Sequence record: NZ_CP022047.2
Reading direction: 5' to 3' (one strand)
Length of the DNA stretch: 64,000 nt
DNA from: a plasmid
The notes under the pieces are model-generated. The model saw only the letters and a list, made by a program, of their open reading frames with translations. It was not told where the DNA came from and did no database searches. Every line of letters starts with the position of its first letter. The first letter of the stretch is position 1. Positions 1 to 64,000 of the stretch are shown here, piece after piece. A program made the translations under genes and the position numbers.

Positions 1-8
1 TAAAATTA

Positions 9-932
9 TCACTCATCTAGATATAACATTTTAACTTGCTCACTTAAAACTTTAATCTTAACGGGTGTTTTAAATAAAATTTCTCCATCAATGTCTAACT
101 TAGTACTTGGTGTGGTTTCTAAAATCGCAGACTCACAAGATATGTGAGTTATACTTTCACTTATTTCATTCCAATTCATGCTATCTTTAACTTTAAAAAA
201 GTCATTAATAATACTAAAGTTTTGTTTGTCGAATATAAAAATATTCATTTTACCATCGTTAGGTGATAAATCCTCTAATGGTATTCTACTGCCACCTACA
301 TTTTGACCATTTGCTATTAAAATCATAGTTGTTTCACCTATATACTCAAGTTCATCGGCAATTATTTTATATTTATAAATTTCCGGATTTGAAACTGTTT
401 TAATTGTAGAAAATATATAACTAAATTTACCAAGAAGTTCTTTTTTATTAGATTCAACGTTTTCTGCATTTTGAACCATTAATCCAATTCCAGCAAAATT
501 CAAGGCATATGTACCATTAACATCTAAAACATCAAAAGATCTAATTTGACTATTTAGTAAATCTTGAGATGCTTGCAATGGCTTTTGTGATAGATTTAAT
601 GTTTTCGTAAAATCATTAAAGGTACCCCCCGGCAATACACCAATAGGTATTTGTAAATTGTTTTCGATAACTCCATTTATAAGTTCATTTAATGTGCCAT
701 CTCCACCTAATATAAATAAAACATCAAAAGAATGCCCAAACCTATTCTCAGCTATCTCTTTACAATATGATTTAATTTGCCCTTCTTCCTTACTCAGTTT
801 AATCGTTAAGTCATCACACATTTGAGTTAAATTTTCCGTAACTTTTCCAATTTCTTTATAAATATTACCTTGGCCGGCTGATTCGTGATAAAATAGTATG
901 CCTTTATGAAAATGTTGGTTCATTATCTTCAT
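9..932 (-). CDS. DagK-family lipid kinase (diacylglycerol kinase catalytic domain, YegS/DgkB-like)
   Basis: Complete 307-aa ORF. It carries a 'LFILGGDGTLNE' nucleotide-binding motif typical of DAGK_cat. Confidence 0.55.
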   Translation of the reverse strand: MKIMNQHFHKGILFYHESAGQGNIYKEIGKVTENLTQMCDDLTIKLSKEEGQIKSYCKEIAENRFGHSFDVLFILGGDGTLNELINGVIENNLQIPIGVLPGGTFNDFTKTLNLSQKPLQASQDLLNSQIRSFDVLDVNGTYALNFAGIGLMVQNAENVESNKKELLGKFSYIFSTIKTVSNPEIYKYKIIADELEYIGETTMILIANGQNVGGSRIPLEDLSPNDGKMNIFIFDKQNFSIINDFFKVKDSMNWNEISESITHISCESAILETTPSTKLDIDGEILFKTPVKIKVLSEQVKMLYLDE

Positions 933-936
933 TCCT

Positions 937-1362
937 TTATTTTTCTTTTATTATTAATATTGGTAATGTTGATATTTTACTTATTTTATGAGTTACACTA
1001 CCTAAAATGTTTTTTATTTCACTATTTGCTTTTTTATTCCCTAATATAATTAGATCATATGTATCATTATTACTTTCTTTTATTATTTCTTTAATAATAT
1101 CCCCACGTCCTATTTTCAGGTCACATTCAAATCCACTTTTTTCCAAAATTGAAACTAGTGTATTTAGATTTTTTTTCTTATTCTCAATTAATACTTCTAA
1201 ATGAATACCTTTATATCTAACACTTTGCTCTAATTCTTTTTGTGAAATAACATGAAATAAAGTAATTTTTGTTTTATCCATAGATGTTAATTTTTCAAGT
1301 TCATATATAAAAACATCTATTTGTAAGTTTAGATCATATGCTAATAATATTCTTTTAAACAC
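937..1362 (-). CDS. Universal stress protein (UspA family)
   Basis: 141-aa ORF. It ends in 'DLIILGNKKANSEIKNILGSVTHKI', a UspA-like ATP-binding C-terminal pattern. It overlaps the kinase stop by 4 nt, consistent with operon organisation. Confidence 0.5.
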   Translation of the reverse strand: MFKRILLAYDLNLQIDVFIYELEKLTSMDKTKITLFHVISQKELEQSVRYKGIHLEVLIENKKKNLNTLVSILEKSGFECDLKIGRGDIIKEIIKESNNDTYDLIILGNKKANSEIKNILGSVTHKISKISTLPILIIKEK

Positions 1363-1582
1363 TGCGTTACCTCCTTATAATATTAAGATTAAACTATCCA
1401 TAGATTTATCATGTTAAACTAAAAGAAAACTGAATTTTGTATTGTAAACTATCACTATGTCAAATTATGTCGTAGTGATAGATCTTTATGCTTACTGCTA
1501 CTATTACTTTTATTCATATTTTAATATAAAATATATCCAAGAGCATGTAGTTATTATTTAAGATATTAATATCATACTAAAA

Positions 1583-1620
1583 ACCCCCTTACTTTTTTAT
1601 AAGTAGGGGGTTTTTGAATA
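1583..1620. terminator. Bidirectional intrinsic terminator
   Basis: Hairpin 'aaaaaCCCCCTTACttttttataaGTAGGGGGttttt' with A/T runs on both sides. Confidence 0.5.
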
Positions 1621-1683
1621 ATACAAATTACATAAGGATTCATTAATACATATCAAAAATTGATATTCCAAGACATTTATAAA

Positions 1684-2165
1684 TGGAAACTCATATGACC
1701 ATAAGTCTAATTTAACAAATATTTCTTATTAATACAATATTTAATAGAAGAAAATAAGAATTATATCCCTAAAAACTGGCTTTTCAATTAGGCAAGTTTT
1801 TAGGGATATCGTAATCTACATAAGGGTTGATAATTAATTTCAGAAACTTATTATTCAAATACTTTAGAATAAGGATTGGTTAATATGACCGTAAGTCTAT
1901 TATAACAAAATCAAAAATATTTCTAGTATAAAGTAATCAATATACATAAAATTTAATAGTTGGAATGAAAAATAATTAATCACCTCTTATTAGTATATAA
2001 ATAAGAGGTGATTTGAAAGGTTTCTTATTAAAAACGGGATTTAATTAATATCGGGATTGGTTATTAATTAAGGAAACTTATACGACAAAAATGGCGGGTA
2101 CTTTCGACCCTGAGTCGATTATAACAAAGATTAAAAAAATTTACTATACTTATACTAATAATATT
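1684..2165. repeat. Three degenerate tandem ~190-bp repeat units; the last unit is near-identical to 51607-51745
   Basis: Units start near 1684, 1877 and 2071 and share 'ggaaacttatacgac...gtcgattataacaaa' cores. Each is followed by a different hairpin, e.g. 'GATATCCCTAAAAACT..AGTTTTTAGGGATATC' and 'AATCACCTCTTAT..ATAAGAGGTGATT'. Confidence 0.5.
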
Positions 2166-3466
2166 TGACCAACTTTGATAGTATTATTCTTTAAGTTATT
2201 ATCTTTCTTTATTTTTTCAACACTTGTTTTATACTTTTTGGATATACTATACAATGTATCTTTTTTAGCTACTTTATGTGTTTTCTTTAAATACATTATC
2301 TGATTTACTTTAATACTATCATTTTTCATATAATTCCATTTTTTTATATTAGTAACACTTTTACCACTTCTTTTTGAAATGCTATATAACGTATCGCCTT
2401 TCACTACTTTATATGTGTTTCCTTTGATTGCTGTTGTATTACCAGTATTCGTTGCTGGAGCTTTTAACTTGAGTGTTTGTCCTATTTTAAGTGTATCTGA
2501 CTTTAATTTATTCCACTTTTTGATATTAGTAACACTTTTACCACTTCTTTTTGAAACACTATATAATGTGTCTCCTTTTACTACTTTATATGAGTCTCCT
2601 TTTATAGGTGTAGCATTATTATTATTACTTCCTGAATTAGCCTTAAAATGTTTGTTAACCAATTCATAAAATTGATTCATATTGTATCCCCATTGATTGA
2701 AATATCCAACTGGATCTGTATGATCAGTACCACCCCAATATCTTGAAATAGCATTATGACTTATAATTGTCCCACTTCCCTGATTATTATCTGCTAGAGA
2801 AGGTTTTAAACCATTTTGCTTTAGCATCTGTGCCGTCAAATATGCTTGATTATTTACAGATCTGGCAAATTCATCAAATGAATGTGCTCTTACTAATTCA
2901 ATTTGATAAAAGTATGGATTGGCATTTGCTCCGGCACCCCATGCTAAATAATTACTTGGTGCTGTTTGTATAATTTTATTACCACTCGCATATGCATGAA
3001 CAAAGGCATTGAAATAGTTATTATACATATAATTTACTTCCCCTTCTATTGTACTGTTAGGGTTAGCTGTTTCATGTATTACAACGCCAATAAATTTACT
3101 AGATTTATAATTATACTTTGGTAATGTGTTAATTCTTGAATCTTTCACAATTTTTGAAGGTTTAATACTATTTTTACTAATATAACTATTAACATCTTGA
3201 TATGTACGTCTAGCACTATACTGGCTTGTATTTTCTTGGTGATCAGATACTTTGTTATGCAATAATAAATCTTGAGGTGTTAATTGAGATTTAAGTTCCG
3301 ATGGACTCATTTGTTGAGCTTTTTTGAAATCAATAGGCTTACTTGTTTGTTTATTTTCTTGAACTTGATTTGTGTTCATTCCATTTTCACTTGCCTCAAC
3401 TTGTCCTAAATTTAATAATAATAATGCTGACGATAAGACGCCAATTAGATGATTTTTATACCTCAT
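2150..3466 (-). CDS. Secreted N-acetylmuramoyl-L-alanine amidase (Amidase_2/PGRP-like) with three C-terminal LysM repeats
   Basis: N-terminal signal peptide. Central 'GVVIHETANP...HTDP' amidase region. Three repeats of 'YKVVKGDTLYSISKRSGKSVTNIKKWN' (LysM). Confidence 0.7.
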   Translation of the reverse strand: MRYKNHLIGVLSSALLLLNLGQVEASENGMNTNQVQENKQTSKPIDFKKAQQMSPSELKSQLTPQDLLLHNKVSDHQENTSQYSARRTYQDVNSYISKNSIKPSKIVKDSRINTLPKYNYKSSKFIGVVIHETANPNSTIEGEVNYMYNNYFNAFVHAYASGNKIIQTAPSNYLAWGAGANANPYFYQIELVRAHSFDEFARSVNNQAYLTAQMLKQNGLKPSLADNNQGSGTIISHNAISRYWGGTDHTDPVGYFNQWGYNMNQFYELVNKHFKANSGSNNNNATPIKGDSYKVVKGDTLYSVSKRSGKSVTNIKKWNKLKSDTLKIGQTLKLKAPATNTGNTTAIKGNTYKVVKGDTLYSISKRSGKSVTNIKKWNYMKNDSIKVNQIMYLKKTHKVAKKDTLYSISKKYKTSVEKIKKDNNLKNNTIKVGQILLV

Positions 3467-3493
3467 TTTATATCTCCTTTAATATTATGGTTT

Positions 3494-4087
3494 TTACGTA
3501 CTCCAAATGCCAACTTTTTTTGAATGTGCTATACTTTCTCTTTTTTCTAAAATTGATAAATATTTTTGATTGGGAGCTACAAACATCGTTTTAGCTAAAC
3601 CCCTGTCTATCAACATTTCATTCAACATCTTTTTATCATTTAACCATACATAAGCTAGTCTTCTACCATATTTGTCATACATTTCTTCATCATATTCAAG
3701 AATAACATCCTTATCTTCAATTATTTTTTTTGTAAATATCGATGCTTTTTTTCCATATGGTTCTATAGGTGTGTTTGGTTTGACAGTCTCAGGTGTATCG
3801 ACGTTCAATAATCGTACCTTAAAAGCATTATCAATTCCATCTTTTCTTGCTATAAATGTATCGCCATCTATGACCCTTTCAACATATACTTTTTCTTTTT
3901 CCGATCTCTCATCAAGTTTAACACTTGTTTCATCATTTTTGACATTTTGTTCGATTTGTTCTAACGATTTTTGAGTTTTAAAATATTCGATTACATCATC
4001 AATTTTTGTATCACCTACTACGACAGTAAACAATACAACGATAATTAGTCCAATACCTGATAAGATACTAAATATTCTGTTTTTCAC
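3494..4087 (-). CDS. nuc: Thermonuclease (staphylococcal nuclease/SNase family), membrane-anchored or secreted
   Basis: N-terminal TM/signal region. SNase motifs 'DGDTF...VRLLNVDTPE...YGRRLAYVW'. Confidence 0.8.
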   Translation of the reverse strand: MKNRIFSILSGIGLIIVVLFTVVVGDTKIDDVIEYFKTQKSLEQIEQNVKNDETSVKLDERSEKEKVYVERVIDGDTFIARKDGIDNAFKVRLLNVDTPETVKPNTPIEPYGKKASIFTKKIIEDKDVILEYDEEMYDKYGRRLAYVWLNDKKMLNEMLIDRGLAKTMFVAPNQKYLSILEKRESIAHSKKVGIWST

Positions 4088-4227
4088 GTCTATATCTCAC
4101 TCTTTCTTCTTTTTATATCTACTTGAAATTTTAATATTTTTCTAACTCAATATATCAATAGATTGATTATAATCTGTTTTCACTTCTAATATACTACCTG
4201 AATAATGGTCGATTTGTATACAAATAT

Positions 4228-4440
4228 TTAAGTTTTTATTATACGCATGGATGATAATGATAAAAAGCTGTGTTTTCCTTGTATTATTTTTTGACAGTGT
4301 TCACAAGTAACCTTTCGACTGAATATAGGTTTCCAATTTCTTTTGATATTTGTTGTGCTCATCTTTAGACATGATTCACAATATATATGTGTATCTATAA
4401 TTCCATTTTTCATTTGCGTGACTAATATACCTGTATCCAC
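4228..4440 (-). CDS. Small zinc-ribbon protein (CxxC...CxxC)
   Basis: 70-aa ORF carrying 'CESC' and 'CEHC' pairs. The function call is weak. Confidence 0.3.
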   Translation of the reverse strand: MDTGILVTQMKNGIIDTHIYCESCLKMSTTNIKRNWKPIFSRKVTCEHCQKIIQGKHSFLSLSSMRIIKT

Positions 4441-4461
4441 AAATGAATCACTCCTTTATAA

Positions 4462-4494
4462 TAATAACCCCGTCGAAATCGACGGGGTTACTGT
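4462..4494 (-). terminator. Intrinsic terminator after the ArdC/primase-like gene
   Basis: Hairpin 'AACCCCGTCGAtttcGACGGGGTT' immediately 3' of the 4496 stop on the minus strand. Confidence 0.5.
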
Positions 4495-4495
4495 T

Positions 4496-6865
4496 TCACG
4501 TTGTCTTTTCCATCCCTAAAGAACCTTGATTCTCAGGGACTAACTTAAAATTTTCTATCGTTGAATCTTTAGACTTTTTCAGTACGTCGTTCCAGTCTTT
4601 ACATTCTGTAATATCGTGTGGCATATCACGAACAATTTGTATATCTTGACCATTTTGATTAGATATCTTCTCAGGGTATTTATTTGCGAATTTTCCCCCT
4701 TTATCATCATTATCCACACATAAATGTACACGCTCAGGATAGTCTTCATGTTTCTTTACATAATTGTATATAGCCCCTGCAACTGCTTGTTCTTTTAAAC
4801 CACTCATAGATACATACATACCTGATTTTCTATGAATAGATGCATAACTCATCGCATCTATTGGCGATTCAAATATATAAATATTTTTACTATCTCCTAG
4901 TTCAAAATTGAAGCTGTTTTGAACATCACTACCTGCCTCAATACCTTTAAATTTTGTTTGACCTGTTCCAACTTTTTCAGCACCAGTGATATTATTTTGA
5001 TAGTCCTTCCATATGAATACTGTATTGTTACGCTTATCTTGTTTGATAGAATTTTGTTGAATCAGTTGTTCAACTAAACTTTGATCAATAGCTCTAGTCT
5101 CTGTTAAATATTGAATGGACGCGTTCATTTTATCCTTTTCTACAAAATTACCTTCATCATATGTGTACGCCTCTGTGGTTTTTCCAACAATTTCAGCTTT
5201 TGATAACTCTGCTTCATTTAAATATTTCACGGCTTCTTTAAAAGAAAGATCTTTTTCTTTTTGAATAAAATTAATAGGATTACCATACTCGTCTTTTGAG
5301 TACCAATGGTACGTATTCTTGCTTAGATTAATGTTTAATGAGTCATGTTCTAGAGATCTTACATAATTTTTTCCAACCTTTTGAAATGTATATCCGCAAC
5401 TTTCTGCAACTTCTACCATATCTCGTTTTTCTGCGTATCTCACTTCTTCATCTGTAACCTTTTGTCGACTATTAATTTCTGATTCGAAACTAAACGGTTT
5501 CTCTATCTCATTACAAAACTTTACACTCTGTGGAAAACTCTTTTTTTGTTCATTGATACAATAATCTATACCATTGCCACCCTTTTTTAGTTCTTGATTA
5601 AAATACGTATTTGTATTTTTGAAAAATTTAATATGTTGATGTTCTCGGTCAACATATAAGTTTTCATTTATCTTTTCAAGTTGAACACCACAATTATATG
5701 CCACATCTAAAACTGATTTTTTTCGCGCTAATGCGATTTCATCTTCTGTGACACGGTAAAAACGTTCTTTATGGTCAATTGTAATAGATTTTTCTTCTGT
5801 TTCCTTAACTTTATAATTTCCTTCCGTTTTTACTTCACTATTTTTATTTATTCCTTCATTTTCTTTATAGAATACTTTTATTTTTTCTTGATCAATATGT
5901 TCTTCGATACCCTCGATAATCTCACTAGAAAATTCAGAAATACGATTCATACTTTGTTCAATATCTTCTATTTTTGTAAGTTCTTCTGTCCATTTGGATA
6001 CGTATCTTATAGAATATTCCTTGGTATCTACACCAAAATGCTTCGAAACAACATAAGCTGTCAATTCAGCTTCCATTTCTTTTTGAGAACGGCTTATATC
6101 TTTATCACCTGTATGATATAAAGCATGTGTCGTTTCATGTAGTAATGTTTTCATACGTTCATTATCTGATAGACGACCATTGACTTTGACTTCTTTTGTG
6201 CCATCTTGATAGTGAATTGCCATACCTTTTTTTGTACCCATGAGCTGATTATCTAGACTATTTAAATCGTATTTAATATTGTGCATATCTAATAACTTTT
6301 GATTGGCAGAAATGATGTCCTTACCTATATGAGGATCTTTAGAATAAAAATCTTCTCGCTTATTAGGATAATACTCAGGGTAGTCAGGTGCTTTGGCATA
6401 AGTTTGAGTGATATCATATACATCTACAAGTTTGTAATAATGTAACTTTTTTATGACAGGTATTTCTTTCTTTTTCACTTTTTCTTTCTCTTCTTTTGTC
6501 GCAAATCGATATAACACATTTTTATCTCCGCGTTTTACAAATGTTTGATAATGTGGAGCAACAATTTTAATTGGTTTTTCATTTGGCATTACTTTAACAC
6601 CAAGTGCTTCTTCAAATTGGCGCTTTCCTTTTAAAAACCCCGCATTCGGATACTGACTTTGAATCATCATTTGATTTTTAAATGAATGTTGTGTTGAATG
6701 TGCCATGAAATCAAGCGTTTCAAATACTTTACTTGGATCATCTTTAAAATCTAACACTTGTCTAACTGCCTTGTTTGTTTTTCGTTTAAGTTCTTCTTCT
6801 TTTTGTTTTCGATAAGCTACTTTATCAAAATCATTTTTTGTCATTTTATTGCCACCTTTCTTCAA
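4496..6865 (-). CDS. Conjugative-element ArdC-like ssDNA-binding/HExxH metalloprotease domain fused to a primase-like domain (degenerate CHC2 repeats plus Toprim)
   Basis: The N-terminal half carries 'LLHETTHALYH' (HExxH). The middle has two tandem cysteine-less zinc-finger-like repeats ('TEDEIALARKK..VAYNCGVQ..' and 'TDEEVRYAEKR..VAESCGYT..'). The C-terminus is Toprim-like ('IYIFESPIDAMSY...VHLCVDNDDKGG'). Confidence 0.55.
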   Translation of the reverse strand: MKKGGNKMTKNDFDKVAYRKQKEEELKRKTNKAVRQVLDFKDDPSKVFETLDFMAHSTQHSFKNQMMIQSQYPNAGFLKGKRQFEEALGVKVMPNEKPIKIVAPHYQTFVKRGDKNVLYRFATKEEKEKVKKKEIPVIKKLHYYKLVDVYDITQTYAKAPDYPEYYPNKREDFYSKDPHIGKDIISANQKLLDMHNIKYDLNSLDNQLMGTKKGMAIHYQDGTKEVKVNGRLSDNERMKTLLHETTHALYHTGDKDISRSQKEMEAELTAYVVSKHFGVDTKEYSIRYVSKWTEELTKIEDIEQSMNRISEFSSEIIEGIEEHIDQEKIKVFYKENEGINKNSEVKTEGNYKVKETEEKSITIDHKERFYRVTEDEIALARKKSVLDVAYNCGVQLEKINENLYVDREHQHIKFFKNTNTYFNQELKKGGNGIDYCINEQKKSFPQSVKFCNEIEKPFSFESEINSRQKVTDEEVRYAEKRDMVEVAESCGYTFQKVGKNYVRSLEHDSLNINLSKNTYHWYSKDEYGNPINFIQKEKDLSFKEAVKYLNEAELSKAEIVGKTTEAYTYDEGNFVEKDKMNASIQYLTETRAIDQSLVEQLIQQNSIKQDKRNNTVFIWKDYQNNITGAEKVGTGQTKFKGIEAGSDVQNSFNFELGDSKNIYIFESPIDAMSYASIHRKSGMYVSMSGLKEQAVAGAIYNYVKKHEDYPERVHLCVDNDDKGGKFANKYPEKISNQNGQDIQIVRDMPHDITECKDWNDVLKKSKDSTIENFKLVPENQGSLGMEKTT

Positions 6866-6911
6866 ATAAAAAAGCGTGCTAACAATGTCAGCACGCTTTT
6901 ATGAAATATTA

Positions 6912-7124
6912 TTAAATTTTCCAATAAATTTTAGGTAACACATACATTCTGTGTTCGATTGACTCCCCATACTCAATATCTGCTTTTTGATCATCTGTTA
7001 ATGGCAAAGAGAATTCTTCATCATTTCGATGGTCATAATACACAGCATTTTCATCTTCTAATCGTAATACAGCATACATATCTTGATTATCAGGTATATC
7101 GATATTATATAATTCGTCTTTCAT
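6912..7124 (-). CDS. Small acidic hypothetical protein
   Basis: 70-aa ORF rich in D/E. No recognisable domain. Confidence 0.25.
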   Translation of the reverse strand: MKDELYNIDIPDNQDMYAVLRLEDENAVYYDHRNDEEFSLPLTDDQKADIEYGESIEHRMYVLPKIYWKI

Positions 7125-7344
7125 ATCCTCACCTCCTTATAATGTTTATTGTTGTAAAAATTACAGTTTAATGGGATAATATCATTGTCCAAAATCCCTC
7201 TTTGCCTCAAGCTAGAGGGGTTTTTCTATTAATTGCATACTATTTACAAAAATGTTATAGTGTATTTAATAAAATTTTCAATTTTTTAAACACCAAACCC
7301 CTCACTACTGCGAATAGTGAGGGGTTTTTTAGGTGTTGGCATAT

Positions 7345-7440
7345 CGCCTATTATTTTTTCTCGTTACGTTTTCGTAGACAATAAGCGAATAACGCAACGG
7401 CATAACCACTTATAATCGTAGCTGCAATATGTCATTTTTC
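7345..7440 (-). pseudogene. Truncated Fst/PepA1-like type I toxin remnant (3' part only) with its terminator
   Basis: Minus-strand frame encodes '...IAATIISGYAVALFAYCLRKRNEKK*', preceded by an in-frame TGA with no start codon. It is followed by the same 'ataggcga..ccaacacctaaaaaacccctcactat' terminator block seen at 24300 and 24520. Confidence 0.4.
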
Positions 7441-7441
7441 T

Positions 7442-8002
7442 CTATTTCTTTTTACTTTCATTTACCACTCTATACACTGTTGAACGACTAACACCTGTTC
7501 TTTTCGCAATTTCTTCAGTCGTAATTTCTCCTTCATTATATAAAAATAAAATTTCACGCCTTTTATGATCAGGAAAAGATGGGCGTCCTCCTTTTCGACC
7601 TCTAGCCCTAGCTGCCTCCAAACCTTTTTTAGTTCGTTCACTTAATAAATTTGCTTCTAATTCTGCAAAAGCACTCATCATTGTGAAAAACATTTTGCCC
7701 ATTGCGTCCTTAGTACTTATATTCATATCTATAATTTGTAAATTTATTTTGTTTTCATCCAACCATTGAGACAACTCGATTAATTGTTTTGTTGTCCGTC
7801 CTAATCTATCTAACTTAAATATAACAAGTGTATCTCCATCACGTAAGTAGTCTAAACACTTATCAAGTTCAGATCGCTTTATTTTTCTGCCACTTACTTT
7901 CTCAGAGAAAATTCGTTCACATCCATATTTTTCTAGAGCATCTATTTGACTATCTAAACTTTGATCTTTAGTAGAAACTCGTGCATAACCTATTTTCGCC
8001 AT
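7442..8002 (-). CDS. Serine recombinase, resolvase/invertase family (Sin/Bin/Res-like)
   Basis: 'MAKIGYARVSTKDQSLDSQ' N-terminal catalytic Ser motif. C-terminal HTH 'TGVSRSTVYRV'. Confidence 0.85.
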   Translation of the reverse strand: MAKIGYARVSTKDQSLDSQIDALEKYGCERIFSEKVSGRKIKRSELDKCLDYLRDGDTLVIFKLDRLGRTTKQLIELSQWLDENKINLQIIDMNISTKDAMGKMFFTMMSAFAELEANLLSERTKKGLEAARARGRKGGRPSFPDHKRREILFLYNEGEITTEEIAKRTGVSRSTVYRVVNESKKK

Positions 8003-8110
8003 GTGTTATCCTCCAAATTATTATAATTGTTATCTGAGCGTTCAACATAACGTTTCTAAACTCATCTACTTTTATAATTATAGCACATTGATTATGAAAC
8101 AAGTTTTGGC
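8003..8110. promoter_or_regulatory. Possible res/crossover region and promoter of the resolvase gene
   Basis: AT-rich region immediately upstream of the resolvase with short dyads ('ttataattgttat', 'ttataattatag', 'cgttcaacataacg'). Positional inference only. Confidence 0.2.
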
Positions 8111-8237
8111 AATAAAGAATTTAAGAAAAAAGTCTTATTGCATAAGACTTTTTTCTACTTTTGAATTTTAATATTTTCTTCATTCCAAAAACATTCGTTT
8201 TTGAAACGAAAAATTTTTTATATTCATTTTAATCTCC

Positions 8238-9443
8238 TCAACCCTGTCTTTTACTAAATACAAATGTAGCTACTAATATAGTAGTAACATTTATTAAAAC
8301 AGCAGCATAAATAATATTTAATATGTCGACTAAATAGCTAAATAGCATGACCACTATTGGAGGTGGTATTCTTAAAGCTAGAGATCTAAAACTACTAACT
8401 CTTCCTATAAATTCATTACTTGTTTCTTTTTGAATAAAAGTATTAATAAAGATAACACTTAGGCTGGAAGTGATACCTGTTAAAAATATTAGAGCAATTA
8501 CTAAGAAGGTATTTGGAACCATCACAGTTAATATAACTAATATAGAATATAGAACTATTAGTAGATAATTAACAGTACTCTCTTCTATTAGTTTTAATAT
8601 ATATGAGGCGCTAAAAGTTCCAACTATTGATCCGACGGAAAAACTTATTGTTAATAATGATAAACCTACTGATCCTAATTTTAAATTATCTGATAAAAGT
8701 ACAAACATTAAGCTAATAGGTGCTACTGATATATTAATAATAACCAAATAGTATATTGACTGCTTTAATAATCTTGAACTTGATTTTAAGTATTTAAATG
8801 ATTCTACTATACTACCTTTTATTCTTTTATCTATAATTTGTTGAGAAAAAGTTGGAACATACGCAAATTTCATTAGGATGGCTCCTCCTAGAAATAAAAT
8901 ACTTCCTAAAAATAGTGTATTAATTAAGCCTATTGTTTCAACTAAAACTCCACCTAATAATAATCCAATAATATTACATATATGTTTTACAAATTCAATA
9001 GAACTATTAGCTATAACTAGGTTCTTATCGTTTATTGATTTTTTTATAGTTGCTTGGAAGCTCGGAAGATAGAAAGAATTTAGTACTGATAAAATGAAGA
9101 CTAATACATACAACAATATAACGTTTAAAATATGATTTTGAACGTTATAAAAGAGAAAAGCAGACACCAACAACAATAAAAATCGCGATATATTTGTTGT
9201 TATTAATATATTTTTATTGTTGTACAAATCAGCTAAAGATCCAGAGTAAAAAGAAAAAATTATTATGGGTAAAACTTGGAATAGCGTTAATAACCCAACC
9301 AGATAAACATTATCAGTATATATATATAAGCTCCATAATACAGCAATCCCTAAAAAGGATTCACTTACTCTAGTTAATGCTAAAGACGATAAAATCAGAT
9401 GAAAATCAATACTCTTTATGAAATGTTTCATAGTTACTACCAC
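8238..9443 (-). CDS. MFS-type transporter (12 predicted TM helices)
   Basis: 401-aa highly hydrophobic ORF with the helix pattern typical of the major facilitator superfamily. Confidence 0.55.
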   Translation of the reverse strand: MVVTMKHFIKSIDFHLILSSLALTRVSESFLGIAVLWSLYIYTDNVYLVGLLTLFQVLPIIIFSFYSGSLADLYNNKNILITTNISRFLLLLVSAFLFYNVQNHILNVILLYVLVFILSVLNSFYLPSFQATIKKSINDKNLVIANSSIEFVKHICNIIGLLLGGVLVETIGLINTLFLGSILFLGGAILMKFAYVPTFSQQIIDKRIKGSIVESFKYLKSSSRLLKQSIYYLVIINISVAPISLMFVLLSDNLKLGSVGLSLLTISFSVGSIVGTFSASYILKLIEESTVNYLLIVLYSILVILTVMVPNTFLVIALIFLTGITSSLSVIFINTFIQKETSNEFIGRVSSFRSLALRIPPPIVVMLFSYLVDILNIIYAAVLINVTTILVATFVFSKRQG

Positions 9444-9764
9444 TCTCTTTCATATAAAATATGATTTTTGCTATTTAAAAAGTTACTACATTAGTTGTAC
9501 ATTAAATTTTGCATGGTATTGTTTTTGTTTCTTGAATACTGTTCCAACCCTCTAATCCTATAATTACTGTTTCAATATGATTATTCTTACCATTAATATA
9601 CTCAGCCTCGTGATTTTCATTAACATTGCGTATTAATTCATAAAAATTTGTCCTTGATTATGTTGGCAATTTTATATTCATTTTTTAAGCACTTCTTTAT
9701 TATTTTTAATATATTTATATTATTACGTACTTAATTACGTATGTATATAAATATAAAAAATTAA

Positions 9765-10085
9765 CTATTTGTCTTCATAATCTACTATATTTCCTCCAAA
9801 TTTTCTGTTATGTTTATATTGATTTATTACTTTATAGATTAGAAAGTGCCAACTTATTTTGTTCGTGAAGAAAGTCATAAAGTAAACAAATAGTATGATA
9901 AACACTGACTCTGGAATATTTTCTTTATATACAGATTCAATTACAACCACTATACTGATTAAACCCATTATCAGCATCATCAAAAACCCAAATAGTATTA
10001 TTAAAATATCTATTATTACCATCAAAATAATTAAGAACCTTTTCCCATATTTTTTGAAGTTTTCCATATATCTCTCCTTATCCAT
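9765..10085 (-). CDS. Small membrane protein
   Basis: 106 aa with two or three hydrophobic helices. Confidence 0.25.
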   Translation of the reverse strand: MDKERYMENFKKYGKRFLIILMVIIDILIILFGFLMMLIMGLISIVVVIESVYKENIPESVFIILFVYFMTFFTNKISWHFLIYKVINQYKHNRKFGGNIVDYEDK

Positions 10086-10112
10086 TTATAATAGTAGAAA
10101 CTCGTCACAAAA

Positions 10113-10898
10113 CTATATTGTCATGTCAAAAAATGATTGATTAGAAGCTCTTAATTTTTCTTTTCCAATCAATTTACCTTGGACTATTAATCGATTAGTT
10201 GCTCTTAAATCACTACACGTCACAAGCGTAATCATCTTATCTCCCATTTCATCTTGTATTATATTACCTGATTGAGGACTTACGATTTCTGTTTTTGTCG
10301 TTTTATATGTATATACATATTGTCCATCCGTAACATAAATAGATGAATTTTTAGAAACTTGATGTAAAGGTGTAAATAACAATTCAGGATTTGGCATTGT
10401 ATGTCCTGCTAATGAATAATTGCCCTTACCCATTTGTTGATTTGATTTTAATGTTCCTGCACCTAGCCATAAATTATTGTTAGAAACACCTTCTAATATA
10501 GGTAAGCGCATATTAACACTCGGTATACTAATCTGACCTCTTACATATCTTGTATTTAAAGAAACATCTTTAATATCCATTAAGCGAATAGGTTTTACAT
10601 TCCCAAAGTCATAGGTAATATTTGGGTCTTTTTGATCAGAATTTAATAAGTTATTTTCTAATTGATATTGGTATTTATCTAATACTTGTTGATTCCGTTG
10701 ATAATCGACCGATTTCATCTTTTCAACCTGTTCATATTGCTTACCGAGTTTATGAGGTGCCCAAACCTTATCTATAATTGGTTGATGAAAAACCAACAAT
10801 AAACCAATTATCAATATAATCCCTATTAATAAGCTGTAACCCCACCTTAAAAATCGATTAAAACCATAATTCATCTTTCTTTTTTGTCTTTCAGTCAT
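10113..10898 (-). CDS. Sortase (class B/C-like transpeptidase), probably dedicated to the plasmid LPXTG protein
   Basis: N-terminal TM anchor. 'ITLVTCSD' matches the TLxTC active-site signature, with an upstream 'GHTMPN' His. Confidence 0.7.
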   Translation of the reverse strand: MTERQKRKMNYGFNRFLRWGYSLLIGIILIIGLLLVFHQPIIDKVWAPHKLGKQYEQVEKMKSVDYQRNQQVLDKYQYQLENNLLNSDQKDPNITYDFGNVKPIRLMDIKDVSLNTRYVRGQISIPSVNMRLPILEGVSNNNLWLGAGTLKSNQQMGKGNYSLAGHTMPNPELLFTPLHQVSKNSSIYVTDGQYVYTYKTTKTEIVSPQSGNIIQDEMGDKMITLVTCSDLRATNRLIVQGKLIGKEKLRASNQSFFDMTI

Positions 10899-10902
10899 TG
10901 TT

Positions 10903-11343
10903 TCACGTTCCTTTCATTAATATTATTTGTAAAATGATTATTGTTCCGTTATATAGGCTATGCGTTACCATATTTGTCAAAATTGATTGCGTCTTATGAT
11001 ATAAAGCGCAATATATCAAGCCTGTACAAATTAAAGGTATAAAATTCGTACTTCCATGAATCCATCCAAATATGATGGATACTATTAAAGCCGATAGATA
11101 TATATTAGGTATCCACATTTTAAGAAAACCCCACAACCATTTTCTAAATACCAATTCTTCTATAACAGGTGCTATCAATATGCCAACACTCATTATCCAA
11201 ATATTATTTAAATATTCTTCAGTTCTAGATTTCGTAGAAGTCTTAAATTCAAATCCTAGTTTAGATTGTATGTAGCCAATACTGATTTGAACTAAAAATA
11301 AAAGAATATAAGCAATTAAGCTAAACTGTATTTTACTTTTCAT
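10903..11343 (-). CDS. CPBP/CAAX-type intramembrane protease (Abi family)
   Basis: 'VIEELVFRKWLWG' EExxxR motif and 'FGWIHG' His motif within a polytopic membrane protein. Confidence 0.65.
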   Translation of the reverse strand: MKSKIQFSLIAYILLFLVQISIGYIQSKLGFEFKTSTKSRTEEYLNNIWIMSVGILIAPVIEELVFRKWLWGFLKMWIPNIYLSALIVSIIFGWIHGSTNFIPLICTGLIYCALYHKTQSILTNMVTHSLYNGTIIILQIILMKGT

Positions 11344-11456
11344 CTCTTTCCCCCATAAAAAAACACGAGATAAATATATCTCGTGGCTTAAATATTGTTA
11401 TAATGGAAAAGTCGGTTACTCACTCCGTGCGTTTTCAACATGGAGGAGGTGAAACT

Positions 11457-11552
11457 ATGTGCACTATTATTTTTGTATCATTAATCGCTCCTATAATAAC
11501 AGGAGTAATTATTGCGTTATTTACACATTGGCTGAATAATCGCAAAAAGTAA
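11457..11552 (+). CDS. Type I toxin peptide, Fst/PepA1 (SprA1)-like, copy A
   Basis: 31-aa ORF MCTIIFVSLIAPIITGVIIALFTHWLNNRKK. It resembles S. aureus PepA1 ('IAPVISGCAIAFFSYWLSRRNTK') and pAD1 Fst. It has the SD 'ggaggaggtg' and a bidirectional terminator downstream. Confidence 0.7.
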   Translation: MCTIIFVSLIAPIITGVIIALFTHWLNNRKK

Positions 11553-11559
11553 CCGACTT

Positions 11560-11700
11560 CCAATGCCGCCTAAAAAAACCCCTCACTATTAACGGTAGTG
11601 AGGGGTTCGGTGTTTATATGTGCACTATTATTTTTGTTATATCTAATATAACACTTAGCTTAAATTTTCGCAAACACCCTACTTCTTTTTTCTCATCGCT
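11560..11700 (-). ncRNA. Candidate antitoxin antisense RNA for toxin copy A
   Basis: Minus-strand promoter TTGCGA-17-TATATT near 11655-11685. The transcript would contain 'aataatagtgcacat', complementary to the toxin start region, and end at the shared bidirectional terminator (11570-11615). Confidence 0.4.
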
Positions 11701-11768
11701 CAAAACTTGTTATAATAGAAAAGTCGGTTACTCACTCCGTGCGTTTTCAACATGGAGGAGGTGAGAAC

Positions 11769-11864
11769 ATGTTCATAACCATATTCGTATCATTAATCGC
11801 TCCTATAATAACAGGAGTAATCATTGCGATATTCACACATTGGCTGAATAATCGTAAGAAGTAA
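11769..11864 (+). CDS. Type I toxin peptide, Fst/PepA1-like, copy B (tandem duplicate)
   Basis: 31-aa ORF MFITIFVSLIAPIITGVIIAIFTHWLNNRKK. The ~310-bp unit is duplicated, including promoter, SD and terminator. Confidence 0.7.
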   Translation: MFITIFVSLIAPIITGVIIAIFTHWLNNRKK

Positions 11865-11869
11865 CCGAC

Positions 11870-11990
11870 TTCCAATGTCACCTAAAAAACCCCTCACTAT
11901 TCCAACTAGTGAGGGGTTCGGTGTGTCATGTTCATACCATATTCGTTACATATAATATAACACTTAGCTGATGTTTTCGCAAACGCCCTA
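11870..11990 (-). ncRNA. Candidate antitoxin antisense RNA for toxin copy B
   Basis: Same architecture as copy A. Carries the repeat 'tcatgttcataccatattcgtt' matching the toxin 5' end, plus a bidirectional terminator. Confidence 0.35.
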
Positions 11991-14162
11991 CTTCTTTTCG
12001 AAATCAAACACAATTTTATATTCTTCATTGAGTTTAAGTTTCGCATCAAACTTTTTACCTGCTTTACTTTTAAATCCTTTGATAACCTTACTTTTATGCG
12101 TCTCTAACAATGATTGAATGATTGTTTCTGATAGTGTTTTACCACTGATTACCCCAAACAATATATATTCACATGTCGAAGAATCACATGTATAAAAAGG
12201 CTGTCCTTTCTTAGATTTTCTTTTTAACAGGTGTCCTTGACGACATTTCGGACATTTACCAATCATTTGTGATTTTTGAAGTGATTCTAATGAAATACCT
12301 GATACGGATGTTTTGATCTGTTGATCAAAATTATTAACTTCTTCTTTCAATGACACTTTTATTTTTTCTAAAAATTTGTCTTGTACGTCTTTTTTTCCTA
12401 TTTCTGAAATGGTTTTAAGTTCATGTTCCCAATGCGCAGTCATTTCAACAGATGCTAGTTGGCTATTTTTTAATGCTTCACACAACATGTTACCTTTTTC
12501 TGTGATATACAACTTTTTCTTCCTTACTTCCATATAGCCTTTATCAATAAGACCTTTGACAATATTCCCTCTAGTAGCCGGTGTACCAATACCACTCACA
12601 TTTTTTAAATCTTTCTTCAATATTTCATCATCTAGTCCATTACTACATGTTTCCATCAATCCACCTTCACCACCAAGAGTAGCTTCTGTGAGATATACTG
12701 GGGGTTTAGTACGACCTTCTTTATTTTCTAATTTAACTTGAATTGTTTGTTTTTCTTGATATGAAGGAATGACTTGTACATCTGTTTCCTTTTCTTCCGT
12801 ATTTTGATATTGTTTCCAACCTTTATCTTTTGTAATAGTTCCTCTCGCTTTAAAAATAACATCTTGACATCTTAACGTTACCTTTGTTTCATCATAGACA
12901 AAATCTGGTTGAAACATGCCTAATGTACGTATAACAACTTCACGATAAATATTTTGTTGTGCCGAACTAAATGCCGATAAATCTTTCAATGTTGGGATTG
13001 TTTTAGTAGGTACAATGGCATAGTGTTCTAATACTTTATCACTATCAACGAAACGTTTTCTAGGCTCTAAATTTGTAAAATTCTCTTGAATATCTACAAT
13101 ATTGGCATAATCTGAAATTCGTTCCTTCAAATATTTAAACTCACTTGTTGTTATAAGATCACTATCTGTCCTCGGATAGCTTAAAAATCCCTTGTCATAT
13201 AGTGATTGCACAATTGAAAGTGTCTCATCTAATGTATATCCCCATTTTTGGTTCGCAACTTTCTGTATACCACCTAACTTAAATAGTTTTGGCGCAGGCG
13301 TTTGTTTTTCTTTTACTTCTACTTTATCAATTTGCCCAGTCATTTCATCTTTTAAGTCATGCTCTTCTTTAAATGCGTCATAAGTTTCTTTTGATTCAAA
13401 GCGTCGATCGTATTTAAATCGACATAATGGATTGGATGTCTCATCAATCGCAAATAATTCATAGAAAGGCTTTGATTCAAACGACTCAATCGCTTTATTT
13501 CTGTTATATACCATAAATAATGTTGGTGTTTGAACACGACCAACTGAAAAGACGCCAACATTTATCCCCATGTTTTGCATCGTAATTGAAGTCAATCTTG
13601 TCATATTAATACCTACAAGCCAGTCCGCAACACCTCTTGCTTGTGCCTCTAAATAGTAAGGGTACGTTTCTGCCCCAGTCTTCAATGATTGAAATGATGT
13701 TCTTAACCCTTCAGGTTCTTGTGTATTTGCCCAAAGTCTTTTGATTGTTATATCCCTATTTTTTATATTTGGAATTTGATTCATGACATATCGTGCGATA
13801 GCTTCACCTTCTCGATCTGGGTCAGTCGCAATAATGAATACATCTTGTGATGTTAATGATTCACAAAGACCTTCTATCTTATAAAACTGTTGAGAGGCAT
13901 AAGGTGATACTTTGTACTTCATTCTTTTAGGAATGAATGGTAATGTTTCTTTTTTCCACGCTTTTAATGATGAATCATAATCTTCCATATCGGCTAGTTG
14001 AATAAGATGTCCAACACACCACGTCACAATCACATCACCTTCTAAAATATTTGTTGTAACTTCAAAATAACCATCCTTCTTTTTAAATGTCCCTAAAGCT
14101 TCCGCATATTTTAAAGCTTGATTAGGTTTTTCAGCTAGTATGACGTGTTTCATTTCTATCAT
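11988..14162 (-). CDS. topB: Type IA DNA topoisomerase (topoisomerase III) of a conjugative element
   Basis: N-terminal Toprim ('MKHVILAEKPNQA...'). Central TopA core. C-terminal zinc ribbon 'CPKCRQG...CDSSTCEY'. Confidence 0.85.
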   Translation of the reverse strand: MIEMKHVILAEKPNQALKYAEALGTFKKKDGYFEVTTNILEGDVIVTWCVGHLIQLADMEDYDSSLKAWKKETLPFIPKRMKYKVSPYASQQFYKIEGLCESLTSQDVFIIATDPDREGEAIARYVMNQIPNIKNRDITIKRLWANTQEPEGLRTSFQSLKTGAETYPYYLEAQARGVADWLVGINMTRLTSITMQNMGINVGVFSVGRVQTPTLFMVYNRNKAIESFESKPFYELFAIDETSNPLCRFKYDRRFESKETYDAFKEEHDLKDEMTGQIDKVEVKEKQTPAPKLFKLGGIQKVANQKWGYTLDETLSIVQSLYDKGFLSYPRTDSDLITTSEFKYLKERISDYANIVDIQENFTNLEPRKRFVDSDKVLEHYAIVPTKTIPTLKDLSAFSSAQQNIYREVVIRTLGMFQPDFVYDETKVTLRCQDVIFKARGTITKDKGWKQYQNTEEKETDVQVIPSYQEKQTIQVKLENKEGRTKPPVYLTEATLGGEGGLMETCSNGLDDEILKKDLKNVSGIGTPATRGNIVKGLIDKGYMEVRKKKLYITEKGNMLCEALKNSQLASVEMTAHWEHELKTISEIGKKDVQDKFLEKIKVSLKEEVNNFDQQIKTSVSGISLESLQKSQMIGKCPKCRQGHLLKRKSKKGQPFYTCDSSTCEYILFGVISGKTLSETIIQSLLETHKSKVIKGFKSKAGKKFDAKLKLNEEYKIVFDFEKK

Positions 14163-14271
14163 CCTTCCATTCTAAAATTTGATTTATTATTTGTTTAATA
14201 CTTTCTTAACACGTGCTAAGATATCTTTATTTTTATTGTGTTTGAAATCAGTATGGTTAGTATTTAATTGC

Positions 14272-14886
14272 TTAGTGTTTTTTTGATTCATTTTTCTCTG
14301 ACTCCTTTACACTTTGATCATTCTTCATAATTTTTAGTTTCAATGCTTTTTTGACTGCTTCATTTTTTATATCATCGTGCAAGATAGCTTTCATGATATT
14401 CGTTTCAGTTATACAATCTAAATTTTGAAGGTGTTCCACATCTGAAATACGCATCTCATTTAACGTCTTAATAAAATCCTCGCCATCATTTATAGAATCG
14501 ATATGACGTTGACTTTTCAGTAAACGATTGTAAGGTGTATCTTTTTTTTGAGCCATATAAAAAATGAGTATTCTTGTCCATCTCACAGACAGCTTTAGAT
14601 TCATCACAATAAGTGGTACTTGAATAAACATGATAAATAGTATACTCATACTATCAAATTGTCCCATCATTTTTTCACCGACTAACCATTCATGATAGAT
14701 ATCTAAAACACCAATGGATAATATAATGAATACTAGCCAAATAATTGTCTCTAATCCCATTTTGAAATGACTGACCCAACCTCGCTCATGTTTACTTATA
14801 ACTGTTCGTACGAAATGATAAATTAAATTCAAATTTATAATGAAAGCTACAATAATCAACATTGTATACATAACATCATCTATCAT
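14272..14886 (-). CDS. Membrane protein (four TM helices in the N-terminal half)
   Basis: 204 aa. Hydrophobic helices followed by a charged C-terminal tail. Confidence 0.3.
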   Translation of the reverse strand: MIDDVMYTMLIIVAFIINLNLIYHFVRTVISKHERGWVSHFKMGLETIIWLVFIILSIGVLDIYHEWLVGEKMMGQFDSMSILFIMFIQVPLIVMNLKLSVRWTRILIFYMAQKKDTPYNRLLKSQRHIDSINDGEDFIKTLNEMRISDVEHLQNLDCITETNIMKAILHDDIKNEAVKKALKLKIMKNDQSVKESEKNESKKH

Positions 14887-16194
14887 CTAAATCCCCCTGT
14901 TCGCTTCTTGATATTTGGTTTGTTCAATTTTGCGTTCTAATTGTTCATGTTGAATTTCAGCTTGATATGTTTCAGCTTGATTATCGAGTGCACGATTTAA
15001 GCGATACATATCACGCTTAGTCACCATTTGTTTTTTGTAAGGATAGAATGTCTTATTTGTTTTAGGATCCTTAAAATATTTTGATGGGACATCTTTCTTT
15101 TGAATGTCTCGAACTTTGTCATCATCAATACGCTTAAGTTCTTTTAATAATTTATTCCCCATACGCATATTGATTTCTTTTTCTTTATGACTCTGATATT
15201 GATCGGCTTTAGAATTTTCTCCATATGCTTCTCGGTAAAAATCAGTCGTCTCTTTTACGGATTTATGATAATCTTCATACAATGCGTGATGATGATTTTT
15301 CATATATTCATTTGTGTAACGATCAATCAATGGTTGAAGATGTTTCACATTTTTATGATTATATTGCCACTTATGTTTTTCTTCAGGTAATCTTCTCACA
15401 AGTTGGATCAGTGCGACCTGTTCTTTAGCCGTCGCTTTTGTGACACCTACTTTTTCATAAAGCTCATTACGGTGTTCAGTTACTTTTTCTAAATATTTTT
15501 GGTTATCAAGTAACTGATTAGCGAATGCGGATTTCATATTAGATAACGTCGCTTCAGATCGTGAACCTTTAACTTCACCTTGATACCATTCACTCTTTAT
15601 ATACGCTCTTGTATTTTCTAACTCCGTTGTAGAAATGTGTATATGAATATTATCTGTATCATAATGAATATTCCCAACCCATCTTGTATTTTCAGGTATG
15701 AGTGCTTCATCTTTTATTAATTGTGTCATCATTTTACGTGTCGCATTTTTGATGACTGCTTCATTTAATGTATCGGTTTTAGAATCATATAAACCATGTT
15801 TTTCTAAAAAGTCATTATCAAACGAAATGATATCTTGATAATTAACAGAACCATTTTTTTCAGCTTGATCAAAATCTTGTTTCAACTTTTTAAAATCTTC
15901 AGCGTTTATGTGATCATTTAGTTCATTAAATGATCCCGTTGTACGTTTAATAATTTCTTTTTGGTTTTGATTGTCTTTCTTTCTTAAATGATTGTTGTTC
16001 ATATAATCTAAAACATAACGACTAAATCGAACTTCATGTTTGTCTGTTTGTCTGTTTGAATGAGTTGATTTTATATGTTCAAGATGTTGAGTGGTTTTAT
16101 CGTCTTCATGTTTTGATTTTTCATCATTAATATAATCGAGATACCCTGAAAATTGACTCGTTGAAAATTGTGATTTTAAAATTATGCCTGCCAT
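14887..16194 (-). CDS. Conjugative relaxase, MOB_P family
   Basis: Motif I 'FSGYLDYINDEK' with a catalytic Tyr. Motif III 'IHYDTDNIHIHIS', the HxDxDxxHxH histidine triad as in RP4 TraI. Confidence 0.75.
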   Translation of the reverse strand: MAGIILKSQFSTSQFSGYLDYINDEKSKHEDDKTTQHLEHIKSTHSNRQTDKHEVRFSRYVLDYMNNNHLRKKDNQNQKEIIKRTTGSFNELNDHINAEDFKKLKQDFDQAEKNGSVNYQDIISFDNDFLEKHGLYDSKTDTLNEAVIKNATRKMMTQLIKDEALIPENTRWVGNIHYDTDNIHIHISTTELENTRAYIKSEWYQGEVKGSRSEATLSNMKSAFANQLLDNQKYLEKVTEHRNELYEKVGVTKATAKEQVALIQLVRRLPEEKHKWQYNHKNVKHLQPLIDRYTNEYMKNHHHALYEDYHKSVKETTDFYREAYGENSKADQYQSHKEKEINMRMGNKLLKELKRIDDDKVRDIQKKDVPSKYFKDPKTNKTFYPYKKQMVTKRDMYRLNRALDNQAETYQAEIQHEQLERKIEQTKYQEANRGI

Positions 16195-16200
16195 CTATCA

Positions 16201-16581
16201 TCACACACCATATCGTTTTCGACCTTTATGAAGTTGTCTTTTTTTTATTTCATTTTCTACATCTTGTTTCGCATATTCAAAATAATCATATAGATGTTCT
16301 TCTTTTTTTACTTGTGGATCCACTAATAATTTGTTGGCTATGTTTTCAGTAAGACGTGAATGAATCGATTGAACTTTATCCATTTGTTTTAATTTTTTAT
16401 CCATTGATTCGACAATAGATAATAGATTGTCGAATGTATTCTTTTTAGAACTCTCTTCTATTTCTAACAACTTACTAATAACTTCACTTTTTGTTTTACA
16501 CCCATACTTTCTTTTTAAATTTAAAATTTGTTGATGTTCTTCGTCATTTAAATAGAATGCATAATTACGTTTTTTATTCAT
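16201..16581 (-). CDS. Hypothetical protein (relaxosome-associated?)
   Basis: 126-aa charged protein lying between the MobC-like gene and the relaxase. Confidence 0.25.
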   Translation of the reverse strand: MNKKRNYAFYLNDEEHQQILNLKRKYGCKTKSEVISKLLEIEESSKKNTFDNLLSIVESMDKKLKQMDKVQSIHSRLTENIANKLLVDPQVKKEEHLYDYFEYAKQDVENEIKKRQLHKGRKRYGV

Positions 16582-16879
16582 GATGATTCACCTCAATCTC
16601 ATCCAATGGTAAGTCCATAACCATCTCTAATTTTTCAGTAAATGATGAAACATGTTCTAGAATAAATAAAATGTTTTGGTTCGTTTCTATCAATAATTTG
16701 TCGTGTTGACTCAATCGAGTCATAAAAGCACGTTCAGTTTTTCCAAATGTTTTGTCTTCAATGTAATCTTCAAGAACTTTTTTTATCAATTCATTAATAC
16801 TAATATTTCTCGACTTAGCATCTTCTTCTAATGAAGAAAGTAAAGTTGAATTTATATTTTTGATTGTGTATGTCTTCAT
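16574..16879 (-). CDS. Hypothetical protein
   Basis: 101 aa. Its stop overlaps the next gene, indicating operon arrangement. Confidence 0.25.
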   Translation of the reverse strand: MKTYTIKNINSTLLSSLEEDAKSRNISINELIKKVLEDYIEDKTFGKTERAFMTRLSQHDKLLIETNQNILFILEHVSSFTEKLEMVMDLPLDEIEVNHHE

Positions 16880-17289
16880 TGTTTCTTCCTCGCTAATCGT
16901 TCGCGTTGTTTCTTCGCATAGATTGTTCTAACGTTTGATAATTCTGCACGATACTGTTCACGTAATGTTGGATAAACTTTGACTGAATTTAAAATTACTT
17001 CTAATTGTGAAATGGTCATTTCTTCATGAGGAAGTGTAAATGACATCTTCAAAAAACTTTCTATAAAAATATTTTTTTCTTCAAGTGATTGTTTCATTTG
17101 AATGTTTTCTTTTTCCGTTTGTATTCTTTTTTCATCATCCACCACATGAATGTCTGTCGTTGTGATTTGATTACCAAGTATCGTTGTACGAACATAATCA
17201 CTCATTTTTAATTTGGAATGTTGCGCCAGCAATCGCACACTCTCATGTTCTTGTTCACTCAAACGTACTTCAATTCTTTTTTCTTTCAT
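16876..17289 (-). CDS. MobC-like relaxosome accessory protein
   Basis: From the internal start 'MKEKRIEVRLSEQEHESVRLLAQHSKLKMSDYVRTTIL', which follows the MobC pattern RLSxxE..L...A...g.S.SdYIR. The ORF track's longer N-terminus (to 17379) is probably not translated. Confidence 0.5.
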   Translation of the reverse strand: MKEKRIEVRLSEQEHESVRLLAQHSKLKMSDYVRTTILGNQITTTDIHVVDDEKRIQTEKENIQMKQSLEEKNIFIESFLKMSFTLPHEEMTISQLEVILNSVKVYPTLREQYRAELSNVRTIYAKKQRERLARKKQ

Positions 17290-17640
17290 AGACTTTCTCT
17301 CCTTTATAATGATGTACGGCAAACGACCGTACATAAACACCGGTGATTTTCCGTACAATTCCAGCAAACCACCGTACATTTCTTACGGTAAATCACTGTA
17401 CAAAAATATGTTCAAACTATGTTCAAATCTCACTTTTTTATATTCAATTCATGTTCATTTGCGTAATTTATGGTTCCATTTTTTGAATATACTTGGCACC
17501 GCCAAGTAACCACGTTTTTCAACTTTGTTGAACATAAAGTGGTTCCATATTCCCTTATGCTCATGTACTCTATGTACATCCGCATAAACAGAAATTGATC
17601 ATTTCGTCTTGTTGCGAGCTGGGATTTCTTTTCGGTTACT
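17290..17640. promoter_or_regulatory. Candidate oriT/promoter region upstream of the mobC-relaxase operon
   Basis: Perfect inverted repeat 'ATGTACGGcaaacgaCCGTACAT' (17308-17330). Repeated 'CCGTACA' half-sites, and further 'atgtactctatgtacat' repeats near 17550. Confidence 0.35.
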
Positions 17641-17713
17641 TTTTCTTAAACCAGTAAAGAAAAAGTACATTTTTGAATTTTCTTTTGTAAGTTTTGTTGG
17701 ATAAACTTCATCA

Positions 17714-18031
17714 CTAACAATTTTTCTTTTCGTAAACTTGAATATATTTCAAACAAGCCATTCTATTTTCATGAATACAATCATACATTTTATTTTGTCG
17801 ATTTACGTTTTTCATTGTTTCATTTTCTATATCTAAACAAATTGCTTCTTTAATGAATTCGAGAATTTCAAGTTTTTCTTTTTGTTGAGCTATATTTTTT
17901 ATAAACACAAATACAAAATCTTTATAAAAATGATTAACACTTTGTATTTCATTTTGTTCGTGATTAAGTTTTAACGAATTTTTTCTAAAGTACTTCCACA
18001 TCGTTTTTAAACACCTCTTCCAAAAACTCAT
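17714..18031 (-). CDS. Hypothetical protein
   Basis: 105-aa ORF that overlaps the upstream ORF. Confidence 0.2.
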   Translation of the reverse strand: MSFWKRCLKTMWKYFRKNSLKLNHEQNEIQSVNHFYKDFVFVFIKNIAQQKEKLEILEFIKEAICLDIENETMKNVNRQNKMYDCIHENRMACLKYIQVYEKKNC

Positions 18032-18413
18032 AACATGCTTTCTCGTATGGATTTCGATAACCTACTAACTCTCTTAAAGAAATGATGGCTTTATTATAAT
18101 TTTCGTTTAGAAAATAATATTTAAATTGTCCGGCATATATATAATATGAATCTAAACTTGGATGTGATGACTTATAACCTTTAAAATATCTTGTTGTTCC
18201 ATTATCCTTTACATGATTTTGAATTATTCCAAAGGCTTTATACAAACGTTCTTTATTTTCGATTTGTAACGCTTCATGTTTATCATATGGAATTTGTTCA
18301 AGACTCAAGATAAGTGTTGGGTTATCTTTACTTAAAATTTCAATAAGTTCATCTATTTTCATTTCAAAAAATTGCCTCTGCTTATTTTCCTTCATCATTT
18401 TTGTTTTGTTCAT
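17985..18413 (-). CDS. Hypothetical protein
   Basis: 142-aa ORF in the transfer operon. Confidence 0.25.
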   Translation of the reverse strand: MNKTKMMKENKQRQFFEMKIDELIEILSKDNPTLILSLEQIPYDKHEALQIENKERLYKAFGIIQNHVKDNGTTRYFKGYKSSHPSLDSYYIYAGQFKYYFLNENYNKAIISLRELVGYRNPYEKACYEFLEEVFKNDVEVL

Positions 18414-18445
18414 TAATCATTCACCTCAACCATGGCTAAAAAATT

Positions 18446-19303
18446 TCATTGGAAATCATTTAAAACTTGTTTCACACGTTCAATATTTTCCAACAATGTT
18501 TCTTTCGCTTTAACTTTAGATGCGTAATCTTTTTTCAATCCGTTGATGTCTGCTTTATTATTTGAAATCGTTTCTTTCACTATCTCTCTTTCACTTTCAG
18601 ATAATGTAGGATCTTTTACATCTAACATACTTGTTTCTTTTTCAACTCTATCAATTCGACTTAAAATATTTTTCTGAGCTTCTTCATTCTTCTTCACTTT
18701 CTTTTCTAATCTTTCTTGAAGATAAAGATAACTATCATACATATATTCATCTTTTGTTTTTGGTGTTAATTTCCTATCGATATCTTTTTCTGAAGCACTT
18801 GTGTACTTAGCACCTTCCATTTCAACTTCATTGTTTGAAGTGTCTTGAGTATGATATTTAAAATTAATTTTAAGCGCTTTATAATCTTTTGGAACATCAT
18901 GCATTTCTACTACAAAATAATCATTCATCGTAAAATATGTTTTTGTTTCTAACGATGTCCCTTCTCCTCGTTCCATAAAACCTGCCACTTCTAAATTCTC
19001 TTTATTAACCACAACTGCTTTTTCATTTTGTGGCATTACTTTATACGTCATCACATATAAACCATTCTCCGGATTATATTTTTGTCCTGTCATTTTAATT
19101 TCAATGTCTTCTAAAGATATTGCTTCATTTTTGATTTCCTCACTATAACTTCTTGTTGGATTTGTAAAGTTCACAAACAGATACACACAAAGATAAAAAA
19201 TAATAATGGTTAAAATAATCGCAATATATATCGCTGATTGATTTTGTTTAAAATACGTTTTTACTTTTTTCAATGTCAATCTCCTTTCAAAAAATCCTCT
19301 CAT
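18446..19303 (-). CDS. Bitopic membrane protein, possible VirB8-like T4SS component
   Basis: Single N-terminal TM helix followed by a ~230-aa extracytoplasmic domain. It sits next to the VirB1 and VirB4 genes. Confidence 0.3.
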   Translation of the reverse strand: MRGFFERRLTLKKVKTYFKQNQSAIYIAIILTIIIFYLCVYLFVNFTNPTRSYSEEIKNEAISLEDIEIKMTGQKYNPENGLYVMTYKVMPQNEKAVVVNKENLEVAGFMERGEGTSLETKTYFTMNDYFVVEMHDVPKDYKALKINFKYHTQDTSNNEVEMEGAKYTSASEKDIDRKLTPKTKDEYMYDSYLYLQERLEKKVKKNEEAQKNILSRIDRVEKETSMLDVKDPTLSESEREIVKETISNNKADINGLKKDYASKVKAKETLLENIERVKQVLNDFQ

Positions 19304-19339
19304 AAGTTTGAACTCATGAGAGGGTTAAGTCATTTGTCT

Positions 19340-19969
19340 TTATTCTTTTTCAGTTTCTAAATCTTCGAATGGTGTCTGTCCTTTAATATCAAATTGGTCA
19401 ATTAACCATTTACCATCTTCTTTTTTATATGTGATTTCTATTGTCATTTGTTCTTCCGTATCTTCAGTACTACCTACTTCTTTACTTGCACCTACGAATC
19501 GATTAAATGTCGCAAGTCCTTTCATTGTTTCTTGATCGTCTTGTCGCGTATTCAAATAAATTTGAATACCTGTTACGTTTGTTTCGTAATTATAATTATA
19601 TTGAGGTTTATCTGCTGAAAAATATTTAGACATAAAATCTTGTGTACTTACCTTGGACAAACTTTCTTTCACGACCGGGTAGTTACTATCATTTTGAACA
19701 TTAAACATTTTATTAATGAATGTTGTTGTATCTGACTCTAATTGTGTATCTACCACATTTTGATTTAAATCTTTTTCATCTTGCTTTTTAATTTTTTCTT
19801 CTTCATTTGTTCTTGTTTCAATTAAGTCTTGTTGTTTATTCTCTTCATATTCTTTAACTTTATGTTTTAAATCTGTATTCTCATTTTTGATATTCATCAT
19901 AAATAATCCCATAATGAGTAATACACCGAGCCCGATTAATATCGAAAAACCTTTTTGTTTTTGTGTCAT
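19340..19969 (-). CDS. Bitopic membrane protein of the T4SS cluster
   Basis: N-terminal TM helix, coiled-coil region, then a C-terminal domain. Confidence 0.25.
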   Translation of the reverse strand: MTQKQKGFSILIGLGVLLIMGLFMMNIKNENTDLKHKVKEYEENKQQDLIETRTNEEEKIKKQDEKDLNQNVVDTQLESDTTTFINKMFNVQNDSNYPVVKESLSKVSTQDFMSKYFSADKPQYNYNYETNVTGIQIYLNTRQDDQETMKGLATFNRFVGASKEVGSTEDTEEQMTIEITYKKEDGKWLIDQFDIKGQTPFEDLETEKE

Positions 19970-19996
19970 CTTGAAAACCTGCTTTCAAAAAATTTT

Positions 19997-21073
19997 TTAT
20001 TTGGATTTGTCATATACAAAAGTCATATCACTTGTTACTGGAATTGTACGTTCTCCATAACCAAGTGGTGTCGCATAATTATGTTCTGAGATATGAATTC
20101 TCTTACCACCATCTAATACTTTTTCTACAAATGCGATATGTCCATAATGATTACCAGGTGTAGCTGGTGTCGATACCATTGAACCTTGTACAGGTTTCTT
20201 TCCAATTTTGTAGCCATCTTTTTGCGCGTTTTCTGGCCATAATCTTGCATCGCCCCAAAATGTCGAAATAGGCATACCGAGTTCAGCTCTTCTATTATAA
20301 ACATACCAAGTACAGTGTCTATATAAATATAAATTACCAGACGCAACGGTATGTTTTGTTTTCGGTAAATTACCATTATATTTCTCTAAATCTTTTAACG
20401 TACCGCCATCATGTGTACCACCTGTTGAACAATTATCTTTTGAAGAAGATGAACCATTTAATGATTTCATAATACTATTGACCGTTTTTGTCCAGTTACT
20501 ATTCATATTCGTTGGATCATTCGCCGCACCATTTGGCGCATATTTAGGTTGAATTTTTTCCGGTGTTGTTAAACCTTCTTTAATATATAAATCATATAAA
20601 TTTTTGGCTGTCGCGTCGATACCTTCTTCAATTGAATCAAATTTAAAAGGTGCGCCTGAACCCATAAGTCCTCCAACATTGTGGTGAGATTTAGCTAAAG
20701 ATGACTGCCCCCAACCACTTTCATTAGAGACAATCGCCACAAATAAATCTTGTGAGATTTTATGTTTTTTAGCTGACGATAATAAATATTCTGATTGACC
20801 TTCCAATGCCCCACCTTTCGCATTTGGTTCAAACACTTTCTTCATCGTTTCTAATGACACATCTCCACCTGTCATACCACCACATAAACCACCATCAAAA
20901 TCAACTTTGGACTCCTCATATCCACCAACAATGATCACAATAAAAAGAACAACACCTAAAACACCAACCGCAATTAAACCGGTTATTGAAAACAACGACC
21001 CTGCAATCGCAAGAAATATTTTTTTCTTAACTAAACTTTTCGCAAGATCCATACCTTGTTTAAACAGTTTCAT
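19997..21073 (-). CDS. VirB1-like cell-wall hydrolase (glucosaminidase/lysozyme-like domain plus C-terminal CHAP domain)
   Basis: N-terminal TM helix. 'VAIVSNESGWGQSS' muramidase-like region. C-terminal CHAP with 'RHCTWYV' Cys and 'HYGHIAFVE' His. Confidence 0.75.
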   Translation of the reverse strand: MKLFKQGMDLAKSLVKKKIFLAIAGSLFSITGLIAVGVLGVVLFIVIIVGGYEESKVDFDGGLCGGMTGGDVSLETMKKVFEPNAKGGALEGQSEYLLSSAKKHKISQDLFVAIVSNESGWGQSSLAKSHHNVGGLMGSGAPFKFDSIEEGIDATAKNLYDLYIKEGLTTPEKIQPKYAPNGAANDPTNMNSNWTKTVNSIMKSLNGSSSSKDNCSTGGTHDGGTLKDLEKYNGNLPKTKHTVASGNLYLYRHCTWYVYNRRAELGMPISTFWGDARLWPENAQKDGYKIGKKPVQGSMVSTPATPGNHYGHIAFVEKVLDGGKRIHISEHNYATPLGYGERTIPVTSDMTFVYDKSK

Positions 21074-21115
21074 TCACTCCTCTCAAAAAAATAACCGTTC
21101 GTTTGAAACGAACGG

Positions 21116-23068
21116 TTAAATACCTCCACTAAATCGATTTAATTGGTCTTGCGTTGGACTCACATTAATCACCATCGCTTTTAAGCCTGAAATGTGTACA
21201 AGTGCTTGTCCTCTATGAAACTGAGAAATTCTCACATACTCAGAATCTTTAATATTGCCACCAATAACACCTTTAAGCGATTTTACATCCGTAGGATCCA
21301 TATTCATTAAAAATTTACTCTGTGTTAAGGCAAAAACTTGTTTCAACTTCGCATGTACATTAGAATTTGGATTTTCAGGAATCAGTTCTTGTGGAGACTG
21401 TGTCGCAAATATAACGCCTGCTAAGAATTTACGCATCTCCTTTTGGAACTTCACAATAAACTCTACAACGTCTTCATTTTTCGCATTAATTAAGTTATGA
21501 CATTCATCGATAAAAAACATAAAACGCTTCGCATCGATTTCATCAATTTCACCTGACTCAATCATATTTTTATAACGACGTCCATGCTTCATCGCTTGTG
21601 ACCATATTAACTGTAAAGCCGTGAATAATACACTGTTCTTTACGTTATCACCTAACGCAATGACCCCTTCTATATCAAACATCACAACCTGTTCATTTTC
21701 CATATCTTCTAAGGTTGTAATACCATCAAAAATATCTCCATAGGTTTGAGTCATTTCCGTAATGGTTGCTTCAATCTTTTCTAATCCTCTTAATTTTTCT
21801 TCCGTTATATCATTCGACTGAAGACTCGGTACATAGACATCTTTAAAATATTTCAGAAATTCAGACATAGTTGGATACGCATCATTCGGTAATTGCGTCA
21901 CATTTTGGCTTTCACCTTTTTTAGGATCAAAAATACCATAACTCATATAAAATTCGTTAAAGGCTGATTTAACTTCAATTAAATCAGTATCTGATAAATC
22001 TTGGTTGATTAACTTAATCTGCATTTTGAGTTTATCTAGATGAATCTTATAACTATTCACTTGTGAAACTCTTAAATCTTCTTCACTAATAGATGATGAG
22101 CCATATATCTGTAAAATATTAATACGACCATCTGTGCCATCTAATGTTAATATTTTTCCACCTTGTTGACGTATCATGGGCGCAAAGTCTCTTGCTTTAT
22201 CAAAACCTCTGATAAAATGTCCTTTCGCAAATTGGTCTTCTTCAATCATTTTAAGTAGTGTTGATTTACCAGCACCCATTTTACCAAGTACCAATATATT
22301 GAAATAAGTACGGATATTATCAGATTTAAAAGGGTCAAATACAAATGAGCCATTCGTCATCGTCGTACCAAGATAAGCACCACGTTCATCAATTAATTGT
22401 TCATGGTTAAAGTAATAGCCACCACCTAATTGACCAGCTTGTATTGGGTAACCTTTTCTAAAATGAGATAAATGCTTTTTCTGTTGATCATAACTATAGA
22501 GTAGAGATAAAAAATTATCTTTCGATTCGAACTGCATCATTTGTGCTTTAAAGCCCATCGACTCTAATTCTTTTCGAATTAATGCCACTTCTTCTTCTAG
22601 TGCTTGTTCTGTGTCCTTTGAAACATATAAGCGTAATACAAAACGCTTCATTGTTTCACCATGTTGAGAAATATTTTGTCCTAACCCGACTAACGATTGA
22701 TAAGCATCTTGTGCTTCTATCTTCTGCATTGTTTTAGAATTTTTTTGATACAATCGTGAAGACTGTTCTCCAATTGACCGATTGACTTTTTTCACAGATT
22801 CATGACGTTCTATTGTACTAATGTCTAATACAGATATGACACCTGAGCGATTACATATACGGTCTAACCAGTTATCATGTAGTATTTTAGGAATATCATA
22901 AATCGTGATACAGTTTGTATAACCATCACCTGTAAGATAATATCTTTCTTTAAATTCTATTCCTCCTTGCGGTTGAACGGTCGCAATGGTCTTTAAATCA
23001 TAACCATCATCTTTAAAATCTTGTTCTGTAATGGGTTTTGGTTCCTTATTAATAAATGGTATTTTCAT
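21116..23068 (-). CDS. VirB4-family conjugation ATPase
   Basis: Walker A 'VLGKMGAGKSTLL'. Walker B 'VMFDIE'. Size and context fit TraE/PrgJ-like proteins. Confidence 0.85.
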   Translation of the reverse strand: MKIPFINKEPKPITEQDFKDDGYDLKTIATVQPQGGIEFKERYYLTGDGYTNCITIYDIPKILHDNWLDRICNRSGVISVLDISTIERHESVKKVNRSIGEQSSRLYQKNSKTMQKIEAQDAYQSLVGLGQNISQHGETMKRFVLRLYVSKDTEQALEEEVALIRKELESMGFKAQMMQFESKDNFLSLLYSYDQQKKHLSHFRKGYPIQAGQLGGGYYFNHEQLIDERGAYLGTTMTNGSFVFDPFKSDNIRTYFNILVLGKMGAGKSTLLKMIEEDQFAKGHFIRGFDKARDFAPMIRQQGGKILTLDGTDGRINILQIYGSSSISEEDLRVSQVNSYKIHLDKLKMQIKLINQDLSDTDLIEVKSAFNEFYMSYGIFDPKKGESQNVTQLPNDAYPTMSEFLKYFKDVYVPSLQSNDITEEKLRGLEKIEATITEMTQTYGDIFDGITTLEDMENEQVVMFDIEGVIALGDNVKNSVLFTALQLIWSQAMKHGRRYKNMIESGEIDEIDAKRFMFFIDECHNLINAKNEDVVEFIVKFQKEMRKFLAGVIFATQSPQELIPENPNSNVHAKLKQVFALTQSKFLMNMDPTDVKSLKGVIGGNIKDSEYVRISQFHRGQALVHISGLKAMVINVSPTQDQLNRFSGGI

Positions 23069-23077
23069 AGTTGCCTC

Positions 23078-23668
23078 CTAAATATAGATGTTTTGATTAT
23101 TTAATTTTGATATAATTTTTACTTTTTCATCATATGTTAGTGGAACGGGATAAATCAGATTACTCGCTACACTGATTAACGTACGCTTATTCTTATCTAA
23201 CATTTCTTGATTTTCACCATAAATCACACAAAAATATTCTTGGTTAATTTGCGTCTTCGCAATCATTTTCAGCCTCACCAATTGTTCATAACAGATACGT
23301 TGTCGGTTAGAATTTCCTTCTCTTTCAGCACGATTGGCGTATTCCTGCCAACGTAACTGAAGTTCAGTTGTATCCGTATGGAAATTTAAACTGACAAATT
23401 TAATACTGTCTTCAAATTGACGCAATAAAGAAGCCTTTTGACCCATTAATTGATTATTTTCAGTTTGATTAATGAAGTCTAACGCCACTGTATTCACTTT
23501 ATACATTTCTGAATAGACATCATCCTTAAAAATAGGTTCTACATTATTCGAGAAATTTTTAATGGTAAGAATGTCTAATGAAGATTTAGGAATATTCATT
23601 TTTTTATGTTTTTTTCTTAATTTTTTACGACGTTCTTGTTCATAGTCTTGTTTAGATACTAAAGGCAT
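23078..23668 (-). CDS. Hypothetical T4SS-associated protein
   Basis: 196-aa ORF lying between the VirB3-like and VirB4 genes. Confidence 0.25.
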   Translation of the reverse strand: MPLVSKQDYEQERRKKLRKKHKKMNIPKSSLDILTIKNFSNNVEPIFKDDVYSEMYKVNTVALDFINQTENNQLMGQKASLLRQFEDSIKFVSLNFHTDTTELQLRWQEYANRAEREGNSNRQRICYEQLVRLKMIAKTQINQEYFCVIYGENQEMLDKNKRTLISVASNLIYPVPLTYDEKVKIISKLNNQNIYI

Positions 23669-24079
23669 TTAAGCAACCTCTCTTTCATTTGTTGTATTGT
23701 TAATATTTACCATCTCAAATGTTTCATCTAATACTTCATCTGTTACATATGCGTTATAGTCAATACTGTGATATTTTGTTTTATCATTTGTCGCAATTAA
23801 ATGTAATAGAATCTCATATGTCGCTCTATCAGGATGTGAAGGTCTTGGACTAACAATAAGTAATCCTATTAATGCGTGAAATCCAATAACAACACCTTGC
23901 ATACCTTGTTCAAGCGCCAGTTTATCTGAAATCACAAAACCTAAAAATACAATGCCCGCAAATATAAACAGTGTTTTTAAAGCAAATGTGCCCCAAATGA
24001 CAATTTTTGAGTCAAAGCCTTTAGGAATTTCGTATACGTTCGGTTCTGGTTGTCGATCTTTAATGTCCATTTTGTTCAT
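23669..24079 (-). CDS. VirB3-like small membrane protein
   Basis: Two adjacent TM helices ('GTFALKTLFIFAGIVFLGFVISD', 'VVIGFHALIGLLIV') immediately upstream of VirB4. Confidence 0.4.
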   Translation of the reverse strand: MNKMDIKDRQPEPNVYEIPKGFDSKIVIWGTFALKTLFIFAGIVFLGFVISDKLALEQGMQGVVIGFHALIGLLIVSPRPSHPDRATYEILLHLIATNDKTKYHSIDYNAYVTDEVLDETFEMVNINNTTNEREVA

Positions 24080-24199
24080 CCTTTCTTTTTAAAAATAAAA
24101 AACCCTGATAGACGTTATGTCTTCAGGGTTAAAAGCTGTTATACTATTGAAGTCGCCTATCTCTCAGGTGTCAATTGACATTGAGAGGAGGTGTAAATC

Positions 24200-24295
24200 A
24201 TGTTAGAAATATTCGTTCAAATTTCAACTACTATTGTAAGTGGTTGTGCCGTTACGTTGTTCGCACATTGGCTACGAAAACGTAATGAGAAATAA
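24200..24295 (+). CDS. Type I toxin peptide, Fst/PepA1-like, third locus
   Basis: 31-aa ORF MLEIFVQISTTIVSGCAVTLFAHWLRKRNEK with SD 'gaggaggtg'. A 5' palindrome 'TGTCAATTGACA' lies upstream. Terminator 'aaaaaaCCCCTCACTAtgccagTAGTGAGGGGttt' downstream. Confidence 0.65.
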   Translation: MLEIFVQISTTIVSGCAVTLFAHWLRKRNEK

Positions 24296-24469
24296 TAATA
24301 GGCGACAGGCCAACACCTAAAAAAACCCCTCACTATGCCAGTAGTGAGGGGTTTGGTGTAATCAAATTAGAAATATTCGTTATATAAAATATAACATGTA
24401 TATCTTCATCATACAATGAATATTAACGATTAACGATAATTCTTTTTTAAATACCAATTTGTTCATCTA

Positions 24470-24560
24470 TTCGCACATTGGCTACGAAAACGTAACGAGA
24501 AATAATAATAGGTGACAGGTCAACACCTAAAAAACCCCTCACTACTGCTATAGTGAGGGA
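24470..24560 (+). pseudogene. Remnant 3' end of an Fst-like toxin gene with its terminator
   Basis: '...FAHWLRKRNEK*' coding remnant without a start codon, followed by the same terminator block ('ataggtgacaggtcaacacctaaaaaacccctcactac'). Confidence 0.4.
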
Positions 24561-24672
24561 TTTGGTGTGTCCAATATGAACAATATATTTGTTAAATAAA
24601 GTATATCATACAAGAAACCTATTTTACAATTGTGTCATTACCTCCTACGTTGTTGACCATTGATTACAGTTT

Positions 24673-25368
24673 TTAATCGACTGTTCTTCTGAGATATAGC
24701 TCATATAGATACATACGTTCAATACTATCTATTCTAACCCTATCCTTTAAAAATTCAGGATTCTTTTGTAGAACTGGATAGTTGTGATACCCTGTTTGGT
24801 TTTCGAAAAAGCTTCTTGTTATATCATTTCTCAACAATAGACTTTCAACAATTTTTATCATACCTTCTTTAGAAGGCATATGACTGACTTTATCTTTCGC
24901 AAATGTATATAAACAATCCAAATCTTTTTCACTAAGTCTATGGAGTAGATAAGGTGTAAATCGTATATGCTTAATGACCTCATAAGAAATGGACGTTTCG
25001 TCAGCAATATCTTGATCCGTATACCTTTTAGTCTTAAATAACTTCAAAATCGTAAAATATTTATCATAATCTTGGTTATCTACCTCATATGTTACTCCTT
25101 TTTCTGGATACTCTCCTGTGATACTTATCGCTAAGTTGTACAATTTAACGTATCGACCAAAATCTAAACTATTCAGTTCATAGGCTTCATTCGAAATTCT
25201 TGAAAATACGATATATTGTATCAATGTCTCCACATATATCTTATGATGGGCTTCTTTATGTTTAGCCAAAAAGTACAATATTGTTGGCAACATCTCTTCT
25301 CTTGTTTTTATGTTATCTTGTTCTTGTTTCATGTTTTTTCTCCTCTTTATATTGTATTGGATTATCAA
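24673..25368 (-). CDS. Hypothetical cytoplasmic protein of the transfer operon
   Basis: 231-aa ORF whose stop overlaps the VirB6-like gene. Confidence 0.25.
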   Translation of the reverse strand: MIIQYNIKRRKNMKQEQDNIKTREEMLPTILYFLAKHKEAHHKIYVETLIQYIVFSRISNEAYELNSLDFGRYVKLYNLAISITGEYPEKGVTYEVDNQDYDKYFTILKLFKTKRYTDQDIADETSISYEVIKHIRFTPYLLHRLSEKDLDCLYTFAKDKVSHMPSKEGMIKIVESLLLRNDITRSFFENQTGYHNYPVLQKNPEFLKDRVRIDSIERMYLYELYLRRTVD

Positions 25369-27896
25369 CGATGATATTTCCCTTGATTTTTTTGTAGTTT
25401 CACACGCTCGACAGAAGTCATATTGCGTGCACGATCCACACGTGATGGTTTCACTTGTGACGACTTTATTTGTGATGGTTGTACGTTTTCTCTGTGCACA
25501 TGTTGTTCATTCACAATTTCTTTTTCTTTAATAATCTGCTGAGTCGGTTGTGCTGATCCTTTAGGCATTGTGACAGGTTTGCCTTGTTTAGTTGAATACG
25601 TCTCGTTTTTGCGATTAATGACTCGTTTTGTTTCTTTAGTTTGCTTGTGAGGCGCTTTTGATTGTGGTGACTTCACTGATTGTTGGTTACCACTTTGTTT
25701 ATGTCCAGAATTCGTACTTGTTGCCTTTGTTGTCGTACTTGTTTGACCTTGTTTAATCTGTGAACGTCCACTAGAGACACCTTGTTGAACAGATGCTTTT
25801 TGTACACTATCATCTTTACTATCTTTATGTGCTGTGGTATCTTCCGCTGTTGTCGGTATATTCTCTATTTCATCATGTGTAACAACACCATTATCGTCTT
25901 TTGATTTTACATTAGACGTATCAAGTGTTGTCGCATTTCTGTCATGGTCATTATGTGCTACTTTTTGTTCATGTTCATTTTGTTGAACATGTTGTATACC
26001 CTCTTGATCCGTTTGTTCATTGTCTAATTGTTGATGTGTGCCATCCTGATTTGAATGTACAACACCTTCATCATGACTCGTATCATTTGAGCTTTCTGGT
26101 ACATCTACATGTTCTGGTGTGTCATCTGATGTTGAAACTGTTTCATTAGAAACACCTTCTTGTGAGTCCTCAACTTCATCAGTCGTCGTTGTTGTATCAA
26201 CATCAACGGATTGACTGCCTTGACCACCTTTTGTGTGTTGTTGTGAACTCACATTATCTGATTCGCCTACGACCACCTGTTGCGCATTCGTTTCTTGATT
26301 AACATGAGCTTGTGCTTCTGTTTCTGCACCATAGGAAGTATCAACTGATCCCTCTTGGTCATCTAAAGTTGGCGCTGTATAAGTTTCATGTGGTTTCATA
26401 TTTAAATCTTTCTCCATTTGACTAATCGTGCCTGTACCTAAATCATTTGCGACACCTTTCGCACGACTTTGTTCAAAACTATCTTTTGCGTAGCCACCTA
26501 ATGTACCAACACCACCTTTTGCTTGATGTCCAATATTGCTCGCTAAATTCTTACCGCCTTGTGCGACTGCACTTGTTGCTTTCGTTGCACCAGTCATATG
26601 TGCCATTTTAGAACCTGCTTTCATCGCAACAGCACCACCTGCAATACCTGCCATCAATGATTTCTGTCCATCTTTAACACCTGTATCGATACCTAATATT
26701 TTCTTCGCTTCATTAGGACCATCTACAACCGCAATCGCAAGTCCTATATAACAAATGACTTTTGCCAAGAATGAAAGATCTGATTGGAATATCGCACCTG
26801 TTAAAATCATAAACATTTTAAAAATAATCAATACCAAACCAATAACCGCATAGTTTGTAACGATATTTGAAAGCAGTTGTTTCACACGTTGAAGGGTGTT
26901 TAAATCCGCCGCAGCTACCCACGGTGCGATCACTTTTTGAAAGGCAATTTCAAACGATAATCGAACGACTTTAAATGATGTAAAGACTTGTACCGCGATT
27001 AACGTCCCTAATAATAACCATGTGAAAAAGAAGCTCGTCTGATAACGTTGATAGTAATTACTAAAAGGTGCGGAAGATTGTTTAAAGAAACCTTTCCCAA
27101 AGCCGTCACTGATTTTAGATAACTCATTCGATTTACCATCACTGCTCGTGACAAGGTTATTGTTAAATACATAATACTTATATTTTTCTGAATTACTATC
27201 ACTTGCTTTTTTTAATTTTGCGATATTTTCATAATATCGATATCCCTCTTCTTTTGCTTTTTTATCATCAACATTAGGATTTATCTTTTCTCCAAATTGA
27301 CGACGTCCACTCGTAAATGAGCCATCCGTTAAATCATTGTTGATGCCATTTTTAGCCTTTTTAAAATCATTTTGGGCAAGCCAATATAAATCGGTTGTAT
27401 TCATGGCGACGATTTGTGTCGATAAATACTTCATGTCTTTACCCTCAATGAGGTTGCCATCGCCACCATTAATTGATTTCCCGACTTCTGTTACACCTTG
27501 TGAAAATTTATAAGCACTTGAGAAAATAGTCGGTAATGCGATGATGAAACAAATCGCAAGCACTGAATTTACCGCAATTTGGGCGAGTTTTGTTTGTTGT
27601 TTCCCAAACATCATCGATAAACCAATGATTAAAATGGTTAATCCAAAAACTGCCCATACAATTGGCATCATCGTTTCACTTAAATTCGTAATGGCTTTAT
27701 TGTTTAATAAACCACCGAAAGTCACAATTTCATTGAGTAATTTTTCCATCGAAACGCTGATTTTATATAAACCCTTCGTAAAGTACCAACCCATGGACTT
27801 ACAAATATGCACAAGCCAATCAATACCATCATATGATTTAAAAATTTCTTGATTATCTTTAAGGATTTCAATCGCCTTTTTTTTTGATTCACTCAC
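25365..27896 (-). CDS. VirB6-like polytopic membrane protein with a long Ser/Thr/Gln-rich C-terminal extension
   Basis: About six TM helices in the N-terminal 450 aa. Low-complexity hydrophilic tail of ~400 aa. Confidence 0.55.
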   Translation of the reverse strand: MSESKKKAIEILKDNQEIFKSYDGIDWLVHICKSMGWYFTKGLYKISVSMEKLLNEIVTFGGLLNNKAITNLSETMMPIVWAVFGLTILIIGLSMMFGKQQTKLAQIAVNSVLAICFIIALPTIFSSAYKFSQGVTEVGKSINGGDGNLIEGKDMKYLSTQIVAMNTTDLYWLAQNDFKKAKNGINNDLTDGSFTSGRRQFGEKINPNVDDKKAKEEGYRYYENIAKLKKASDSNSEKYKYYVFNNNLVTSSDGKSNELSKISDGFGKGFFKQSSAPFSNYYQRYQTSFFFTWLLLGTLIAVQVFTSFKVVRLSFEIAFQKVIAPWVAAADLNTLQRVKQLLSNIVTNYAVIGLVLIIFKMFMILTGAIFQSDLSFLAKVICYIGLAIAVVDGPNEAKKILGIDTGVKDGQKSLMAGIAGGAVAMKAGSKMAHMTGATKATSAVAQGGKNLASNIGHQAKGGVGTLGGYAKDSFEQSRAKGVANDLGTGTISQMEKDLNMKPHETYTAPTLDDQEGSVDTSYGAETEAQAHVNQETNAQQVVVGESDNVSSQQHTKGGQGSQSVDVDTTTTTDEVEDSQEGVSNETVSTSDDTPEHVDVPESSNDTSHDEGVVHSNQDGTHQQLDNEQTDQEGIQHVQQNEHEQKVAHNDHDRNATTLDTSNVKSKDDNGVVTHDEIENIPTTAEDTTAHKDSKDDSVQKASVQQGVSSGRSQIKQGQTSTTTKATSTNSGHKQSGNQQSVKSPQSKAPHKQTKETKRVINRKNETYSTKQGKPVTMPKGSAQPTQQIIKEKEIVNEQHVHRENVQPSQIKSSQVKPSRVDRARNMTSVERVKLQKNQGKYHR

Positions 27897-30416
27897 TTAT
27901 ATATTCACTCCTTTATTAAGATTTGCGATAATATTTTTATCTAGCTTATTTTGTAGTAGCTCTAAATCAACTTCTAAAGCCGAATCATCACTAAACGTTT
28001 CAATATATAGTGCTAATTCTGTCTGTAACGCTTCAACACTTTGTACACTCTTACAAGTTGTACGTAATGAAAATTCATAATCCACATCATATACATCATG
28101 AAACGCCTCAGAAAATAACCGACAAATCAATGTGATATACATATCTTCTATGTGAAATGAGGTTAATTCGCCTTTATCTGTTTCTGATATATGTTTAGGT
28201 TCTTCTGTCATTAAGTCATCTAACGTTTCCGTGAGTCGTTGTTGCTTCTGTTTTTCTTCTTTATCAAACACAAATGTTATATCTTTTAAGTCATAGTATT
28301 TATGGTCTGATAAATCTTCGATTTCTGCATATCTACTCGGATCAATAGAACGATCAAGAAATTCCCATCTAAACGGCATACCTGTTTCGCCTTGATTGAA
28401 AATAGGATAAGCTCTAATACGCTCTCTTTTTAAGTTTTGACGCTTTGTCGAACGTATCACCACTGTATGTGTTTCATGAATCATGAGTAAATCTTGCGGT
28501 AAAATCAATTCTTGCTTTTCAGATGAATACGTATGACTAACTTTTGTTGAATCATCAGATATATTTTTCTGTTTCTTTGTTTTTGTAAAATAACCACACT
28601 TTTTACTAAATTCATCAGCTGTATCAGGATCTGTTGATAAAATATATACATGATTTTGGAAATTTGATTTAATGGTTGTGCCATCATCTTGTCCATACTT
28701 CCCAAATATTTGTGAATAAGCTTGAACGTAAGCCTCAAATAAAATTCTTCGACCTGCACATACAGTCAATATTTGATTAAAATCCACTATTGCTGGTAAA
28801 TTCCCAAATTCATCGAGTCGGAATTTCACAAAGTTATGACATTTACCGTCAGGTACAACGTTACGATTCGATGTCATTTCCGCAAGCAATGTATAAGTTT
28901 GAGAAATAAATAATGTCGCAAGTACATTTCTTGAACTATCATAATCCGGTACAACAAGAAAAAGTGCGATGGGTTTATTTGAATATGATCCCTGAATAAA
29001 AAGAGGCTCAACATCATGACTTGATTGATCTCTCAAGTAATGAAATTGAACCATTTCGTCTTGTGTATTCACTTGTTTATCTTCTTCTGGCAATATCATT
29101 TGATAGACCATATGTTGTTTGACATTATCGGAATCTTCTATTTCAAAATGAATTTTAACATCGTCTCCTAAAACATCTTCATAAACAATCTCAGTATAAC
29201 TAAAGGCATTCAGTTCGAATTTTTGAGATTTTGTTTTTATACTTTCACCTTGTTCATTTGTATGTTCAAAATAGTAATAACCTTTCTGAAATCGAAATAT
29301 CGGTTTAAATCGTACATCAATAATTTTCTTAAATCCAAATCGCCTTGTATCTAACGTGTTTTGAGATGTCATTTTTGCGACATCTTGTTCCATGAATATT
29401 TGTAGTTTGCCGGAGGCAACCGTAAATATACTACTTCTAGTATTGCCTGTCGCAAAGTTAGACTGTGCGTAAGCATTTTTCGCAATATGATCATCTGGTA
29501 ATTTTTTGAAATATTGATCTAACTTATTCACTTCTACACCATCAACTATAGTTGTTTCTCCTCCAAGCTTAGACAACATTAAAGCGACGTTATACATGGT
29601 GAACTTCTCGAATTCTTGGTCTCTATGTGTTTTCTCTAAAAGCGCCAAAATAATCGCTTTAATTAAGTTTGCCGCTGAACTATTCCAAAAGGGGTCTTTC
29701 GCACCCGGATCATAATATATCTGATTGGTTAATGTCCCCGCGTACTTTTCAGCTTTACTCTCGTTTCCTAATAAATACATACGTTTAATGAGCTCTAAAG
29801 GATTGACCGCAATAGACTTTTCAGGATTCATGATATTAAAAGGTAAAACACGATAACCTCTATCAACCAATGTTTCATATGACCCATTTAATAATTCTTC
29901 TTTCGGGTCTCCAATGACGAGACTTGCCCTCTCTTCAGCGCGTGAATCAATATCAATAGCGACTGTTACAGCACTCTCACCTTTACCTGATCGACTCGTT
30001 CCAATAATACATGTATTATGTGTTTCCGTATCAATAAAGTACTGGTCTTTGTAATGTGATATTGGGAACCCCGCAATACCTTCATATGTGTCATCACTAT
30101 GTGGTATCGCTTTATATTGAGATTTAATTTCATCTAATGTTGCCCATCTTGAATCACCTTGTTCACCATAATCCATTGGGCGATTCTTCCGATACAATTT
30201 ATATATTTTGTAAAAAGAAAAAGGAACAATCACGGGTAATGTTAACAGAGAAAAGCCAATATATGAGAAGTCCAACCAATTAGGTATGTGTAACATTTCT
30301 TCGACCGTTATATCAAACAGACTCATAATCCCATCATTTCTCGCGGGATTTTCATATCCCTCTTTAATATGCATAATGACAGATATAATACCATTTAAAA
30401 ATAAAAATAGAGACAA
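27897..30416 (-). CDS. Type IV coupling protein (VirD4/TcpA-like ATPase)
   Basis: N-terminal TM helices. Walker A 'IIGTSRSGKGESAV'. 839-aa size. Confidence 0.75.
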   Translation of the reverse strand: MSLFLFLNGIISVIMHIKEGYENPARNDGIMSLFDITVEEMLHIPNWLDFSYIGFSLLTLPVIVPFSFYKIYKLYRKNRPMDYGEQGDSRWATLDEIKSQYKAIPHSDDTYEGIAGFPISHYKDQYFIDTETHNTCIIGTSRSGKGESAVTVAIDIDSRAEERASLVIGDPKEELLNGSYETLVDRGYRVLPFNIMNPEKSIAVNPLELIKRMYLLGNESKAEKYAGTLTNQIYYDPGAKDPFWNSSAANLIKAIILALLEKTHRDQEFEKFTMYNVALMLSKLGGETTIVDGVEVNKLDQYFKKLPDDHIAKNAYAQSNFATGNTRSSIFTVASGKLQIFMEQDVAKMTSQNTLDTRRFGFKKIIDVRFKPIFRFQKGYYYFEHTNEQGESIKTKSQKFELNAFSYTEIVYEDVLGDDVKIHFEIEDSDNVKQHMVYQMILPEEDKQVNTQDEMVQFHYLRDQSSHDVEPLFIQGSYSNKPIALFLVVPDYDSSRNVLATLFISQTYTLLAEMTSNRNVVPDGKCHNFVKFRLDEFGNLPAIVDFNQILTVCAGRRILFEAYVQAYSQIFGKYGQDDGTTIKSNFQNHVYILSTDPDTADEFSKKCGYFTKTKKQKNISDDSTKVSHTYSSEKQELILPQDLLMIHETHTVVIRSTKRQNLKRERIRAYPIFNQGETGMPFRWEFLDRSIDPSRYAEIEDLSDHKYYDLKDITFVFDKEEKQKQQRLTETLDDLMTEEPKHISETDKGELTSFHIEDMYITLICRLFSEAFHDVYDVDYEFSLRTTCKSVQSVEALQTELALYIETFSDDSALEVDLELLQNKLDKNIIANLNKGVNI

Positions 30417-30589
30417 ACAAAGGACTGTAGCCAGTATACTCGTATAACGGCTATTACCTAGTATGTCTCCAAATTCGAATGGTTTCTTCTTTTTATCTAA
30501 ATACGTATGTGTGATTTTGTTTTTTGATGGTTTTATAACGCATCCCTCCTAATAAATATCGGCATACAATATATAATATGCATTATGCT

Positions 30590-31555
30590 TTATATATTCC
30601 CTGACACTTGTTCAATATAGCGTTCAAATATCATCCCATCATATTGTTTTACATCTTCTACATATTCCTCGAAGATAAATGACGCATTAGAAAAACCTTC
30701 TTCATTTAAAATCGTGTGAACGTCATCAATGAGTTCAGTAATATTGTCTAATGAAGTTGTTTTGAGATAGGCTTGTTTCAATGAAACGGGTTCATCTCTT
30801 TCATTCATTAATCGACCATAATCAAAAGCGACATGTAAAATATTTTTTACTTTATCATCAAATGACTGAATGCCGGCTTGGTTGATGATTTCATCAAATT
30901 CGATTTCCGCTGTAATGTCTTCAATATAGTTAGTATATGCTTCATTTATTGTCGATACATCATATGGGTTCTCTTCAATCATAGTCTCCATATCTTCATT
31001 TACCGTCCCATCAGAATCATATTCAAAGTGTTTGGGTTCTTCAGATGTGTCAGCTTTAATTTCTTCTACATTGTCGAGTTCATTCTTTTGTTCATCAATT
31101 GTTGTATTGGCTTCGTTTAAATCATTTTGACTATGTGGCTCATCTTCATTTATTTTATCCACTTTATCTAGTACACTCTGATTGTCAGGTACTTCTTTGT
31201 TTACTAATGTGGTATCTTGTTGAACCGTCACAAATGAAGATTTTGTTCGAAATTTTTCAAATGCATCTTCATTACTATTTGCTTCATTTGGAATAGGCAG
31301 TATTTGGCGATAAACCAACAACTCATTTAACGTTAAAGTTTCCGTTAATTGTGGATTCAAATAAGTGAAAACTTTTGTATGCTTTTCTTTAATATTAGAA
31401 ATGAAGTTCTGTGCTTCTGTTAATTGAGCTTCCACTAAGAAAGTATTTGCCTTTTCTCTTGTCATTGTTTCTTCTTCGAATCTTAATTGTACGCGATCTG
31501 ACGAATCTAAAAGTGATTGTGTAGCTTCTGTTAATTTTATACTTGTTAAATGCAT
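30590..31555 (-). CDS. Acidic hypothetical protein
   Basis: 321-aa D/E-rich protein. Confidence 0.2.
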   Translation of the reverse strand: MHLTSIKLTEATQSLLDSSDRVQLRFEEETMTREKANTFLVEAQLTEAQNFISNIKEKHTKVFTYLNPQLTETLTLNELLVYRQILPIPNEANSNEDAFEKFRTKSSFVTVQQDTTLVNKEVPDNQSVLDKVDKINEDEPHSQNDLNEANTTIDEQKNELDNVEEIKADTSEEPKHFEYDSDGTVNEDMETMIEENPYDVSTINEAYTNYIEDITAEIEFDEIINQAGIQSFDDKVKNILHVAFDYGRLMNERDEPVSLKQAYLKTTSLDNITELIDDVHTILNEEGFSNASFIFEEYVEDVKQYDGMIFERYIEQVSGNI

Positions 31556-31576
31556 TGTATATATCTCCCTTTATGA

Positions 31577-33790
31577 TTATTTTTGGGCACCATTTATTAT
31601 TTCTTTCTGTGCCTCTGCTTCTTTTTGCGCTTTTTGATAAGTATTGAATGCTTCTCTCTCTTTGATTTTATTATCAAGCGATTCTGACTCAAGGTCAATA
31701 TTTAATTGTTTGGCTTCTTTAACTTTATTTTCATCAATCATATATTCGCCAATCGTTGCTAAATCACGATTTTTTAAATTTAATTGACCTTTATATTTTT
31801 CATACGTTTTAATAATGTTGTCGGCATCATGAGTAAGTAATGCCTGATACATATATGTTTTTGGATCATCGAATGTTTCTATAACAACATCTAAGCCATC
31901 AGAATCTTGATTTTTATAAGCCGTATCTGATATAGATTTATACTTATTTGGATATTCATTCATCGCTGTTTGATATTGTCTATTTTTTAACAATTCATTA
32001 AATGTTGGTTTTTCTGGTTCTTCTTCAGCCACCATTTTGCCTGTCATGTTTACTGTAAAAATAATTATCGCAACCATGATGCTCAGTAATAGCCCACCTA
32101 ATATTAATGATGTCCAAATAGACTTCGATGAAGTTGGTTTAGTATTAATATATTGTGGTGATTGTAATAATTGCTCTGTTTTCATTAATTCTTTTTGAAC
32201 GGAAATCTCTTCTTCTTTTAAACTATTGAGCTTTTTCTTTTCTTCAAGCTTTTGAAGTTCGATTTCTTGTGCCTTTTTCTTTGTTTCAAGTTCAAGTTGG
32301 GATTTCTTCTCTTTTTCAATCTCCAATTGATCAGCCTTTTCTTTGGCTTTTGCTTCTTGACGTCTTGTTTCTTCTATATGATGTTGTTCTTGTTTTAATT
32401 GTTGTTCATATTTTAATTTTTCAGCTTCAGCATGCAATTTATCTCGATAGGCTTGTTCCTCACGCAACACTTCCTGTTTAAAACCTTCTATTTTAGCTTT
32501 TAAGAGTTGGAACGTTTCTTTATCGTAATCATACATTTTTGTTTTAAGATGTTCTTCTTGTGTTCGAATTAAATTTTGTAAATTTGTTTTTATTTCGCTG
32601 TCTAATCTTTTTTGTTCATTAGTAATATCATCAGATATGATTAATTCATGATTATCTATCATATTAGACAAATGGTCACTCACCTCTTGTTCATAAGCTT
32701 GATCTAAATCCTTAAGTTTATGTTCAAGTTCTTGATTTAACATACTGACTTTTTCTTGATACTTTAAATCCAACTCTTCTTTATAACGTCTCAAGATTTC
32801 TAAATTTTTAGCTTCTTCATTTTCAATAAACGCTTGTCTACGTTCTTCAATTTCAACACGTTTTTCTTCTTCAGATTCATTTAAAGCTTCATCTGACATC
32901 ATTAATGAAGATTGGAACTGGCTTAATTTTAATTCACTATCCTCTTTTAACTCGAGATACTTCAACATTAACTGTTGTTCTAAATCAAAGTAATATGTTT
33001 CTTTGAGCTGTTCTTTTTCTAATTGTCGATCATGTATGAAATCATATTTCTTTTGTAAGATAGGATCTTTCGAATGTCGCTTTTTAACTTCATGATGTGT
33101 ATATTTTGGAATTAAAACAGGTATAATATCTTTAACATGGCGTTTTGAAATGTCTAATTCTTTAGAATTAGATACGTTACTTTCTGAAGATTCCTCTAAA
33201 GGTTTCGTATTTTCTAAGATTTCAACAATTCGATTGAGTTTTTCTTGTCCTTCCTGATTAATTTCAAATGATTGTGATTCTATTGCTTTAGGTTCTTCTG
33301 TTAGTTCTTCCTTTGGTTCTTCTAATGTCTTATTAAGAACTTCTTCTTTTTTCTTTAATAAATGTTTCTTCGACTTAACCTCCGGTTCATATTGATAAGC
33401 TTCCTCGTAATCTTGTTTAAAGTCTTCTATATTGTCTTTTGTCACATCCGGATCCTGTGATATATCTCTCGTGACAATCGCAAACAATAAACTGTTTTCT
33501 ACTTTGGCTAATTCATCAAATTCATCTGTTTGAACATGCTTTGATTCTTGATGATTCAGTTTAACATCATCACTTTCCCACCTTGATACAAATGTTTCAT
33601 CATCCAAAATACTCATTTCTAAAATAAAATCTATGGTTTCTTGTTTCTTATCATAATAATCTCTACTCTCCTCAACTAACATATTTAATAGTCGGTCAAT
33701 TTCTTTTAATGGATATGCTTTTCTTAATTTATATCCAAGCTTTTTGACCAATTTAGGATCATTACTTTTTTTGATTTGTCCTTTTAACAA
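31577..33790 (-). CDS. Large coiled-coil protein with a single TM segment
   Basis: Extensive E/K/Q-rich heptad-like regions. TM helix 'IWTSLILGGLLLSIMVAIIIFTV' near residue 545. Confidence 0.3.
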   Translation of the reverse strand: MLKGQIKKSNDPKLVKKLGYKLRKAYPLKEIDRLLNMLVEESRDYYDKKQETIDFILEMSILDDETFVSRWESDDVKLNHQESKHVQTDEFDELAKVENSLLFAIVTRDISQDPDVTKDNIEDFKQDYEEAYQYEPEVKSKKHLLKKKEEVLNKTLEEPKEELTEEPKAIESQSFEINQEGQEKLNRIVEILENTKPLEESSESNVSNSKELDISKRHVKDIIPVLIPKYTHHEVKKRHSKDPILQKKYDFIHDRQLEKEQLKETYYFDLEQQLMLKYLELKEDSELKLSQFQSSLMMSDEALNESEEEKRVEIEERRQAFIENEEAKNLEILRRYKEELDLKYQEKVSMLNQELEHKLKDLDQAYEQEVSDHLSNMIDNHELIISDDITNEQKRLDSEIKTNLQNLIRTQEEHLKTKMYDYDKETFQLLKAKIEGFKQEVLREEQAYRDKLHAEAEKLKYEQQLKQEQHHIEETRRQEAKAKEKADQLEIEKEKKSQLELETKKKAQEIELQKLEEKKKLNSLKEEEISVQKELMKTEQLLQSPQYINTKPTSSKSIWTSLILGGLLLSIMVAIIIFTVNMTGKMVAEEEPEKPTFNELLKNRQYQTAMNEYPNKYKSISDTAYKNQDSDGLDVVIETFDDPKTYMYQALLTHDADNIIKTYEKYKGQLNLKNRDLATIGEYMIDENKVKEAKQLNIDLESESLDNKIKEREAFNTYQKAQKEAEAQKEIINGAQK

Positions 33791-33925
33791 CGCCTTGACA
33801 CCCTTTCCTTTTTTATTTAGAATTAAATTCTAGTATCTATATATATGAAATAGCTTTTTTCATCGTTAATTTTAAGAAAACCCCGGAATAACTTTTTTAA
33901 GTTATATCGGGGTTTTCTATTTATA

Positions 33926-34216
33926 TTAAAATTTTCCGTTTGCTTGGAACCAACCTACAATTGTTGTTGCGGACAATACAACACATAAGCCGACGGCGCC
34001 ACCAATCCACCATTGTTTAGCTGTACGTTTTCCATCATCGCCACCGAAAATCCAAAATAAGCCACCAATGATGAATGCCAGTCCAGCTCCAGCAACACCG
34101 ATTTTGTTTAAACCACGGCTAAAGTCTTTAATAACCTTTGCCCCTTTATCGAACGCGTCATTGTATTGTAAGAAATCAAAAATGACATCTAAATGTAGTA
34201 ATGTAATTAAATCCAT
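33926..34216 (-). CDS. Small two-TM protein, possible VirB2/TrbC-like pilin-like component
   Basis: 96 aa with two hydrophobic helices ('IGVAGAGLAFIIGGLFWIFG', 'WWIGGAVGLCVVLSATTIVGW'). Confidence 0.3.
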   Translation of the reverse strand: MDLITLLHLDVIFDFLQYNDAFDKGAKVIKDFSRGLNKIGVAGAGLAFIIGGLFWIFGGDDGKRTAKQWWIGGAVGLCVVLSATTIVGWFQANGKF

Positions 34217-34395
34217 TCGTTTACCTTCTTCCTGTTAAAATTAGTAATTAAAAAAGCCCTTCGAAAAGGGCTGTGAGATGTTTAAAATTGATATAAGTGC
34301 TTTTTGGAGTATTGTACGTCTTCCGTTAGTGTTGGATTGCGTATAGGGTTCATATATAGCCTATCCTCCATGCATCAAGTTGCATAGTCTTTGGT

Positions 34396-34677
34396 TTAAG
34401 CTTGTTGATGCTTATTTTTTTGTATTTGTTCTGACTGGGCTACATTCTGCCCTGTTTTGTTGTTCGTACCTTTTACATTTTGTAGTACTAGTGATAAGAC
34501 GGCTTCCTTCAAAACATTTTCTCTCCAAGCGTTAAAATATGTTTTATCTTTATCAATGATTTGAAGACGTTTTTCATTCACTACTTGTTCAGCCCAAGTT
34601 TGATAATCAATACCATGTGACTGTACAATTTCTTTCATATCTTTTTCTTTCAATGTTAGATTTATCATATCCATCAT
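34396..34677 (-). CDS. Small hypothetical protein
   Basis: 93-aa ORF whose stop overlaps the adhesin gene. Confidence 0.2.
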   Translation of the reverse strand: MMDMINLTLKEKDMKEIVQSHGIDYQTWAEQVVNEKRLQIIDKDKTYFNAWRENVLKEAVLSLVLQNVKGTNNKTGQNVAQSEQIQKNKHQQA

Positions 34678-37535
34678 CCTTCAGAATTTTTCTTGCGTAA
34701 TTTTAGGAGTGTTAAGCCACCAGCAATTAACACACCACCCATCACAATAAGCCATGTCATCGTCTCAGTACCTGTCTTTGGTAAAACTGATTGAATCATA
34801 TTAGGCTTTTCTTGTGGTGTTTCTTTCACTTGTTGTGGAGCTGATTGCGGTTGTTCAGTTGGTGGTGCAACTTTTTCAGGTTGTTCTTGTGGTGCTTCAG
34901 GTTCAGGATTCTCAGGTGTTGGTTCTTGAGGATCTTTTGGTTCTTCAGGTTTTTCAGGTACTGGTGTTACTTCTTTCTCTTCCTTCGGAACTTTAGTTGT
35001 CACTTGATTAGTTTCCTTCTTCTCCTCATTGACAGTTGAAATTGCGACATTATCTATAATAGATTTTCCATCTTCTTGTTTTAGTTTTGATAAATCAACA
35101 TCTTTTGGAATTGTCACATCTATATCTGTCTCTAAATGACCACCACGATACTTTGTATCAGGCTTTTCATTTTCCCATTTAACAGATGATTTTTCTTCGT
35201 CAATCGTTGATTTCCCTTCTTTTGTCACATCTTCTCTCTTATCCGTATTAGAACCATCCTCATTCACATTTTCTGTGTTTGTGGAAGAATCTAAGTCCGT
35301 TACATCTTTATTTGATTCATTTTCTTCAGTATTTGTAGAACCTTCATCTTGATCTGTCGTTTCATTATTTACGTTCTTTTCTGTTTTAACTGTTTCTTCT
35401 GTATTTAATGATTCTTCATTTTTACCTACATCTTCATTATTTGATGAAGCATCATTCTTGTTTTCTTCATTTTTTGATGACTGATTATCATTATCTTCTG
35501 TATTGGATGATTCTTCCTGATTTTTTTCAGAAGTTATCTTTTTACCACCTAAATAAACTTTCATCCCATCTATTTGTAATACGTCGTTCATGTCATCTTC
35601 AATTTTGATGGCATCTACCTTCTCAGCATTTGGAATATCAGTTTTAATACGGTAAGTGTAGGATTCGCCTGCTTTAACTTCATTTTCTTTTACTTCTTTA
35701 CCTGTATCATCTACAATGACTTTTTCTGTTTTAAAATCAACTTTTTCTAATACTGTCTCTACTTCATTTGAAGGTGTTTCTTTATCCCCTTCCACAATTT
35801 TGATTGTATTAGGTAAAACAAATTGACCGTCTTTCTCATATTCCTTAAGACTAACGTCATCTCTCACCGTCACATCAGCGAGTACCTTAATTTTTTTACC
35901 TGCTAATTTTTTGGGACCTTTAGCAAACCATGAATAAGTATTGGTTTTTTCATCAATTTTTAAATCGCCATCTTTTGTGATTTCTTGATCCTTTTCATCC
36001 ATGACTTTAATGTCATTAATTTTTAAAGGCTTAGTTACTTCATCAATTACACCACGTTTAACATCAGCTTCTTTATTGCCAAATTGTGCAATTTTTTCAT
36101 ACTTAAAAGTATCACCAATTTTAACGTCATTCATATCAACTTTATTACCATTTTGATCAATGATTTTTTTAGTAACAGAAGGTTTAATTGGTTTTGGCGG
36201 TGTTGTCACAACTTCATTCGTATCTTTATCTTTTCCATCTTTATACACTTTAGCTTTATTCAAAATTTGAATTTCACCTTTATCATTTGTAATTTTGGAT
36301 AAGTCAGCATCTTTCTTCAGTTTTACGTCTACTTTAAATTTATAGTCATTCTCATAAAACTCTTTTTTCTTTAAAATGCTTGATTTTGCCTGATAATGAA
36401 GTTTATTTCCTTCAGATTTATTATCAAAGTACTCAGTTGTCACATCTTTGCCTTCTGAATTCGTAATCGTAACTTTTTTAACTTCTAATTCACTATTGAT
36501 ATCGTCTTTAAAACCGTAATCTTTATAGTAGAATTGTTCTTCTTCCGCAGGTACAGTATGTGTAATATCATAATGATAACCTTCATACAATGTATCTAAC
36601 TTGTTTTTCTCTACATCTTTTTCATCTTGGTCAGATACTAATTTAAATGGCTCTAACGTTTCAGTTTTCGCTGGTTTTTCACCATCGTATCCAAAATACT
36701 GTGCATATTGTCCTTCATCCCATTTAATGACTTTATCTTTATTATAATCTGTCCAATCTTTACCCCAACGCATAGATAAGTCATGACTATCACTTAAAAT
36801 TGTAAATTTCGCAAAAGCATCCTTTGGATCTGATAACTCTCCATCAAGTTCTTGGAATCTATGAAAACCGTCTTTATGTTCATAATCAATCCAAGAATCT
36901 TTTGAATGATAGACTTTTGAAATCTTACTCATTTGTTTGTCAGGGAATCCAGCATATTGTTTAGCATCAATATCATTGATGCCCATATATGTTCCAGTGA
37001 TGTCTGTAGCTGGTTTACCTGTATCGTGATAAATTGGTTCCCAGTGGATATCAATCCACTCATACCCAGCTTGTGTAAAGCCAATACCATTCACTTTACT
37101 TCCTGCGAATCGCATATATTGACCACCTTCGAAACCTGCCTCTTTCCAATCAACAACTGTTGCTTTATAGTCAATTTGTTTCCCGTGGTATGTTCCAACA
37201 TTTGTGTAATAAGCCGTCAACTTCCCTTTTTCATCCTTTTTAGGTTCAACCCAAATAGCATTACCAGTTGGTGTTGTCTTTAAAGAGGCTGTTTTAGATA
37301 ATTCTAATTTTGATTTTCCAGTGATCCATTTGGCGATAAAACTATACTTATTACTGATTTCAGAATCTTTACTTGGCACTTCTGCATTTGGTGCTTTTGA
37401 AATTGGTTCAGCTTTCACAATACCTCCGGTACTCATTAGAGATGTACCTAAAATAACACCTGCTGTTGCGGTTTGAAGTTGCCTCATACGCTTTTTATTT
37501 CTATTGTCCTTTAATTGTGTTGTCACCATGTACAA
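34674..37535 (-). CDS. LPXTG-anchored surface adhesin of the conjugation module
   Basis: N-terminal signal peptide. Pro/Glu-rich wall-spanning region. C-terminal 'LPKTG' followed by a hydrophobic stretch and an 'RKKNSEG' tail. Confidence 0.8.
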   Translation of the reverse strand: MYMVTTQLKDNRNKKRMRQLQTATAGVILGTSLMSTGGIVKAEPISKAPNAEVPSKDSEISNKYSFIAKWITGKSKLELSKTASLKTTPTGNAIWVEPKKDEKGKLTAYYTNVGTYHGKQIDYKATVVDWKEAGFEGGQYMRFAGSKVNGIGFTQAGYEWIDIHWEPIYHDTGKPATDITGTYMGINDIDAKQYAGFPDKQMSKISKVYHSKDSWIDYEHKDGFHRFQELDGELSDPKDAFAKFTILSDSHDLSMRWGKDWTDYNKDKVIKWDEGQYAQYFGYDGEKPAKTETLEPFKLVSDQDEKDVEKNKLDTLYEGYHYDITHTVPAEEEQFYYKDYGFKDDINSELEVKKVTITNSEGKDVTTEYFDNKSEGNKLHYQAKSSILKKKEFYENDYKFKVDVKLKKDADLSKITNDKGEIQILNKAKVYKDGKDKDTNEVVTTPPKPIKPSVTKKIIDQNGNKVDMNDVKIGDTFKYEKIAQFGNKEADVKRGVIDEVTKPLKINDIKVMDEKDQEITKDGDLKIDEKTNTYSWFAKGPKKLAGKKIKVLADVTVRDDVSLKEYEKDGQFVLPNTIKIVEGDKETPSNEVETVLEKVDFKTEKVIVDDTGKEVKENEVKAGESYTYRIKTDIPNAEKVDAIKIEDDMNDVLQIDGMKVYLGGKKITSEKNQEESSNTEDNDNQSSKNEENKNDASSNNEDVGKNEESLNTEETVKTEKNVNNETTDQDEGSTNTEENESNKDVTDLDSSTNTENVNEDGSNTDKREDVTKEGKSTIDEEKSSVKWENEKPDTKYRGGHLETDIDVTIPKDVDLSKLKQEDGKSIIDNVAISTVNEEKKETNQVTTKVPKEEKEVTPVPEKPEEPKDPQEPTPENPEPEAPQEQPEKVAPPTEQPQSAPQQVKETPQEKPNMIQSVLPKTGTETMTWLIVMGGVLIAGGLTLLKLRKKNSEG

Positions 37536-37763
37536 CCACCCTTCTTAATTTTTAATTACTTTTAACATACGTCCACCAAAATATATGTAGGTGAACGCGC
37601 GTTATATTGTTTTTCCATAACCTCATCCCTTCCAATAAAAAAAGCCATTATTACAATTTGTAATAATGGCTTTTTTAACCTATTCTATTTGATCTATTTG
37701 TCTCTAAAAACATTTTCATATCTTTAGTACTTGTTTTGAGATGGCTTCAAATCAATATTCAAG

Positions 37764-38129
37764 TTAGATTATGCTTACAATCGTATCCACCAACAACAAA
37801 ATAGCTATTAGTGAAATCATCACATCGAAAATTTCAAAGTGTTTCACGTTCATTGACTTAAGATATTCTTTCAACCTATATTGATATAGCTTTTTACAGA
37901 CCATCATGAAAATAATTAACAATCCAACGACAATCGATACAATTTGAATAACCCATTCTGTGCTGGACTCAGCACCAAGTAGCAATTTCAAAAATATCGT
38001 TATCAGCACCACATAATTTGAAAAAATAAGATTTCTTCGACACATCTGATAATTTACTACTGTTTTTTTCAATGTCTCAGGTACTATATCCATTAATTCA
38101 TTTAGTTTCGCATCAATATTATTATTCAT
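37764..38129 (-). CDS. Small membrane protein
   Basis: 121 aa with three hydrophobic helices. Confidence 0.25.
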   Translation of the reverse strand: MNNNIDAKLNELMDIVPETLKKTVVNYQMCRRNLIFSNYVVLITIFLKLLLGAESSTEWVIQIVSIVVGLLIIFMMVCKKLYQYRLKEYLKSMNVKHFEIFDVMISLIAILLLVDTIVSII

Positions 38130-38326
38130 ATCTTCTCCTAACTATCCAATATTAGAAAATCTATATTTTTGTAGGTATAAACATACTTCCACTAATCAGA
38201 TTTTCATTCAAAATAAAAATACTTTCATCAACATCATTAAAATGAGAATTGCACTACCTATAATACCTGCTCCGCACAAAGTCGCCTTAACTAATTTCGC
38301 GTTAACTAATTCTTTACTCATCTTTA

Positions 38327-38645
38327 TCACCCTTCCATTAATTTATTGAACCTAAATACAGACTGTTCTGTACGATATTTTTCCTGTAGATATACTAAAG
38401 CTGAACGATGAGTCCAGTCTAATATTGCAACACGCTCAGACGCTTCATTTAGGCATGTGAACTGGTAGTTCACACCTTTTAGTGCTATTCCGTCCATTAG
38501 TCGAAAACAACTCAATACACAGCCCCTCTTCGCTTAATAGAACTAGTTTAATGTCTTTACTGAACTTCTTGTTGATCTCTACATCAATCAACAGAGATTC
38601 ATACGCAAATGTCATCATTTCGGCTTCTACCTTAGTTTTAATCAT
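38327..38645 (-). pseudogene. Frameshifted hypothetical gene (two overlapping ORFs in adjacent frames)
   Basis: ORFs 38445..38645 and 38327..38515 overlap by ~70 nt in different frames and read as one ~106-aa protein with a -1/+1 shift. Confidence 0.35.
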
Positions 38646-38752
38646 TTTTTTGGTACTCCTTTACTGCGTACGACATGGGTTCATGCGTCTATCCAATTTC
38701 TTCAAAAATAATAAAAAGTATTTATTGAAAAAATAATCCATTGCTTCACTTC

Positions 38753-38998
38753 CTACCTAAATTTCTTTTGTTCACAACTCAACAAATAACCAAAATAATT
38801 ACGTGGTACATCATTTTTCAATTTTTCTGCTACTTTATTTTGTCGTACAGTTTCAACAAGATCTTTAGTACGTCGATAACGTGATGCTACAAAACAAAAA
38901 TCTAGCATACTATTTTTGTGATAATGAACGCTTACTAATATCTTGTCTCTCTTAATTAAGTCTGTTTTCAACTTAATGAATTCTAATTCTGTCATGTA
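38753..38998 (-). CDS. Hypothetical protein. The likely start is the internal ATG; the track's upstream extension runs into the left inverted repeat
   Basis: 'MTELEFIKLKTD...' preceded by SD 'GGAAGG'. The extension to 39052 has no SD and encodes the repeated IR sequence. Confidence 0.3.
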   Translation of the reverse strand, partial: YMTELEFIKLKTDLIKRDKILVSVHYHKNSMLDFCFVASRYRRTKDLVETVRQNKVAEKLKNDVPRNYFGYLLSCEQKKFR

Positions 38999-39008
38999 CA
39001 GTTCCTTC

Positions 39009-39520
39009 CCAGGTGTTGGCACATCACCTGTACAAATAACAATATGAATCACTCTATTAGCTCACAAGTTATATAAACTAAAAGTATAAGCAAAAATACA
39101 AAAACACCATATCCTAAAAACATCAAATGATATAGTTCTTGAATCATCCTATCACTCTTTTCATCTTTTCTATGGTCTGGTTTTTCTTGTTTTGTGGCTT
39201 TGAAACAAGAACCTTATGTATATCTATTCGCTCTTACTCTTTCAGAGTCATCATTGCTGAATACTAGGCTCGCTACCATACTCAATTGTCATCGCAAGCT
39301 ATATACAACGTACTTAGGATAGTTTCGGATAACTAACAACCGTACACCTGTGTGTACATTTAGACCGTTCGCTATTTCTTTACACGTATGTCTTATGCGC
39401 TATGTACTTAAACATAGTAAGTTTCAAGTTACGAATTCTTAATCCCCGCAAGTAACTATATTCAATTATCAATGTGCATTGTACAAATTCTTTATTTGTA
39501 CAGGTGATGTGCCAACATCT
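39009..39520. mobile_element. 454-bp non-coding segment bounded by 29-bp inverted repeats (MITE-like element or invertible switch)
   Basis: Left IR 39009-39037 'aggtgttggcacatcacctgtacaaataa'. Right IR 39492-39520 is its reverse complement with one mismatch. There is no ORF inside. Confidence 0.45.
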
Positions 39521-39532
39521 ATTTTTTACATT

Positions 39533-39883
39533 CTATAATGTTTCAAATTTTCTCTTCTTTAATTTTTGTTTATATGTTTTTTTAGGGACAAACGTTAAAC
39601 TATTCAGTTGCCCGGAATGTTTATTTTTCTTATAAATCAATTGTCCATGTATATCATAAACTGCTCTTACAAGATCCTTAATCTCACATAATGATACAAA
39701 CTCTTTTACATACGTCAAATTATGATTTTTCAAAGGTCTTCTAATAACAAAACCATCTTGAATATTGATATAAGTTGTCCCATCATTTAATACAAATCGA
39801 TAACCATTTTTGATGAGATCATTTAGCGACACCTTATTATTATTAAATATAATTGTGTAATCCTTTTTATTCACATTTTTCAC
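39533..39883 (-). CDS. Hypothetical protein
   Basis: 116-aa basic protein. Confidence 0.25.
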   Translation of the reverse strand: MKNVNKKDYTIIFNNNKVSLNDLIKNGYRFVLNDGTTYINIQDGFVIRRPLKNHNLTYVKEFVSLCEIKDLVRAVYDIHGQLIYKKNKHSGQLNSLTFVPKKTYKQKLKKRKFETL

Positions 39884-40413
39884 TCCTTTTTTGTATTTGG
39901 GGAAATTTTTTTATATTTTATTTTTCAATGTTCTATGATCAATAAAAAAGACAAATAAAAGAAGGCAACTTTCACTCTGTTATAGTGAAAGTTGCCCTCG
40001 AAAAGTCCGTAACAACAATATTGTACACGAAACTACTACCCTCTCATTCTATTAGGATAGCTTGTTAATTAATTCCAATTCAAACAGTTATTCCTACTCA
40101 AATTATATGATTTCTCCCTGAAATTCACATTAGTAAGATTGAATTAATTATTTATGTGTACTATATTTAGATATGTGCTTGTATTAAGGTTGTTAGCGCA
40201 ACCTCATACAAGTCACATATGTTACGGGGAAAGTCAATTCACTAGTAGTGTAGTGGTATTGATGAAATAGAAAGAGTGTGTTGACGCACGCTCTTTTTAT
40301 TCCCCTTTTTTATTGATCACAGAGCATTGTACACTCTGAAACCTTATAAATTAATTAAATATGAAAACTGGACATTAGTCAACTAATAATGAAAAGAAAA
40401 TAATTAATATTAA

Positions 40414-40881
40414 TTATTTTCTTTTCATTTCTATAATTGAACTAGTAAGTCTAATCTTAGATACATCGAATTCTGATAAACTTTCCGAATACTGATAAAA
40501 TTCATCATATTCAAAAGAAATCAATTTATTATCCCCTAAAGCCCAAATAAAAGCATCATTTTCCTCATTAGTTTTTTCTAAACTGTCCCTAAAGTAATCA
40601 CCAGCATTATCAGGTACAGACTTAAATAATAAATAATCTTTATCACCTTTAGACACTACTTCATATTTACCTACACCTTCACCACCAAATGAATCTTTAT
40701 CTTTCACACGATACTCACCATTATCTTCAAACGTTATATCACCTAATACATCGCCTGATTCTTCAACTAACTCAAATGATTCACCTTTTAATTGTCCCTC
40801 AGCGCCTTTACCACAAGCAGTTAACATCACTAATACAAACAAAGACATTACAACTACACAAACTCTTTTTAACTTATACAT
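40414..40881 (-). CDS. Lipoprotein
   Basis: Signal peptide with lipobox 'LTAC'. Acidic mature protein. Confidence 0.55.
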   Translation of the reverse strand: MYKLKRVCVVVMSLFVLVMLTACGKGAEGQLKGESFELVEESGDVLGDITFEDNGEYRVKDKDSFGGEGVGKYEVVSKGDKDYLLFKSVPDNAGDYFRDSLEKTNEENDAFIWALGDNKLISFEYDEFYQYSESLSEFDVSKIRLTSSIIEMKRK

Positions 40882-41175
40882 ACGATCTCCTCCCTAACCC
40901 TTTGCCCATTAAGCTTAAGGCAAAAATTATTATAACATTATTCATCGACTTGTAGTCAACGACTTCCTAAATGAATAAATATAATGCCTAAGTGTTTAAA
41001 AATATAAAAAATTTTACAATACTCACGAACAGATATAGCAATAGCATAATAAATACAAGATAATAAAGTATTAAATTATAATAAGACACAACTCAATAAT
41101 CACATAATACATTCATCAAAACAATCCGTAAGAGCAAACATATAAATAATGTAAGGCAGAGTGTCCAATTAAAAA

Positions 41176-42690
41176 TCAACTCGAATCAACCTCTATCCTC
41201 TTCCGGTAAAATGCCTCTAATTGTAAGTCTTCTGTGATAATCTGAATGGTTGTATCAATGAATGTACTAGTTTTTGATGATACGCGATGTTTTTTAAACA
41301 CACGATTCAATTTCATTTTCAAATGTGCCGTTGATCTAATACGTTTACCTCTTACTTTTTTCATTGCTTCTTGAATCATTGTTTTTCGTGTTGCTAAATA
41401 CATCACCGCATTTTTCCCTTTAGTTGTATGGCTGTAGAACGTTTGGACGTCTTTTAATAAGGCTTTAAGTGTCGATTTTGACATTCCTAGAGCCTTACAT
41501 AATTCTGTTCTTGTTGTTTTCACAATGCCATTACGCGCATTTTTTTGTATGTATTGATATAAATCTTGTTTCCATTCTGAATAATGAACACGTTGTCTTT
41601 GTTCTCTTGATTTACGATGTTTTCTAAAGAATAATGAATCAACTTTGATACTATGCTTTTCGCACCATGTATATAAAAGCGTCATAATATGCTTTTTTGA
41701 AGCCCCTTTATAACGTCCTGAATAAGCACTATTAACCTTTTCTTCAACCTGTTTGTCATCTAAAGGTCGTTTTAGTTTTTGATTCCATTGATTCATAACA
41801 GCCAAAGCTTCTGACTTATCCATGTTACTCGCATACATATGAAGTGCCATTGTAAAAACAGCATTATCTCTCGCAATAATTCCGTTTCCTTCACCTGCAA
41901 TGTCTGTAGCATTGTATAAGTGATGGAACCATGGCTCATGAATGGATTTTAATTGTTTAAATTGTACTGTTTTAGGTTCATTATACTTATCCTTAAGGGT
42001 TGTTAGTTCAAAGTTCATTGAAAAATCAATCATTGTTTGAAAGTCATAGATATGTTCGTCATTGAAATAGACAACGTTATCATGCCTAGGTACACGGAAG
42101 AAACCGAAATGATTACAATTGATATCAATGCCTTCAATCACTTCGGCATAGTATGTTCTTAAGTTCATTGAAACACGTTTTGCGCGATCTAACCCTAAAT
42201 TAAACGCTTTTTTACCTATATTTTTCATAAAAATAGGCGATTTTAAGTAGAACATAACATGGTAGCCATTTGGGGTATCCATAATGAGCGTTGGTTTAAT
42301 ACCTATGTCGTGTCCTCTCGCAATAATATCTTCTATTGTCACGGTCGCTTTATCTACACCATCTATATCAATCGCAAATACATTTATTTGTTTTAAATTT
42401 GTTTCCAAATGCCCAGCAAACTTACCTTCTTTTGTGTAGTACGCTGAACGAAACACATTTGGTGTCATGTGCGTAATATCATGTCTCATTTCATGAAATG
42501 TTTCAAACGAATCGATAATCTTACCTTCAGTTTTACTTAAATCTTCTTTTGTCTTTGTCACAATAACCTTACCATTTTTAAAAGTACATTTTTTTAAATT
42601 TTTATTATGCATATTATCATTTCTTGATAAACCATTATGTAACATACCATCAAAAATTGCTTGATCACGTGACTTTTTATTTTTAACCAT
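41176..42690 (-). CDS. Theta-replication initiator of the Inc18 RepR/RepE/RepS family (Prim-Pol-like N-terminal domain)
   Basis: 'HMTPNVFRS..YTKEG..NLKQINVFAIDIDG', 'NGYHVMFYL', 'NHFGFFRVPRHDNVVYF' and 'EQRQRVHYSEWKQDL' closely parallel conserved blocks of pIP501 RepR and pAMbeta1 RepE. Confidence 0.75.
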   Translation of the reverse strand: MVKNKKSRDQAIFDGMLHNGLSRNDNMHNKNLKKCTFKNGKVIVTKTKEDLSKTEGKIIDSFETFHEMRHDITHMTPNVFRSAYYTKEGKFAGHLETNLKQINVFAIDIDGVDKATVTIEDIIARGHDIGIKPTLIMDTPNGYHVMFYLKSPIFMKNIGKKAFNLGLDRAKRVSMNLRTYYAEVIEGIDINCNHFGFFRVPRHDNVVYFNDEHIYDFQTMIDFSMNFELTTLKDKYNEPKTVQFKQLKSIHEPWFHHLYNATDIAGEGNGIIARDNAVFTMALHMYASNMDKSEALAVMNQWNQKLKRPLDDKQVEEKVNSAYSGRYKGASKKHIMTLLYTWCEKHSIKVDSLFFRKHRKSREQRQRVHYSEWKQDLYQYIQKNARNGIVKTTRTELCKALGMSKSTLKALLKDVQTFYSHTTKGKNAVMYLATRKTMIQEAMKKVRGKRIRSTAHLKMKLNRVFKKHRVSSKTSTFIDTTIQIITEDLQLEAFYRKRIEVDSS

Positions 42691-42838
42691 AAAAAATCAC
42701 CTACGTATCCAAGTTAGAATTTGAATATGTGTGCGATAAAAAAGGTATTCAAGCTTTCTTATCCATACAATCCAATCCTAAAACCCAAACGTAGATGAAA
42801 GAAATAATAATAATTTTTTATGAATTTGGTCAAAACTA

Positions 42839-42990
42839 TTGCATTCTTAAGTAAGGTCACATAAAATAAGGTTATCGTAAATTAAATCATGTGACTACTT
42901 TCTGTTTTTGATTGAGTTTTGGGAATGGATTGTATTTACAAATCAAGCAACTAATCATGGACAACGCTTCCCCAAGCGTTGTTCTTTTTT
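42839..42990 (+). ncRNA. Candidate countertranscript (antisense copy-control RNA) in the rep leader region
   Basis: Plus-strand promoter TTGCAT-17-TAAAAT (42839-42867). Intrinsic terminator 'ACAACGCTTccccAAGCGTTGTtctttttt' (~42960-42990). It runs antisense to the predicted rep mRNA leader, as for RNAIII of Inc18 plasmids. Confidence 0.35.
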
Positions 42991-43181
42991 ATTTGCTTAT
43001 ACTTTTTAAAACTTTTAATAAGGTTTCACTTCAGTCTTAAAAAGCGATTTGTAGCACAATTGCGTCCAAAATATTTAATTGTTGTCTATAATATTAAAGC
43101 AATCTAAACTTCGTGTAAATAATCATCACTATAAATTTTAAAATTTATATTTAGATAACTAATAATAATATTTTTAAAATT

Positions 43182-43418
43182 CTATTCAAAATTTATATTT
43201 ATACCATTTTGATTTTCTATTAGATAGCTTATAATTTGTATATCTTCGAAATACTCTGCTTGTTCTATGTCTTCTTGAAATTTCATGTAGGTCGCTAAAG
43301 TCATTTCAGATGATTTTAATGACAATTCTGCTTTTACCATATCTTTCATTTTTTCTATTGAAGTACCTAACACCACAAAGCCATGTTCACTGATTGCGAA
43401 ATAAGACACTTTCATCAC
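43182..43418 (-). CDS. Small acidic hypothetical protein
   Basis: 78 aa. Last gene of a three-gene operon with overlapping stops and starts. Confidence 0.25.
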   Translation of the reverse strand: MMKVSYFAISEHGFVVLGTSIEKMKDMVKAELSLKSSEMTLATYMKFQEDIEQAEYFEDIQIISYLIENQNGININFE

Positions 43419-43716
43419 CCCATATTACGTATTCTAATACAATTTCTGCTAAATGTTTAGATTCTAAATACACATTATCATCGTACTCTAAACCAAAAAT
43501 ATTGAATGGTTCCACTATCGGAACTCGATTGATGATTGTATTTTGAATATGATTATGTTGTACTTTGTTTGAATTATTTATAATAAAGTATTCATCCATC
43601 TTTATACCCCAAATATATTTTTCTTCTACTTTAACGACCCTAAAAATACCAATCTTATTTTCACCTATCAACATATCTACAATATGTCCTTTTTCTATGG
43701 GTAACATCATAGCCAA
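43387..43716 (-). CDS. Hypothetical protein
   Basis: 109-aa ORF overlapping its neighbours. Confidence 0.25.
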   Translation of the reverse strand: MAMMLPIEKGHIVDMLIGENKIGIFRVVKVEEKYIWGIKMDEYFIINNSNKVQHNHIQNTIINRVPIVEPFNIFGLEYDDNVYLESKHLAEIVLEYVIWGDESVLFRNQ

Positions 43717-43892
43717 TCACTCCCCTCTAAGATATCAAAAATTGTGAGCTGTTTTTGTTGAAAATATTCTATCTGGACAATTTTATAGTTTACATTCATT
43801 ATGTTTGGTTCATTATTCTGAACCAACCTTTCATCAAACCCTTTTAGATGATATACAGTCCATTCTGTTAACTCTTCAATTATATTAGACAT
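43707..43892 (-). CDS. Small hypothetical protein (starts 'MSNI', within duplicated module copy 1)
   Basis: 61 aa. The start codon and SD 'AAAGGAGA' are part of the duplicated ~450-bp module. Confidence 0.3.
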   Translation of the reverse strand: MSNIIEELTEWTVYHLKGFDERLVQNNEPNIMNVNYKIVQIEYFQQKQLTIFDILEGSDWL

Positions 43893-44342
43893 CTTTACCG
43901 TCTCCTTTTTTAGAAATGATTTTGATTCACTTCTATATTGAATTGTGTTTTGTTAGTGAAAAGTCAGTTGATTTATTTCGAAGACAAGGGCGACTTTGTC
44001 GCAACGTTTACCCTTGTCTTTGAATGGTCGATCACAACCATTTATGGTTGATGATCCGACTTAATTAACTACATTTGAACGTCCAAAACACCAATATAGA
44101 TGTGAAAATGATTTTTAGAGGCGGTTTCCATATGCGTCTGCTTATGCAGACAAAAATACCGGTCAAAAGGGCTACCCTTTTGACCGGTATCAAGAGATTT
44201 GTTATAATATAGTTGTAAAAAAAGAGAACATGCGCGAACATGTTCTCTCCGTAGACCCGTTAAAAAGACGGTGACTTAAGTTAAAAAGATAAAAATAACC
44301 TTTTCGAACCTGTCAAAGTTGGAAGGTTATTTTTTTTGGTCG
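43884..44342. repeat. Duplicated ~450-bp module, copy 1 (structured leader plus sRNA plus toxin 3' end)
   Basis: Near-identical to 45095-45545 over the first ~380 bp. The last ~80 bp diverges but stays alignable. Confidence 0.8.
44216..44340 (+). ncRNA. Candidate antitoxin sRNA (SR4/RatA/SprF-like antisense), copy 1
   Basis: Consensus sigma-A promoter TTGACC-17-TATAAT with extended TG (44179-44209). 5' stem-loop 'AGAGAACATGcgcgaaCATGTTCTCT'. Terminator 'ATAACCTT...AAGGTTATtttttttt' overlaps the toxin ORF 3' end on the opposite strand. Confidence 0.5.
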
Positions 44343-44407
44343 TTGTTACTAATTATTACTAAGCCAATGATTGTTAATACAATCATGAGCATTTCATAAT
44401 CAGACAT
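44327..44407 (-). CDS. Type I toxin peptide, BsrG/TxpA/SprG-like, copy 1
   Basis: 26-aa ORF MSDYEMLMIVLTIIGLVIISNNDQKK with SD 'AAAGGA'. Its N-terminus parallels B. subtilis TxpA 'MSTYESLMVMI' and BsrG 'MTVYESLMIMI'. Its C-terminus parallels SprG 'LIGLVI'. Confidence 0.55.
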   Translation of the reverse strand: MSDYEMLMIVLTIIGLVIISNNDQKK

Positions 44408-44533
44408 GCTATTCCTTTCTAGGAGTAGAAACCAAAATCATAGGCATCACCCCATTTTCATGAGATTAGCCACCATCTATCCAACTTGTCTACTAAACTA
44501 TTCTAACACATCACCTCCTTTTCATCATTTGAA

Positions 44534-45103
44534 TTAAAGTATTTTGATTCTTGGGTCTAAAACACCCGTTATCGTATCATCATTAATATACGATACATAC
44601 TTTCTCGTTAATTCTTCATCAGACAATTGTATCCCTTCAAACTCAAAAAGCGCCTGTAAAACTTCTTTGTTTGAACATTGATTCAAGATATCTATTAACA
44701 GTCTAACATGTTCTCTTTGGTTCAAATAATTTGTGAGCCCTTCCTCATTAATCAAATTAATAATATTAGAACTGTCTTCTTCATCACATTCCAATTCGTA
44801 CATTTTGATATTGAAATATTCTCTATCAAAATATGTATTCAATATATCCAATGTTGGTCGAATATCATAGATATTCATGCCATTTTGATACAATGCATTT
44901 AATCCTGATAACAATACAATATCTTCTACGAAGTCCCTATAGTCGCTTTCTGAAATAGCCTCTCTTATCGCTTCGAATTGTTCCATATAGAACTCTGGAA
45001 ACTCGTCTTCTTCATATATACCAATTATATCTTTAGCCATAATCGGTGCATATTTTGAATTTGTTTGTTCCTTACAAAATACATAAAGTTTAATGTTAGA
45101 CAT
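44534..45103 (-). CDS. Highly acidic hypothetical protein (starts 'MSNI', within duplicated module copy 2)
   Basis: 189 aa, D/E/F/Y-rich. A candidate DNA-mimic or immunity-type protein. No recognisable motif. Confidence 0.3.
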   Translation of the reverse strand: MSNIKLYVFCKEQTNSKYAPIMAKDIIGIYEEDEFPEFYMEQFEAIREAISESDYRDFVEDIVLLSGLNALYQNGMNIYDIRPTLDILNTYFDREYFNIKMYELECDEEDSSNIINLINEEGLTNYLNQREHVRLLIDILNQCSNKEVLQALFEFEGIQLSDEELTRKYVSYINDDTITGVLDPRIKIL

Positions 45104-45545
45104 CTTTACCGTCTCCTTTTTTAGAAATGATTTTGATTCACTTCTATATTGAATTGTGTTTTGTTAGTGAAAAGTCAGTTGATTTATTTCGAAGACAAGG
45201 GCGACTTTGTCGCAACGTTTACCCTTGTCTTTGAATGGTCGATCACAACCATTTATGGTTGATGATCCGACTTAATTAACTACATTTGAACGTCCAAAAC
45301 ACCAATATAGATGTGAAAATGATTTTTAGAGGCGGTTTCCATATGCGTCTGCTTATACAGACAATAATACCGGTCAAAAGGGCTACCCTTTTGACCGGTA
45401 TTAAGAAATTTGTTATAATATGGTTGTAAAAAAAGAACATGCGCGAACATGTTCTCTCCGTAGACCCGTTAAAAAGACGTTATCTTTTATGATTTGATAA
45501 AATAACCATTAACCGTCTAGAGTTGGATGGTTATTTTTTTGGCTA
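45095..45545. repeat. Duplicated ~450-bp module, copy 2
   Basis: Direct repeat of 43884-44342. It has a compensatory change in the terminator stem (CCTT/AAGG to CCAT/ATGG). Confidence 0.8.
45426..45540 (+). ncRNA. Candidate antitoxin sRNA, copy 2
   Basis: Same TTGACC-17-TATAAT promoter (45391-45419), 5' stem-loop and terminator 'ATAACCAT...ATGGTTATttttttt'. Confidence 0.45.
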
Positions 45546-45548
45546 ATA

Positions 45549-45638
45549 TTAATGATTGCGATAACTAAGTCCAATAAGTGTCAGTATGAATATACCGAAG
45601 CTCATCATCATTTGTATCGAAACTTCTATTGAAACCAA
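45549..45638 (-). CDS. Type I toxin peptide, diverged paralogue, copy 2
   Basis: ORF (M)VSIEVSIQMMMSFGIFILTLIGLSYRNH from a TTG start with SD 'AAGGAGA', or 20 aa from the ATG. It shares the 'LT(I/L)IGL' core with copy 1. Its 3' end overlaps the sRNA terminator. Confidence 0.4.
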   Translation of the reverse strand: MVSIEVSIQMMMSFGIFILTLIGLSYRNH

Positions 45639-46113
45639 AAGGCGTCTCCTTTCTATTGGTTTAATTGTCATTGGATCTAAACCTTTTTCAATACAAGACA
45701 CCGAAGCAAAAAACTTTTAAGATCAATACATAATATATTTCTTTCTGTACAAATATGGTAATCATACATGATAAACACCAAACCCCTTACTACGCCACAT
45801 AGAAAAGGAGTTTGGTGTTTATCTATGAACTATTACTTTTATAAGCACATTATGACACATATGACATGGTATGTCATATGTAGCCATCTAAAAATAAATA
45901 TATTAATTATATTCTTTTACTTTAAATGTAAAAAAAATAAATACTTCTAATAATTTAAATATTTCACCATTCAAATCCTCAATTACCGCATTTACAACTT
46001 CAATAGATGTATTTCCTAATGATAATGCTTCATAATTCTTATGAAGCATTATACTTTCTTAAATAATCAATAACTTCTTTAATTGAATCTACTGTTAAAG
46101 GAAAGTGAGAAAT

Positions 46114-47031
46114 TTACAGTGATAAAACATACATTAAAATAGGTAATGTTATGATACATAGTATCGAAGACATAACCACATATTGAGAAGTTTCAGGACC
46201 TTTATCAGAATATATCGTTGCTAATGATGTATTAGTGGCACCAGCAGGCATCCCTCCAGAAAGCACCATAACACCTAAAATAACTTTATCTGTTATAAAC
46301 GTATTTAAAATTAAAAACACAAGCCCAGGTATCATGATAAGACGTACAAAACAAAAAATATAGATATTTTTAGAGGCCATGAATTTCTTAATATTGATAA
46401 ATCCAAACAAAGCACCTGTAATAATCATAGATAGAGGAGCAGTCATACTCCCTAATTCATCTAGAGCAGCAGTTAATGTTTTAGGTAATGAAACACCTAA
46501 TATCAATAATAAGATGCCTAGAAAAGAAGCTAAAAGTGCAGGGCTTAATAGTGTTGTACCTATATATTTAAAATTAACATCATTTTTATATAATCTTATA
46601 CCTAATGTAAATAAAAATAAATTAGATATTGTATTGTAAATGACAAGTATAAATAAGCCTTTTTCATCATATAGTGTACCTATAATAGGAATACCTATAA
46701 ATAGTATATTTGAGTATGTGCAACAACCAATCCATACCTTTTTTAAGGTTAATTCCATCTTAGTAAATGAAACAAGCAACTTAGAAAGAAGGAAAGGGAA
46801 AGCTACTAAAAATAAGCTGATACAAATGATCGTAACATAGAAATTTAAATTATAAGCAGTTATATTAACGTTAAAGCTAGTTAATATAGCTGCTGGTAAT
46901 ACAATATTAGTTAATAGATTTGATAAACTGCTGATATGTTTTTTGTGAATCCAATTTTTTCTGCTACATAGAAAACCAATAATGAGGAATATTAGTAGTA
47001 TTAAACATTGATCTATAACTGTAGTTATCAT
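46114..47031 (-). CDS. AEC-family (auxin efflux carrier/malate permease-like) membrane transporter
   Basis: 305 aa. About 8-10 TM helices with the typical AEC N-terminal helix pattern. Confidence 0.55.
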   Translation of the reverse strand: MITTVIDQCLILLIFLIIGFLCSRKNWIHKKHISSLSNLLTNIVLPAAILTSFNVNITAYNLNFYVTIICISLFLVAFPFLLSKLLVSFTKMELTLKKVWIGCCTYSNILFIGIPIIGTLYDEKGLFILVIYNTISNLFLFTLGIRLYKNDVNFKYIGTTLLSPALLASFLGILLLILGVSLPKTLTAALDELGSMTAPLSMIITGALFGFINIKKFMASKNIYIFCFVRLIMIPGLVFLILNTFITDKVILGVMVLSGGMPAGATNTSLATIYSDKGPETSQYVVMSSILCIITLPILMYVLSL

Positions 47032-47049
47032 ACTAATAATTCTCCTAAC

Positions 47050-48474
47050 CTACTCATAACGAATATAGGTTACAGTTGTATTTAAATATTCTTCAAAACC
47101 ATTCATGCCATCTGCTCCACCAAGACCTGATTGACGCCATCCCGCATGGTATCCAACAATGGCTTCTTCGGCTTCGCAGTTAACATAAACTTCGCCGAAT
47201 TTTAGTCTTTCACTTGCTAACATCGCTTCTTTTAGATTTTCTGTAAAAATATAAGAAGAAAGTCCATAATCAGAATTGTTGGCTTCGTCTAAAACTTCTT
47301 CAAAGTTTTCAAAACTTACGATTGGAAGTACAGGGCCAAAGACTTCTTCTTTCATAACTATAGAATCTTTAGAAAGGTTAGTTAAAATTGTTGGTGCATA
47401 GAAAAAACCTTTTCTATCTATGATATGTCCACCTAATTCTATAATGGCACCTTCAGCTACTGCACTTTGTACTTTTTCATTTATAGATTCTAATTGTTTA
47501 AGATTAATAATAGGACCCATAGTAGTATCTTTATCGTAAGGATCTCCAGGTTGAACTTTATTCATTTTATCTTTAACAAATGTTATAAATTCATCAAAAA
47601 CTTCTTTTGCTACATAGATACGTTCTGGACATGTACATACTTGGCCACTGTTATTAATTCTTGCTTGTACAATGTAACTAGCCGCTTTTTCTATATCGGC
47701 ATGCTTCGTAACAATCGCGGGCGCTTTACCGCCAAGTTCTAGGTTTACGCTTTTCACATTATTTGCTGCGCTTGCCATAACTGATTTACCTGCACCAGTA
47801 CTTCCTGTAATTGAAATCAGATCAATATCTTCACTTTGTGATAATAAGTCACCAACTTCTGAACCTGTTCCTGTTATAATCTGGACTAAACCATTTGGAA
47901 TGTCAGTCTTCTGTATATATTCAGCAATTTTAAAAGCGCCAAATGGTGTCTCCTCACTTGGTTTTATAACAATAGAACAACCAGTAACTAGAGCTGGAAT
48001 AAGTTTTCGCATCAAAACAAAAATAGGTGCATTCCAAGGAATGATACCAGCAGTATTCCCTACAGGTTTTTTTGTTAATATAATTGTCTCGTTTTCTACT
48101 TCACTTTGTAAAACTTCCCCATTATTTTTTCTAGCTAAACTACACATGTAATTAATATATTCAATAGATTTCTCTATTTCAGCTATAGCTGCATATAATG
48201 GTTTACCTTGTTCCTCAACATAAATTTCAGCCAATTCATTTTTATACTTTTCCAATTTTTCAGCTAAGACTTGAACAATTTTAGCTCTTTTTACAATATT
48301 AACCTGTTCCCATTTCAATTGCGCCTCTTTAGCACCATTGATCGCTTTTTTAGTATCATTTTCATTTGCTAAAGTAACTGTATCGATTATTTTCTCTGTA
48401 ACTGGGTTAATAACTTCTAATTGATTTGTAGAATTACTTTCTATAAATTGACCATTTATAAATAATTTATTCAT
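47050..48474 (-). CDS. NAD(P)-dependent aldehyde dehydrogenase
   Basis: 'ELGGKAP' Glu motif, 'GQVCTCPERIYV' catalytic Cys motif and a 'GSTGAG' NAD-binding motif. Confidence 0.85.
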   Translation of the reverse strand: MNKLFINGQFIESNSTNQLEVINPVTEKIIDTVTLANENDTKKAINGAKEAQLKWEQVNIVKRAKIVQVLAEKLEKYKNELAEIYVEEQGKPLYAAIAEIEKSIEYINYMCSLARKNNGEVLQSEVENETIILTKKPVGNTAGIIPWNAPIFVLMRKLIPALVTGCSIVIKPSEETPFGAFKIAEYIQKTDIPNGLVQIITGTGSEVGDLLSQSEDIDLISITGSTGAGKSVMASAANNVKSVNLELGGKAPAIVTKHADIEKAASYIVQARINNSGQVCTCPERIYVAKEVFDEFITFVKDKMNKVQPGDPYDKDTTMGPIINLKQLESINEKVQSAVAEGAIIELGGHIIDRKGFFYAPTILTNLSKDSIVMKEEVFGPVLPIVSFENFEEVLDEANNSDYGLSSYIFTENLKEAMLASERLKFGEVYVNCEAEEAIVGYHAGWRQSGLGGADGMNGFEEYLNTTVTYIRYE

Positions 48475-48569
48475 ATAATGACCTCCTTTTGTTATAATAT
48501 AATCTTTACGTAAAATTATGTAAATACAGAGTAAAAATTGATATACTGATTATATTAACAGTATAGATT

Positions 48570-48929
48570 ATGAAAGGTTTGAATATATTGATAGAATTTA
48601 AAAATCAAAGTTTTAATTGTGAAAAAGAGCTTGCTTTAAATATTATTGGTGGGAAATGGAAACTTATGATTGTATGGGAATTATTACGAGAAGAACCGCT
48701 ACGCTTAAATCAAATTGAAAAAGCCATCCCAAACGCTCATCAACGGGTATTAATTAATCAACTAAAGGAATTGGAAAAAGATGGACTTATTACACGTACC
48801 ATCTATCCAGTTATGCCACCAAAAGTAGATTATAAATTAACTGAATTAGGTAAATCTTTAAAACCATTAGCAAAAGAATTGTATAAATGGGGTGTTTACT
48901 TGTACAATTACGCAGAAAAAGAAGAATAA
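48570..48929 (+). CDS. HxlR-family winged-helix transcriptional regulator
   Basis: 'CEKELALNIIGGKWKLMIVWELL...RLNQIEKAIPNAHQRVLINQLKELEKDGLITR' matches the HxlR pattern. Confidence 0.75.
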   Translation: MKGLNILIEFKNQSFNCEKELALNIIGGKWKLMIVWELLREEPLRLNQIEKAIPNAHQRVLINQLKELEKDGLITRTIYPVMPPKVDYKLTELGKSLKPLAKELYKWGVYLYNYAEKEE

Positions 48930-49367
48930 ACAATGAAAGAAATTAATATAAGAAAAGATGTTAGATAAAGCATAGAAAATGAAAATTATAGCTATTCAAA
49001 AGAGTATACACTTTTAATTTTCCAGGTACATTTAATATATCAACTAATAGATTATGCACTTTAAGTATAACATGTTGTTCTACACCAGTTTTATTTATGT
49101 ATTTATTTTGGTTAAGGGGGATCCATTCTATACATTAGTCCAAAATTGAAATATCAGTTCTTGTGTATTAATGTAAAAGTGTAATTAAGAGCAATAAAAA
49201 AGAAGCACCCTACCATCGACTAACCTATTTTGTTATATCATTCAGTTCCAAAATATAAAAAGAAGACTTTTCATACAGAAAAGTCCTCTCTTAAAAGTTG
49301 GTGTTTGTTATGAAAGTTGTGTATCTTATACAAGCTATTTTCATTTTAAATCATTTATTTACTTTAT

Positions 49368-49838
49368 TCAACTTTCAATTATCTGTACATATTTTATAGC
49401 GTGTTTAAATACTATCATTTCCTTATTTTCTTTTGTAATATTAATTTCGAACTTTGATATTGCAATTAATTGAGCATCATTTATAGCTTTTCCATCAATA
49501 AAAACTATCTTAACTTTAGATCCGATTTTATCAGCCAATATTTCTTTGGGTTTGATATCATTTTTTTTAGTTTCCATACGTTCCGTCTCCTTTTTATTCA
49601 AATACTTTCCATGTCTATTTAAACTATTTTTTCCTAAACCAAACAAAATATACTTCAATTCTATTTTATCTAATGACTTTTCTATTCCATCTTCATCCAT
49701 TATCTCAATACAATTTGATCCACTCGTAAGATAAGTTGCTTTTTTATTTTCTCCATTTAGAGGACTAATTATACAAGTTTTTCCTTTTTTATTTTTAAAT
49801 CCAATTGTATGTTTTTCTTTTGGTCTTTTGTTGCTCAT
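49368..49838 (-). CDS. Hypothetical protein
   Basis: 156-aa basic protein. Confidence 0.25.
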   Translation of the reverse strand: MSNKRPKEKHTIGFKNKKGKTCIISPLNGENKKATYLTSGSNCIEIMDEDGIEKSLDKIELKYILFGLGKNSLNRHGKYLNKKETERMETKKNDIKPKEILADKIGSKVKIVFIDGKAINDAQLIAISKFEINITKENKEMIVFKHAIKYVQIIES

Positions 49839-49960
49839 ATTACCCCTCCCCTACTACATATTGAATAAAGCATAATGAATATTGCGTAATGAATAAAGTA
49901 TATTGAATATTGCATAATATATAATGTATACATATAGAAAATAAGCTGAAACTATCACGC

Positions 49961-50275
49961 TTATTTCTTTTTCTTTAAAGCCTTTTTTAATTTATAGTCA
50001 TTTTCTTGTTCAATAATTAACTTTAGTTTTTCTTGTTCACTTTTACCAATTTGATTTATATATAAGTTAAGTGCCTCTTCTAAAATGTTATCATAGGAAT
50101 CTTCTAGTTGAATTTTTTTAAGGGCTAATATCTTACTATGTGTTGCTCCCTTAACCCTCAATGTTGTTTGAGGTAAAGTCATTTCTTTTTCCTGTTGTGT
50201 TATTAATGTATTATCAAATTTTGATTGTGTTGTTTCGTTTGTATTTAATAAAGATTGTTTTTTCATTTGTATCAT
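49961..50275 (-). CDS. Ribbon-helix-helix ParG-like partition adaptor/centromere-binding protein
   Basis: 'TTLRVKGATHSKILALK' beta-strand-helix start. Its stop overlaps parA. Confidence 0.4.
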   Translation of the reverse strand: MIQMKKQSLLNTNETTQSKFDNTLITQQEKEMTLPQTTLRVKGATHSKILALKKIQLEDSYDNILEEALNLYINQIGKSEQEKLKLIIEQENDYKLKKALKKKK

Positions 50276-51066
50276 TCGCTTTCATAGTTATTTATTTCAG
50301 ATATTAATTCTTGTGTAATTGCTTCATACATAGATATGACTTTTCGATCATGGATATCTTCTTCTTTTATACCTGATATATCCCAACCCTTAACTCTTTC
50401 TCTTTGATAAACAAAACTTTTAAACAAATGTTCTCCATATTTTTCTGAAGCATTGTTAATAATATGTTCATCTACTTTTCCGTTATTTTTAAACATCACT
50501 GGTAATATACCAGCAATTTCAAAGTCATTTTGATAGATTTGTTTAAACTGTGATAAATGTCCAATGAACTTTTCCACAGCTTTAAAACTTCTACTATGAG
50601 TCTGCATAACAATTAATGAATAATCGCAAGCATAAATTGCACTATTTGAATAATCACTTATTGTCGGTGGTGTATCAATCAGTATGTAATCGTAATTATC
50701 TTTAATTGGTGCAATAAAATCACTAATTACTTTTGCACCATTAATTCTATTATATCCGGATTGTTCTAATAATTGAGGAAACCCAATCATATTGAAGTTC
50801 GATGGGATCAAATCTAAATTATCAGTTAGGTTTAATATTATTGATTCAACGGATTTTTGATCTTTTAGAGCATAATATAAGTCTTCCTTATTTTCAGTAT
50901 TGTAAGTGAGTAATAGCGTTTCCGTAGCATCTGCTTGTGGATCTAAATCTAAAACAAGAGTCTTATAGTTTAGCTTTTGTGACAAAACATATGCAATACC
51001 TAAAGTAGTAGATGTCTTTGAAACGCCACCCTTAAAATTATTGATAGATACGACTATTGCCATCAA
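50272..51066 (-). CDS. parA: ParA/Soj-family partition ATPase (type Ib)
   Basis: Deviant Walker A 'NFKGGVSKTSTT'. 264 aa. Confidence 0.8.
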   Translation of the reverse strand: MMAIVVSINNFKGGVSKTSTTLGIAYVLSQKLNYKTLVLDLDPQADATETLLLTYNTENKEDLYYALKDQKSVESIILNLTDNLDLIPSNFNMIGFPQLLEQSGYNRINGAKVISDFIAPIKDNYDYILIDTPPTISDYSNSAIYACDYSLIVMQTHSRSFKAVEKFIGHLSQFKQIYQNDFEIAGILPVMFKNNGKVDEHIINNASEKYGEHLFKSFVYQRERVKGWDISGIKEEDIHDRKVISMYEAITQELISEINNYESE

Positions 51067-51254
51067 ATCTCCTCCTTAATATACTTTTATACTAACATAT
51101 ATTATTCATTATACAATATATTTAATACATTAAATTTGAATAATGTATGCAAATAACTACAAGTTATAGCTTAAAAAATAATTATATATACATTTCAGTG
51201 TAGAGAATCTATAATACAACTGACAGTCAGTCAATTGTATTAGGCGATTATTCT

Positions 51255-51476
51255 GTGTGGATGATTTATATGGTGATAGGTTCTCTTATTTGTCACACAC
51301 TTTTAAGTGCGGCTATAGCATTAATCGTTTTTAGAGAAGTTTCAGATGAAATCAAGTCTAAAAGGAATGTATTTTTCGATTTAATATTTAGTTTCAATGT
51401 ACAATTAGTCAGTTTCTTTATTTATATTCTAATTGTACTATTCGGATTATTCATTTGGATTTTCAATCCATACTAG
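51255..51476 (+). CDS. Small two-TM membrane peptide
   Basis: 73-aa hydrophobic ORF. Confidence 0.2.
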   Translation: MWMIYMVIGSLICHTLLSAAIALIVFREVSDEIKSKRNVFFDLIFSFNVQLVSFFIYILIVLFGLFIWIFNPY

Positions 51477-51606
51477 AATTTTATTATTTTTTTGAGGGCA
51501 GGGGGTGTAGTGGAGAAACGTGATATACAAAACCATGACCTCTTAGCTGGACACAAAAAACCCCTTCTTACTTAAATATGAGTAGGAAGGGGTTTAAATG
51601 GTTATT

Positions 51607-51745
51607 AATTAAAACGGGAATTAATTAATATTAGGATTTGTTATCAATCATGGAAACTTATACGACAAAAATGGTAGGTTCTTTCGACCATAGGTCGATT
51701 ACAGCAAAAATTATTTGAATTTTCTATACTTAGACTAATATTATT
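51607..51745. repeat. Copy of the 2033-2165 repeat, including a degenerate LysM-gene 3' end
   Basis: About 85% identical to 2033-2165: 'aaaacggga(a)ttaattaatat..ggaaacttatacgacaaaaatgg..ctttcgacc..gtcgatta'. Confidence 0.6.
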
Positions 51746-51951
51746 TAAACAATTTCAAAGTTATTATTATTTAAGTTATTATACTTAGTAGGCTGGAGAT
51801 CCTTCACACCATTAAAGAGAAAATCTCCACTTAGGAAATGATAAATAACGGTAAATAATCTGAGATTAATTGATTTCTACTGCTTTTAAGTATATCACTT
51901 AATTATTTCTATTACTTGGGTTGATTTTCTTCTAAATATAGCATCTTAACT

Positions 51952-51979
51952 AATCACATGTTACATGTAACATGTGATT
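51952..51979. promoter_or_regulatory. Perfect 28-bp palindrome upstream of RepA_N rep (operator or centromere-like site)
   Basis: 'AATCACATGTTACATGTAACATGTGATT'. Further 'ttacatgtgatt' half-sites lie at 51989-52000. Confidence 0.5.
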
Positions 51980-52250
51980 AGTTATTTGTTACATGTGATT
52001 TATATAATGTTACATTATTTGTTGTGTATTTAAGTTGAATTTGTTACTCTAAAAATAGAAAAAACATTTAGTTGTTGGTAGCAACTAAATGTTTTGTAAA
52101 GGTAATAAAACGTTCGCACATAATTTGAACTTATTTAATATATAAATTATAACTCGTAAATGGATGACTATCAACTATGTAGTTTAAAATTTCAATTGAA
52201 AACGTTTTATTATCTCAATCCAATTTTAGATATGGAGAGAGGCTATACTT

Positions 52251-53264
52251 ATGTCAACTAAATCAACATCTTATAGAAGTGTCAGAAAATCAAAGTTTAC
52301 TCAAATTTCAAATCAACTATTAAATGATGAAGAACTTACATTAGAGTCAAAAGCATTATTATCAATTTTTTTATCTAATTCTGATAATTGGGAACTCCAT
52401 ATGTCTGAAATTATAAAACGTTCTAAAAATGGACGTGATGCTCATTATTCAGCGCTTAAAAAATTAATAATTGCTGGTTATATCGCACGCTTAGAATTTA
52501 AGCAAAATATTAACAACCAGTTTGTGAAACTTGAATACATATTTAGTGATAGTAAAGAAGACATATGGCAAGGAATAGAGGAAGCTAAAGTAATTGCTAA
52601 AGAAAATAATCAATCTATCGTACTTACGTATAAAAACATAAGCTGTGAAAAAATAGATACTAATAATGACTTAAACCCGTATCCGGAATTCCAGTATACG
52701 GAGGAATCTAATCCCAAAATTCCGTTTACTGAAAATCCGGATGCGGCTAATACGAATACGGAAATTGCGAATACAGAAAATCAGTATATAAATAATACTA
52801 ATATAAATAATACTAATAAAAAAAATACTAATATAAATAATGGAATGAATGGAGTGAGTGCTATTAAAAATTCCTATCAAAAATCACAACAATCAATCCA
52901 TTCAATCCAAAATGATAACAATTATTTAATTGATGAACAAAAACATTTATTAAAACTATTACCTCAAGACCTTCAAGAATTTGTCAAAACACGATATACA
53001 TTAGAAGATAGTATTAATATAATCAATAAAATTATACAAGCTAAAAGAGCGGCAGGGGATAGACGTAATGATAATTTATTTTTCTATTTTGAACACAACA
53101 ACGATCTATCAGAAGCCATCATTGAAATACTAATTTCTGTAAACAGAGAAATGAAAAAGAAAAGAGAATCTGTGGAATCAATGCTAGGATACTACTATAA
53201 TGCATTAGTCAATGGATTGGAAGAATTTCATTTTACAATGGAAGCTAGAAAAAATATGAAATAG
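52251..53264 (+). CDS. RepA_N-family plasmid replication initiator
   Basis: N-terminal 'KFTQISNQLLND..LTLESKALLSIFLSN' is typical of Firmicute RepA_N initiators. Asn-rich linker. C-terminal host-specificity domain. Confidence 0.8.
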   Translation: MSTKSTSYRSVRKSKFTQISNQLLNDEELTLESKALLSIFLSNSDNWELHMSEIIKRSKNGRDAHYSALKKLIIAGYIARLEFKQNINNQFVKLEYIFSDSKEDIWQGIEEAKVIAKENNQSIVLTYKNISCEKIDTNNDLNPYPEFQYTEESNPKIPFTENPDAANTNTEIANTENQYINNTNINNTNKKNTNINNGMNGVSAIKNSYQKSQQSIHSIQNDNNYLIDEQKHLLKLLPQDLQEFVKTRYTLEDSINIINKIIQAKRAAGDRRNDNLFFYFEHNNDLSEAIIEILISVNREMKKKRESVESMLGYYYNALVNGLEEFHFTMEARKNMK

Positions 53265-53621
53265 CTAAGTAATATATTCATTTAAGACGAAATAAGCTTT
53301 TTTACAAAAAAATACTAAAAAACATACTTTAATTAATATGTTTTTTAGTATTCATAGTTCCAATTTTATGAATGTTTAGTGGGAAAGTTATCAAAAATTG
53401 AATGGTAATTAATACCATGTTCATTACGATACCATAATCTTATAGAAAAATAAAATATATAATTGTTTTTTCTCCAAAACTTTTCAAACTTAAAATTTAA
53501 CGATAAGTCAAAATCCCACAATAATTATAAGTTATAAACTATAATATAAGTAAACATTGTTTACTTATATTATACATAATTAACACAAAATAATATTAGC
53601 TGAGTAAAGTGGGGGATTTCA

Positions 53622-53954
53622 ATGAAAGTAGAAGAGTTTATAGAATATGAGTTGCACAGAAAAATTTTCCTTACTCCTATAAAAGATAATTATCAACTAA
53701 CAAGAGATGAGTTACTTTTACTTGGTATTTTTCAGAAATTTGATTACATTAATGAAGTTTACCTAACCGATTTTATTTATTTAGCAAACAAGTATCAACT
53801 TCATTACACAAAACCATTAAAATCATTAGCTAGTAAAAATTTTTTTAAGAAAAAGAGACTTATTGAAGATGAACGCACAGTCATTCTATATGATATAAAT
53901 TATAGGAAGATAAATGATATATTTAATCATATTAATTCAGAAATTTTCAATTAG
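53622..53954 (+). CDS. Small MarR-like winged-helix protein (paralogue A)
   Basis: 110 aa. 'LTRDELLLLGIF...LIEDERTVILYDI' HTH-wing pattern. Paralogue of 56402..56752. Confidence 0.35.
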   Translation: MKVEEFIEYELHRKIFLTPIKDNYQLTRDELLLLGIFQKFDYINEVYLTDFIYLANKYQLHYTKPLKSLASKNFFKKKRLIEDERTVILYDINYRKINDIFNHINSEIFN

Positions 53955-54065
53955 AAACATTTCAAGGGGGAGCATAAGCAAAAAAATGCCTACAAAGTCT
54001 TAGACTATGTAGGCTCTAAAACATGTGATTATATATTCACATGTTTTATTAAATACAGTAGTTTA

Positions 54066-54446
54066 CTATCCTAGATAATAAAAAGTGATGGTCATGATCA
54101 TAATACATACAATTTTATAGCTTTCATTAATTAAAATGAGCTTTATGGATTTCATTTCAAATAAATAATTCTTTAAACTAGATGCAACAGCAATAAAAGC
54201 GATTACAACGCCCCCGAATATTACATTTAAATTTATATGGTGAAGTAAATAAAAAATTAAGAAAGCCACTAATATTTCTGTGATTAATGAAATTAACATT
54301 TCCTTCTTCCCACCATCACTAGATTCAATTGTTTCTTTATTTACCCCAACTTCACGCATCCATACCTTACCAAATATAATTGAATACCAAAGTGCTCCTA
54401 CCATAAATGCTAAAATTCCAGATAATACTATGGCCACAATATTCAT
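54066..54446 (-). CDS. Small membrane protein
   Basis: 126 aa with four TM helices. Confidence 0.25.
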   Translation of the reverse strand: MNIVAIVLSGILAFMVGALWYSIIFGKVWMREVGVNKETIESSDGGKKEMLISLITEILVAFLIFYLLHHINLNVIFGGVVIAFIAVASSLKNYLFEMKSIKLILINESYKIVCIMIMTITFYYLG

Positions 54447-54478
54447 TTATGTTCTTCCTCCATAGATTCTTTATAGAC

Positions 54479-54895
54479 TCAATCAATAAATTGGACTATT
54501 ACTTTATCATTTTGTTTTTTAGGCATTAATATCAACATAATTTTACCTATAAAATTAAGACCTTTGTTTTGGCCACTATAAGTAAACTTAGTTTCATTTT
54601 CATTTATCTTTTCTAATATATAGTCAGCCTCGATATCAAACATTTTACCTAACTGAAACCCAGAACGGTTATGTTTATAATTCGAAGTGTTTGTATATTC
54701 TAAATCCGTAACAACATATTTCATAATTCTTTTTCCTTCTTTATATGTCTGTTCATATGTGGATCCAACTACATTTTCTGTCTTATTTATTACTTTCATA
54801 TCGACTATTTGAGGCATTATACGTTTTATATTTTCTAAATCAAATAAACTCCATACATTTTCTATATTAGTTGGTATAATAATTGTTTTTACCAT
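54479..54895 (-). CDS. SRPBCC (Bet v1/START-like) ligand-binding protein
   Basis: 138-aa ORF with the beta-sheet/long C-helix pattern typical of SRPBCC. Low confidence. Confidence 0.3.
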   Translation of the reverse strand: MVKTIIIPTNIENVWSLFDLENIKRIMPQIVDMKVINKTENVVGSTYEQTYKEGKRIMKYVVTDLEYTNTSNYKHNRSGFQLGKMFDIEADYILEKINENETKFTYSGQNKGLNFIGKIMLILMPKKQNDKVIVQFID

Positions 54896-54921
54896 TTAAG
54901 CATAAAAAGCCCCCCCTTTAC

Positions 54922-55470
54922 TTAAGCACAACGAATAATATCAGTTAACATTTCTCCAACAAGCTTTTTTCTTTTCTCGACGTCTACACTATTTTCTTTA
55001 ATAAAAATATATGATTGTTCTGCGGCGTGCTCAATTGTTCCTACAATAATTTGTGCTTTTAAATTAGTAGAGGTATCTTTTTTACTAAATAGTAATTCTT
55101 CTACACGATCATAAAACTTAGAATAGATACTTTCCCACTCATTTAAATTTCCACTTCCAATAAATGAATGATATAACGATTCAATAATATCTTTATTTTT
55201 TTTATTATAGTTAAATATCACTTCTATAATGTTATTAATAGTTTTTGACTTATCCTTATTATAGGGGATTTCATTTAGTTCATTAACCATCTCGTCTAAA
55301 ATGACGCTTGCAAAGTATGAAACTAAATCTAATTTTGAATCAAAATAGGTATAAAATGTTCCTTTACCAAATCCAGCATCATCAACGATGTCAGATACAT
55401 TCATTTTATGAAAACCTTTAGTTATTAATAAATGTTGTGCGGATTTAACTAGCTTATCTTTTGTGTACAA
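54922..55470 (-). CDS. TetR-family transcriptional regulator (paralogue A)
   Basis: N-terminal HTH 'LITKGFHKMNVSDIVDDAGFGKGTFYTYFDSK'. Confidence 0.75.
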   Translation of the reverse strand: MYTKDKLVKSAQHLLITKGFHKMNVSDIVDDAGFGKGTFYTYFDSKLDLVSYFASVILDEMVNELNEIPYNKDKSKTINNIIEVIFNYNKKNKDIIESLYHSFIGSGNLNEWESIYSKFYDRVEELLFSKKDTSTNLKAQIIVGTIEHAAEQSYIFIKENSVDVEKRKKLVGEMLTDIIRCA

Positions 55471-55717
55471 TATAAAACCTCCAATTTTTTCTAAGTTAAT
55501 TATAATAAATCTTTACTAAAATTTATATATACTAATAGACCTTTAATTATTTATTGCTAATCTTGCTTTAATAATTATATAAAATAAGTGACTACTAGTC
55601 AAAATTAACGAGAAATTTTTTATTAATTTTACACTATTCTCTTGCATTTTATAAATAATTATTATATATTAATATACATCAACCGACGGTCAGTCGGAAA
55701 AAATAAAGGAGATTTAT

Positions 55718-56056
55718 ATGAAAAATCCATGGTTTTATGTTTTTCTTACATGTGTACTAGAAGTTGTATGGGTTTTTGGTTTTAATGTTGCTAACACTTG
55801 GTGGCATTGGATTCCCATTGTTTTAGTTATTGTAGTTGATTTTTATTTATTATCTAAGGCTTGTGAAAGTTTACCAACGGGTACAGTGTATGCTGTGTTT
55901 GCAGGTGCTGGAACGGTTGGAACTGTCTTAATGGATACATTTATTTTCAATAGTACGATGACATTTTCTAAGTTATTTTTTATTTCTTTAGTAGTATTAG
56001 GTGTTATTTTTCTAAAGCTTTTAGATAATTCTAATGAATCGGAGGTAGTAAAGTAA
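55718..56056 (+). CDS. SMR-family small multidrug-resistance protein, subunit 1 of a paired pump
   Basis: 112 aa with four TM helices. EmrE/YkkC-like. Confidence 0.65.
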   Translation: MKNPWFYVFLTCVLEVVWVFGFNVANTWWHWIPIVLVIVVDFYLLSKACESLPTGTVYAVFAGAGTVGTVLMDTFIFNSTMTFSKLFFISLVVLGVIFLKLLDNSNESEVVK

Positions 56057-56371
56057 ATGGGATGGATATTGGTTATACTAGCTGCACTATTTGAAGTAGT
56101 AGGAATAATTGGTTTGAAAAAATTTAGTAGTGAAAAAAACTTAAATAATGGAATTCTTCTGTTTGTAGGTTTTATTGGCTCTTTAACACTATTGTATTCT
56201 GCTTTTAATTATATACAAATGAGTATTGCTTATTCTGTATGGGTAGGTATTGGAACAGCATCAGCTGTAGTTTTAAATATGGTTTTCTTTAATGAACCTA
56301 AAAATATGGGAAGAATTTTAAGCCTTATATTAATAATTATAGGAGTCGTAGGACTAAAAGCTGTTTCTTAA
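56057..56371 (+). CDS. SMR-family small multidrug-resistance protein, subunit 2
   Basis: 104 aa with four TM helices. 'FEVVGIIGLK' carries the conserved Glu in TM1. Adjacent to subunit 1 with no gap. Confidence 0.65.
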   Translation: MGWILVILAALFEVVGIIGLKKFSSEKNLNNGILLFVGFIGSLTLLYSAFNYIQMSIAYSVWVGIGTASAVVLNMVFFNEPKNMGRILSLILIIIGVVGLKAVS

Positions 56372-56401
56372 AATTCTAAGTAAAATAAAGGGGAATAAAG
56401 T

Positions 56402-56752
56402 GTGGAAGACTTCATAAAGTATGAATTAAATAGAAAACTATATATCAATAAAATAGAAAATAGTTTTGATATCAATAGAGAAGAGCTATTGATACTGTCG
56501 ATTATTAAAGAAATAAATAGTGATAAGATATATTTAAGTGAATTGTTATATCATATAAATAAGTACAATTTATACTATACTAAACATTTAAAATCACTTA
56601 GAAAAAAGAATTACTTTACCAAAAAAAGATTACCTGAAGATGAAAGATCTGTTATTATACAAGATATTAACTATGAAAAAATTGAAGATTTATTTGACGA
56701 TATTTATTCAATAGTATTTGATACAAATGAAAAAAATGACAAAAGGACGTAA
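56402..56752 (+). CDS. Small MarR-like winged-helix protein (paralogue B)
   Basis: 116 aa. Aligns along its length with 53622..53954 ('EELLILSII...LPEDERSVIIQDI'). Confidence 0.35.
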   Translation: MEDFIKYELNRKLYINKIENSFDINREELLILSIIKEINSDKIYLSELLYHINKYNLYYTKHLKSLRKKNYFTKKRLPEDERSVIIQDINYEKIEDLFDDIYSIVFDTNEKNDKRT

Positions 56753-56799
56753 GACTGTGTTCTTTTGTCATTTTTATTTTTATGCCAATTATCTGAAAA

Positions 56800-57366
56800 T
56801 TAAAGTTGGATATTTTTAGATAATTCGTAAACAACGGCTTTCCTTTTTTTTATATGTTCATCACTTTCATTTAAAAATATATAGCCTTGTTCAGCAGAAT
56901 ATTCTATCATTCCAACTACTGTTTGAGTTTTTATCAATGTCTCTTTACTATATTCTTCGAATAATAATTTTTCTATACAAGAATAAAACTTTCTATACAT
57001 ATTTTCCCATTCATTTAAATTACTAGTTCCCATATAAGAATGAAATAAGGCTTTAATAATTTCACTGTTTTTTCTATTATTTTCAAAGATTATTTCAATA
57101 ATCTGAAATAGAGTTTCTGATTGGTTGCTATTATAATTTAATTTTTCAAGTTCTGTGATCATGTCATCCAAGATACTATTTGCAAAATATCCAATTAATT
57201 CATTCTTAGATTTAAAGTATGTGTAGAAAGTTCCTTTACCAAAACCAGCTTCATGGGATATATCAGAAACATTCATGTTGTGGAAACCATTCGTTATTAG
57301 CAAGTTTTTTGCTGATTCAACTATCTTTTCTTTTGTACTCAATATATACACCTCCAATTTAATCAA
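56800..57366 (-). CDS. TetR-family transcriptional regulator (paralogue B)
   Basis: 'LITNGFHNMNVSDISHEAGFGKGTFYTYFKSK' is near-identical in its HTH to paralogue A. Confidence 0.75.
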   Translation of the reverse strand: MIKLEVYILSTKEKIVESAKNLLITNGFHNMNVSDISHEAGFGKGTFYTYFKSKNELIGYFANSILDDMITELEKLNYNSNQSETLFQIIEIIFENNRKNSEIIKALFHSYMGTSNLNEWENMYRKFYSCIEKLLFEEYSKETLIKTQTVVGMIEYSAEQGYIFLNESDEHIKKRKAVVYELSKNIQL

Positions 57367-57467
57367 TAACTTTAATTATAATAAATTGACAGAAAAAAAC
57401 AAATACTTATTAAAAAAAATGTTTTTTAGTAGAAAGAACTTCTAATTATATATATATTATTTAATTC

Positions 57468-57533
57468 TTAATTATTATAACAGAAACATGTGACATGTTA
57501 CTTGTAACATGTCACATGTTTCTGTTATAATTA
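57468..57533. promoter_or_regulatory. ~66-bp near-perfect palindrome immediately upstream of the second parA (operator or centromere-like site)
   Basis: 'aattattataaCAGAAACATGTGACATGTTACttGTAACATGTCACATGTTTCTGttataattact'. Confidence 0.5.
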
Positions 57534-57552
57534 CTTTATCATAGGAATAGAG

Positions 57553-58353
57553 GTGTGCTTCGTGTCTGTTATTACAATTGGAAACTTTAAAGGTGGAGTA
57601 GGTAAAACAACTGTTTCAACATTACTATCTTATATAGCATCAGAAAGATATGATAAAAAAGTTTTACTGATTGATTTTGATCCTCAAGGAAATGCTACTC
57701 AAATTATGAAAAGAACATATCCGGAAGCCTTAGAAGAAACAAAAAGTTTTATTGAGACTCTAAAGTCAGGTGAATTAAGTGAAAGCATGATAAATTTATC
57801 AAATAATCTTTCTCTGCTACCTGCTGATTCTTCATTAGCTAATTTATCGGATATAATTGCAAAAACTGACATTGTAAAAAAAAGATATATACTTAAAACA
57901 GTTATTGATCAAATTAAAATAGACTATAATTTTGATTACATTTTCATCGATGTTCCACCAACTATAAATTCAGATTTTACTAATAATGCTGTATATGCAA
58001 GTGACTATATTGCAATGGTATTTCAAACACAACAATCAGCATATGAAAGTAGTTTGTCTTTTGTAAACTTTTTACGGGATAGAAAAAAAGAGTCCAATCT
58101 ACCCTTTGAATTAATTGGTGCTATACCAGTACTAATTAAGAGAAATGGAAAAATTGATGAACAAATTTTAAAAATATCTAAAGAAACCTTTTCAAATGCT
58201 CTTTTCAAAAACCAGATATTTCAAAGAGAAAGAATCAAGAAATTCGGTGCAGAAGGTATCAGGGACAAAGATACACATGATAAGAGAGTACTACATATGC
58301 TTGAAGAAATTTATATAGAGCTTATTGAAAGAATAGAACTCATTGAAGGATAG
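57553..58353 (+). CDS. parA: ParA/Soj-family partition ATPase, second cassette
   Basis: 'GNFKGGVGKTTVST' deviant Walker A. The start may instead be the GTG at 57562, which has SD 'AGAGGTG'. Confidence 0.8.
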   Translation: MCFVSVITIGNFKGGVGKTTVSTLLSYIASERYDKKVLLIDFDPQGNATQIMKRTYPEALEETKSFIETLKSGELSESMINLSNNLSLLPADSSLANLSDIIAKTDIVKKRYILKTVIDQIKIDYNFDYIFIDVPPTINSDFTNNAVYASDYIAMVFQTQQSAYESSLSFVNFLRDRKKESNLPFELIGAIPVLIKRNGKIDEQILKISKETFSNALFKNQIFQRERIKKFGAEGIRDKDTHDKRVLHMLEEIYIELIERIELIEG

Positions 58354-58605
58354 GTGATTAATATGGCAGGGTTTTTAGACGAGATAAAAGTAGAAAATAA
58401 TAAGAAGAAAAGTTTTTTAGATGATATAGATACATCTGCTGTAAAATATACGGAAAATTACAAGCCCGTGGCGAAAAGTACAACAATGAGAGTAGATACT
58501 CTCATTAAAAAAAGGTTAAATCAAATGGCATTAGATAAAGATACTTCAATAAAAGCAATATCAGATCAAGTACTAAATGAATTTTTGGAGAAAAATAATT
58601 ATTAA
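58354..58605 (+). CDS. Ribbon-helix-helix ParG-like partner of the second ParA
   Basis: 'TTMRVDTLIKKRLNQMAL' RHH start. Its start abuts the parA stop. Confidence 0.4.
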   Translation: MINMAGFLDEIKVENNKKKSFLDDIDTSAVKYTENYKPVAKSTTMRVDTLIKKRLNQMALDKDTSIKAISDQVLNEFLEKNNY

Positions 58606-58666
58606 AAGAGACCATCGTGTATTAACACGATGGTCTTTTATTCATCATTGCTTTAAAAATATTTAT

Positions 58667-59125
58667 TTAGCTAGTTACTTTTAAGTAATTTAATTTTTGC
58701 AACGTTATATATTTAATGATTAGAATAGATGATCCAAAATGGAGAAGTGCAAATGCTATAGGAGCTGTATAGTCTATATGAAAGTTATGAACAAATGTAT
58801 ATTTCAATATTATATTCGATATAAAATTACATAATAATAATATTATAGATACATAACTACCTTTCATCATCCATCTATTATTTATATTACAGAAATAAAT
58901 ATCAAAACTTAATCCTTTTAAATAACCAAATAATAGACCAAATGTGATTGTTAATAGCGAAAAATATATTAATGGCAAATTGAAGGAGTTATTAACTGTA
59001 TTTTTTAATAGAATAACTAACCCAGCAAAAATGACTATACAACTAAACAAATAGGAGGTATTCAACTTCCTATTCATCAGTATTCTTAAACTAAATGTAA
59101 AAAAAATTATGATATATATATACAT
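58667..59125 (-). CDS. Membrane protein
   Basis: 152 aa with four or five TM helices. Confidence 0.25.
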   Translation of the reverse strand: MYIYIIIFFTFSLRILMNRKLNTSYLFSCIVIFAGLVILLKNTVNNSFNLPLIYFSLLTITFGLLFGYLKGLSFDIYFCNINNRWMMKGSYVSIILLLCNFISNIILKYTFVHNFHIDYTAPIAFALLHFGSSILIIKYITLQKLNYLKVTS

Positions 59126-59215
59126 TCATTACTCCTTTTGCGTTCATTGAATTGTATTATAAACTATGTTAATCTTCTGTAATAGACTCATAGTCAAATT
59201 AAGGGAGAATTTTAT

Positions 59216-59731
59216 ATGAAAAATTTCAAATGGTTTAGCTTAGTATCTGGTAGTATTTTTATATTAATTGGTATTTTATGTTTCCTTTTTCCATTAGAGA
59301 GTATAAAGAACATGTTTATATTAATAGGCATATTTTTAATTTTTAATGGAATTTTAGAAATATTTGTATTTCAAAAGTTAAAAGAAATAATTAACTTTTC
59401 TAGGTTTTGGTCTATTTTATTAGGTGTATTACACATACTAACTGGCTTATTTATAATTATGAATTTAGAAGCTAGTTTTGTTGTTTTATCTTATATCCTA
59501 TCTATTTGGTTCATATTATCATCGATATCAAATATTTATAAAGCAACTCCTTTAGAAAAATCAAATAAGCTCTATCATAGCTTAAGTATATTATTAAATA
59601 TTTTAGGTATAGCTATTGGTATAATATTATTATTTAATCCCTTCATAGTTATAGTATTAATTTCATTTTTAATAAGCTGTTACTTTATAATTTTTGGGTT
59701 AAGTCATATCATTTATGCATTAGCCAAATAA
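59216..59731 (+). CDS. HdeD/DUF308-like membrane protein
   Basis: 171 aa with six TM helices. 'GILEIFVF' and 'GVLHILTGLFII' repeats are typical of DUF308. Confidence 0.35.
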   Translation: MKNFKWFSLVSGSIFILIGILCFLFPLESIKNMFILIGIFLIFNGILEIFVFQKLKEIINFSRFWSILLGVLHILTGLFIIMNLEASFVVLSYILSIWFILSSISNIYKATPLEKSNKLYHSLSILLNILGIAIGIILLFNPFIVIVLISFLISCYFIIFGLSHIIYALAK

Positions 59732-59842
59732 ATATTACTCAAAATATATGGAAATACATTTTATACTTACTAAGAAGTAGTCTAAATTTTAAAAATTATA
59801 TAAGTAATTTCATATCTATCTGTACTTAGCAGATAGATATTT

Positions 59843-59895
59843 TTATACAAATCACATGTAACAAGTTACTTGTTACATGTGATTTGTATAAAAAG
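59843..59895. promoter_or_regulatory. ~53-bp near-perfect palindrome upstream of the aquaporin gene
   Basis: 'tttttatacaaATCACATGTAACAAGTtACTTGTTACATGTGATttgtataaaaa'. Related to the palindromes at 51952 and 57468. Confidence 0.45.
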
Positions 59896-59977
59896 CAACT
59901 ATAATATATAAAAAAGCAATTGATAATAATTGACTTCCACTATATAATTATTTTCTAAATTAAGTAGGAGGTTATTT

Positions 59978-60664
59978 ATGAACAAGTTTTTTGCTGAGTT
60001 ATTTGGTACGTTTATTTTGGTATTTTTTGGTACGGGAACAGCTGTGATGACTGTTTTAAATCCAGAAAATAATGTTGGACATCTAGGCATAGCAATAGCG
60101 TTTGGTTTAACGATCGTTGCTGCTTGCTATAGTATTGGCCATATTTCAGGAGGGCACTTAAACCCTGCTATTTCTTTGGCAATGTATATGGACAAAAGAA
60201 TTAATTTAAAAACATTGATAGGTTACATGATTTTTCAAATAATTGGAGCAATTATAGCTACAACAATCATTTGGATAATTTTACATACAACAAATATAAA
60301 TGTCTCTAATTATACTTATGGACAAAATACGTTAGGATCTTTAAATGTATTAGGGGCTTTGTTGACTGAATTTATATTAAGTACAGTATTCATATTCGTT
60401 GTTTTAAGTGTGACAAAAGAAAGTTTTACTTCTTCAAATATTGCAGTCTTAATCATTGGTTTAACATTAACTTTAGTACATTTAATAGGAATTCCGTTAA
60501 CTGGTACATCTGTTAACCCAGCAAGAAGTATAGGGCCTGCTATTTTTGCTCAAGATAATGCTTTAAAAGAGTTGTGGATTTTTATATTAGCACCATTATT
60601 AGGAGCAATATGTGCGACATTCTTACATAAGTCATTTGAAAATAAAGGTTATAAAAACAAGTAA
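59978..60664 (+). CDS. MIP-family channel (aquaporin/glycerol-facilitator-like)
   Basis: Two NPA boxes ('GGHLNPAIS' and 'SVNPARS') and six TM helices. Confidence 0.85.
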   Translation: MNKFFAELFGTFILVFFGTGTAVMTVLNPENNVGHLGIAIAFGLTIVAACYSIGHISGGHLNPAISLAMYMDKRINLKTLIGYMIFQIIGAIIATTIIWIILHTTNINVSNYTYGQNTLGSLNVLGALLTEFILSTVFIFVVLSVTKESFTSSNIAVLIIGLTLTLVHLIGIPLTGTSVNPARSIGPAIFAQDNALKELWIFILAPLLGAICATFLHKSFENKGYKNK

Positions 60665-60711
60665 CGGAATCGTTACTTGTTTTTACAACATAAGGGAGGG
60701 TTTTATTAATA

Positions 60712-61034
60712 TGAATCTTAAACAAATTAAAAATTATCTTGATTATATGGAAAAAATTGAAAAGGAAATATTGAAAGAGTTTGGCATCGATTTAAATGAT
60801 TTAAAGATTATATTAATCATTTCAAATAATAACAATACTATTTCTAAAGTTGAAGCATATAAACACAGTAATTTAAAGGTAAGTGCATTTAATATTCATG
60901 TAAAAAAACTTTATAAGTTAGGTTATATTCATAAAGAGCGAGATGTGGTTGATGAAAGAACTTTAATATTATCCACAAATCAAAAACTAGTTAACAAAAT
61001 AGAAGAAAGATTTAATCTAATAAAGCGTCTTTAA
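60712..61034 (+). CDS. Small MarR-like regulator
   Basis: Start at 'MNLKQIKNYL' with SD 'AAGGGAGG'. HTH-like 'ISKVEAYKHSNLKVSAFNIHVKKLYKLGYIHKERDVVDER'. The track's 60612 start overlaps the aquaporin 3' end and is unlikely. Confidence 0.35.
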
Positions 61035-62533
61035 CTATTATTTAATTTATATAGTATATCTTTCCACTTATTTAATATATTTTTATAGGAAAATTGATTG
61101 GACTCATGAACGCTATTATCTCTTAACTTTTGTTGTAGTGTACTATCCTCTAAAAAGAACTTAACTTTTTCGTATAATTCTTCTTCATTATTTTTGTCAA
61201 TCAAAAATCCATTAATATTATTTTTGATCATTTCTCTAGGGCCATATGCAATGTCATAACTTATAACAGGTACACCATTAGATAAGGACTCTAATATTGC
61301 TAATGAGAATCCCTCCATATTACTAGTAATTAGGCTCAAATGAGAGGATTTCATTTCTTCTGTTAAATCTGATATAAACCCCCTAAATTTAACATATTCT
61401 TTTAAATCCATTGCTTCTACAAGGTCTTTTAGCTTATTTTGTTCACTTCCATAACCAAATAAGTGGAGTTCTATTTCTTTAAAATCATTTTTTAATTTTG
61501 AAATCAAACGTATTTGATGATCTAGTTGTTTTTCAGGTGAATATCGTGCTATTGAAATCATTTTAAATGGTTTGTCTGGAACAGGAGCTATCTCAATTGC
61601 ATGCTCTTCCTTATATCCAACTGGAATATTGTATACAGGAATTGAAGATGCAATTCTTTTATTTAAATCTATTTTTTGTTGTTCAGTAGAAACAATTATT
61701 GCAGAAAATCGATCGAGATTTTCAAAAACGGATTTATATATATTTTTAGTATTTGAATACTCAATATTATCATTATCTTTAACATGTGTACTATGTAATA
61801 CAGCAACTACAGGTATCTCCTTATTTATCATTAAAAATGGTGGAGAAGTATCAGCAGTTTTATCACTAAAATATATATCACCTTTTTCATACAATTCCTC
61901 ATAGAAAAATGAAACAAATTCATCATGAGTATTAAAATAGTAAGTCCTATTTTTAAATTCATTTAAAATAATCATCGTTAAATCATTTTTATCTGATCCA
62001 GTATCATAATATTTTTCTATTTTAACGTCTCCATTAGTATTAAAAAATTCTTCGTGAAGTACTCTTTGGTTTTCAGTAAGATATTTCGTACAACTAATAA
62101 AGCCTCTTATATCATACAAATCTCTCTTGATTTTTCTGCCCTTAAGATCAAAATGGTTAATATAGTTGATAAATTTGTAATTGTCATCATAAAAGTTAAC
62201 GTACATAATTTTTCTTCCATTAGAGAATATCCTTATATCATTAGTATCTGCTATATATTTAATTTCAAATCTATCTTCATAAATCCATTTAGATATCCAA
62301 TTAGGTATTGTATTTAGTTCAATATGTATTGTTTCTTGAAAGTAATCATAGATGGAAAATATGTCTTTATTAACACCAAATACTCCAGCATTGCCTGTTA
62401 ATCGAGGATTCCAAGTTAAAGTTATGATTTTAGAATGAAGTAGTTCTTGATCAAAAAGTTTAAACCTATTAATTACAGCTTTTTCTATTCCAGTTAATTT
62501 TTCGCCTATATTATTAATTACAAAATAATACAT
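61031..62533 (-). CDS. GT4-family glycosyltransferase of the TarM/SdgA/SdgB/GtfA type (N-terminal DUF1975-like domain)
   Basis: C-terminal 'EGFSLAILESLSNGVPVISYDIAYGPREMIKNNINGFLI' parallels TarM 'EGQGLSMIEAMISKRPVVAFDIKYGPSDFIEDNKNGYLI'. 500 aa. Confidence 0.65.
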   Translation of the reverse strand: MYYFVINNIGEKLTGIEKAVINRFKLFDQELLHSKIITLTWNPRLTGNAGVFGVNKDIFSIYDYFQETIHIELNTIPNWISKWIYEDRFEIKYIADTNDIRIFSNGRKIMYVNFYDDNYKFINYINHFDLKGRKIKRDLYDIRGFISCTKYLTENQRVLHEEFFNTNGDVKIEKYYDTGSDKNDLTMIILNEFKNRTYYFNTHDEFVSFFYEELYEKGDIYFSDKTADTSPPFLMINKEIPVVAVLHSTHVKDNDNIEYSNTKNIYKSVFENLDRFSAIIVSTEQQKIDLNKRIASSIPVYNIPVGYKEEHAIEIAPVPDKPFKMISIARYSPEKQLDHQIRLISKLKNDFKEIELHLFGYGSEQNKLKDLVEAMDLKEYVKFRGFISDLTEEMKSSHLSLITSNMEGFSLAILESLSNGVPVISYDIAYGPREMIKNNINGFLIDKNNEEELYEKVKFFLEDSTLQQKLRDNSVHESNQFSYKNILNKWKDILYKLNNS

Positions 62534-62829
62534 GTTATATCCTCCTGATTGTAAAACTTGGAAATCAGTTAATTATTGCTGAATGCCTTCTTTCCACTAT
62601 TTATACCATAAGTTTAAGCTATTTGTGAAATTAGATATCAGAACTACAATGCAGCTATTTTTAATGTAATTAATATTTTTTATATTTATTATTTAACTAA
62701 ATTTAATAATTTAATTAAATAATATGACTGAATATTAGTCAGATTTTCCCGTTTAATTTATATTTATTTCCCACGATTACTAGTGTATAATTCTCCTAGA
62801 TTTATATTAAATAAATAAGAGGTGTTAAA

Positions 62830-64000
62830 GTGGGGAAATTCAAAAAGCAAAGATTTGCGATTAGAAAATTCACTATGGGTATAGGTTCCGTTTTACTAGG
62901 ATTCACTATATTTTCTGTAGCCCATACTAGTGAAGCTAAGGCAAATGAAAGTGAAAAGGATTATATTTTAAAGCAGTCATCATCTACGGGTGCAGAAGAT
63001 GAAACTTCTGAGACAAAAGAATTAGAAGTAACGGGAAATAATGATGGTGTAAAATCACAAGAAGCAACTAATGATAATAATCAACCTATTGCTGAAGAAC
63101 AAAATGTTAGTCAAGAAGATAGTCCAACTAATGATTTGAATGACAATATCTCAGAAGAAGTGAATACTGAGGAATCTAACTCTGAGATAGAGGTAAATTC
63201 AGACAGTGAAACATCTGATTCTGATAAAGAAAAATTAGATTCAGACAGTGAAGCATCTGATTCTGATAAAGAAGAATTAGATTCAGACAGTGAAGCATCT
63301 GATTCTGATAAAGAAGAATTAGATTCAGATAGTGAAGCATCTGATTCTGATAAAGAAAAATTAGATTCAGATAGTGAAGCATCTGATTCTGATAAAGAAA
63401 AATTAGATTCAGATAGTGAAGCATCTGATTCTGATAAAGAAGAATTAGATTCAGACAGTGAAGCATCTGATTCTGATAAAGAAGAATTAGATTCAGACAG
63501 TGAAGCATCTGATTCTGATAAAGAAGAATTAGATTCAGATAGTGAAGCATCTGATTCTGATAAAGAAGAATTAAATTCAGACAGTGAAGCATCTGATTCT
63601 GATAAAGAAATATCAGATTCAGAGTCTGAGGCAATTGATTTAGCAAAACAAAAAGCAAAAGAAAAAGAAAAAAATGAATTAAAAGCAAAAGAAAAATCAC
63701 TTAAAGCTGTAAAAGCAGCTCCAGACCCATATCATGAAGTATCAAAAAAGTATTGGGGTGGTATTCTTGGGTTCTTCGGTAATAATGGTTTTACTGGAGA
63801 TATAGCAGCCGAGAAAAATTCATATGTAATTGGTGAAAATGTAAAAGCTAAAGGTGAATTTAAAAAAGCCGGACTTATTAATACTGATAAAGTTACTTAT
63901 CAGTGGTATATGTATAAAGATGGCAACTGGGTAATTCTTAGTGGTCAAACGAGTGATACTTTAACATATAAGCCAACAACTGAAGGAGAATATTGGTTCC
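62830..64000 (+). CDS. Secreted surface protein with a YSIRK-type signal peptide and N-terminal acidic Ser/Asp tandem repeats (3' end beyond the window)
   Basis: GTG start with SD 'AGAGGTG'. 'KKQRFAIRKFTMGIGSVLLG' YSIRK-G/S motif and 'AHTSEAKA' cleavage region. About 10 copies of 'DSDSEASDSDKEEL' follow. There is no stop before 64000. Confidence 0.7.
   Translation, partial: MGKFKKQRFAIRKFTMGIGSVLLGFTIFSVAHTSEAKANESEKDYILKQSSSTGAEDETSETKELEVTGNNDGVKSQEATNDNNQPIAEEQNVSQEDSPTNDLNDNISEEVNTEESNSEIEVNSDSETSDSDKEKLDSDSEASDSDKEELDSDSEASDSDKEELDSDSEASDSDKEKLDSDSEASDSDKEKLDSDSEASDSDKEELDSDSEASDSDKEELDSDSEASDSDKEELDSDSEASDSDKEELNSDSEASDSDKEISDSESEAIDLAKQKAKEKEKNELKAKEKSLKAVKAAPDPYHEVSKKYWGGILGFFGNNGFTGDIAAEKNSYVIGENVKAKGEFKKAGLINTDKVTYQWYMYKDGNWVILSGQTSDTLTYKPTTEGEYWF
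63190..63620 (+). repeat. 42-bp coding tandem repeats (~10 copies) encoding a 14-aa acidic SD-containing unit
   Basis: 'gattcagacagtgaagcatctgattctgataaagaagaatta' iterated with minor variants (acagt/atagt, gaagaa/gaaaaa). Confidence 0.85.

Follow-up and report, generated by a model that had tools for sequence, protein, structure and literature searches.

Is the tandem repeat that lies between two genes of a Mammaliicoccus sciuri plasmid one addiction locus copied to raise its dose, or does it hold separate addiction specificities? An approximately 310-bp unit had been predicted to be duplicated head to tail between topB and a CPBP gene, and both the units and the two flanking genes were recovered in the window (the whole stretch of 64,000 nucleotides of record NZ_CP022047.2 that was analysed). 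The array comprises two head-to-tail units of approximately 311 bp (11379-11690 and 11691 to approximately 11999) that are 88% identical; the start-to-start spacing of the direct-repeat units is 312/309 nt, with 88% identity over a 203-nt core. It is flanked by the following genes:

10903-11343, minus strand: Rce1-like/CPBP gene
11988-14162, minus strand: topoisomerase III gene (topB)

Markers of a conjugative element are found nearby (a MobL relaxase, a coupling protein, a primase-like protein, a sortase and an LPXTG protein), and the carrier of the array is a conjugative element of M. sciuri.

Each unit encodes a 31-aa peptide, exactly as quoted in the original prediction, the coordinates implied there being off by no more than 1 nt. 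The strong Shine-Dalgarno (SD) sequence proposed for each unit is also present, GGAGGAGGTGA being located 4 nt upstream of both ATG codons.

11457-11552, plus strand: toxin ORF 1, 31 aa, MCTIIFVSLIAPIITGVIIALFTHWLNNRKK, with NCBIfam, Pfam and PDB matches; identical to WP_142390951.1
11769-11864, plus strand: toxin ORF 2, 31 aa, MFITIFVSLIAPIITGVIIAIFTHWLNNRKK, with an NCBIfam match; identical to WP_142390952.1
11442-11452, plus strand: SD of toxin 1, GGAGGAGGTGA, read from the sequence and invariant in five of five cassettes

Both peptides pass the cut-off of 26 bits for NCBIfam NF033608 (Fst), with scores of 55.7 bits for ORF 1 and 52.8 bits for ORF 2, and NCBI already lists both exact sequences under the name "Fst family toxin [Mammaliicoccus sciuri]". 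The par mechanism and the conserved features of the family have been described in a 2020 review, from which the criteria for par/Fst membership were taken (PMC7472228); those of the Fst peptide, a hydrophobic helix with a PXXXG motif (here IAPIITG) and a charged tail (NNRKK), are present. A search of the PDB recovered PepA1 (4B19; E 5e-6, 26 residues aligned) and LdrD (3e-3), so the comparison with SprA1/PepA1 that had been proposed as a check did reveal homology. Scores remained under the gathering thresholds for Pfam PF13955, Fst_toxin (30.8 and 25.2 bits against 36; E 2.6e-7 and 1.5e-5, with a model of 21 positions), and for Pfam Ldr_toxin (25.7 and 26.2 bits against 27). PF13955 is nonetheless listed for both peptides in the precomputed annotation of the protein collection. 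Family-wide, residues 2-6 form the most variable segment of the peptide (53 unique cassettes). Longer products of 49 and 41 aa, initiated at upstream starts, were considered and rejected because a perfect SD precedes the internal ATG by 4 nt and homologues are 30-31 aa in length.

A Cys following the glycine of PXXXG is typical of staphylococcal PepA1-type toxins (PMC7472228); the M. sciuri peptides are without it, reading APIITGV where PepA1 has APVISGC. Rfam RF01797 (fstAT) matched the minus strand with 47.6 bits (11502-11593) and 44.9 bits (11814-11904), under its gathering score of 72, and both matches fall antisense to the 3' half of the ORF, outside the predicted antitoxin RNA II. Given the missing Cys coupled with these sub-threshold scores, the two peptides are placed, as judged by sequence, outside the PepA1 clade. 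With three PepA1-type cassettes of the locus L098, the same model scored 108, 85 and 70 bits; the two that pass the gathering score are likewise matched antisense to the 3' half of the ORF. No match was obtained with the plasmid-type cassettes L001 and L002. Since two PepA1-type cassettes pass and plasmid-type cassettes are unmatched, fstAT tracks the SprA1 clade and not the predicted RNA II. Weak Rfam matches to RsaJ, ncr1575, rnk_leader, RefA9 and PyrR, all far under their gathering scores, were discarded as resemblance to the shared terminator or chance.

For each unit, a convergent minus-strand promoter (TTGCGA-17-TATATT) and a bidirectional terminator had been proposed. The promoter is present in both units, with a TG extension in addition, and the transcripts that we infer from it, from a plus-strand promoter and from a common hairpin are laid out as follows:

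11396-11404, plus strand: putative RNA I-1 promoter, extended -10 TGtTATAAT, read from the sequence, with conservation in homologues
11708-11716, plus strand: putative RNA I-2 promoter, extended -10 TGtTATAAT, read from the sequence
11645-11673, minus strand (11673-11645): candidate RNA II-1 promoter, TTGCGA-17-TATATT with TG extension, from the promoter scan
11954-11982, minus strand (11982-11954): candidate RNA II-2 promoter, TTGCGA-17-TATATT with TG extension, from the promoter scan
11577-11607, both strands: shared hairpin terminator of unit 1, loop TTAACGG, from hairpin and terminator scans
11888-11918, both strands: shared hairpin terminator of unit 2, loop TTCCAAC, stem as in unit 1, from the hairpin scan and fold
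11409-11616, plus strand: RNA I-1, predicted toxin mRNA of approximately 205 nt, ends placed from promoter and hairpin
11721-11926, plus strand: RNA I-2, predicted toxin mRNA, of the same architecture as RNA I-1
11570-11638, minus strand: RNA II-1, predicted antitoxin of approximately 68 nt, ends placed from promoter and terminator
11882-11947, minus strand: RNA II-2, predicted antitoxin of approximately 66 nt, from the fold, with putative ends

The promoter scan as a whole gave no enrichment over shuffled sequences (4 found, 3.7 expected), and hence, the promoter calls rest on conserved position in homologues. TGnTATAAT occurs at equal distance in the staphylococcal plasmid homologues and forms low-entropy columns in 53 cassettes, and the -10 of RNA II is found at a fixed distance from the direct repeat, conserved in homologues. 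The RNA I promoters have no recognisable -35; 5 nt separate the topB stop codon from the -35 of the RNA II-2 promoter. Both terminator hairpins, with stems of 12-14 bp, sit between the convergent promoters. The proposal of a bidirectional terminator thus holds for the hairpins and less well for the plus strand: the unit 1 hairpin is followed by 7 T for the minus-strand RNA and by a weak tract on the plus strand, where the terminator scan called unit 1 and not unit 2. In silico, both units have the convergent promoters and shared terminator of the par family. Inspected by eye, the unit 1 loop UUAACGG holds a YUNR U-turn (UUAA), and the unit 2 loop UUCCAAC is without a strict YUNR; the motif is absent from some par homologues (PMC7472228).

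The link between the two RNAs is a direct repeat. The original prediction had RNA II carrying a copy of the toxin start region, and such a copy was located downstream of the ORF in both units, with a sequence of its own in each:

11456-11476, plus strand: repeat copy a of unit 1, TATGTGCACTATTATTTTTGT, covering the start codon and codons 2-7; predicted target of RNA II-1
11609-11637, plus strand: GGTG, 4 nt and repeat copy b of unit 1 (TATGTGCACTATTATTTTTGT, 11617-11637); its complement would be the 5' tail of RNA II-1
11768-11788, plus strand: repeat copy a of unit 2, CATGTTCATAACCATATTCGT, differing in sequence from unit 1
11920-11946, plus strand: GGTG, spacer and repeat copy b of unit 2 (CATGTTCATA-CCATATTCGT, 11927-11946), from sequence comparison

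The unit 1 copies match at all 21 of 21 positions, with no other copy in the window and no match in any of 100 shuffles; those of unit 2, of 20-21 nt, are separated by one 1-nt indel. Duplexes between each RNA II tail and its cognate start region were calculated at -34.6 kcal/mol for unit 1 and -33.2 kcal/mol for unit 2, the latter with a 1-nt bulge, and both take in GGUG and the AUG; the predicted duplex of unit 1 pairs the GGUG of the SD plus 21 nt spanning the AUG. In both units, the predicted RNA II is therefore complementary to the toxin initiation region, as the direct repeats of par require. The arrangement recurs elsewhere: a second copy of the start region is found 60-95 nt past the stop codon in each of 27 distinct cassettes (6 genera), with repeat alignment scores of 16-21 for cognate pairs and means of 7-12 for non-cognate ones. 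Among 53 unique cassettes, the identity of the start region to its own repeat is 0.85, compared to 0.54 with the repeats of others; the observed value was reached in none of 2000 permutations, which ignore the relatedness of the cassettes.

Folding of the predicted toxin mRNAs revealed two further elements known from par:

11409-11420 with 11548-11559, plus strand: predicted 5'-3' helix of unit 1 (analogue of the par 5'-UH), 12/12 complementary
11721-11732 with 11860-11871, plus strand: predicted 5'-3' helix of unit 2, 12 bp, from the inverted-repeat scan
11423-11445, plus strand: 5' stem-loop CUCCGUG/CAUGGAG, from predicted folds; would hide the 5' part of the SD

The minimum free energies of RNA I-1 (-71.4 kcal/mol, z = -7.8 against shuffles) and RNA I-2 (-71.6 kcal/mol, z = -6.6) are low, and RNA II-1 folds into a 32-nt unstructured 5' tail followed by the terminator hairpin (z = -5.4). 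The 3' arm of the unit 1 helix spans the toxin stop codon. Across 16 representative cassettes, the 5'-3' helix is retained with compensatory changes and differing sequences, with energies of -12 to -19 kcal/mol for cognate arms and medians of -5 to -10 kcal/mol for non-cognate ones; an SD-sequestering hairpin is predicted in both units and in 15 of 15 representative 5' UTRs, again with differing stems. It would pair GGAG(GAG) of the SD and leave GUGA free. Conservation was scored by duplex and fold calculations on each sequence separately; RNAalifold, applied to global MAFFT alignments of RNA I and of the 5' UTRs, recovered neither the 5' hairpin nor the helix, the alignments having slipped out of register. 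Both the predicted 5'-3' helix and the start-region repeat co-vary across genera.

With NF033608, 4B19, the plasmid homologues and the structure in agreement, the array can be described, as originally proposed, as two tandem type I cassettes of the Fst/PepA1 family with the RNA I/RNA II layout of par. By analogy to par of pAD1, the extended -10 promoter would direct the synthesis of an RNA I of approximately 205 nt, which the 5'-3' helix and the 5' SD hairpin are thought to keep stable and poorly translated. The convergent promoter would provide an RNA II of approximately 68 nt that ends at the common hairpin terminator. Its unstructured 5' tail, the complement of the toxin-start direct repeat in the DNA, would then prevent ribosomes from binding by pairing, within the RNA I of the same module, with codons 2-7, the AUG and the GGUG stretch of the SD. 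Upon loss of the element, RNA II presumably decays faster than RNA I; the freed RNA I would be translated to the 31-aa membrane peptide, and the cell killed or arrested (post-segregational killing).

The nearest sequence relatives of the array, with peptide identities of 61-74%, are the Fst-like cassettes of staphylococcal plasmids, including VRSAp and pSK1-type plasmids (Weaver 2009 and Kwong 2010, as cited in PMC4885055 and PMC8594479). Approximately 520 PLSDB plasmids (518 from Staphylococcus) bear a cassette of approximately 70% identity over some 80% of the unit, a family found by blastn with 11-nt words only. Megablast against PLSDB gave no match to the cassette and, for its 7-kb neighbourhood, only a 211-bp relaxase match; hence, the array has no close plasmid relative in PLSDB. 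A scan of species-representative genomes returned a best peptide identity of 68%. The PLSDB homologues are collinear with the array in their promoters, SD, ORF, hairpin and repeat, and the staphylococcal plasmid cassettes have in common with it the IAPII(V/T)GVI...HWLN peptide type, the absence of Cys after the Gly and the identical order of elements. They are single or dispersed, however, whereas the M. sciuri element has two or three head to tail.

With par of pAD1 (Enterococcus faecalis), the array shares convergent promoters, a common hairpin terminator, an antitoxin RNA made complementary to the start of the toxin by direct repeats, a 5' stem-loop over the SD, a helix hiding the 5' end of RNA I, and a PXXXG toxin. 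The peptide, however, is only approximately 27% identical to Fst, a single long repeat with an interruption (GGTG, 4 nt and 21 nt) replaces the DRa/DRb pair of pAD1, a strict YUNR is confined to the unit 1 loop of RNA I, and there are two tandem modules instead of one. SprA1AS of Staphylococcus aureus overlaps the 3' end of SprA1 and acts on the start region through its non-overlapping 5' domain (PMC8594479); the peptide is homologous and the same action of the antisense RNA on the start region is predicted here. The Ldr/Rdl antisense RNA, unlike the par branch, targets the 5' UTR (PMC7472228), whereas that of the M. sciuri cassettes lies on the 3' side.

Tandem duplication of such a locus had been called unusual, which is overstated, since type I loci are already known to occur in tandem. 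It is a recognised type I trait that has served as a search criterion, and the known examples include Fst-A/Fst-B of S. pneumoniae (Fozo 2010, PMC2887945). Like the array, Fst-A/Fst-B, ldr-rdl and ibs-sib place toxins of the same superfamily in tandem in one intergenic region, but these are chromosomal whereas the M. sciuri array is on a conjugative element. The description does hold within the staphylococcal subfamily, where tandem copies are rare (0 of 63 metagenome loci, within +/-1.5 kb, and 1 of 22 genome loci).

The history of the array can be read from a sister contig (L004), 96-98.5% identical over 12 kb, in which the same pair of genes encloses three cassettes. Each cassette has a sister orthologue of 97-99% identity: unit 1 matches sister cassette r1, and unit 2 corresponds to the body of r3 with the first 32 nt of r2. 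Given that a near-identical sister carries three cassettes, the present array looks like a deletion derivative, most likely formed when recombination in the invariant 5' UTR (42 nt without change among the compared cassettes, with few changes outside the recognition elements) removed the middle cassette. The earlier suggestion of recent recombination may thus apply to this loss; the duplication itself is old, since the units have diverged by 12% and each has its 97-99% identical orthologue in the sister element.

The divergence of the two units is concentrated. Of the 51 positions that make up start region, terminator loop and repeat, 24 differ, compared with 21 of the remaining 261 (Fisher p = 2.4e-10, the segment boundaries having been set after viewing the alignment); the terminator loops differ at 5 of 5 positions on identical stems. 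Non-cognate duplexes within the arrays amount to about -8 to -16 kcal/mol, with shuffled controls at -8 +/- 2 kcal/mol. RNA II-2 against toxin mRNA 1 gives -16.2 kcal/mol over approximately 22 interrupted bp, and RNA II-1 against toxin mRNA 2 gives -9.9 kcal/mol, the background level. Because the recognition elements, the repeat pair and the loop, have diverged, each RNA II is predicted to act chiefly against the toxin of its own cassette and the two cassettes to be largely non-cross-reacting, with partial cross-talk possible through the identical terminator stems. It is probable, in our assessment, that the array represents two complete and independently regulated par/Fst type I modules, predicted to be orthogonal and derived from a three-copy array. 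With private recognition elements, the array would confer two distinct addiction specificities (three in its ancestor) and not a doubled dose. The original suggestion that the duplicate may raise addiction strength treats the copies as equivalent; they differ mainly in the elements of RNA-RNA recognition.

A precedent is available in zorO-orzO/zorP-orzP of E. coli O157:H7, where a paralogous antitoxin fails on the neighbouring toxin, a short variable pairing region is responsible, and a 3-nt difference suffices to abolish cross-repression (PMC3919570). Both are tandem type I loci with non-cross-acting antitoxins, demonstrated experimentally there and predicted here; the zor-orz toxin family is unrelated, and its antitoxin gene lies upstream in divergent orientation, with the 5' UTR as the pairing target. 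The zor-orz result weighs against the view that the cassettes are redundant copies with substantial cross-repression that raise the dose, the divergence of their start regions reflecting neutral drift and compensatory change. Consistent with redundancy, the scaffold, terminator stems and GGTG block are identical between cassettes, the -16.2 kcal/mol of RNA II-2 on toxin mRNA 1 lies past the lowest of 500 shuffles (-14.7 kcal/mol), and the family-wide variability of residues 2-6 would accord with weak constraint at the protein level. The cognate duplexes are, however, some 18-25 kcal/mol stronger, the reciprocal pairing does not rise above background, and the loop, where kissing takes place under the par model, differs as well. 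Moreover, a plasmid of S. capitis (NZ_CP092858.1) carries four dispersed Fst cassettes, each with a private repeat pair. Redundancy is accordingly regarded as unlikely.

Somewhat less likely still is that these are real type I modules with a main role other than post-segregational killing, such as phage defence by abortive infection, stress arrest, or a transcriptional insulator/terminator separating the topB/relaxase operon from the CPBP/sortase genes. The function of many Fst/Ldr homologues has been called obscure (PMC7472228), and the hairpin of cassette 2 is the sole terminator-like element past the topB stop codon, which the RNA II-2 promoter abuts; these two elements tie the array physically to the transcription of the operon beside it. 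Nevertheless, no defence genes were seen beside the array, its location on a conjugative element and the 520 homologue records from staphylococcal plasmids suit a canonical stabilising role, and post-segregational killing is the role described for the plasmid members (PMC7472228; PMC4885055). That one or both cassettes are decaying, functionless relics is very improbable: copy number is unstable (2 against 3 in near-identical elements) and the unit 2 repeat has its 1-nt indel, but both ORFs are intact behind a perfect SD, promoter pairs, hairpins, 5'-3' helices and repeat pairs are intact in both units, the bulged unit 2 duplex retains its -33.2 kcal/mol, and the sister orthologues are 97-99% identical, with few changes outside the recognition elements and an invariant 42-nt 5' UTR.

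The cassettes are individually ordinary; the toxins were already annotated publicly, and current understanding of the Fst family is unchanged by the array. The public annotation covers the toxin ORFs only, and the antitoxin RNAs, promoters and pairing sites predicted here complete the locus. The two- and three-cassette elements form a compact natural set on how RNA antitoxins discriminate between paralogous Fst targets, and they bear on whether stacked, non-cross-reacting modules make a conjugative element harder to displace.

A wider reading is offered tentatively, as we consider it possible and no better than that: the cassettes may together form a small library of exchangeable, orthogonal addiction specificities, with a constant scaffold, a variable recognition code and turnover of cassettes. 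Searches of metagenome and viral collections with the exact 32-nt 5' UTR pattern gave no match, and hence no further specificity types on the array scaffold were found by that pattern. In such a library, purifying selection or gene conversion would keep the promoters, the 5' UTR, the SD, the body of the toxin and the terminator stem constant, and diversifying selection would act on codons 2-6, the repeat copy and the terminator loop. A matching RNA II from a related plasmid or the chromosome would disarm a module of single specificity (anti-addiction), and recombination in the invariant scaffold would add or remove cassettes, three being present in one element and two here. If this were so, the N-terminus of the toxin would have been moulded by specificity at the RNA level and not by the function of the protein.

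The locus is real and was correctly identified as a pair of Fst-type cassettes, the toxin genes of which are already annotated. Two tandem units encoding Fst/PepA1-like peptides had been predicted, and both peptides were found exactly as quoted, at 11457-11552 and 11769-11864. They scored 55.7 and 52.8 bits against NF033608, the curated NCBIfam model "type I toxin-antitoxin system Fst family toxin" (cut-off 26), and matched PepA1 (PDB 4B19, E 5e-6) and LdrD (5LBJ, E 3e-3); matches to Pfam Fst_toxin and Ldr_toxin were significant and below gathering. NCBI already lists both exact peptides under Mammaliicoccus sciuri as Fst family toxins (WP_142390951.1, WP_142390952.1), and they were found on two contigs only, of 89.8 and 71.4 kb.

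Features of the array and its flanks
10903-11343, minus strand, Rce1-like/CPBP protease gene, flanking the array
11379-11690, unit 1, head-to-tail with unit 2
11457-11552, toxin ORF 1
11577-11607, hairpin of unit 1, 12-14-bp stem
11673-11645, minus strand, promoter-like site of unit 1, TTGCGA-17-TATATT with TG extension
11691 to about 11999, unit 2, head-to-tail with unit 1
11769-11864, toxin ORF 2
11888-11918, hairpin of unit 2, 12-14-bp stem
11982-11954, minus strand, promoter-like site of unit 2, TTGCGA-17-TATATT with TG extension
11988-14162, minus strand, topoisomerase III gene (topB), flanking the array

The units are spaced 312/309 nt start-to-start and share a 203-nt core that is 88% identical. 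Most of the anatomy in the original prediction was recovered: the strong Shine-Dalgarno sequence (SD) corresponds to GGAGGAGGTGA, 4 nt 5' of the ATG in both ORFs, and the convergent minus-strand promoter is present in both units, in a window where a generic promoter scan returned 4 sites versus 3.7 expected from shuffles, and hence no enrichment. The hairpins of the proposed bidirectional terminators were likewise found, with the caveat that on the plus strand the U-tract 3' of the hairpin is weak and a terminator was called in unit 1 only. The anticipated direct-repeat copy of the toxin start is perfect in unit 1, where the 21-mer TATGTGCACTATTATTTTTGT, spanning the start codon, recurs 161 nt downstream; it has no other copy in 64 kb, and 0/100 shuffles matched. 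Unit 2 carries a repeat of its own sequence, with a 1-nt indel between the copies (CATGTTCATAACCATATTCGT and CATGTTCATA-CCATATTCGT).

At the topB end, the -35 element of the promoter for RNA II-2, the predicted antisense antitoxin RNA of unit 2, lies at 11982-11977, 5 nt off the stop codon of topB (11988-11990), with nothing terminator-like between the two. Read-through from this gene would thus stop at the cassette-2 hairpin, and its 3' UTR would carry RNA II-2 sequence. At the other end, a hairpin resembling a minus-strand terminator (11385-11364, with TTTTTTT after it) is directly upstream of the SD and start (11343) of the CPBP gene and overlaps the -35 region of the promoter for RNA I-1, the predicted toxin mRNA of unit 1; it may insulate the CPBP/sortase genes from the array, or act as an attenuator between them.

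Units 1 and 2 were aligned with each other and with three cassettes from a sister contig, JAMWMD010000008.1; the differences between the two units fall mainly in the recognition elements.

Differences between unit 1 and unit 2, by segment
42-nt 5' UTR and SD: 0/42
Terminator stem 3' half and GGTGT block: 0/18
Start region, -4 to codon 6: 10/23
Downstream repeat copy: 9/23
Terminator loop: 5/5
Three recognition segments combined: 24/51
All remaining positions: 21/261

The last two proportions differ with p = 2.4e-10 (Fisher's test), for segment limits that were chosen after the alignment was seen and that match the recognition elements of the model for par, the Fst/RNA I/RNA II locus of Enterococcus faecalis plasmid pAD1. 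Predicted cognate duplexes were at -33 to -35 kcal/mol, versus -8 to -16 for non-cognate pairs within the arrays and -8 +/- 2 for shuffled controls. Partial cross-talk between cassettes is possible, because RNA II-2 is predicted to keep -16.2 kcal/mol on the non-cognate toxin mRNA 1. Experiments have shown that the tandem paralogues zorO-orzO/zorP-orzP discriminate between their targets (PMC3919570).

Start regions matched to their own downstream repeat were also observed in a wider cassette set drawn from species-representative genomes (22 loci, 6 genera), metagenomes (71 loci) and plasmids. The start region recurs 60-95 nt 3' of the stop codon in 27 distinct cassettes, with local-alignment scores of 16-21 for the cognate repeat versus non-cognate means of 7-12. 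In the 31-aa cassettes (53 unique), the 17 nt that follow the ATG shared 85% identity with the downstream copy in the same cassette and 54% with copies from cassettes with a different start region, a value for own copies that was reached by 0/2000 permutations; the partial rank correlation of start-region and repeat distances, given ORF divergence, was 0.46. Per-column entropy indicated that both repeat copies vary alike, with the SD, ATG and both -10 boxes conserved. A 31.9-kb S. capitis plasmid (L098, NZ_CP092858.1) carries four dispersed Fst-family cassettes (2758, 9157, 12795 and 21731), three PepA1-type and one plasmid-type, each with a private start-region/repeat pair (score 16-18 versus 6-10). 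It additionally encodes two PemK/MazF type II toxins.

The predicted RNA I folds beat shuffles (z = -7.8 for RNA I-1 and -6.6 for RNA I-2) and contain a 12-bp helix in which the extreme 5' end pairs with the stop-codon region. Compensatory changes keep this helix in 16 representatives, with cognate energies of -12 to -19 kcal/mol versus non-cognate medians of -5 to -10, and a 5' hairpin whose 3' arm extends into the SD was predicted in 15/15 representatives. RNA II, predicted at ~68 nt, would comprise an unstructured 32-nt 5' tail and then the terminator hairpin, the tail pairing with the SD GGUG and, beyond a gap of 4 nt, with the AUG plus codons 2-7. These are the features given as conserved in par homologues (PMC7472228).

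We infer the transcripts, decay rates, toxicity, orthogonality and stabilising effect of the array as follows. By analogy with pAD1 par (PMC7472228), the toxin mRNA of a cassette would be stable and translationally muted, and the RNA II less stable. The latter would dock on the toxin mRNA, in par beginning at the complementary terminator loops (PMC7472228), and then zip along the repeat, occluding the SD and AUG. Were the element lost, the supply of RNA II would end, and the peptide would be made and damage the membrane. Stacked cassettes with different recognition sequences would presumably confer independent addiction specificities.

Over 12 kb the sister contig (GCA_035794175.1) shares 96-98.5% identity with the window, and it has three cassettes bounded by the same two genes; the middle one carries a third combination of start region, repeat and loop and encodes MLDVLFVTLIAPTITGVIIAIFTHWLNKRKK (WP_325886907.1). 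Unit 1 of the window equals cassette 1 of this contig, and the body of unit 2 equals cassette 3 (1 difference past column 32), while the first 32 nt of unit 2 show 2 differences to cassette 2 versus 7 to cassette 3. In the simplest history, the ancestor would have had three cassettes, the middle one being lost by recombination in the invariant 5' UTR. On this history the duplication is thus old and the recombination event a deletion, contrary to the suggestion that the duplication reflects recent recombination. Nor is tandem duplication unusual, as had been proposed, for type I loci generally, among which it is a recognised trait, pneumococcal Fst-A/Fst-B included (PMC2887945); in the staphylococcal subfamily, tandem arrays are uncommon (0/63 metagenome loci and one pair among 22 genome loci). 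That pair, the sole other one found, is in Lapidilactobacillus wuchangensis (L025, NZ_RHOU01000004.1) at 2616 and 2992, with a spacing of 376 nt, peptides MFDKIIAPIIIGVVLATYNYWLSNRHRK and MLDEIIAPIIVGVILALFNYWLNNKQHK, and distinct start-region/repeat pairs, each cassette matched to itself. What the array adds is modest: its recognition elements have diverged in a matched way, and its copy number is polymorphic (2 versus 3).

The array sits on a conjugative element, its context encoding a MobL relaxase, coupling protein, primase-like protein, sortase and LPXTG surface protein. No close DNA relative of the cassette was found in PLSDB; at lower stringency, a ~70% identical cassette, over ~80% of the unit, was found in about 520 plasmid records (518/520 Staphylococcus), annotated as Fst toxin. 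These homologues are collinear both 5' (extended -10, AAGTCG 5' end, SD and ORF) and 3' (hairpin, CGGTG, start-region repeat and reverse-strand extended -10). The nearest relatives are the Fst-like cassettes carried by staphylococcal plasmids (PMC4885055; PMC8594479); the locus is homologous to SprA1/PepA1 but outside that clade, lacking the Cys after the motif glycine. Staphylococcal-type cassettes also occur on two short contigs in Streptomyces assemblies, L009 (NZ_BMPQ01000092.1, Streptomyces flaveus, 790 bp) and L019 (NZ_JBEZWE010000045.1, Streptomyces sp., 4.8 kb), with peptides that match exactly those found in Mammaliicoccus fleurettii (L010) and Staphylococcus massiliensis (L018); these are probably assembly contamination.

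Rfam fstAT (RF01797) scored 45-48 bits on the window cassettes (11502-11593 and 11814-11904) and 70-108 bits on the three PepA1-type cassettes of the S. capitis plasmid (2801-2895, 9200-9293 and 12838-12930), 2/3 being above the 72-bit gathering score. Even above gathering, every match runs antisense to the toxin ORF, over its 3' half, and to the first terminator arm, and misses the RNA II region as predicted from the convergent promoter, terminator and repeat. Partial minus-strand matches to RsaJ (RF01822) at 11575-11652 and 11886-12024 (32 and 23 bits, gathering 100) cover just the 3' end of that model, a part resembling an RNA II tail plus a CCCCUCACUA terminator; the 3' end of annotated S. 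aureus RsaJ may overlap an Fst-type antitoxin.

Elsewhere in the window, at 44205-44515, two convergent Rfam matches mark a candidate for a second type I toxin-antitoxin system.
44205-44296, plus strand, RatA, 56 bits (gathering 49)
44337-44515, minus strand, rli28, 107.7 bits (gathering 45)
44327-44407, minus strand, 26-aa hydrophobic ORF MSDYEMLMIVLTIIGLVIISNNDQKK, inside the rli28 match

Follow-up and report, generated by a model that had tools for sequence, protein, structure and literature searches.

Two kinds of structured elements directly upstream of plasmid genes frame the locus considered here. On the conjugative plasmid pLS20, EGeRS1 lies immediately 5' of the ribosome-binding site (RBS) of establishment operons, has no constitutive promoter and blocks read-through (PMC8708921). 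Its authors rejected an ssDNA promoter; in pLS20 it is the non-template strand that is transferred, and neither orientation of the element showed a promoter (PMC8708921). In plasmid F the corresponding layout is Frpo1-flmAB-Frpo2 (PMC9849209). [quoted passage not shown]

The window, a 64-kb stretch of DNA, belongs to a pLS20-like (MobL) conjugative plasmid of Mammaliicoccus. The locus very probably contains two type I TA modules of the TxpA/BsrH/SprG-RatA/SprF kind, most likely plasmid-addiction elements. It is quite possible, though we advance this reading tentatively, that the locus as a whole is a composite of such modules and of gates controlling cargo genes. The TA features are as follows.

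44180..44208, plus strand: antitoxin-1 promoter, TTGACC-17-TATAAT with extended TG (11/12 matches)
44216..44338, plus strand: RatA-type antitoxin RNA 1, ~123 nt, with a 10-bp 5' stem, a small hairpin and an intrinsic terminator
44150..44515, minus strand: toxin-1 mRNA, extended -10 TGTTAGAAT at 44508..44500, structured 5' UTR
44407..44327, minus strand: toxin-1 ORF, 26 aa, MSDYEMLMIVLTIIGLVIISNNDQKK
45391-45419, plus strand: antitoxin-2 promoter, TTGACC-17-TATAAT with upstream TG (11/12)
about 45427-45541, plus strand: RatA-like antitoxin RNA 2
45549..45701, minus strand: toxin-2 ORF, 50 aa, ...PIERRRLLVSIEVSIQMMMSFGIFILTLIGLSYRNH, SprG1/PepG1-like, several in-frame starts

The initial annotation had called a type I TA system here, and curated Rfam, Pfam and NCBIfam models show that this call was right. 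Antitoxin RNA 1 scored 56 bits against RatA (Rfam RF01776, GA 49) at 44205-44296, and antitoxin RNA 2 scored 39.6 bits, below the same GA. Toxin-1 mRNA matched rli28 (RF01492) with 107.7 bits (GA 45) at 44515-44337. The toxin-2 peptide passed the Pfam Hol_Tox threshold (25.6 bits, GA 23.3) and matched NCBIfam PepG1 (E = 3.3e-10) with 39.4 bits against a cut-off of 70; the toxin-1 peptide reached 14.8 bits with Hol_Tox, under the threshold of 23.3.

Most details of that annotation were reproduced: both plus-strand promoters (TTGACC-17-TATAAT with upstream TG, 11/12 matches, at 44180-44208 and 45391-45419), both minus-strand ORFs (44407..44327, 26 aa; 45701..45549, 50 aa, with internal starts), ~120-nt plus-strand RNAs whose predicted folds have a terminator and a 5' stem (copy 1, 10 bp; copy 2, 8 bp), and the compensatory substitution by which the antitoxin terminator stems of the two copies differ (ACCTT/AAGGT versus ACCAT/ATGGT). 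The toxin ORF was said to end inside the antitoxin terminator, which is true of copy 1; in copy 2 the stop codon (45551-45549) lies 9 nt past the T-run. What had been read as a perfect SD followed by ATG-TGT-TAG (44511..44503) coincides with the extended -10 of the toxin promoter, TGTTAGAAT. Homologues from other plasmids have TGTTATAAT aligned to that motif, which also lines up with positions 8-16 of the rli28 model; the SD and ATG are not kept in those homologues.

In each module, a minus-strand mRNA would encode a small hydrophobic peptide, and a strongly promoted convergent plus-strand RNA of ~120 nt would pair with the 3' part of the toxin mRNA. In copy 1, the 3' UTR of the toxin mRNA is antisense to the whole of RatA-1. 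Antitoxins of the TxpA/SprG-RatA/SprF kind carry their specificity in the 3' region; here the 5' half of antitoxin 2 is 93% identical to that of copy 1 and the 3' half differs. The TA core was found on 33 staphylococcal plasmids at 83-91% identity in unrelated contexts. As TA systems, the two modules are ordinary and of a known kind.

The resemblance to TxpA/RatA of the B. subtilis skin element, BsrH and rli28/RatA of Listeria pLM80, pLM7802 and pLM5446 covers both RNAs by covariance model, the convergent arrangement, the small hydrophobic ORF inside an rli28-type mRNA and the plasmid location; Rep is also of the same PriCT_1 family as in the Listeria plasmids (32-35% identity). Points of difference are an antitoxin -35 element set within a 17-18-bp palindromic terminator, which an S. 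epidermidis homologue aligned across it lacks, the physical fusion of the module to a hairpin gate, and a peptide below the Hol_Tox threshold. Copy 2 resembles SprG/SprF (S. aureus, PepG1) in the peptide pattern ERRRL…FGIFILTLIGL, in its several in-frame starts and in the cis-antisense RNA over the 3' end, the 3' overlap being where SprG/SprF specificity resides (PMC6393307). It differs in a peptide score under the NCBIfam equivalog cut-off, a RatA-type antitoxin 5' half, and a plasmid location rather than one in a pathogenicity island or the core genome.

The same annotation described a tandemly duplicated TA module. The direct repeat itself was confirmed (43882-44181 versus 45093-45392, 99% identity over 300 nt), with similarity of 93% continuing to 44277/45486, a further match of the terminators at 44317-44336/45521-45540 and an end at ~44336/45540. 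However, to speak of a duplicated module gives the wrong impression: the two toxins fall into separate subfamilies, the antitoxin 3' halves are unlike, and near-identity covers the antitoxin 5' half and ~290 bp which do not belong to the TA module where it occurs on other plasmids. Common to both copies are the antitoxin promoter and 5' half, the 17-18-bp palindromic terminator, a 229-nt hairpin, and the SD, start codon and opening codons of two distinct operons for ORFan acidic proteins. The copy alignment bears out the earlier observation that the block reaches as far as the SD and the opening codons of the MSNI genes; it takes in the SD, start codon and first 3-4 codons of two genes unrelated to each other. 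An aside, that the block may double as their leader or operator, proved the most interesting part of the annotation. The block consists of a terminator and a 229-nt hairpin, and pairing at the base of the hairpin involves the RBS. The features of this part of the locus are given below.

43182..43892, minus strand: cargo operon 1, three acidic ORFs (pI 4.35-5.1) with no known domains
43892..43707, minus strand: cargo operon 1 gene MSNI..., 61 aa
43716..43387, minus strand: second gene of operon 1, 107/109 aa
43418..43182, minus strand: third gene of operon 1, 75/78 aa
43897..44125: long imperfect hairpin 1, 229 nt
43911..43939, plus strand: candidate ssDNA-promoter elements TAGAAA-17-TATATT, bulge-flanked, on the gene-proximal arm (9/12)
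44137..44152: small 6-bp hairpin GTCTGC-TTAT-GCAGAC, between terminator and long hairpin
44155..44191, minus strand: palindromic intrinsic terminator 1, 17-bp perfect stem followed by a T-run (44154-44150)
44534..45103, minus strand: cargo gene 2, MSNI..., 189 aa, pI 4.2, net charge -22
45108..45336: long hairpin 2, 100% identical to copy 1, ending at the SD of the 189-aa gene
45365..45403, minus strand: palindromic terminator 2, 18-bp stem

Domain searches agreed with the initial annotation in giving none for the 189-aa protein or the small-gene operon. The former had no relatives among 1.84 billion representatives, making it a true ORFan, and its AlphaFold model (mean pLDDT 45.6) was unusable. 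With ORFan products, the anti-restriction role that the annotation suggested for the cargo is conjectural.

Terminator 1, which probably forms the 3' end of the toxin-1 mRNA, is predicted to stop that transcript and to insulate the hairpin and genes downstream. The -35 element of antitoxin 1 lies within its right arm, and the palindrome claimed across this element was located at 44156-44190; the second palindrome claimed is just the apex of the single 229-nt hairpin 43897-44125, which the annotation had missed. In a diverged relative (L005) the terminator is 76% identical, with three pair changes, all fully compensatory, so that stem pairing is kept. An alignment over the region showed the terminator to be absent from the homologous TA module of an S. 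epidermidis plasmid.

At the base of hairpin 1, positions 43897-43904, the complement of the SD GGAGACGG, pair with 44119-44126; the gene-proximal arm carries all three bulges (6, 4 and 4 nt). The z-score was -8.2 as RNA (with flanks) and -11.2 as ssDNA. According to the published ssDNA-promoter screen of PMC12672017, applied to 1,274 windows of the 64-kb window (mean -21.7 kcal/mol, sd 7.9), the two hairpin loci rank 1 and 2, at -66.6 and -65.8 kcal/mol. The plus (template) strand forms 84 Watson-Crick and 6 G.T pairs with no A.C oppositions and folds better than the mRNA sense by 18.9 kcal/mol (template minus sense, -18.9). A bias this extreme occurred in 2 of 304 background windows, whose mean was +4.75. 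The SD had a mean unpaired probability of 0.14 in read-through RNA and 0.45 in RNA starting at ~44091, so RBS opening in the internally started RNA is partial.

In the relative L005 the hairpin is identical at 227 of 229 positions (99.1%), whereas the three cargo genes are 85-92% and intergenic DNA 86% identical to the window; roughly 20 differences would be expected at the flanking rate, against the 2 observed. This comparison rests on L005 as the sole diverged full copy, as L006 covers 44 nt and L004 belongs to the plasmid's own lineage and carries a deletion. All seven variable hairpin sites fall in the apical part, with a basal/apical boundary picked after the data were seen; with an a-priori midpoint the count is 6/7 (P about 0.06). 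The block is narrowly distributed, in one plasmid lineage, and no plasmid in PLSDB resembled the hairpins. It is likely that terminator and hairpin form a cis-acting gate of the cargo genes.

An arrangement of the same design is present on Macrococcus bovicus pLI0213a, where three copies of a terminator and a ~237-nt hairpin leader precede radC, a 200-aa acidic ORF and an 84-aa ORF, each running through the ATG. The SD is paired by the outer pairs at the hairpin base, with 3 compensatory pairs. No description of this repeated leader was found in the literature. The two plasmids share a related Rep (46% identity), a pLS20-like backbone, the terminator plus RBS-pairing hairpin, the orientation relative to the relaxase and the template-strand bias. 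In contrast to the present locus, the pLI0213a leader is unrelated in sequence and GC-rich, its copies are 86-87% identical rather than 100%, and there is no TA module.

EGeRS1 (Val-Calvo et al. 2021, PMC8708921) likewise has a MOB_L conjugative host, no evident sigma-A promoter, near-identical structured repeats at the RBS of different small operons near the replication region, blocked upstream transcription and a GC content above the plasmid average. Its sequence is dissimilar, and the present element is shorter (229-300 nt versus 420-750 bp), lower in GC (35-37% versus about 50%), a single long hairpin instead of a four-branched structure, and fused to a type I TA module; the operons here run in the same direction as the relaxase gene, those of pLS20 against it. 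The template-strand folding bias also occurs in EGeRS1-A, EGeRS1-B and all three Macrococcus copies. As the transferred strand is the non-template strand for EGeRS1, the transferred strand cannot be what lies behind the bias in every one of the three families.

With Frpo/ssi of F and IncI1 (Masai and Arai 1997; PMC9849209; PMC12672017; PMC11541004) the locus shares long ssDNA hairpins directly 5' of genes whose proteins are small and acidic or unknown, a type I TA placed between direct repeats that are near-identical and a few kb apart, a predicted lack of activity as dsDNA and, if the strand assignment is correct, transfer of the template strand. It differs in its Gram-positive host, dissimilar sequence, weak (9/12) rather than canonical stem promoter boxes and a site not adjoining oriT in the full plasmid.

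It is possible, and we suggest it with reserve, that the cargo genes are switched on by an ssDNA promoter during conjugation. In the resident dsDNA plasmid, the gate would keep the acidic ORFan proteins off: the terminator would stop upstream transcription, there would be no usable sigma-A promoter, and the RBS of any read-through RNA would be closed. No minus-strand promoter with at least 9/12 matches was found in 43893-44150. The cargo genes lie on the same strand as the MobL gene. By analogy with pLS20, the plus strand, their template, would enter the recipient as ssDNA, where the hairpin would form and its gene-proximal arm would provide a reconstituted promoter (TAGAAA-17-TATATT). From there, RNA polymerase would travel round the loop into the cargo genes, the RNA being translatable because it lacks the anti-SD segment, and expression would end once the complementary strand was made. 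In dsDNA, TAGAAA-17-TATATT would face away from the cargo genes; the mirror site on the minus strand has a spacer of 13 nt only, and 9/12 promoter matches in this AT-rich DNA are at about chance level (25 found versus 19.5 expected). The locus lies ~26 kb from the presumed oriT of the full conjugative plasmid and is thus not among the first DNA to enter the recipient. If the ssDNA reading is true, the hairpin may be a Gram-positive counterpart of the ssDNA switches for plasmid 'establishment' genes.

An RNA-level leader without involvement of ssDNA, a translational lock combined with an insulator, would account for part of these data. The cargo genes would be transcribed by upstream read-through or from an activator-requiring promoter, the RBS staying hidden until RNase III cleavage, a plasmid-encoded RNA-binding protein or temperature opened the hairpin. 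The mRNA-sense strand does fold strongly (-66 kcal/mol for the hairpin alone; z = -8.2 with flanks), the SD and AUG are paired in read-through RNA (mean unpaired 0.14 for the SD), the Macrococcus analogue pairs UUCUCC/GGAGAA with compensatory changes, and EGeRS1-B of pLS20, in its native but not its reverse orientation, blocks expression from a promoter placed upstream. However, an optimised riboregulator should favour folding of the mRNA sense, and the opposite is seen in 6/6 copies of three element families, contrary to the background trend. Little read-through RNA is expected with a very strong terminator directly upstream, and the near-total nucleotide invariance, loops and bulges included, exceeds what an RNA helix needs. 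We consider this explanation rather unlikely. Less probable still is a structured plus-strand antisense RNA, transcribed from TAGAAA-17-TATATT through the apex and distal arm, that would repress all complementary mRNA leaders in trans and leave the cargo on only briefly in a new host, until the antisense RNA had built up. It would fit the better folding of the plus strand and the promoter-like site that each copy has within the block, one regulator acting in trans on all copies would account for their identity within one plasmid, and, being independent of which strand is transferred, it could cover pLS20 too. Nevertheless, the promoter match is weak, no better than chance would give, CAAGAGATTTG rather than a T-run comes after the palindrome, leaving no good plus-strand terminator, EGeRS1-B has no promoter activity in reverse orientation (PMC8708921), and a promoter for the sense mRNA, of which none was found, would still be required.

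The hairpins could instead be sso/ssi sites priming complementary-strand synthesis after transfer, their position at gene starts being incidental. Long, strand-biased ssDNA hairpins that are the most stable of the 64-kb window would suit this role, Frpo elements act in both priming and transcription (PMC12672017), and the orientation dependence of SSOs in conjugative mobilisation has been treated in PMC5313138. We nonetheless regard it as improbable: PLSDB, which should hold plasmids with classical sso types, contained nothing similar, a pure replication signal gives no reason for the block to extend across the SD and ATG and 3-4 codons into two unrelated genes, and the Macrococcus analogue likewise runs into start codons, at three genes. 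A functionless block, produced by recent segmental duplication or gene conversion or else a chance-palindromic miniature transposable element (MITE), would explain the 100% identity of the copies across the hairpin and the narrow distribution in one plasmid lineage. Against it stand the 2/229 differences of the L005 hairpin compared with 8-24% in adjacent coding and non-coding DNA, and the independent, sequence-unrelated Macrococcus element with the same layout. Moreover, each plasmid has two copies only, in constant register with the terminator on one side and the RBS/ATG on the other, and no dispersed copies, terminal repeats or target duplications of the block were seen. This origin is very improbable.

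TA1 and the 189-aa gene are flanked by the identical direct repeats, and TA1 would penalise recombinational loss of the interval, a role that has also been put forward for flmAB, which in F lies between Frpo1 and Frpo2.

Comparison of the two copies confirmed that the repeat is real: positions 43882-44181 and 45093-45392 were 99% identical over 300 nt, and similarity extended at 93% to 44277/45486, beyond which the antitoxin terminators were alike again. Most elements of the initial annotation were recovered, including the plus-strand promoters TTGACC-17-TATAAT with TG in both copies, the predicted plus-strand RNAs of about 120 nt, two small minus-strand ORFs (by ORF scan) and a compensatory change in the antitoxin terminator stem, borne out by copy comparison. 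The toxin ORF ended inside the antitoxin terminator in copy 1 but not in copy 2. The proposed tandem duplication of a toxin-antitoxin (TA) module held as far as the repeat itself; the toxins, toxin 5′ UTRs and antitoxin 3′ halves differed between copies. What was duplicated is thus something other than the TA module; the shared unit consists of the following pieces:

Antitoxin promoter and antitoxin 5′ half
44155-44191 and 45365-45403: perfect 17-18-bp palindrome, a minus-strand intrinsic terminator that contains the antitoxin −35 element
Small hairpin
43897-44125 and 45108-45336: 229-nt imperfect hairpin, copies 100% identical
SD, ATG and first 3-4 codons (MSNI) of two unrelated cargo units

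The second palindrome described earlier is real, but is merely the tip of the far larger hairpin. The palindrome terminator was absent from a homologous TA module on an S. epidermidis plasmid; in a diverged relative, its stem remains paired owing to three fully compensatory changes. Of greater interest is the near-invariant hairpin, a putative gate, joined to both TA modules.

The window is the bulk of a large Mammaliicoccus sciuri plasmid, whose minus strand carries nearly all genes from about 45.7 kb to position 9. The TA/hairpin locus lies directly upstream of rep and heads this gene train, which includes:

41176..42690, minus strand: PriCT_1 replication protein (Rep)
14887..16194, minus strand: MobL relaxase
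Minus strand: LPXTG adhesin, VirD4-type coupling protein, type IA topoisomerase and DUF3991/Toprim primase

The plasmid backbone is pLS20-like and conjugative, with a presumed oriT region at 17380-17713. Three relatives were recovered with the 107-aa cargo protein as query. One of them, on a second M. sciuri contig (L004, GCA_035794175.1), represents the same plasmid: identity is 96-98.6%, but the entire T4SS block of about 22 kb (window 19058-41098) is missing, so that a mobilisable form of the conjugative plasmid is left. With this deletion, rep and the hairpin/TA region lie no more than about 4 kb from the presumed oriT. As a member of the same plasmid lineage, L004 is not an independent observation.

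At copy 1, plus-strand positions 44205-44296 matched RatA (Rfam RF01776) with 56.0 bits, above the gathering score of 49, and minus-strand positions 44515-44337 matched the full rli28 model (Rfam RF01492) with 107.7 bits (gathering score 45). The 26-aa copy-1 toxin ORF (44407..44327) lies inside this rli28-type mRNA. At copy 2, RatA scored 39.6 bits, below its gathering score, the first 70 nt at the 5′ end being 93% identical to copy 1, and the rli28 covariance model gave no match. The copy-2 peptide scored 25.6 bits against Hol_Tox (Pfam PF16935), above the gathering score of 23.3, and the copy-1 peptide 14.8 bits, below it. Against PepG1/SprG1 (NCBIfam NF041589), the copy-2 peptide scored 39.4 bits (E = 3.3e-10), less than the equivalog cut-off of 70; by this measure it is a relative of PepG1, the SprG1 product, and not an equivalog. 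In both modules, the positions of ORFs and of predicted promoters and terminators place the toxin mRNA and the antisense RNA convergently with overlapping 3′ ends. The earlier type I call was right, given the curated Rfam models and the copy-2 Hol_Tox score, and the kind is ordinary: the locus very probably encodes type I TA modules of a known kind. The putative mini-ORF, an SD followed by ATG-TGT-TAG, turned out to be the extended −10 of the toxin promoter, TGTTAGAAT (44508..44500); it aligns with TGTTATAAT of homologues, in which SD and ATG are not conserved.

Convergent rli28/RatA pairs with a BsrH-like ORF within rli28 have been described on Listeria plasmids (PMC9484302). The Rep protein encoded here is 32-35% identical to Listeria plasmid Rep proteins of the same family, a likeness which hints that this TA type travels with the replicon family. 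SprG and SprF pair through overlapping 3′ ends, each antitoxin being specific to its own toxin (PMC6393307), and the predicted antitoxins here, with a shared 5′ half and unlike 3′ halves, fit that pattern of 3′ specificity. The TA core (44214-44508) was 83-91% identical on 33 staphylococcal plasmids in PLSDB; the surroundings were unrelated, which marks it as a portable module. Taken by themselves, the TA modules add little, as their family is already well known. Toxin 2 is closely preceded by a 19-bp hairpin (45770-45823) and a promoter-like ATGACA-17-CATAAT with TG (45849-45877, minus strand), together probably the toxin-2 promoter and 5′ UTR; this region also gave a weak partial RsaJ match (24 bits against a threshold of 100).

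The hairpin forms one long stem with a forked tip, 229 nt within a block of about 300 nt, with a GC content of 0.35-0.37 compared to 0.30 in the window. At its base, ACCGTCTC, the complement of the SD GGAGACGG, pairs with GAGGCGGT across a distance of about 220 nt. The bulges, of 6 nt (43905-10), 4 nt (43923-26) and 4 nt (43941-44), are all on the gene-proximal arm. Stability relative to shuffled sequence was z = −11.2 as ssDNA and −8.2 as RNA. When a published ssDNA-promoter screen (300-nt windows, DNA parameters; PMC12672017) was applied here, the two hairpin loci ranked first and second among 1,274 windows. The plus strand, which is the cargo template, folded better than the mRNA sense with both RNA parameters (−85.0 versus −66.1 kcal/mol) and DNA parameters (−46.5 versus −40.0 kcal/mol). 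Its structure holds 84 Watson-Crick pairs, 6 G.T pairs and no A.C oppositions (two-sided binomial, about 0.03). In most of 304 background windows from the same gene train, folding was better in the mRNA sense (mean +4.75 kcal/mol), and a template-strand preference as strong as that of the hairpin was seen in only two; the template bias is thus not compositional.

In the diverged relative (L005), 227 of 229 hairpin positions were identical (99.1%), compared with 76% for the terminator, 92, 88 and 85% for the three genes of the cargo operon, 86% for the next intergenic region and 97% for rep. The third relative (L006, 89% identical overall) begins within the hairpin, and its final 44 hairpin nt match with one change; a contig end inside the hairpin would be the expected assembly effect of a repeat. 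Among the five full copies, all seven variable positions fell in the apical 115 nt; no differences were seen in the basal 114 nt, where the bulges, the promoter-like site and the SD pairing are located (P about 0.008 for a boundary chosen post hoc; the a priori midpoint gives 6/7). The hairpin is thus, judged by these alignments, under strong constraint. The substitutions are too few to separate RNA from DNA: each strand is favoured by one, and a further two restore pairing at wobble positions.

The element appears confined to this plasmid lineage. No hairpin homologue was found by blastn against PLSDB or by nhmmer against all loci compared here. Only chance matches, 20-27 nt in length, came from a 29-nt pattern scan of viral contigs and from scans for exact 20-mers in 185,579 species-representative genomes and in the JGI metagenomes. 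An Rfam E-value scan of 43700-45900 gave nothing credible within 43893-44150, the structured intergenic regions before small genes at 37.5-41.2 kb did not share the hairpin design, and the nearest Rep relatives (46-58% identity) lacked the element, although following them led to a Macrococcus leader. A MITE would be expected to occur as scattered copies in differing surroundings, with terminal repeats and target duplications; this reading was rejected, as each plasmid carries two copies in an unvarying register and the genome, metagenome and viral scans gave chance-level matches. A neutral origin of the repeat, by duplication or as a MITE, is very improbable.

The cargo comprises a 61/107/75-aa operon (43182..43892, minus strand) and a 189-aa gene (44534..45103, minus strand), unrelated to each other. 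Each of the four encoded proteins is acidic; for the 189-aa product, the pI is 4.2 and the net charge −22. As previously stated, they have no recognisable domains: Pfam, PHROGs and PDB sequence searches and tblastn against plasmids found neither domains nor relatives, and a word search over 5.8 billion proteins returned nothing. A HMMER scan of 1.84 billion representative proteins found no relative of the 189-aa protein, whose sole match was itself on an 89.8-kb M. sciuri contig; its single-sequence AlphaFold model was unusable (pLDDT 45.6). An anti-defence role is a guess from context; if it is true, these would be entirely new anti-defence factors.

One parallel in arrangement is EGeRS1 of the pLS20 family. 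EGeRS1 repeats are 420-750 bp long, near-identical and highly structured; they directly precede the RBS of five 'establishment' operons, ardC included, contain no constitutive promoter and block read-through (PMC8708921). The present locus likewise has two block copies, each ending at the SD of a different operon, on a MOB_L plasmid; unlike EGeRS1, with about 50% GC and a multi-branched fold, the block is smaller and simpler, with one stem. EGeRS1 membership calls for more than 60% identity, but blastn (word 11) of the block against PLSDB, which includes pLS20 (NC_015148.1), gave no match at all, and local blastn and nhmmer against pLS20 gave chance matches only. As for promoter and read-through, our in silico scan of the interval from the terminator to the cargo gene detected no minus-strand promoter that matched at 9/12 or better, and a strong terminator is predicted. 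The best sigma-A candidate by eye, TTCACT-17-TATAGA (43960..43932), was rejected, as its −10 lacks the conserved final T and the first T of its −35 varies in L004 and L005. By analogy, we regard the hairpin gate as a new, sequence-unrelated variant of pLS20-type establishment-gene regulatory repeats.

EGeRS1 is, to our knowledge, the sole described element of its kind. A second system was seen in pLI0213a of Macrococcus bovicus (NZ_CP128469.1), where a GC-rich leader occurs in three copies (86-87% identical), for which we found no description in the literature searched:

27611-27923: leader running through the ATG of radC
32370-32765: leader running through the ATG of a 200-aa acidic ORF
33363-33757: leader running through the ATG of an 84-aa ORF

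Each consists of a terminator and a long hairpin (about 237 nt) in which UUCUCC and the SD GGAGAA form the outer pairs, and three compensatory pairs were found. The leader and the window hairpin are unrelated in sequence but share the preference for template-strand folding: the bias was −27.2, −17.6 and −14.4 kcal/mol against a background of +3.8 (sd 8.9). For EGeRS1-A and -B (pLS20 positions 43990-44559 and 45760-46360) it was −36.3 and −39.4 kcal/mol, the pLS20 background having a mean of +15.6 and a minimum of −17.3. Strand asymmetry is not mentioned in the available part of PMC8708921. A template strand that folds better than the mRNA sense is therefore common to three unrelated element families and could serve as a search signature.

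The block is likely to be a cis-acting gate that would silence the cargo in the resident plasmid and permit expression in some special state, for which we prefer the incoming single strand. Since the cargo genes lie on the relaxase-gene strand, here and in Macrococcus, the transferred strand would be their template, as an ssDNA promoter requires; pLS20 does not have this orientation. RNA polymerase would start within the folded plus strand, at about 44091, and yield an RNA without the anti-SD segment; for an RNA begun there, the computed unpaired probability of the SD rises from 0.14 to 0.45. Such an ssDNA-promoter mechanism is possible rather than probable. Of the traits of known Frpo (the ssDNA promoters of F) and ssi elements, a stable stem-loop in the transferred strand, just ahead of genes that this strand templates, may have its equivalent in the first and second ranks of the hairpins as ssDNA and in the favoured template strand, provided that the plus strand is the transferred one, an assignment borrowed from pLS20. 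For canonical −35/−10 boxes in the stem, the candidate on the proximal arm of the folded plus strand is TAGAAA-17-TATATT (TATATT at 43934-43939), a weak 9/12 match framed by bulges that by itself is no better than chance; its mirror image in dsDNA has a spacer of just 13 nt. Also against the mechanism, some 26 kb separate the locus from the presumed oriT on the complete plasmid. Finally, pLS20 shares the folding bias, although its transferred strand is reported to be the non-template and no promoter was detected in its repeats in either orientation (PMC8708921). The EGeRS1 bias sits awkwardly with that report, and a link between bias and transferred strand cannot hold for all three families.

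An RNA-only leader, acting through the SD pairing at the stem base within the transcript, is rather unlikely; the mRNA sense is the less stable strand. A zipper-type attenuator was rejected: in the cATT of pLS20, an intrinsic terminator lies just upstream of the gene and its 5′ half alternatively extends a long stem (PMC13401043), whereas here no terminator-like site lies between hairpin and SD and the stem base is the SD itself. An antisense RNA from the block or a priming site on the single strand would each suit a well-folded plus strand, but both appear improbable. No sequence likeness to known Frpo/ssi elements was detected, as the block had no PLSDB match.

The arrangement also recalls the F plasmid, in which the direct repeats Frpo1 and Frpo2 (92% identical, about 5 kb apart) enclose the type I TA flmAB, a proposed guard against recombinational loss (PMC9849209). 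Here, the copy-1 TA module and the 189-aa gene likewise lie between two identical repeats, in an interval of 1.2 kb. Tentatively, and with some doubt, the window hairpins and the pLI0213a repeats, perhaps with EGeRS1, might constitute a Gram-positive Frpo counterpart: promoters only while the plasmid is single-stranded, giving a burst of ORFan acidic, possibly anti-defence, proteins at host entry, with TA between repeats guarding against recombination and the template-fold bias as a finding signature for any Firmicute plasmid. We know of proven ssDNA promoters in enterobacterial plasmids only. The fused hairpin matters more than the TA modules, as it bears on the timing of establishment and anti-defence genes on Gram-positive conjugative plasmids. 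With one 229-nt hairpin in identical copies, the locus is a smaller and simpler test object, and the orientation of its genes allows a direct test of the ssDNA-promoter hypothesis.

Several further structured elements were observed on the plasmid. A 530-nt intergenic region (39884-40413) precedes a 116-aa gene downstream of rep and is very strongly structured (−151.7 kcal/mol for 545 nt), with a long-range closing stem around an internal strong terminator; it may be a cATT/conAn-like leader or attenuator of the conjugation operon. The Macrococcus plasmid has comparably long gaps at the matching position. At least three further type I toxin ORFs of the Fst/PepA1 kind were found, with nearby hairpins:

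11403..11552, 11739..11864 and 24200..24295, plus strand: Fst/PepA1-like toxin ORFs
11577-11607, 11888-11918, 24323-24354 and 24532-24563: hairpins with repeated AACCCCTCACTA…TAGTGAGGGGTT

The peptides read …IAPIITGVIIA[L/I]FTHWLNNRKK twice and …TIVSGCAVTLFAHWLRKRNEK once. These ORFs lie on the strand opposite the conjugation genes within long structured intergenic regions, and their homologues are labelled Fst_toxin in the L004 gene calls. Counting them, the predicted total for the plasmid is at least five type I TA modules. Three perfect palindromes with a common core GTAACATGTGA/TCACATGTTAC look like operators of one shared regulator in the accessory part of the plasmid:

51947-51984: arms of 19 nt
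57474-57531: arms of 28 nt
59840-59894: arms of 27 nt

Follow-up and report, generated by a model that had tools for sequence, protein, structure and literature searches.

Contiguous heptad arrays on a staphylococcal plasmid as probable parS-like sites of a delta/omega-type partition system

Introduction

Within the 64,000-nt stretch of plasmid NZ_CP022047.2 analysed here (the window), three long dyads lie upstream of the rep, parA-2 and aquaporin (MIP) genes, which raises the question of what such elements are for and which protein they serve. An initial annotation regarded them as related sites for a common binding protein, either a ParG-like ribbon-helix-helix (RHH) protein encoded at 58354..58605 or another local regulator. 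The existence of the dyads is borne out far beyond chance, and they are most likely docking and operator sites of the RHH protein encoded beside parA-2; the same elements may also regulate rep or the aquaporin gene. The system corresponds, in staphylococci, to the well-studied delta/omega system for plasmid segregation; it is not a new kind of element, and the arrays reveal no new mechanism. Such type Ib par loci have a wide distribution among plasmids of staphylococci: a single RHH variant is present on 249 contigs and a relative is encoded by 110 PLSDB plasmids. Definition of their cis sites provides a concrete candidate centromere and operator for resistance and bacteriocin plasmids.

Architecture of the arrays

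The three dyads are perfect palindromes, at 51947-51984, 57474-57531 and 59840-59894, and all are composed of contiguous 7-bp units of the form TGTNACA, with AATCACA/TGTGATT ends in two of the arrays; none of the sites is assigned to a strand. Site 1 (51945..52000) contains seven strict contiguous heptads at 51952-52000 (AATCACA TGTTACA TGTAACA TGTGATT AGTTATT TGTTACA TGTGATT), directly preceded by the degenerate heptad CTTAACT. Its palindrome is perfect, as annotated initially, but extends over 38 bp (51947-51984; 19+19, no spacer) instead of 28 bp, and an extra 'half site' falls in the same heptad register. Site 2 (57474..57531), formerly described as a dyad of ~66 bp with two central mismatches, is a 58-bp palindrome in which perfect 28-nt arms (57474-57501 and 57504-57531) flank a 2-nt centre. 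It reads TTATAAC AGAAACA TGTGACA TGTTACT TGTAACA TGTCACA TGTTTCT GTTATAA, with four strict heptads at 57489-57516 and outer arms that form TATAAT boxes in mirror image. Site 3 (59840..59894) is only slightly longer than the ~53 bp first given; its 55 bp comprise perfect 27-nt arms (59840-59866 and 59868-59894) around a 1-nt centre, reading TTATACA AATCACA TGTAACA AGTTACT TGTTACA TGTGATT TGTATAA, with five strict heptads at 59850-59884. The distances to the neighbouring genes had been judged correctly: the rep ATG follows site 1 at 251-267 bp, site 2 lies 22 bp from the parA-2 GTG, and site 3 is located 84 bp upstream of the MIP ATG and 1.24 kb downstream of parB-2.

Scanning of the window bore out the shared core: allowing up to one mismatch, GTAACATGTGA was matched 11 times against 1.6 expected, nine of these matches lying inside the three sites, and ACWWGTNACWWGT was matched nine times against 0.12 expected, always inside them. 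Four contiguous WRTNAYW heptads gave seven matches (0.00 expected), again all seven within the sites, and arrays of at least three such heptads occur exactly three times in the window compared with 0.2 times in shuffled sequences. Comparable arrays were not found elsewhere in the 64-kb window, where approximately none would be expected. Heptad arrays describe the dyads better than single long operators do; the length of the dyads is indeed unusual, as was proposed, but it does not reflect a giant operator, since it arises from four to seven contiguous 7-bp subsites as in the omega parS.

The parA-2 operon and its small RHH protein

The parA-2 gene (57553..58353, plus strand) encodes a delta/PrgP-type partition ATPase of the Walker type, 266 aa long; it is a small protein without an N-terminal HTH domain and is spanned throughout by AAA_31/CbiA domains. 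Among solved structures, delta of pSM19035 is the nearest to it (2OZE, E=9.8e-36, residues 7-265), the next-best solved ParA scoring 2e-17. Both ParAs of the window have PrgP as their best NCBIfam match, at scores far below the cut-off (180 vs 400 bits). A promoter predicted by consensus match lies inside site 2 (57502..57531, plus strand), consisting of a -35 box TTGTAA, an 18-nt spacer and a TG-extended -10 box, TGTTATAAT. Ten of 12 consensus positions match and the TG is present on both strands of the palindrome, such that a mirror-image promoter is predicted on the minus strand from 57501 to 57474, directed at the divergent TetR gene. The core, the TATAAT box and the RBS upstream of parA are kept in five related plasmids, and a hairpin terminator (58606..58639, plus strand) closes the parA-2/parB-2 operon.

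The second gene of the operon, parB-2 (58363..58605, plus strand), encodes an 80-aa protein that is modelled as RHH and proposed here as the heptad binder. Its reading frame opens at a GTG at 58354, homologues start at the ATG at 58363, and this start lies 10 nt past the parA-2 stop. A flexible N-terminal tail bearing the conserved motif GFLD.IDTS.VKYTENY is followed by a predicted β-strand, KSTTMRVD (residues 38-45), and by predicted helices at 46-59 and 63-77; within the family, which is small and plasmid-borne, T41, R43 and V44 of the T-M-R-V strand are invariant. An AF2 model of moderate confidence (mean pLDDT 65) shows an extended segment and then two helices, and nearly all top Foldseek matches to this model are RHH proteins, including ParG (1P94), CopG and Arc, with an rmsd of ~1 Å over 38 residues but weak E-values (at least 0.3). 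The model and these matches point to a small RHH-fold protein directly downstream of parA, which is one hallmark of type Ib par loci. At the sequence level, weak matches were obtained to Antitox_RHH/CopG and MazE7. The Omega_Repress Pfam model did not match parB-2 even at E up to 10, so that by sequence it is not placed in the omega repressor family, and PDB sequence searches with the parB-2 family profile or with P0116 did not recover omega. The RHH profile aligns collinearly with omega (hhalign E=3.5e-4, 37% probability), and a pairwise BLASTP comparison gave E=0.001; both signals are marginal, and homology to omega is not established. A literature search found no binding, repression or stability data for the ParA-2/parB-2 family.

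Arrays in related plasmids

The comparison set comprised 34 related Staphylococcaceae loci encoding the same ParA and a protein of 66-80 aa, in which at least three strict contiguous heptads were counted as an array. Such arrays lie at most 700 bp upstream of parA in 30 of the 34 loci and at most 120 bp upstream in 29; over the 181 kb of these loci, 62 arrays are positioned upstream of parA and three elsewhere. Repeats beside or over the par promoter, another hallmark of type Ib loci, are found in these 29 relatives as well as in the window, where site 2 embeds the predicted promoter. Three S. saprophyticus 'misses' carry GGTAACA TGTAACA TGTAACA, in which only the first letter fails. The array and the ParA/RHH pair occur together across plasmids of Staphylococcus, Mammaliicoccus and Macrococcus. 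Counting against the proposal, no arrays were found within 3 kb in loci where the RHH gene is kept but parA has decayed. The initial annotation had staked its proposal on recurrence of the motif in homologous plasmids, where it is indeed present. The co-travel of the arrays and the gene pair, together with the RHH-like model and the delta-like ParA-2, favours the ParG-like protein at 58354..58605 as the probable common binder and the sites as putative par centromere-like elements. The signature of at least three contiguous WRTNAYW heptads may serve to annotate partition sites and to predict partition-based incompatibility.

Several arrays per plasmid is the normal layout in the parA-2/parB-2 family. 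The position of site 1 relative to rep is that of the A-type array in three related loci (L001, L084 and L117), and pK8D55P-fosD carries two extra arrays. In M. lentus CP120156 the order is A-type array, B-type array, parA, RHH gene and a further downstream array, and counterparts of all three arrays lie close together around the par operon of one M. lentus plasmid; site 3 looks like the counterpart of the array just downstream of that operon.

The palindromes could alternatively represent operators of a local HTH regulator, the candidates being TetR proteins (genes at 56800-57366 and 54922-55470) and SarA/MarR-like proteins (53622-53954 and 56402-56752). Operators of TetR and MarR regulators are typically palindromic, and site 2 separates parA-2 from the first of these TetR genes, which is transcribed divergently. 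Nevertheless, such a role is scarcely credible: parA-proximal arrays persist in plasmids that have rep as the divergent gene and lack a nearby TetR/MarR regulator, a 7-bp periodicity over 28-49 bp is ill-suited to a dimeric HTH operator, and the window scan revealed no arrays beside the other paralogous regulators. Conservation of the arrays where the neighbour is rep instead of a regulator leaves the MarR-like and TetR candidates of the initial annotation without support.

A purely structural role, as cruciform, hairpin terminator, recombination site or oriT mimic without a dedicated protein, is highly improbable. The palindromes are very stable when folded as single strands (-14.9, -27.2 and -25.4 kcal/mol for sites 1 to 3; z = -6 to -12), sites 1 and 2 were flagged by a terminator scan, and oriT mimics have been reported near the rep-par regions of related plasmids (PMC8407400). 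However, the 66-aa clade retains the heptads and not the palindrome, in the form of non-palindromic triplets (AGTAACA TGTTACA TGTAACA) that recur at intervals of 81-96 bp; a T-run is missing from site 3; and neither an ACATGT nor a TGTAACA motif appears in the paper on the pWBG749-type oriT, which reports other sites for protein binding. The tight linkage of the arrays to parA-RHH argues instead for a cognate protein. Cruciform extrusion, which had also been suggested, is energetically possible but is not needed to explain the sites, and the long perfect palindromy is largely a by-product, because TGTNACA is self-palindromic and the arrays are symmetric.

There is likewise a very slim chance that the arrays function as iterons for Rep or as elements of the origin, or that they belong to the other par system of the window, ParA-1 and its partner, a small DUF5388 protein (49961..50275). 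Site 1 does lie between parA-1 and rep (52251..53264, plus strand), 267 bp upstream of the latter. Against this, the arrays stay with ParA-2 and its RHH partner in combination with three or more Rep types, among them RepA_N Reps, the PriCT_1 Reps of Macrococcus and the atypical Rep of the window. The RepA_N label given to this last protein is not upheld, as it has no RepA_N (PF06970) match in Pfam or NCBIfam and only the C-terminal half (residues 105-337) resembles the Reps of RepA_N plasmids, at ~50% identity, the N-terminal part giving no alignment. Distinct repeats of 14 bp, TA(T/A)TGAATA(A/T)(A/T)G, flank the ParA-1/DUF5388 operon, so that the DUF5388 protein, initially considered as a second RHH candidate, is not a likely binder; moreover, no DUF5388 genes were found in the examined regions of related plasmids with A-type arrays.

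Comparison with known partition systems

In pSM19035, one omega dimer binds per WATCACW heptad, the arrays overlap the copS, delta and omega promoters, and activation of ParA by omega needs at least four contiguous heptads (PMC9499535). The window resembles this arrangement in several respects. ParA-2 is most delta-like among solved structures and counts as a delta homologue, a small RHH partner is likewise encoded immediately downstream of the ParA, the arrays are contiguous mixed-orientation 7-bp units at several plasmid positions, one of them over the parA promoter, and each contains at least four contiguous heptads (7, 4 and 5). The heptads themselves differ: the main unit is TGTNACA, which is self-palindromic, with AGTNACT as a further form, and a fit to WATCACW is confined to the AATCACA/TGTGATT heptads at the ends of sites 1 and 3. 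Divergent Macrococcus members of the family, however, use pure omega-type heptads upstream of parA (AATCACA AATCACT TGTGATT), identical to part of the 7R parS of pSM19035 (PMC9499535), and their RHH β-strand, TIRVR, compares with TVRVR in omega. The correspondence between β-strand and heptad is not clean, because a Levilactobacillus relative has an LRVR strand yet GTAAC-type heptads. Furthermore, the arrays are perfect palindromes of four to seven units, in contrast to the seven to ten mixed units of pSM19035, parA precedes parB in a single operon, and neither an epsilon/zeta toxin module nor copS is present.

ParF/ParG/parH of TP228 also combines a small Walker ATPase with an RHH protein possessing a flexible N-terminal tail, and in both systems repeats precede the operon and act as operator as well as centromere, in the window putatively. 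However, parH consists of degenerate tetramer boxes with AT-rich spacers (PMC3130281), whereas the units of the window are contiguous heptads without spacers and not tetramer boxes. Among solved ParAs, moreover, delta is by far the nearest to ParA-2, and ParF was not found among the solved-structure matches of ParA-2 at E<=1e-10. The PrgP/PrgO (pCF10) and RepB/RepC (pAD1) modules of enterococcal RepA_N plasmids share their layout with the window, namely a rep that is divergent from an operon of parA and a small-protein gene, and repeats on either side of that operon. The repeats of the enterococcal modules are 8-bp TAGTARRR-type iterons, and it is the first par locus of the window, with its DUF5388 partner and 14-bp repeats, that fits this type better.

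Proposed mechanism

The three palindromes are thus very probably parS-like arrays for the 80-aa RHH protein, forming the cis part of a delta/omega-type (type Ib) partition system. By analogy with omega, from which binding, stoichiometry, repression and ATPase activation are extrapolated, one RHH dimer would occupy each heptad by inserting its β-ribbon into the major groove of TGTNACA, or of AATCACA/TGTGATT at the ends, and dimers on adjacent heptads would bind cooperatively. Site 2 would serve both as the autoregulated operator of parA-2 and as a centromere; its occupancy would be expected to silence the operon, because the array covers the -35 box and spacer. The RHH-coated arrays, each of at least four contiguous heptads (although site 2 has no more than four strict ones, a point against the reading), would constitute partition complexes, in which the flexible N-terminal tail may stimulate the ATPase of nucleoid-bound ParA-2 and thereby allow plasmid copies to segregate. 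Sites 1 and 3 would act as additional centromere-like sites and may also dampen transcription of rep or MIP.

Possible regulation of neighbouring genes

Compatible with this partition role is a doubtful but tenable extension in which the RHH protein is an omega-like global regulator that directly represses rep from site 1, the aquaporin gene from site 3 and the divergent TetR gene through the mirror-image promoter of site 2, coupling copy number, partition and cargo. Omega does so at the copS, delta and omega promoters (PMC9499535), and the predicted promoters on both strands of site 2 would suit such a role. A counterpart of site 1 precedes the rep leader in every 80-aa-clade plasmid examined, rep may be subject to regulation from site 1, and an extra array of pK8D55P-fosD ends ~4 bp before what we read from the sequence as a candidate -35 box of a small ORF. 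Against the extension, a search did not locate the rep promoter and found none convincing that overlaps site 1, which leaves any effect on rep conjectural. On its minus strand, the rep leader contains a promoter (52174-52146) and a terminator (52095-52061) for an antisense RNA, the terminator hairpin lying ~60 bp downstream of site 1. Similarly, the best MIP -35 box begins 29-36 bp beyond the last heptad of site 3, in a predicted promoter (59920-59948, plus strand; TTGATA, 17 nt, TATAAT) preceding the gene (59978-60664, plus strand), a distance that renders a regulatory link uncertain. Of site 3, nothing beyond the bare 41-bp palindrome recurs on other plasmids, where it is par-proximal, upstream of parA, and similarity between the window and the matched aquaporin genes of staphylococcal plasmids does not extend upstream of the gene.

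A stronger version, which we consider rather unlikely, holds that the RHH ParB is an omega-like master regulator whose specificity has shifted from WATCACW to TGTNACA and which co-regulates partition, rep, the divergent TetR gene and the aquaporin gene via the three arrays. The arrays would then lack polarity and be perfect palindromes because the new heptad is self-complementary, and the hybrid arrays, with omega-type ends and new-type inner heptads, would offer a snapshot of a switch in RHH/centromere specificity. The succession from omega-type through hybrid to TGTNACA arrays constitutes a natural series in which drift of RHH-DNA specificity can be studied.

Three arrays of contiguous heptads

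The three long, ACATGT/GTTAC-rich palindromes described in the initial annotation are real, as all three were recovered as perfect palindromes by an inverted-repeat search and rank as the three longest inverted repeats within 48-64 kb. Site 1, upstream of rep, is composed of 19+19 nt arms with no spacer (51947-51984), whilst site 2, upstream of parA-2, has arms of 28+28 nt around a 2-nt centre (57474-57501 and 57504-57531) and site 3, upstream of the MIP (aquaporin) gene, has arms of 27+27 nt around a 1-nt centre (59840-59866 and 59868-59894). The distances to these genes (267, 22 and 84 bp, respectively) are also confirmed, as is the shared core: GTAACATGTGA, allowing at most one mismatch, has 11 matches compared with 1.6 expected, nine of which are located within the three sites.

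When read in a 7-bp frame, every one of the palindromes resolves into contiguous heptads. Site 1 (51952-52000) reads AATCACA TGTTACA TGTAACA TGTGATT AGTTATT TGTTACA TGTGATT, and the 'extra half site' on the right-hand side of its palindrome shares the palindrome's heptad register. Site 2 reads AGAAACA TGTGACA TGTTACT TGTAACA TGTCACA TGTTTCT, flanked by TTATAAC and GTTATAA, and site 3 reads AATCACA TGTAACA AGTTACT TGTTACA TGTGATT, flanked by TTATACA and TGTATAA. Sites 1 and 3 carry heptads of the type bound by ω, of the pSM19035 δ/ω partition system, at their ends and TGTNACA inside. All nine matches to ACWWGTNACWWGT lie inside the three sites (0.12 expected), as do all seven matches to four contiguous WRTNAYW units (0.00 expected), and arrays of at least three such units occur exactly three times in the 64-kb window, compared with 0.2 in shuffles. 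The TGTNACA heptad is self-complementary and, therefore, any symmetric array built from it is necessarily a long palindrome, which accounts for the unusual length of the sites.

Two occurrences of TCACATGT (12169-12191) lie inside a 724-aa ORF and were treated as chance. An inverted repeat at 54017-54048, AAAACATGTGATTAT / ATATTCACATGTTTTA, situated between two convergent genes, has ACATGTGATT in common with the arrays, its halves facing inward with cores 18 bp apart. Although this could be a weak fourth site, the cores are out of heptad register and this, together with its location between convergent genes, makes a terminator hairpin, perhaps bidirectional, more likely.

The parA-2 operon and its relationship to δ/ω

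ParA-2 (57553-58353) is a Walker ATPase whose nearest solved structure is δ of pSM19035 (2OZE, E=9.8e-36; runner-up 2e-17). The ORF that follows, with its ATG at 58363, encodes an 80-aa protein, the proposed heptad binder, and a hairpin terminator is located directly 3' of this gene. No named family was found for this protein in searches of Pfam, NCBIfam, PDB sequences and 1.84 billion cluster representatives, the last of which contain just 18 relatives. The relatives are restricted to Staphylococcaceae plasmids, share a near-invariant KSTTMRVD segment and are annotated as 'plasmid replication-associated protein' or, occasionally, as ribbon-helix-helix (RHH) or HicB-like. An AlphaFold model (mean pLDDT 65) consists of an extended stretch followed by two helices (residues 46-59 and 63-77), and its Foldseek neighbours are nearly all RHH proteins, including CopA_SO, ParG, PutA, CopG, Arc and ParD, with fits of ~1 Å rmsd across ~38 residues and weak E-values. 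Site 2 itself contains a predicted plus-strand promoter (TTGTAA, 18 nt, TGTTATAAT) with a mirror image on the minus strand.

In pSM19035, ω, an RHH protein with the β-strand KTVRVR, binds as one dimer per 5'-WATCACW-3' heptad, the heptads forming arrays of 7-10 units that overlap the copS, δ and ω promoters, and activation of the δ ATPase requires at least four contiguous heptads (PMC9499535). The most divergent members of the window's RHH family, encoded by two Macrococcus caseolyticus plasmids and possessing the β-strand SATIRVRKD, both have AATCACA AATCACT TGTGATT upstream of parA, identical to part of the pSM19035 parS '7R' fragment (PMC9499535); one of these plasmids has further arrays, TATCACA AATCACA AGTAACT AATCACA. 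The family and ω are collinear, with a similarity that is only marginal (E=3.5e-4 and 37% probability in a pairwise hhalign comparison; BLASTP E=0.001) and, thus, we treat homology as no more than possible, whilst considering the functional analogy to be strong. A literature search found no paper describing these heptad sites. The system adds a variant with a changed heptad to the δ/ω kind rather than a new mechanism, and its sites are useful for annotation and for the study of RHH specificity.

Arrays in related plasmids

At the DNA level, parA-2 and the RHH gene have relatives of ~80% identity in PLSDB, in plasmids of Staphylococcus, Mammaliicoccus and Macrococcus. The divergent rep and parA genes of Mammaliicoccus sciuri pK8D55P-fosD, S. 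aureus pPH1-1 and a plasmid of a camel S. aureus are separated by an intergenic region with two arrays. The A-type array (AATCACA, n x TGTWACA, TGTGATT) is situated ~260 bp from rep, whilst the B-type array (AGTAACT TGTNACA ... AGTTACT, then TATAAT) is situated ~40 bp from parA. Loci of the clade whose small protein has 66 aa carry 2-5 copies of the triplet AGTAACA TGTTACA TGTAACA upstream of parA, spaced by 81-96 bp.

Absence of the motif from homologous plasmids, which would speak against a common binding protein, was not observed. Among 34 loci with an intact pair of parA and RHH genes, an array of at least three strict heptads (WRTNAYW) lies within 700 bp upstream of parA in 30 and within 120 bp in 29, and three of the four array-less loci have a single-letter deviation from strict heptads. 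Across these loci, 62 arrays are upstream of parA and three are elsewhere. Arrays are also present where there is no TetR or MarR neighbour, and the comparative data exclude the local helix-turn-helix regulators as binders. A purely structural role for the palindromes, to which the very stable folding of their single strands might point, is unlikely because the relatives conserve the heptads rather than the palindromy. Mimicry of an oriT was also rejected, as the paper on the pWBG749 oriT contains neither an ACATGT nor a TGTAACA motif.

In the S. hominis contigs L097-L101, the RHH gene is kept but parA is absent or reduced to a 46-codon remnant, and no heptad array was found within 3 kb; these may be decaying par loci.

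Distant ParA loci

A control set of 80 loci was obtained by scanning genome contigs with ParA-2, the matches listed being P-loop proteins with no Staphylococcaceae locus among them. These loci around distant ParAs (555 kb) contain four arrays. Three of them adjoin par operons whose ParAs are, among the matches listed, the most similar to ParA-2 (lactobacilli and Pseudoramibacter): two lie just upstream of parA and one immediately follows the small ORF downstream of parA, a placement that fits the partition-site model. The three arrays, at δ-like ParA loci of Levilactobacillus (L005, 1478-1505), Pseudoramibacter (L006, 3887-3914) and Limosilactobacillus (L012, 3901-3921), suggest that heptad centromeres are general across this ParA clade in Bacillota. 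They lie upstream of parA or overlap the end of the small ORF, which encodes 71-79 aa with RHH-like sequence and an N-terminal (S/D)(L/F)L(D/N) motif.

A β-strand-to-heptad code, in which a last strand residue of R specifies ATCAC and D specifies GTNAC, is contradicted by a Levilactobacillus relative. In a metagenome scan for ACATGTNACATGTNACATGT, none of the 80 loci checked, among the matches listed, encodes a relative of ParA-2 or the RHH protein.

Proposed roles of the three sites

By analogy with ω, dimers of the RHH protein would bind contiguous heptads cooperatively. Occupancy of site 2 would occlude the parA-2 promoter, resulting in autoregulation, and all three arrays would form partition complexes in which ParA-2 is stimulated via the N-terminal tail of the RHH protein. 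It is conceivable, if rather doubtful, that the protein also affects rep, the MIP gene and the TetR gene towards which the mirror promoter points; a promoter scan near site 1 found no hexamer pair above threshold for rep.

The M. lentus plasmid CP120156, whose Rep is the nearest full-length relative of the window's Rep (41% identity), has the order A-type array, B-type array, parA, RHH gene and a further array ~66 bp after the RHH stop codon. The window looks as if rearrangement and the insertion of cargo had dispersed such a set of three sites, in which site 1 would have stayed with rep and site 2 with parA-2, whilst site 3 now lies 1.24 kb past the RHH gene. The bare 41-bp palindrome is the only part of site 3 with relatives elsewhere, and the best predicted MIP promoter begins 29-36 bp after its last heptad. 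Consequently, the proximity of site 3 to the aquaporin gene may be incidental.

Two more arrays in pK8D55P-fosD (27493-27527 and 27726-27746) flank a small unannotated ORF of 37 codons with a good RBS (27583-27696), the upstream array ending ~4 bp before its candidate -35 box. This ORF may be an additional target for the RHH protein.

Other features of the replicon

The first par locus, encoded on the minus strand, comprises parA-1 (50272-51066) and a DUF5388 protein (49961-50275). Four tandem 14-bp units, TA(T/A)TGAATA(A/T)(A/T)G, are located just downstream of the operon (49859-49912), with two near-copies just upstream of parA-1 (51100-51118). These are probably a separate centromere, giving the replicon two par systems that would not cross-react. 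Assignment of the heptad arrays to ParA-1/DUF5388 lacks support, given that this locus has its own repeats, as does their interpretation as Rep iterons; the Rep types accompanying arrays include RepA_N, PriCT_1 and the atypical Rep of the window.

The RepA_N label originally given to this initiator (52251-53264) was not confirmed, as searches of Pfam and NCBIfam gave no match for it, to RepA_N or otherwise. Residues 105-337 are ~50% identical to the Reps of RepA_N plasmids, the N-terminal ~100 residues being unaligned, and the CP120156 Rep is annotated as a 'nuclease'. The protein looks like a Rep whose N-terminal domain has been swapped or has diverged. The rep leader (52061-52174), conserved in related plasmids, contains a strong predicted minus-strand promoter (52174-52146; TTGATA, 17 nt, TATAAT) and a putative terminator hairpin on the same strand (52095-52061), a signature of antisense-RNA copy control.

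When two stretches of the window, 1-25000 and 51000-60700, were searched against PLSDB, matches were confined to a resolvase fragment and to the parA-2/RHH region (~77-82% identity). The replicon seems to be a large plasmid of the Staphylococcaceae, of a kind that has been sampled poorly. Its cargo block (53622-57366) contains duplicated regulator genes, namely a TetR pair with a common C-terminal domain (54922-55470 and 56800-57366) and a SarA/Rot-like pair (53622-53954 and 56402-56752), in addition to a pair of SMR efflux genes (55718-56371), a DUF1761 gene and a weak SRPBCC-like gene.
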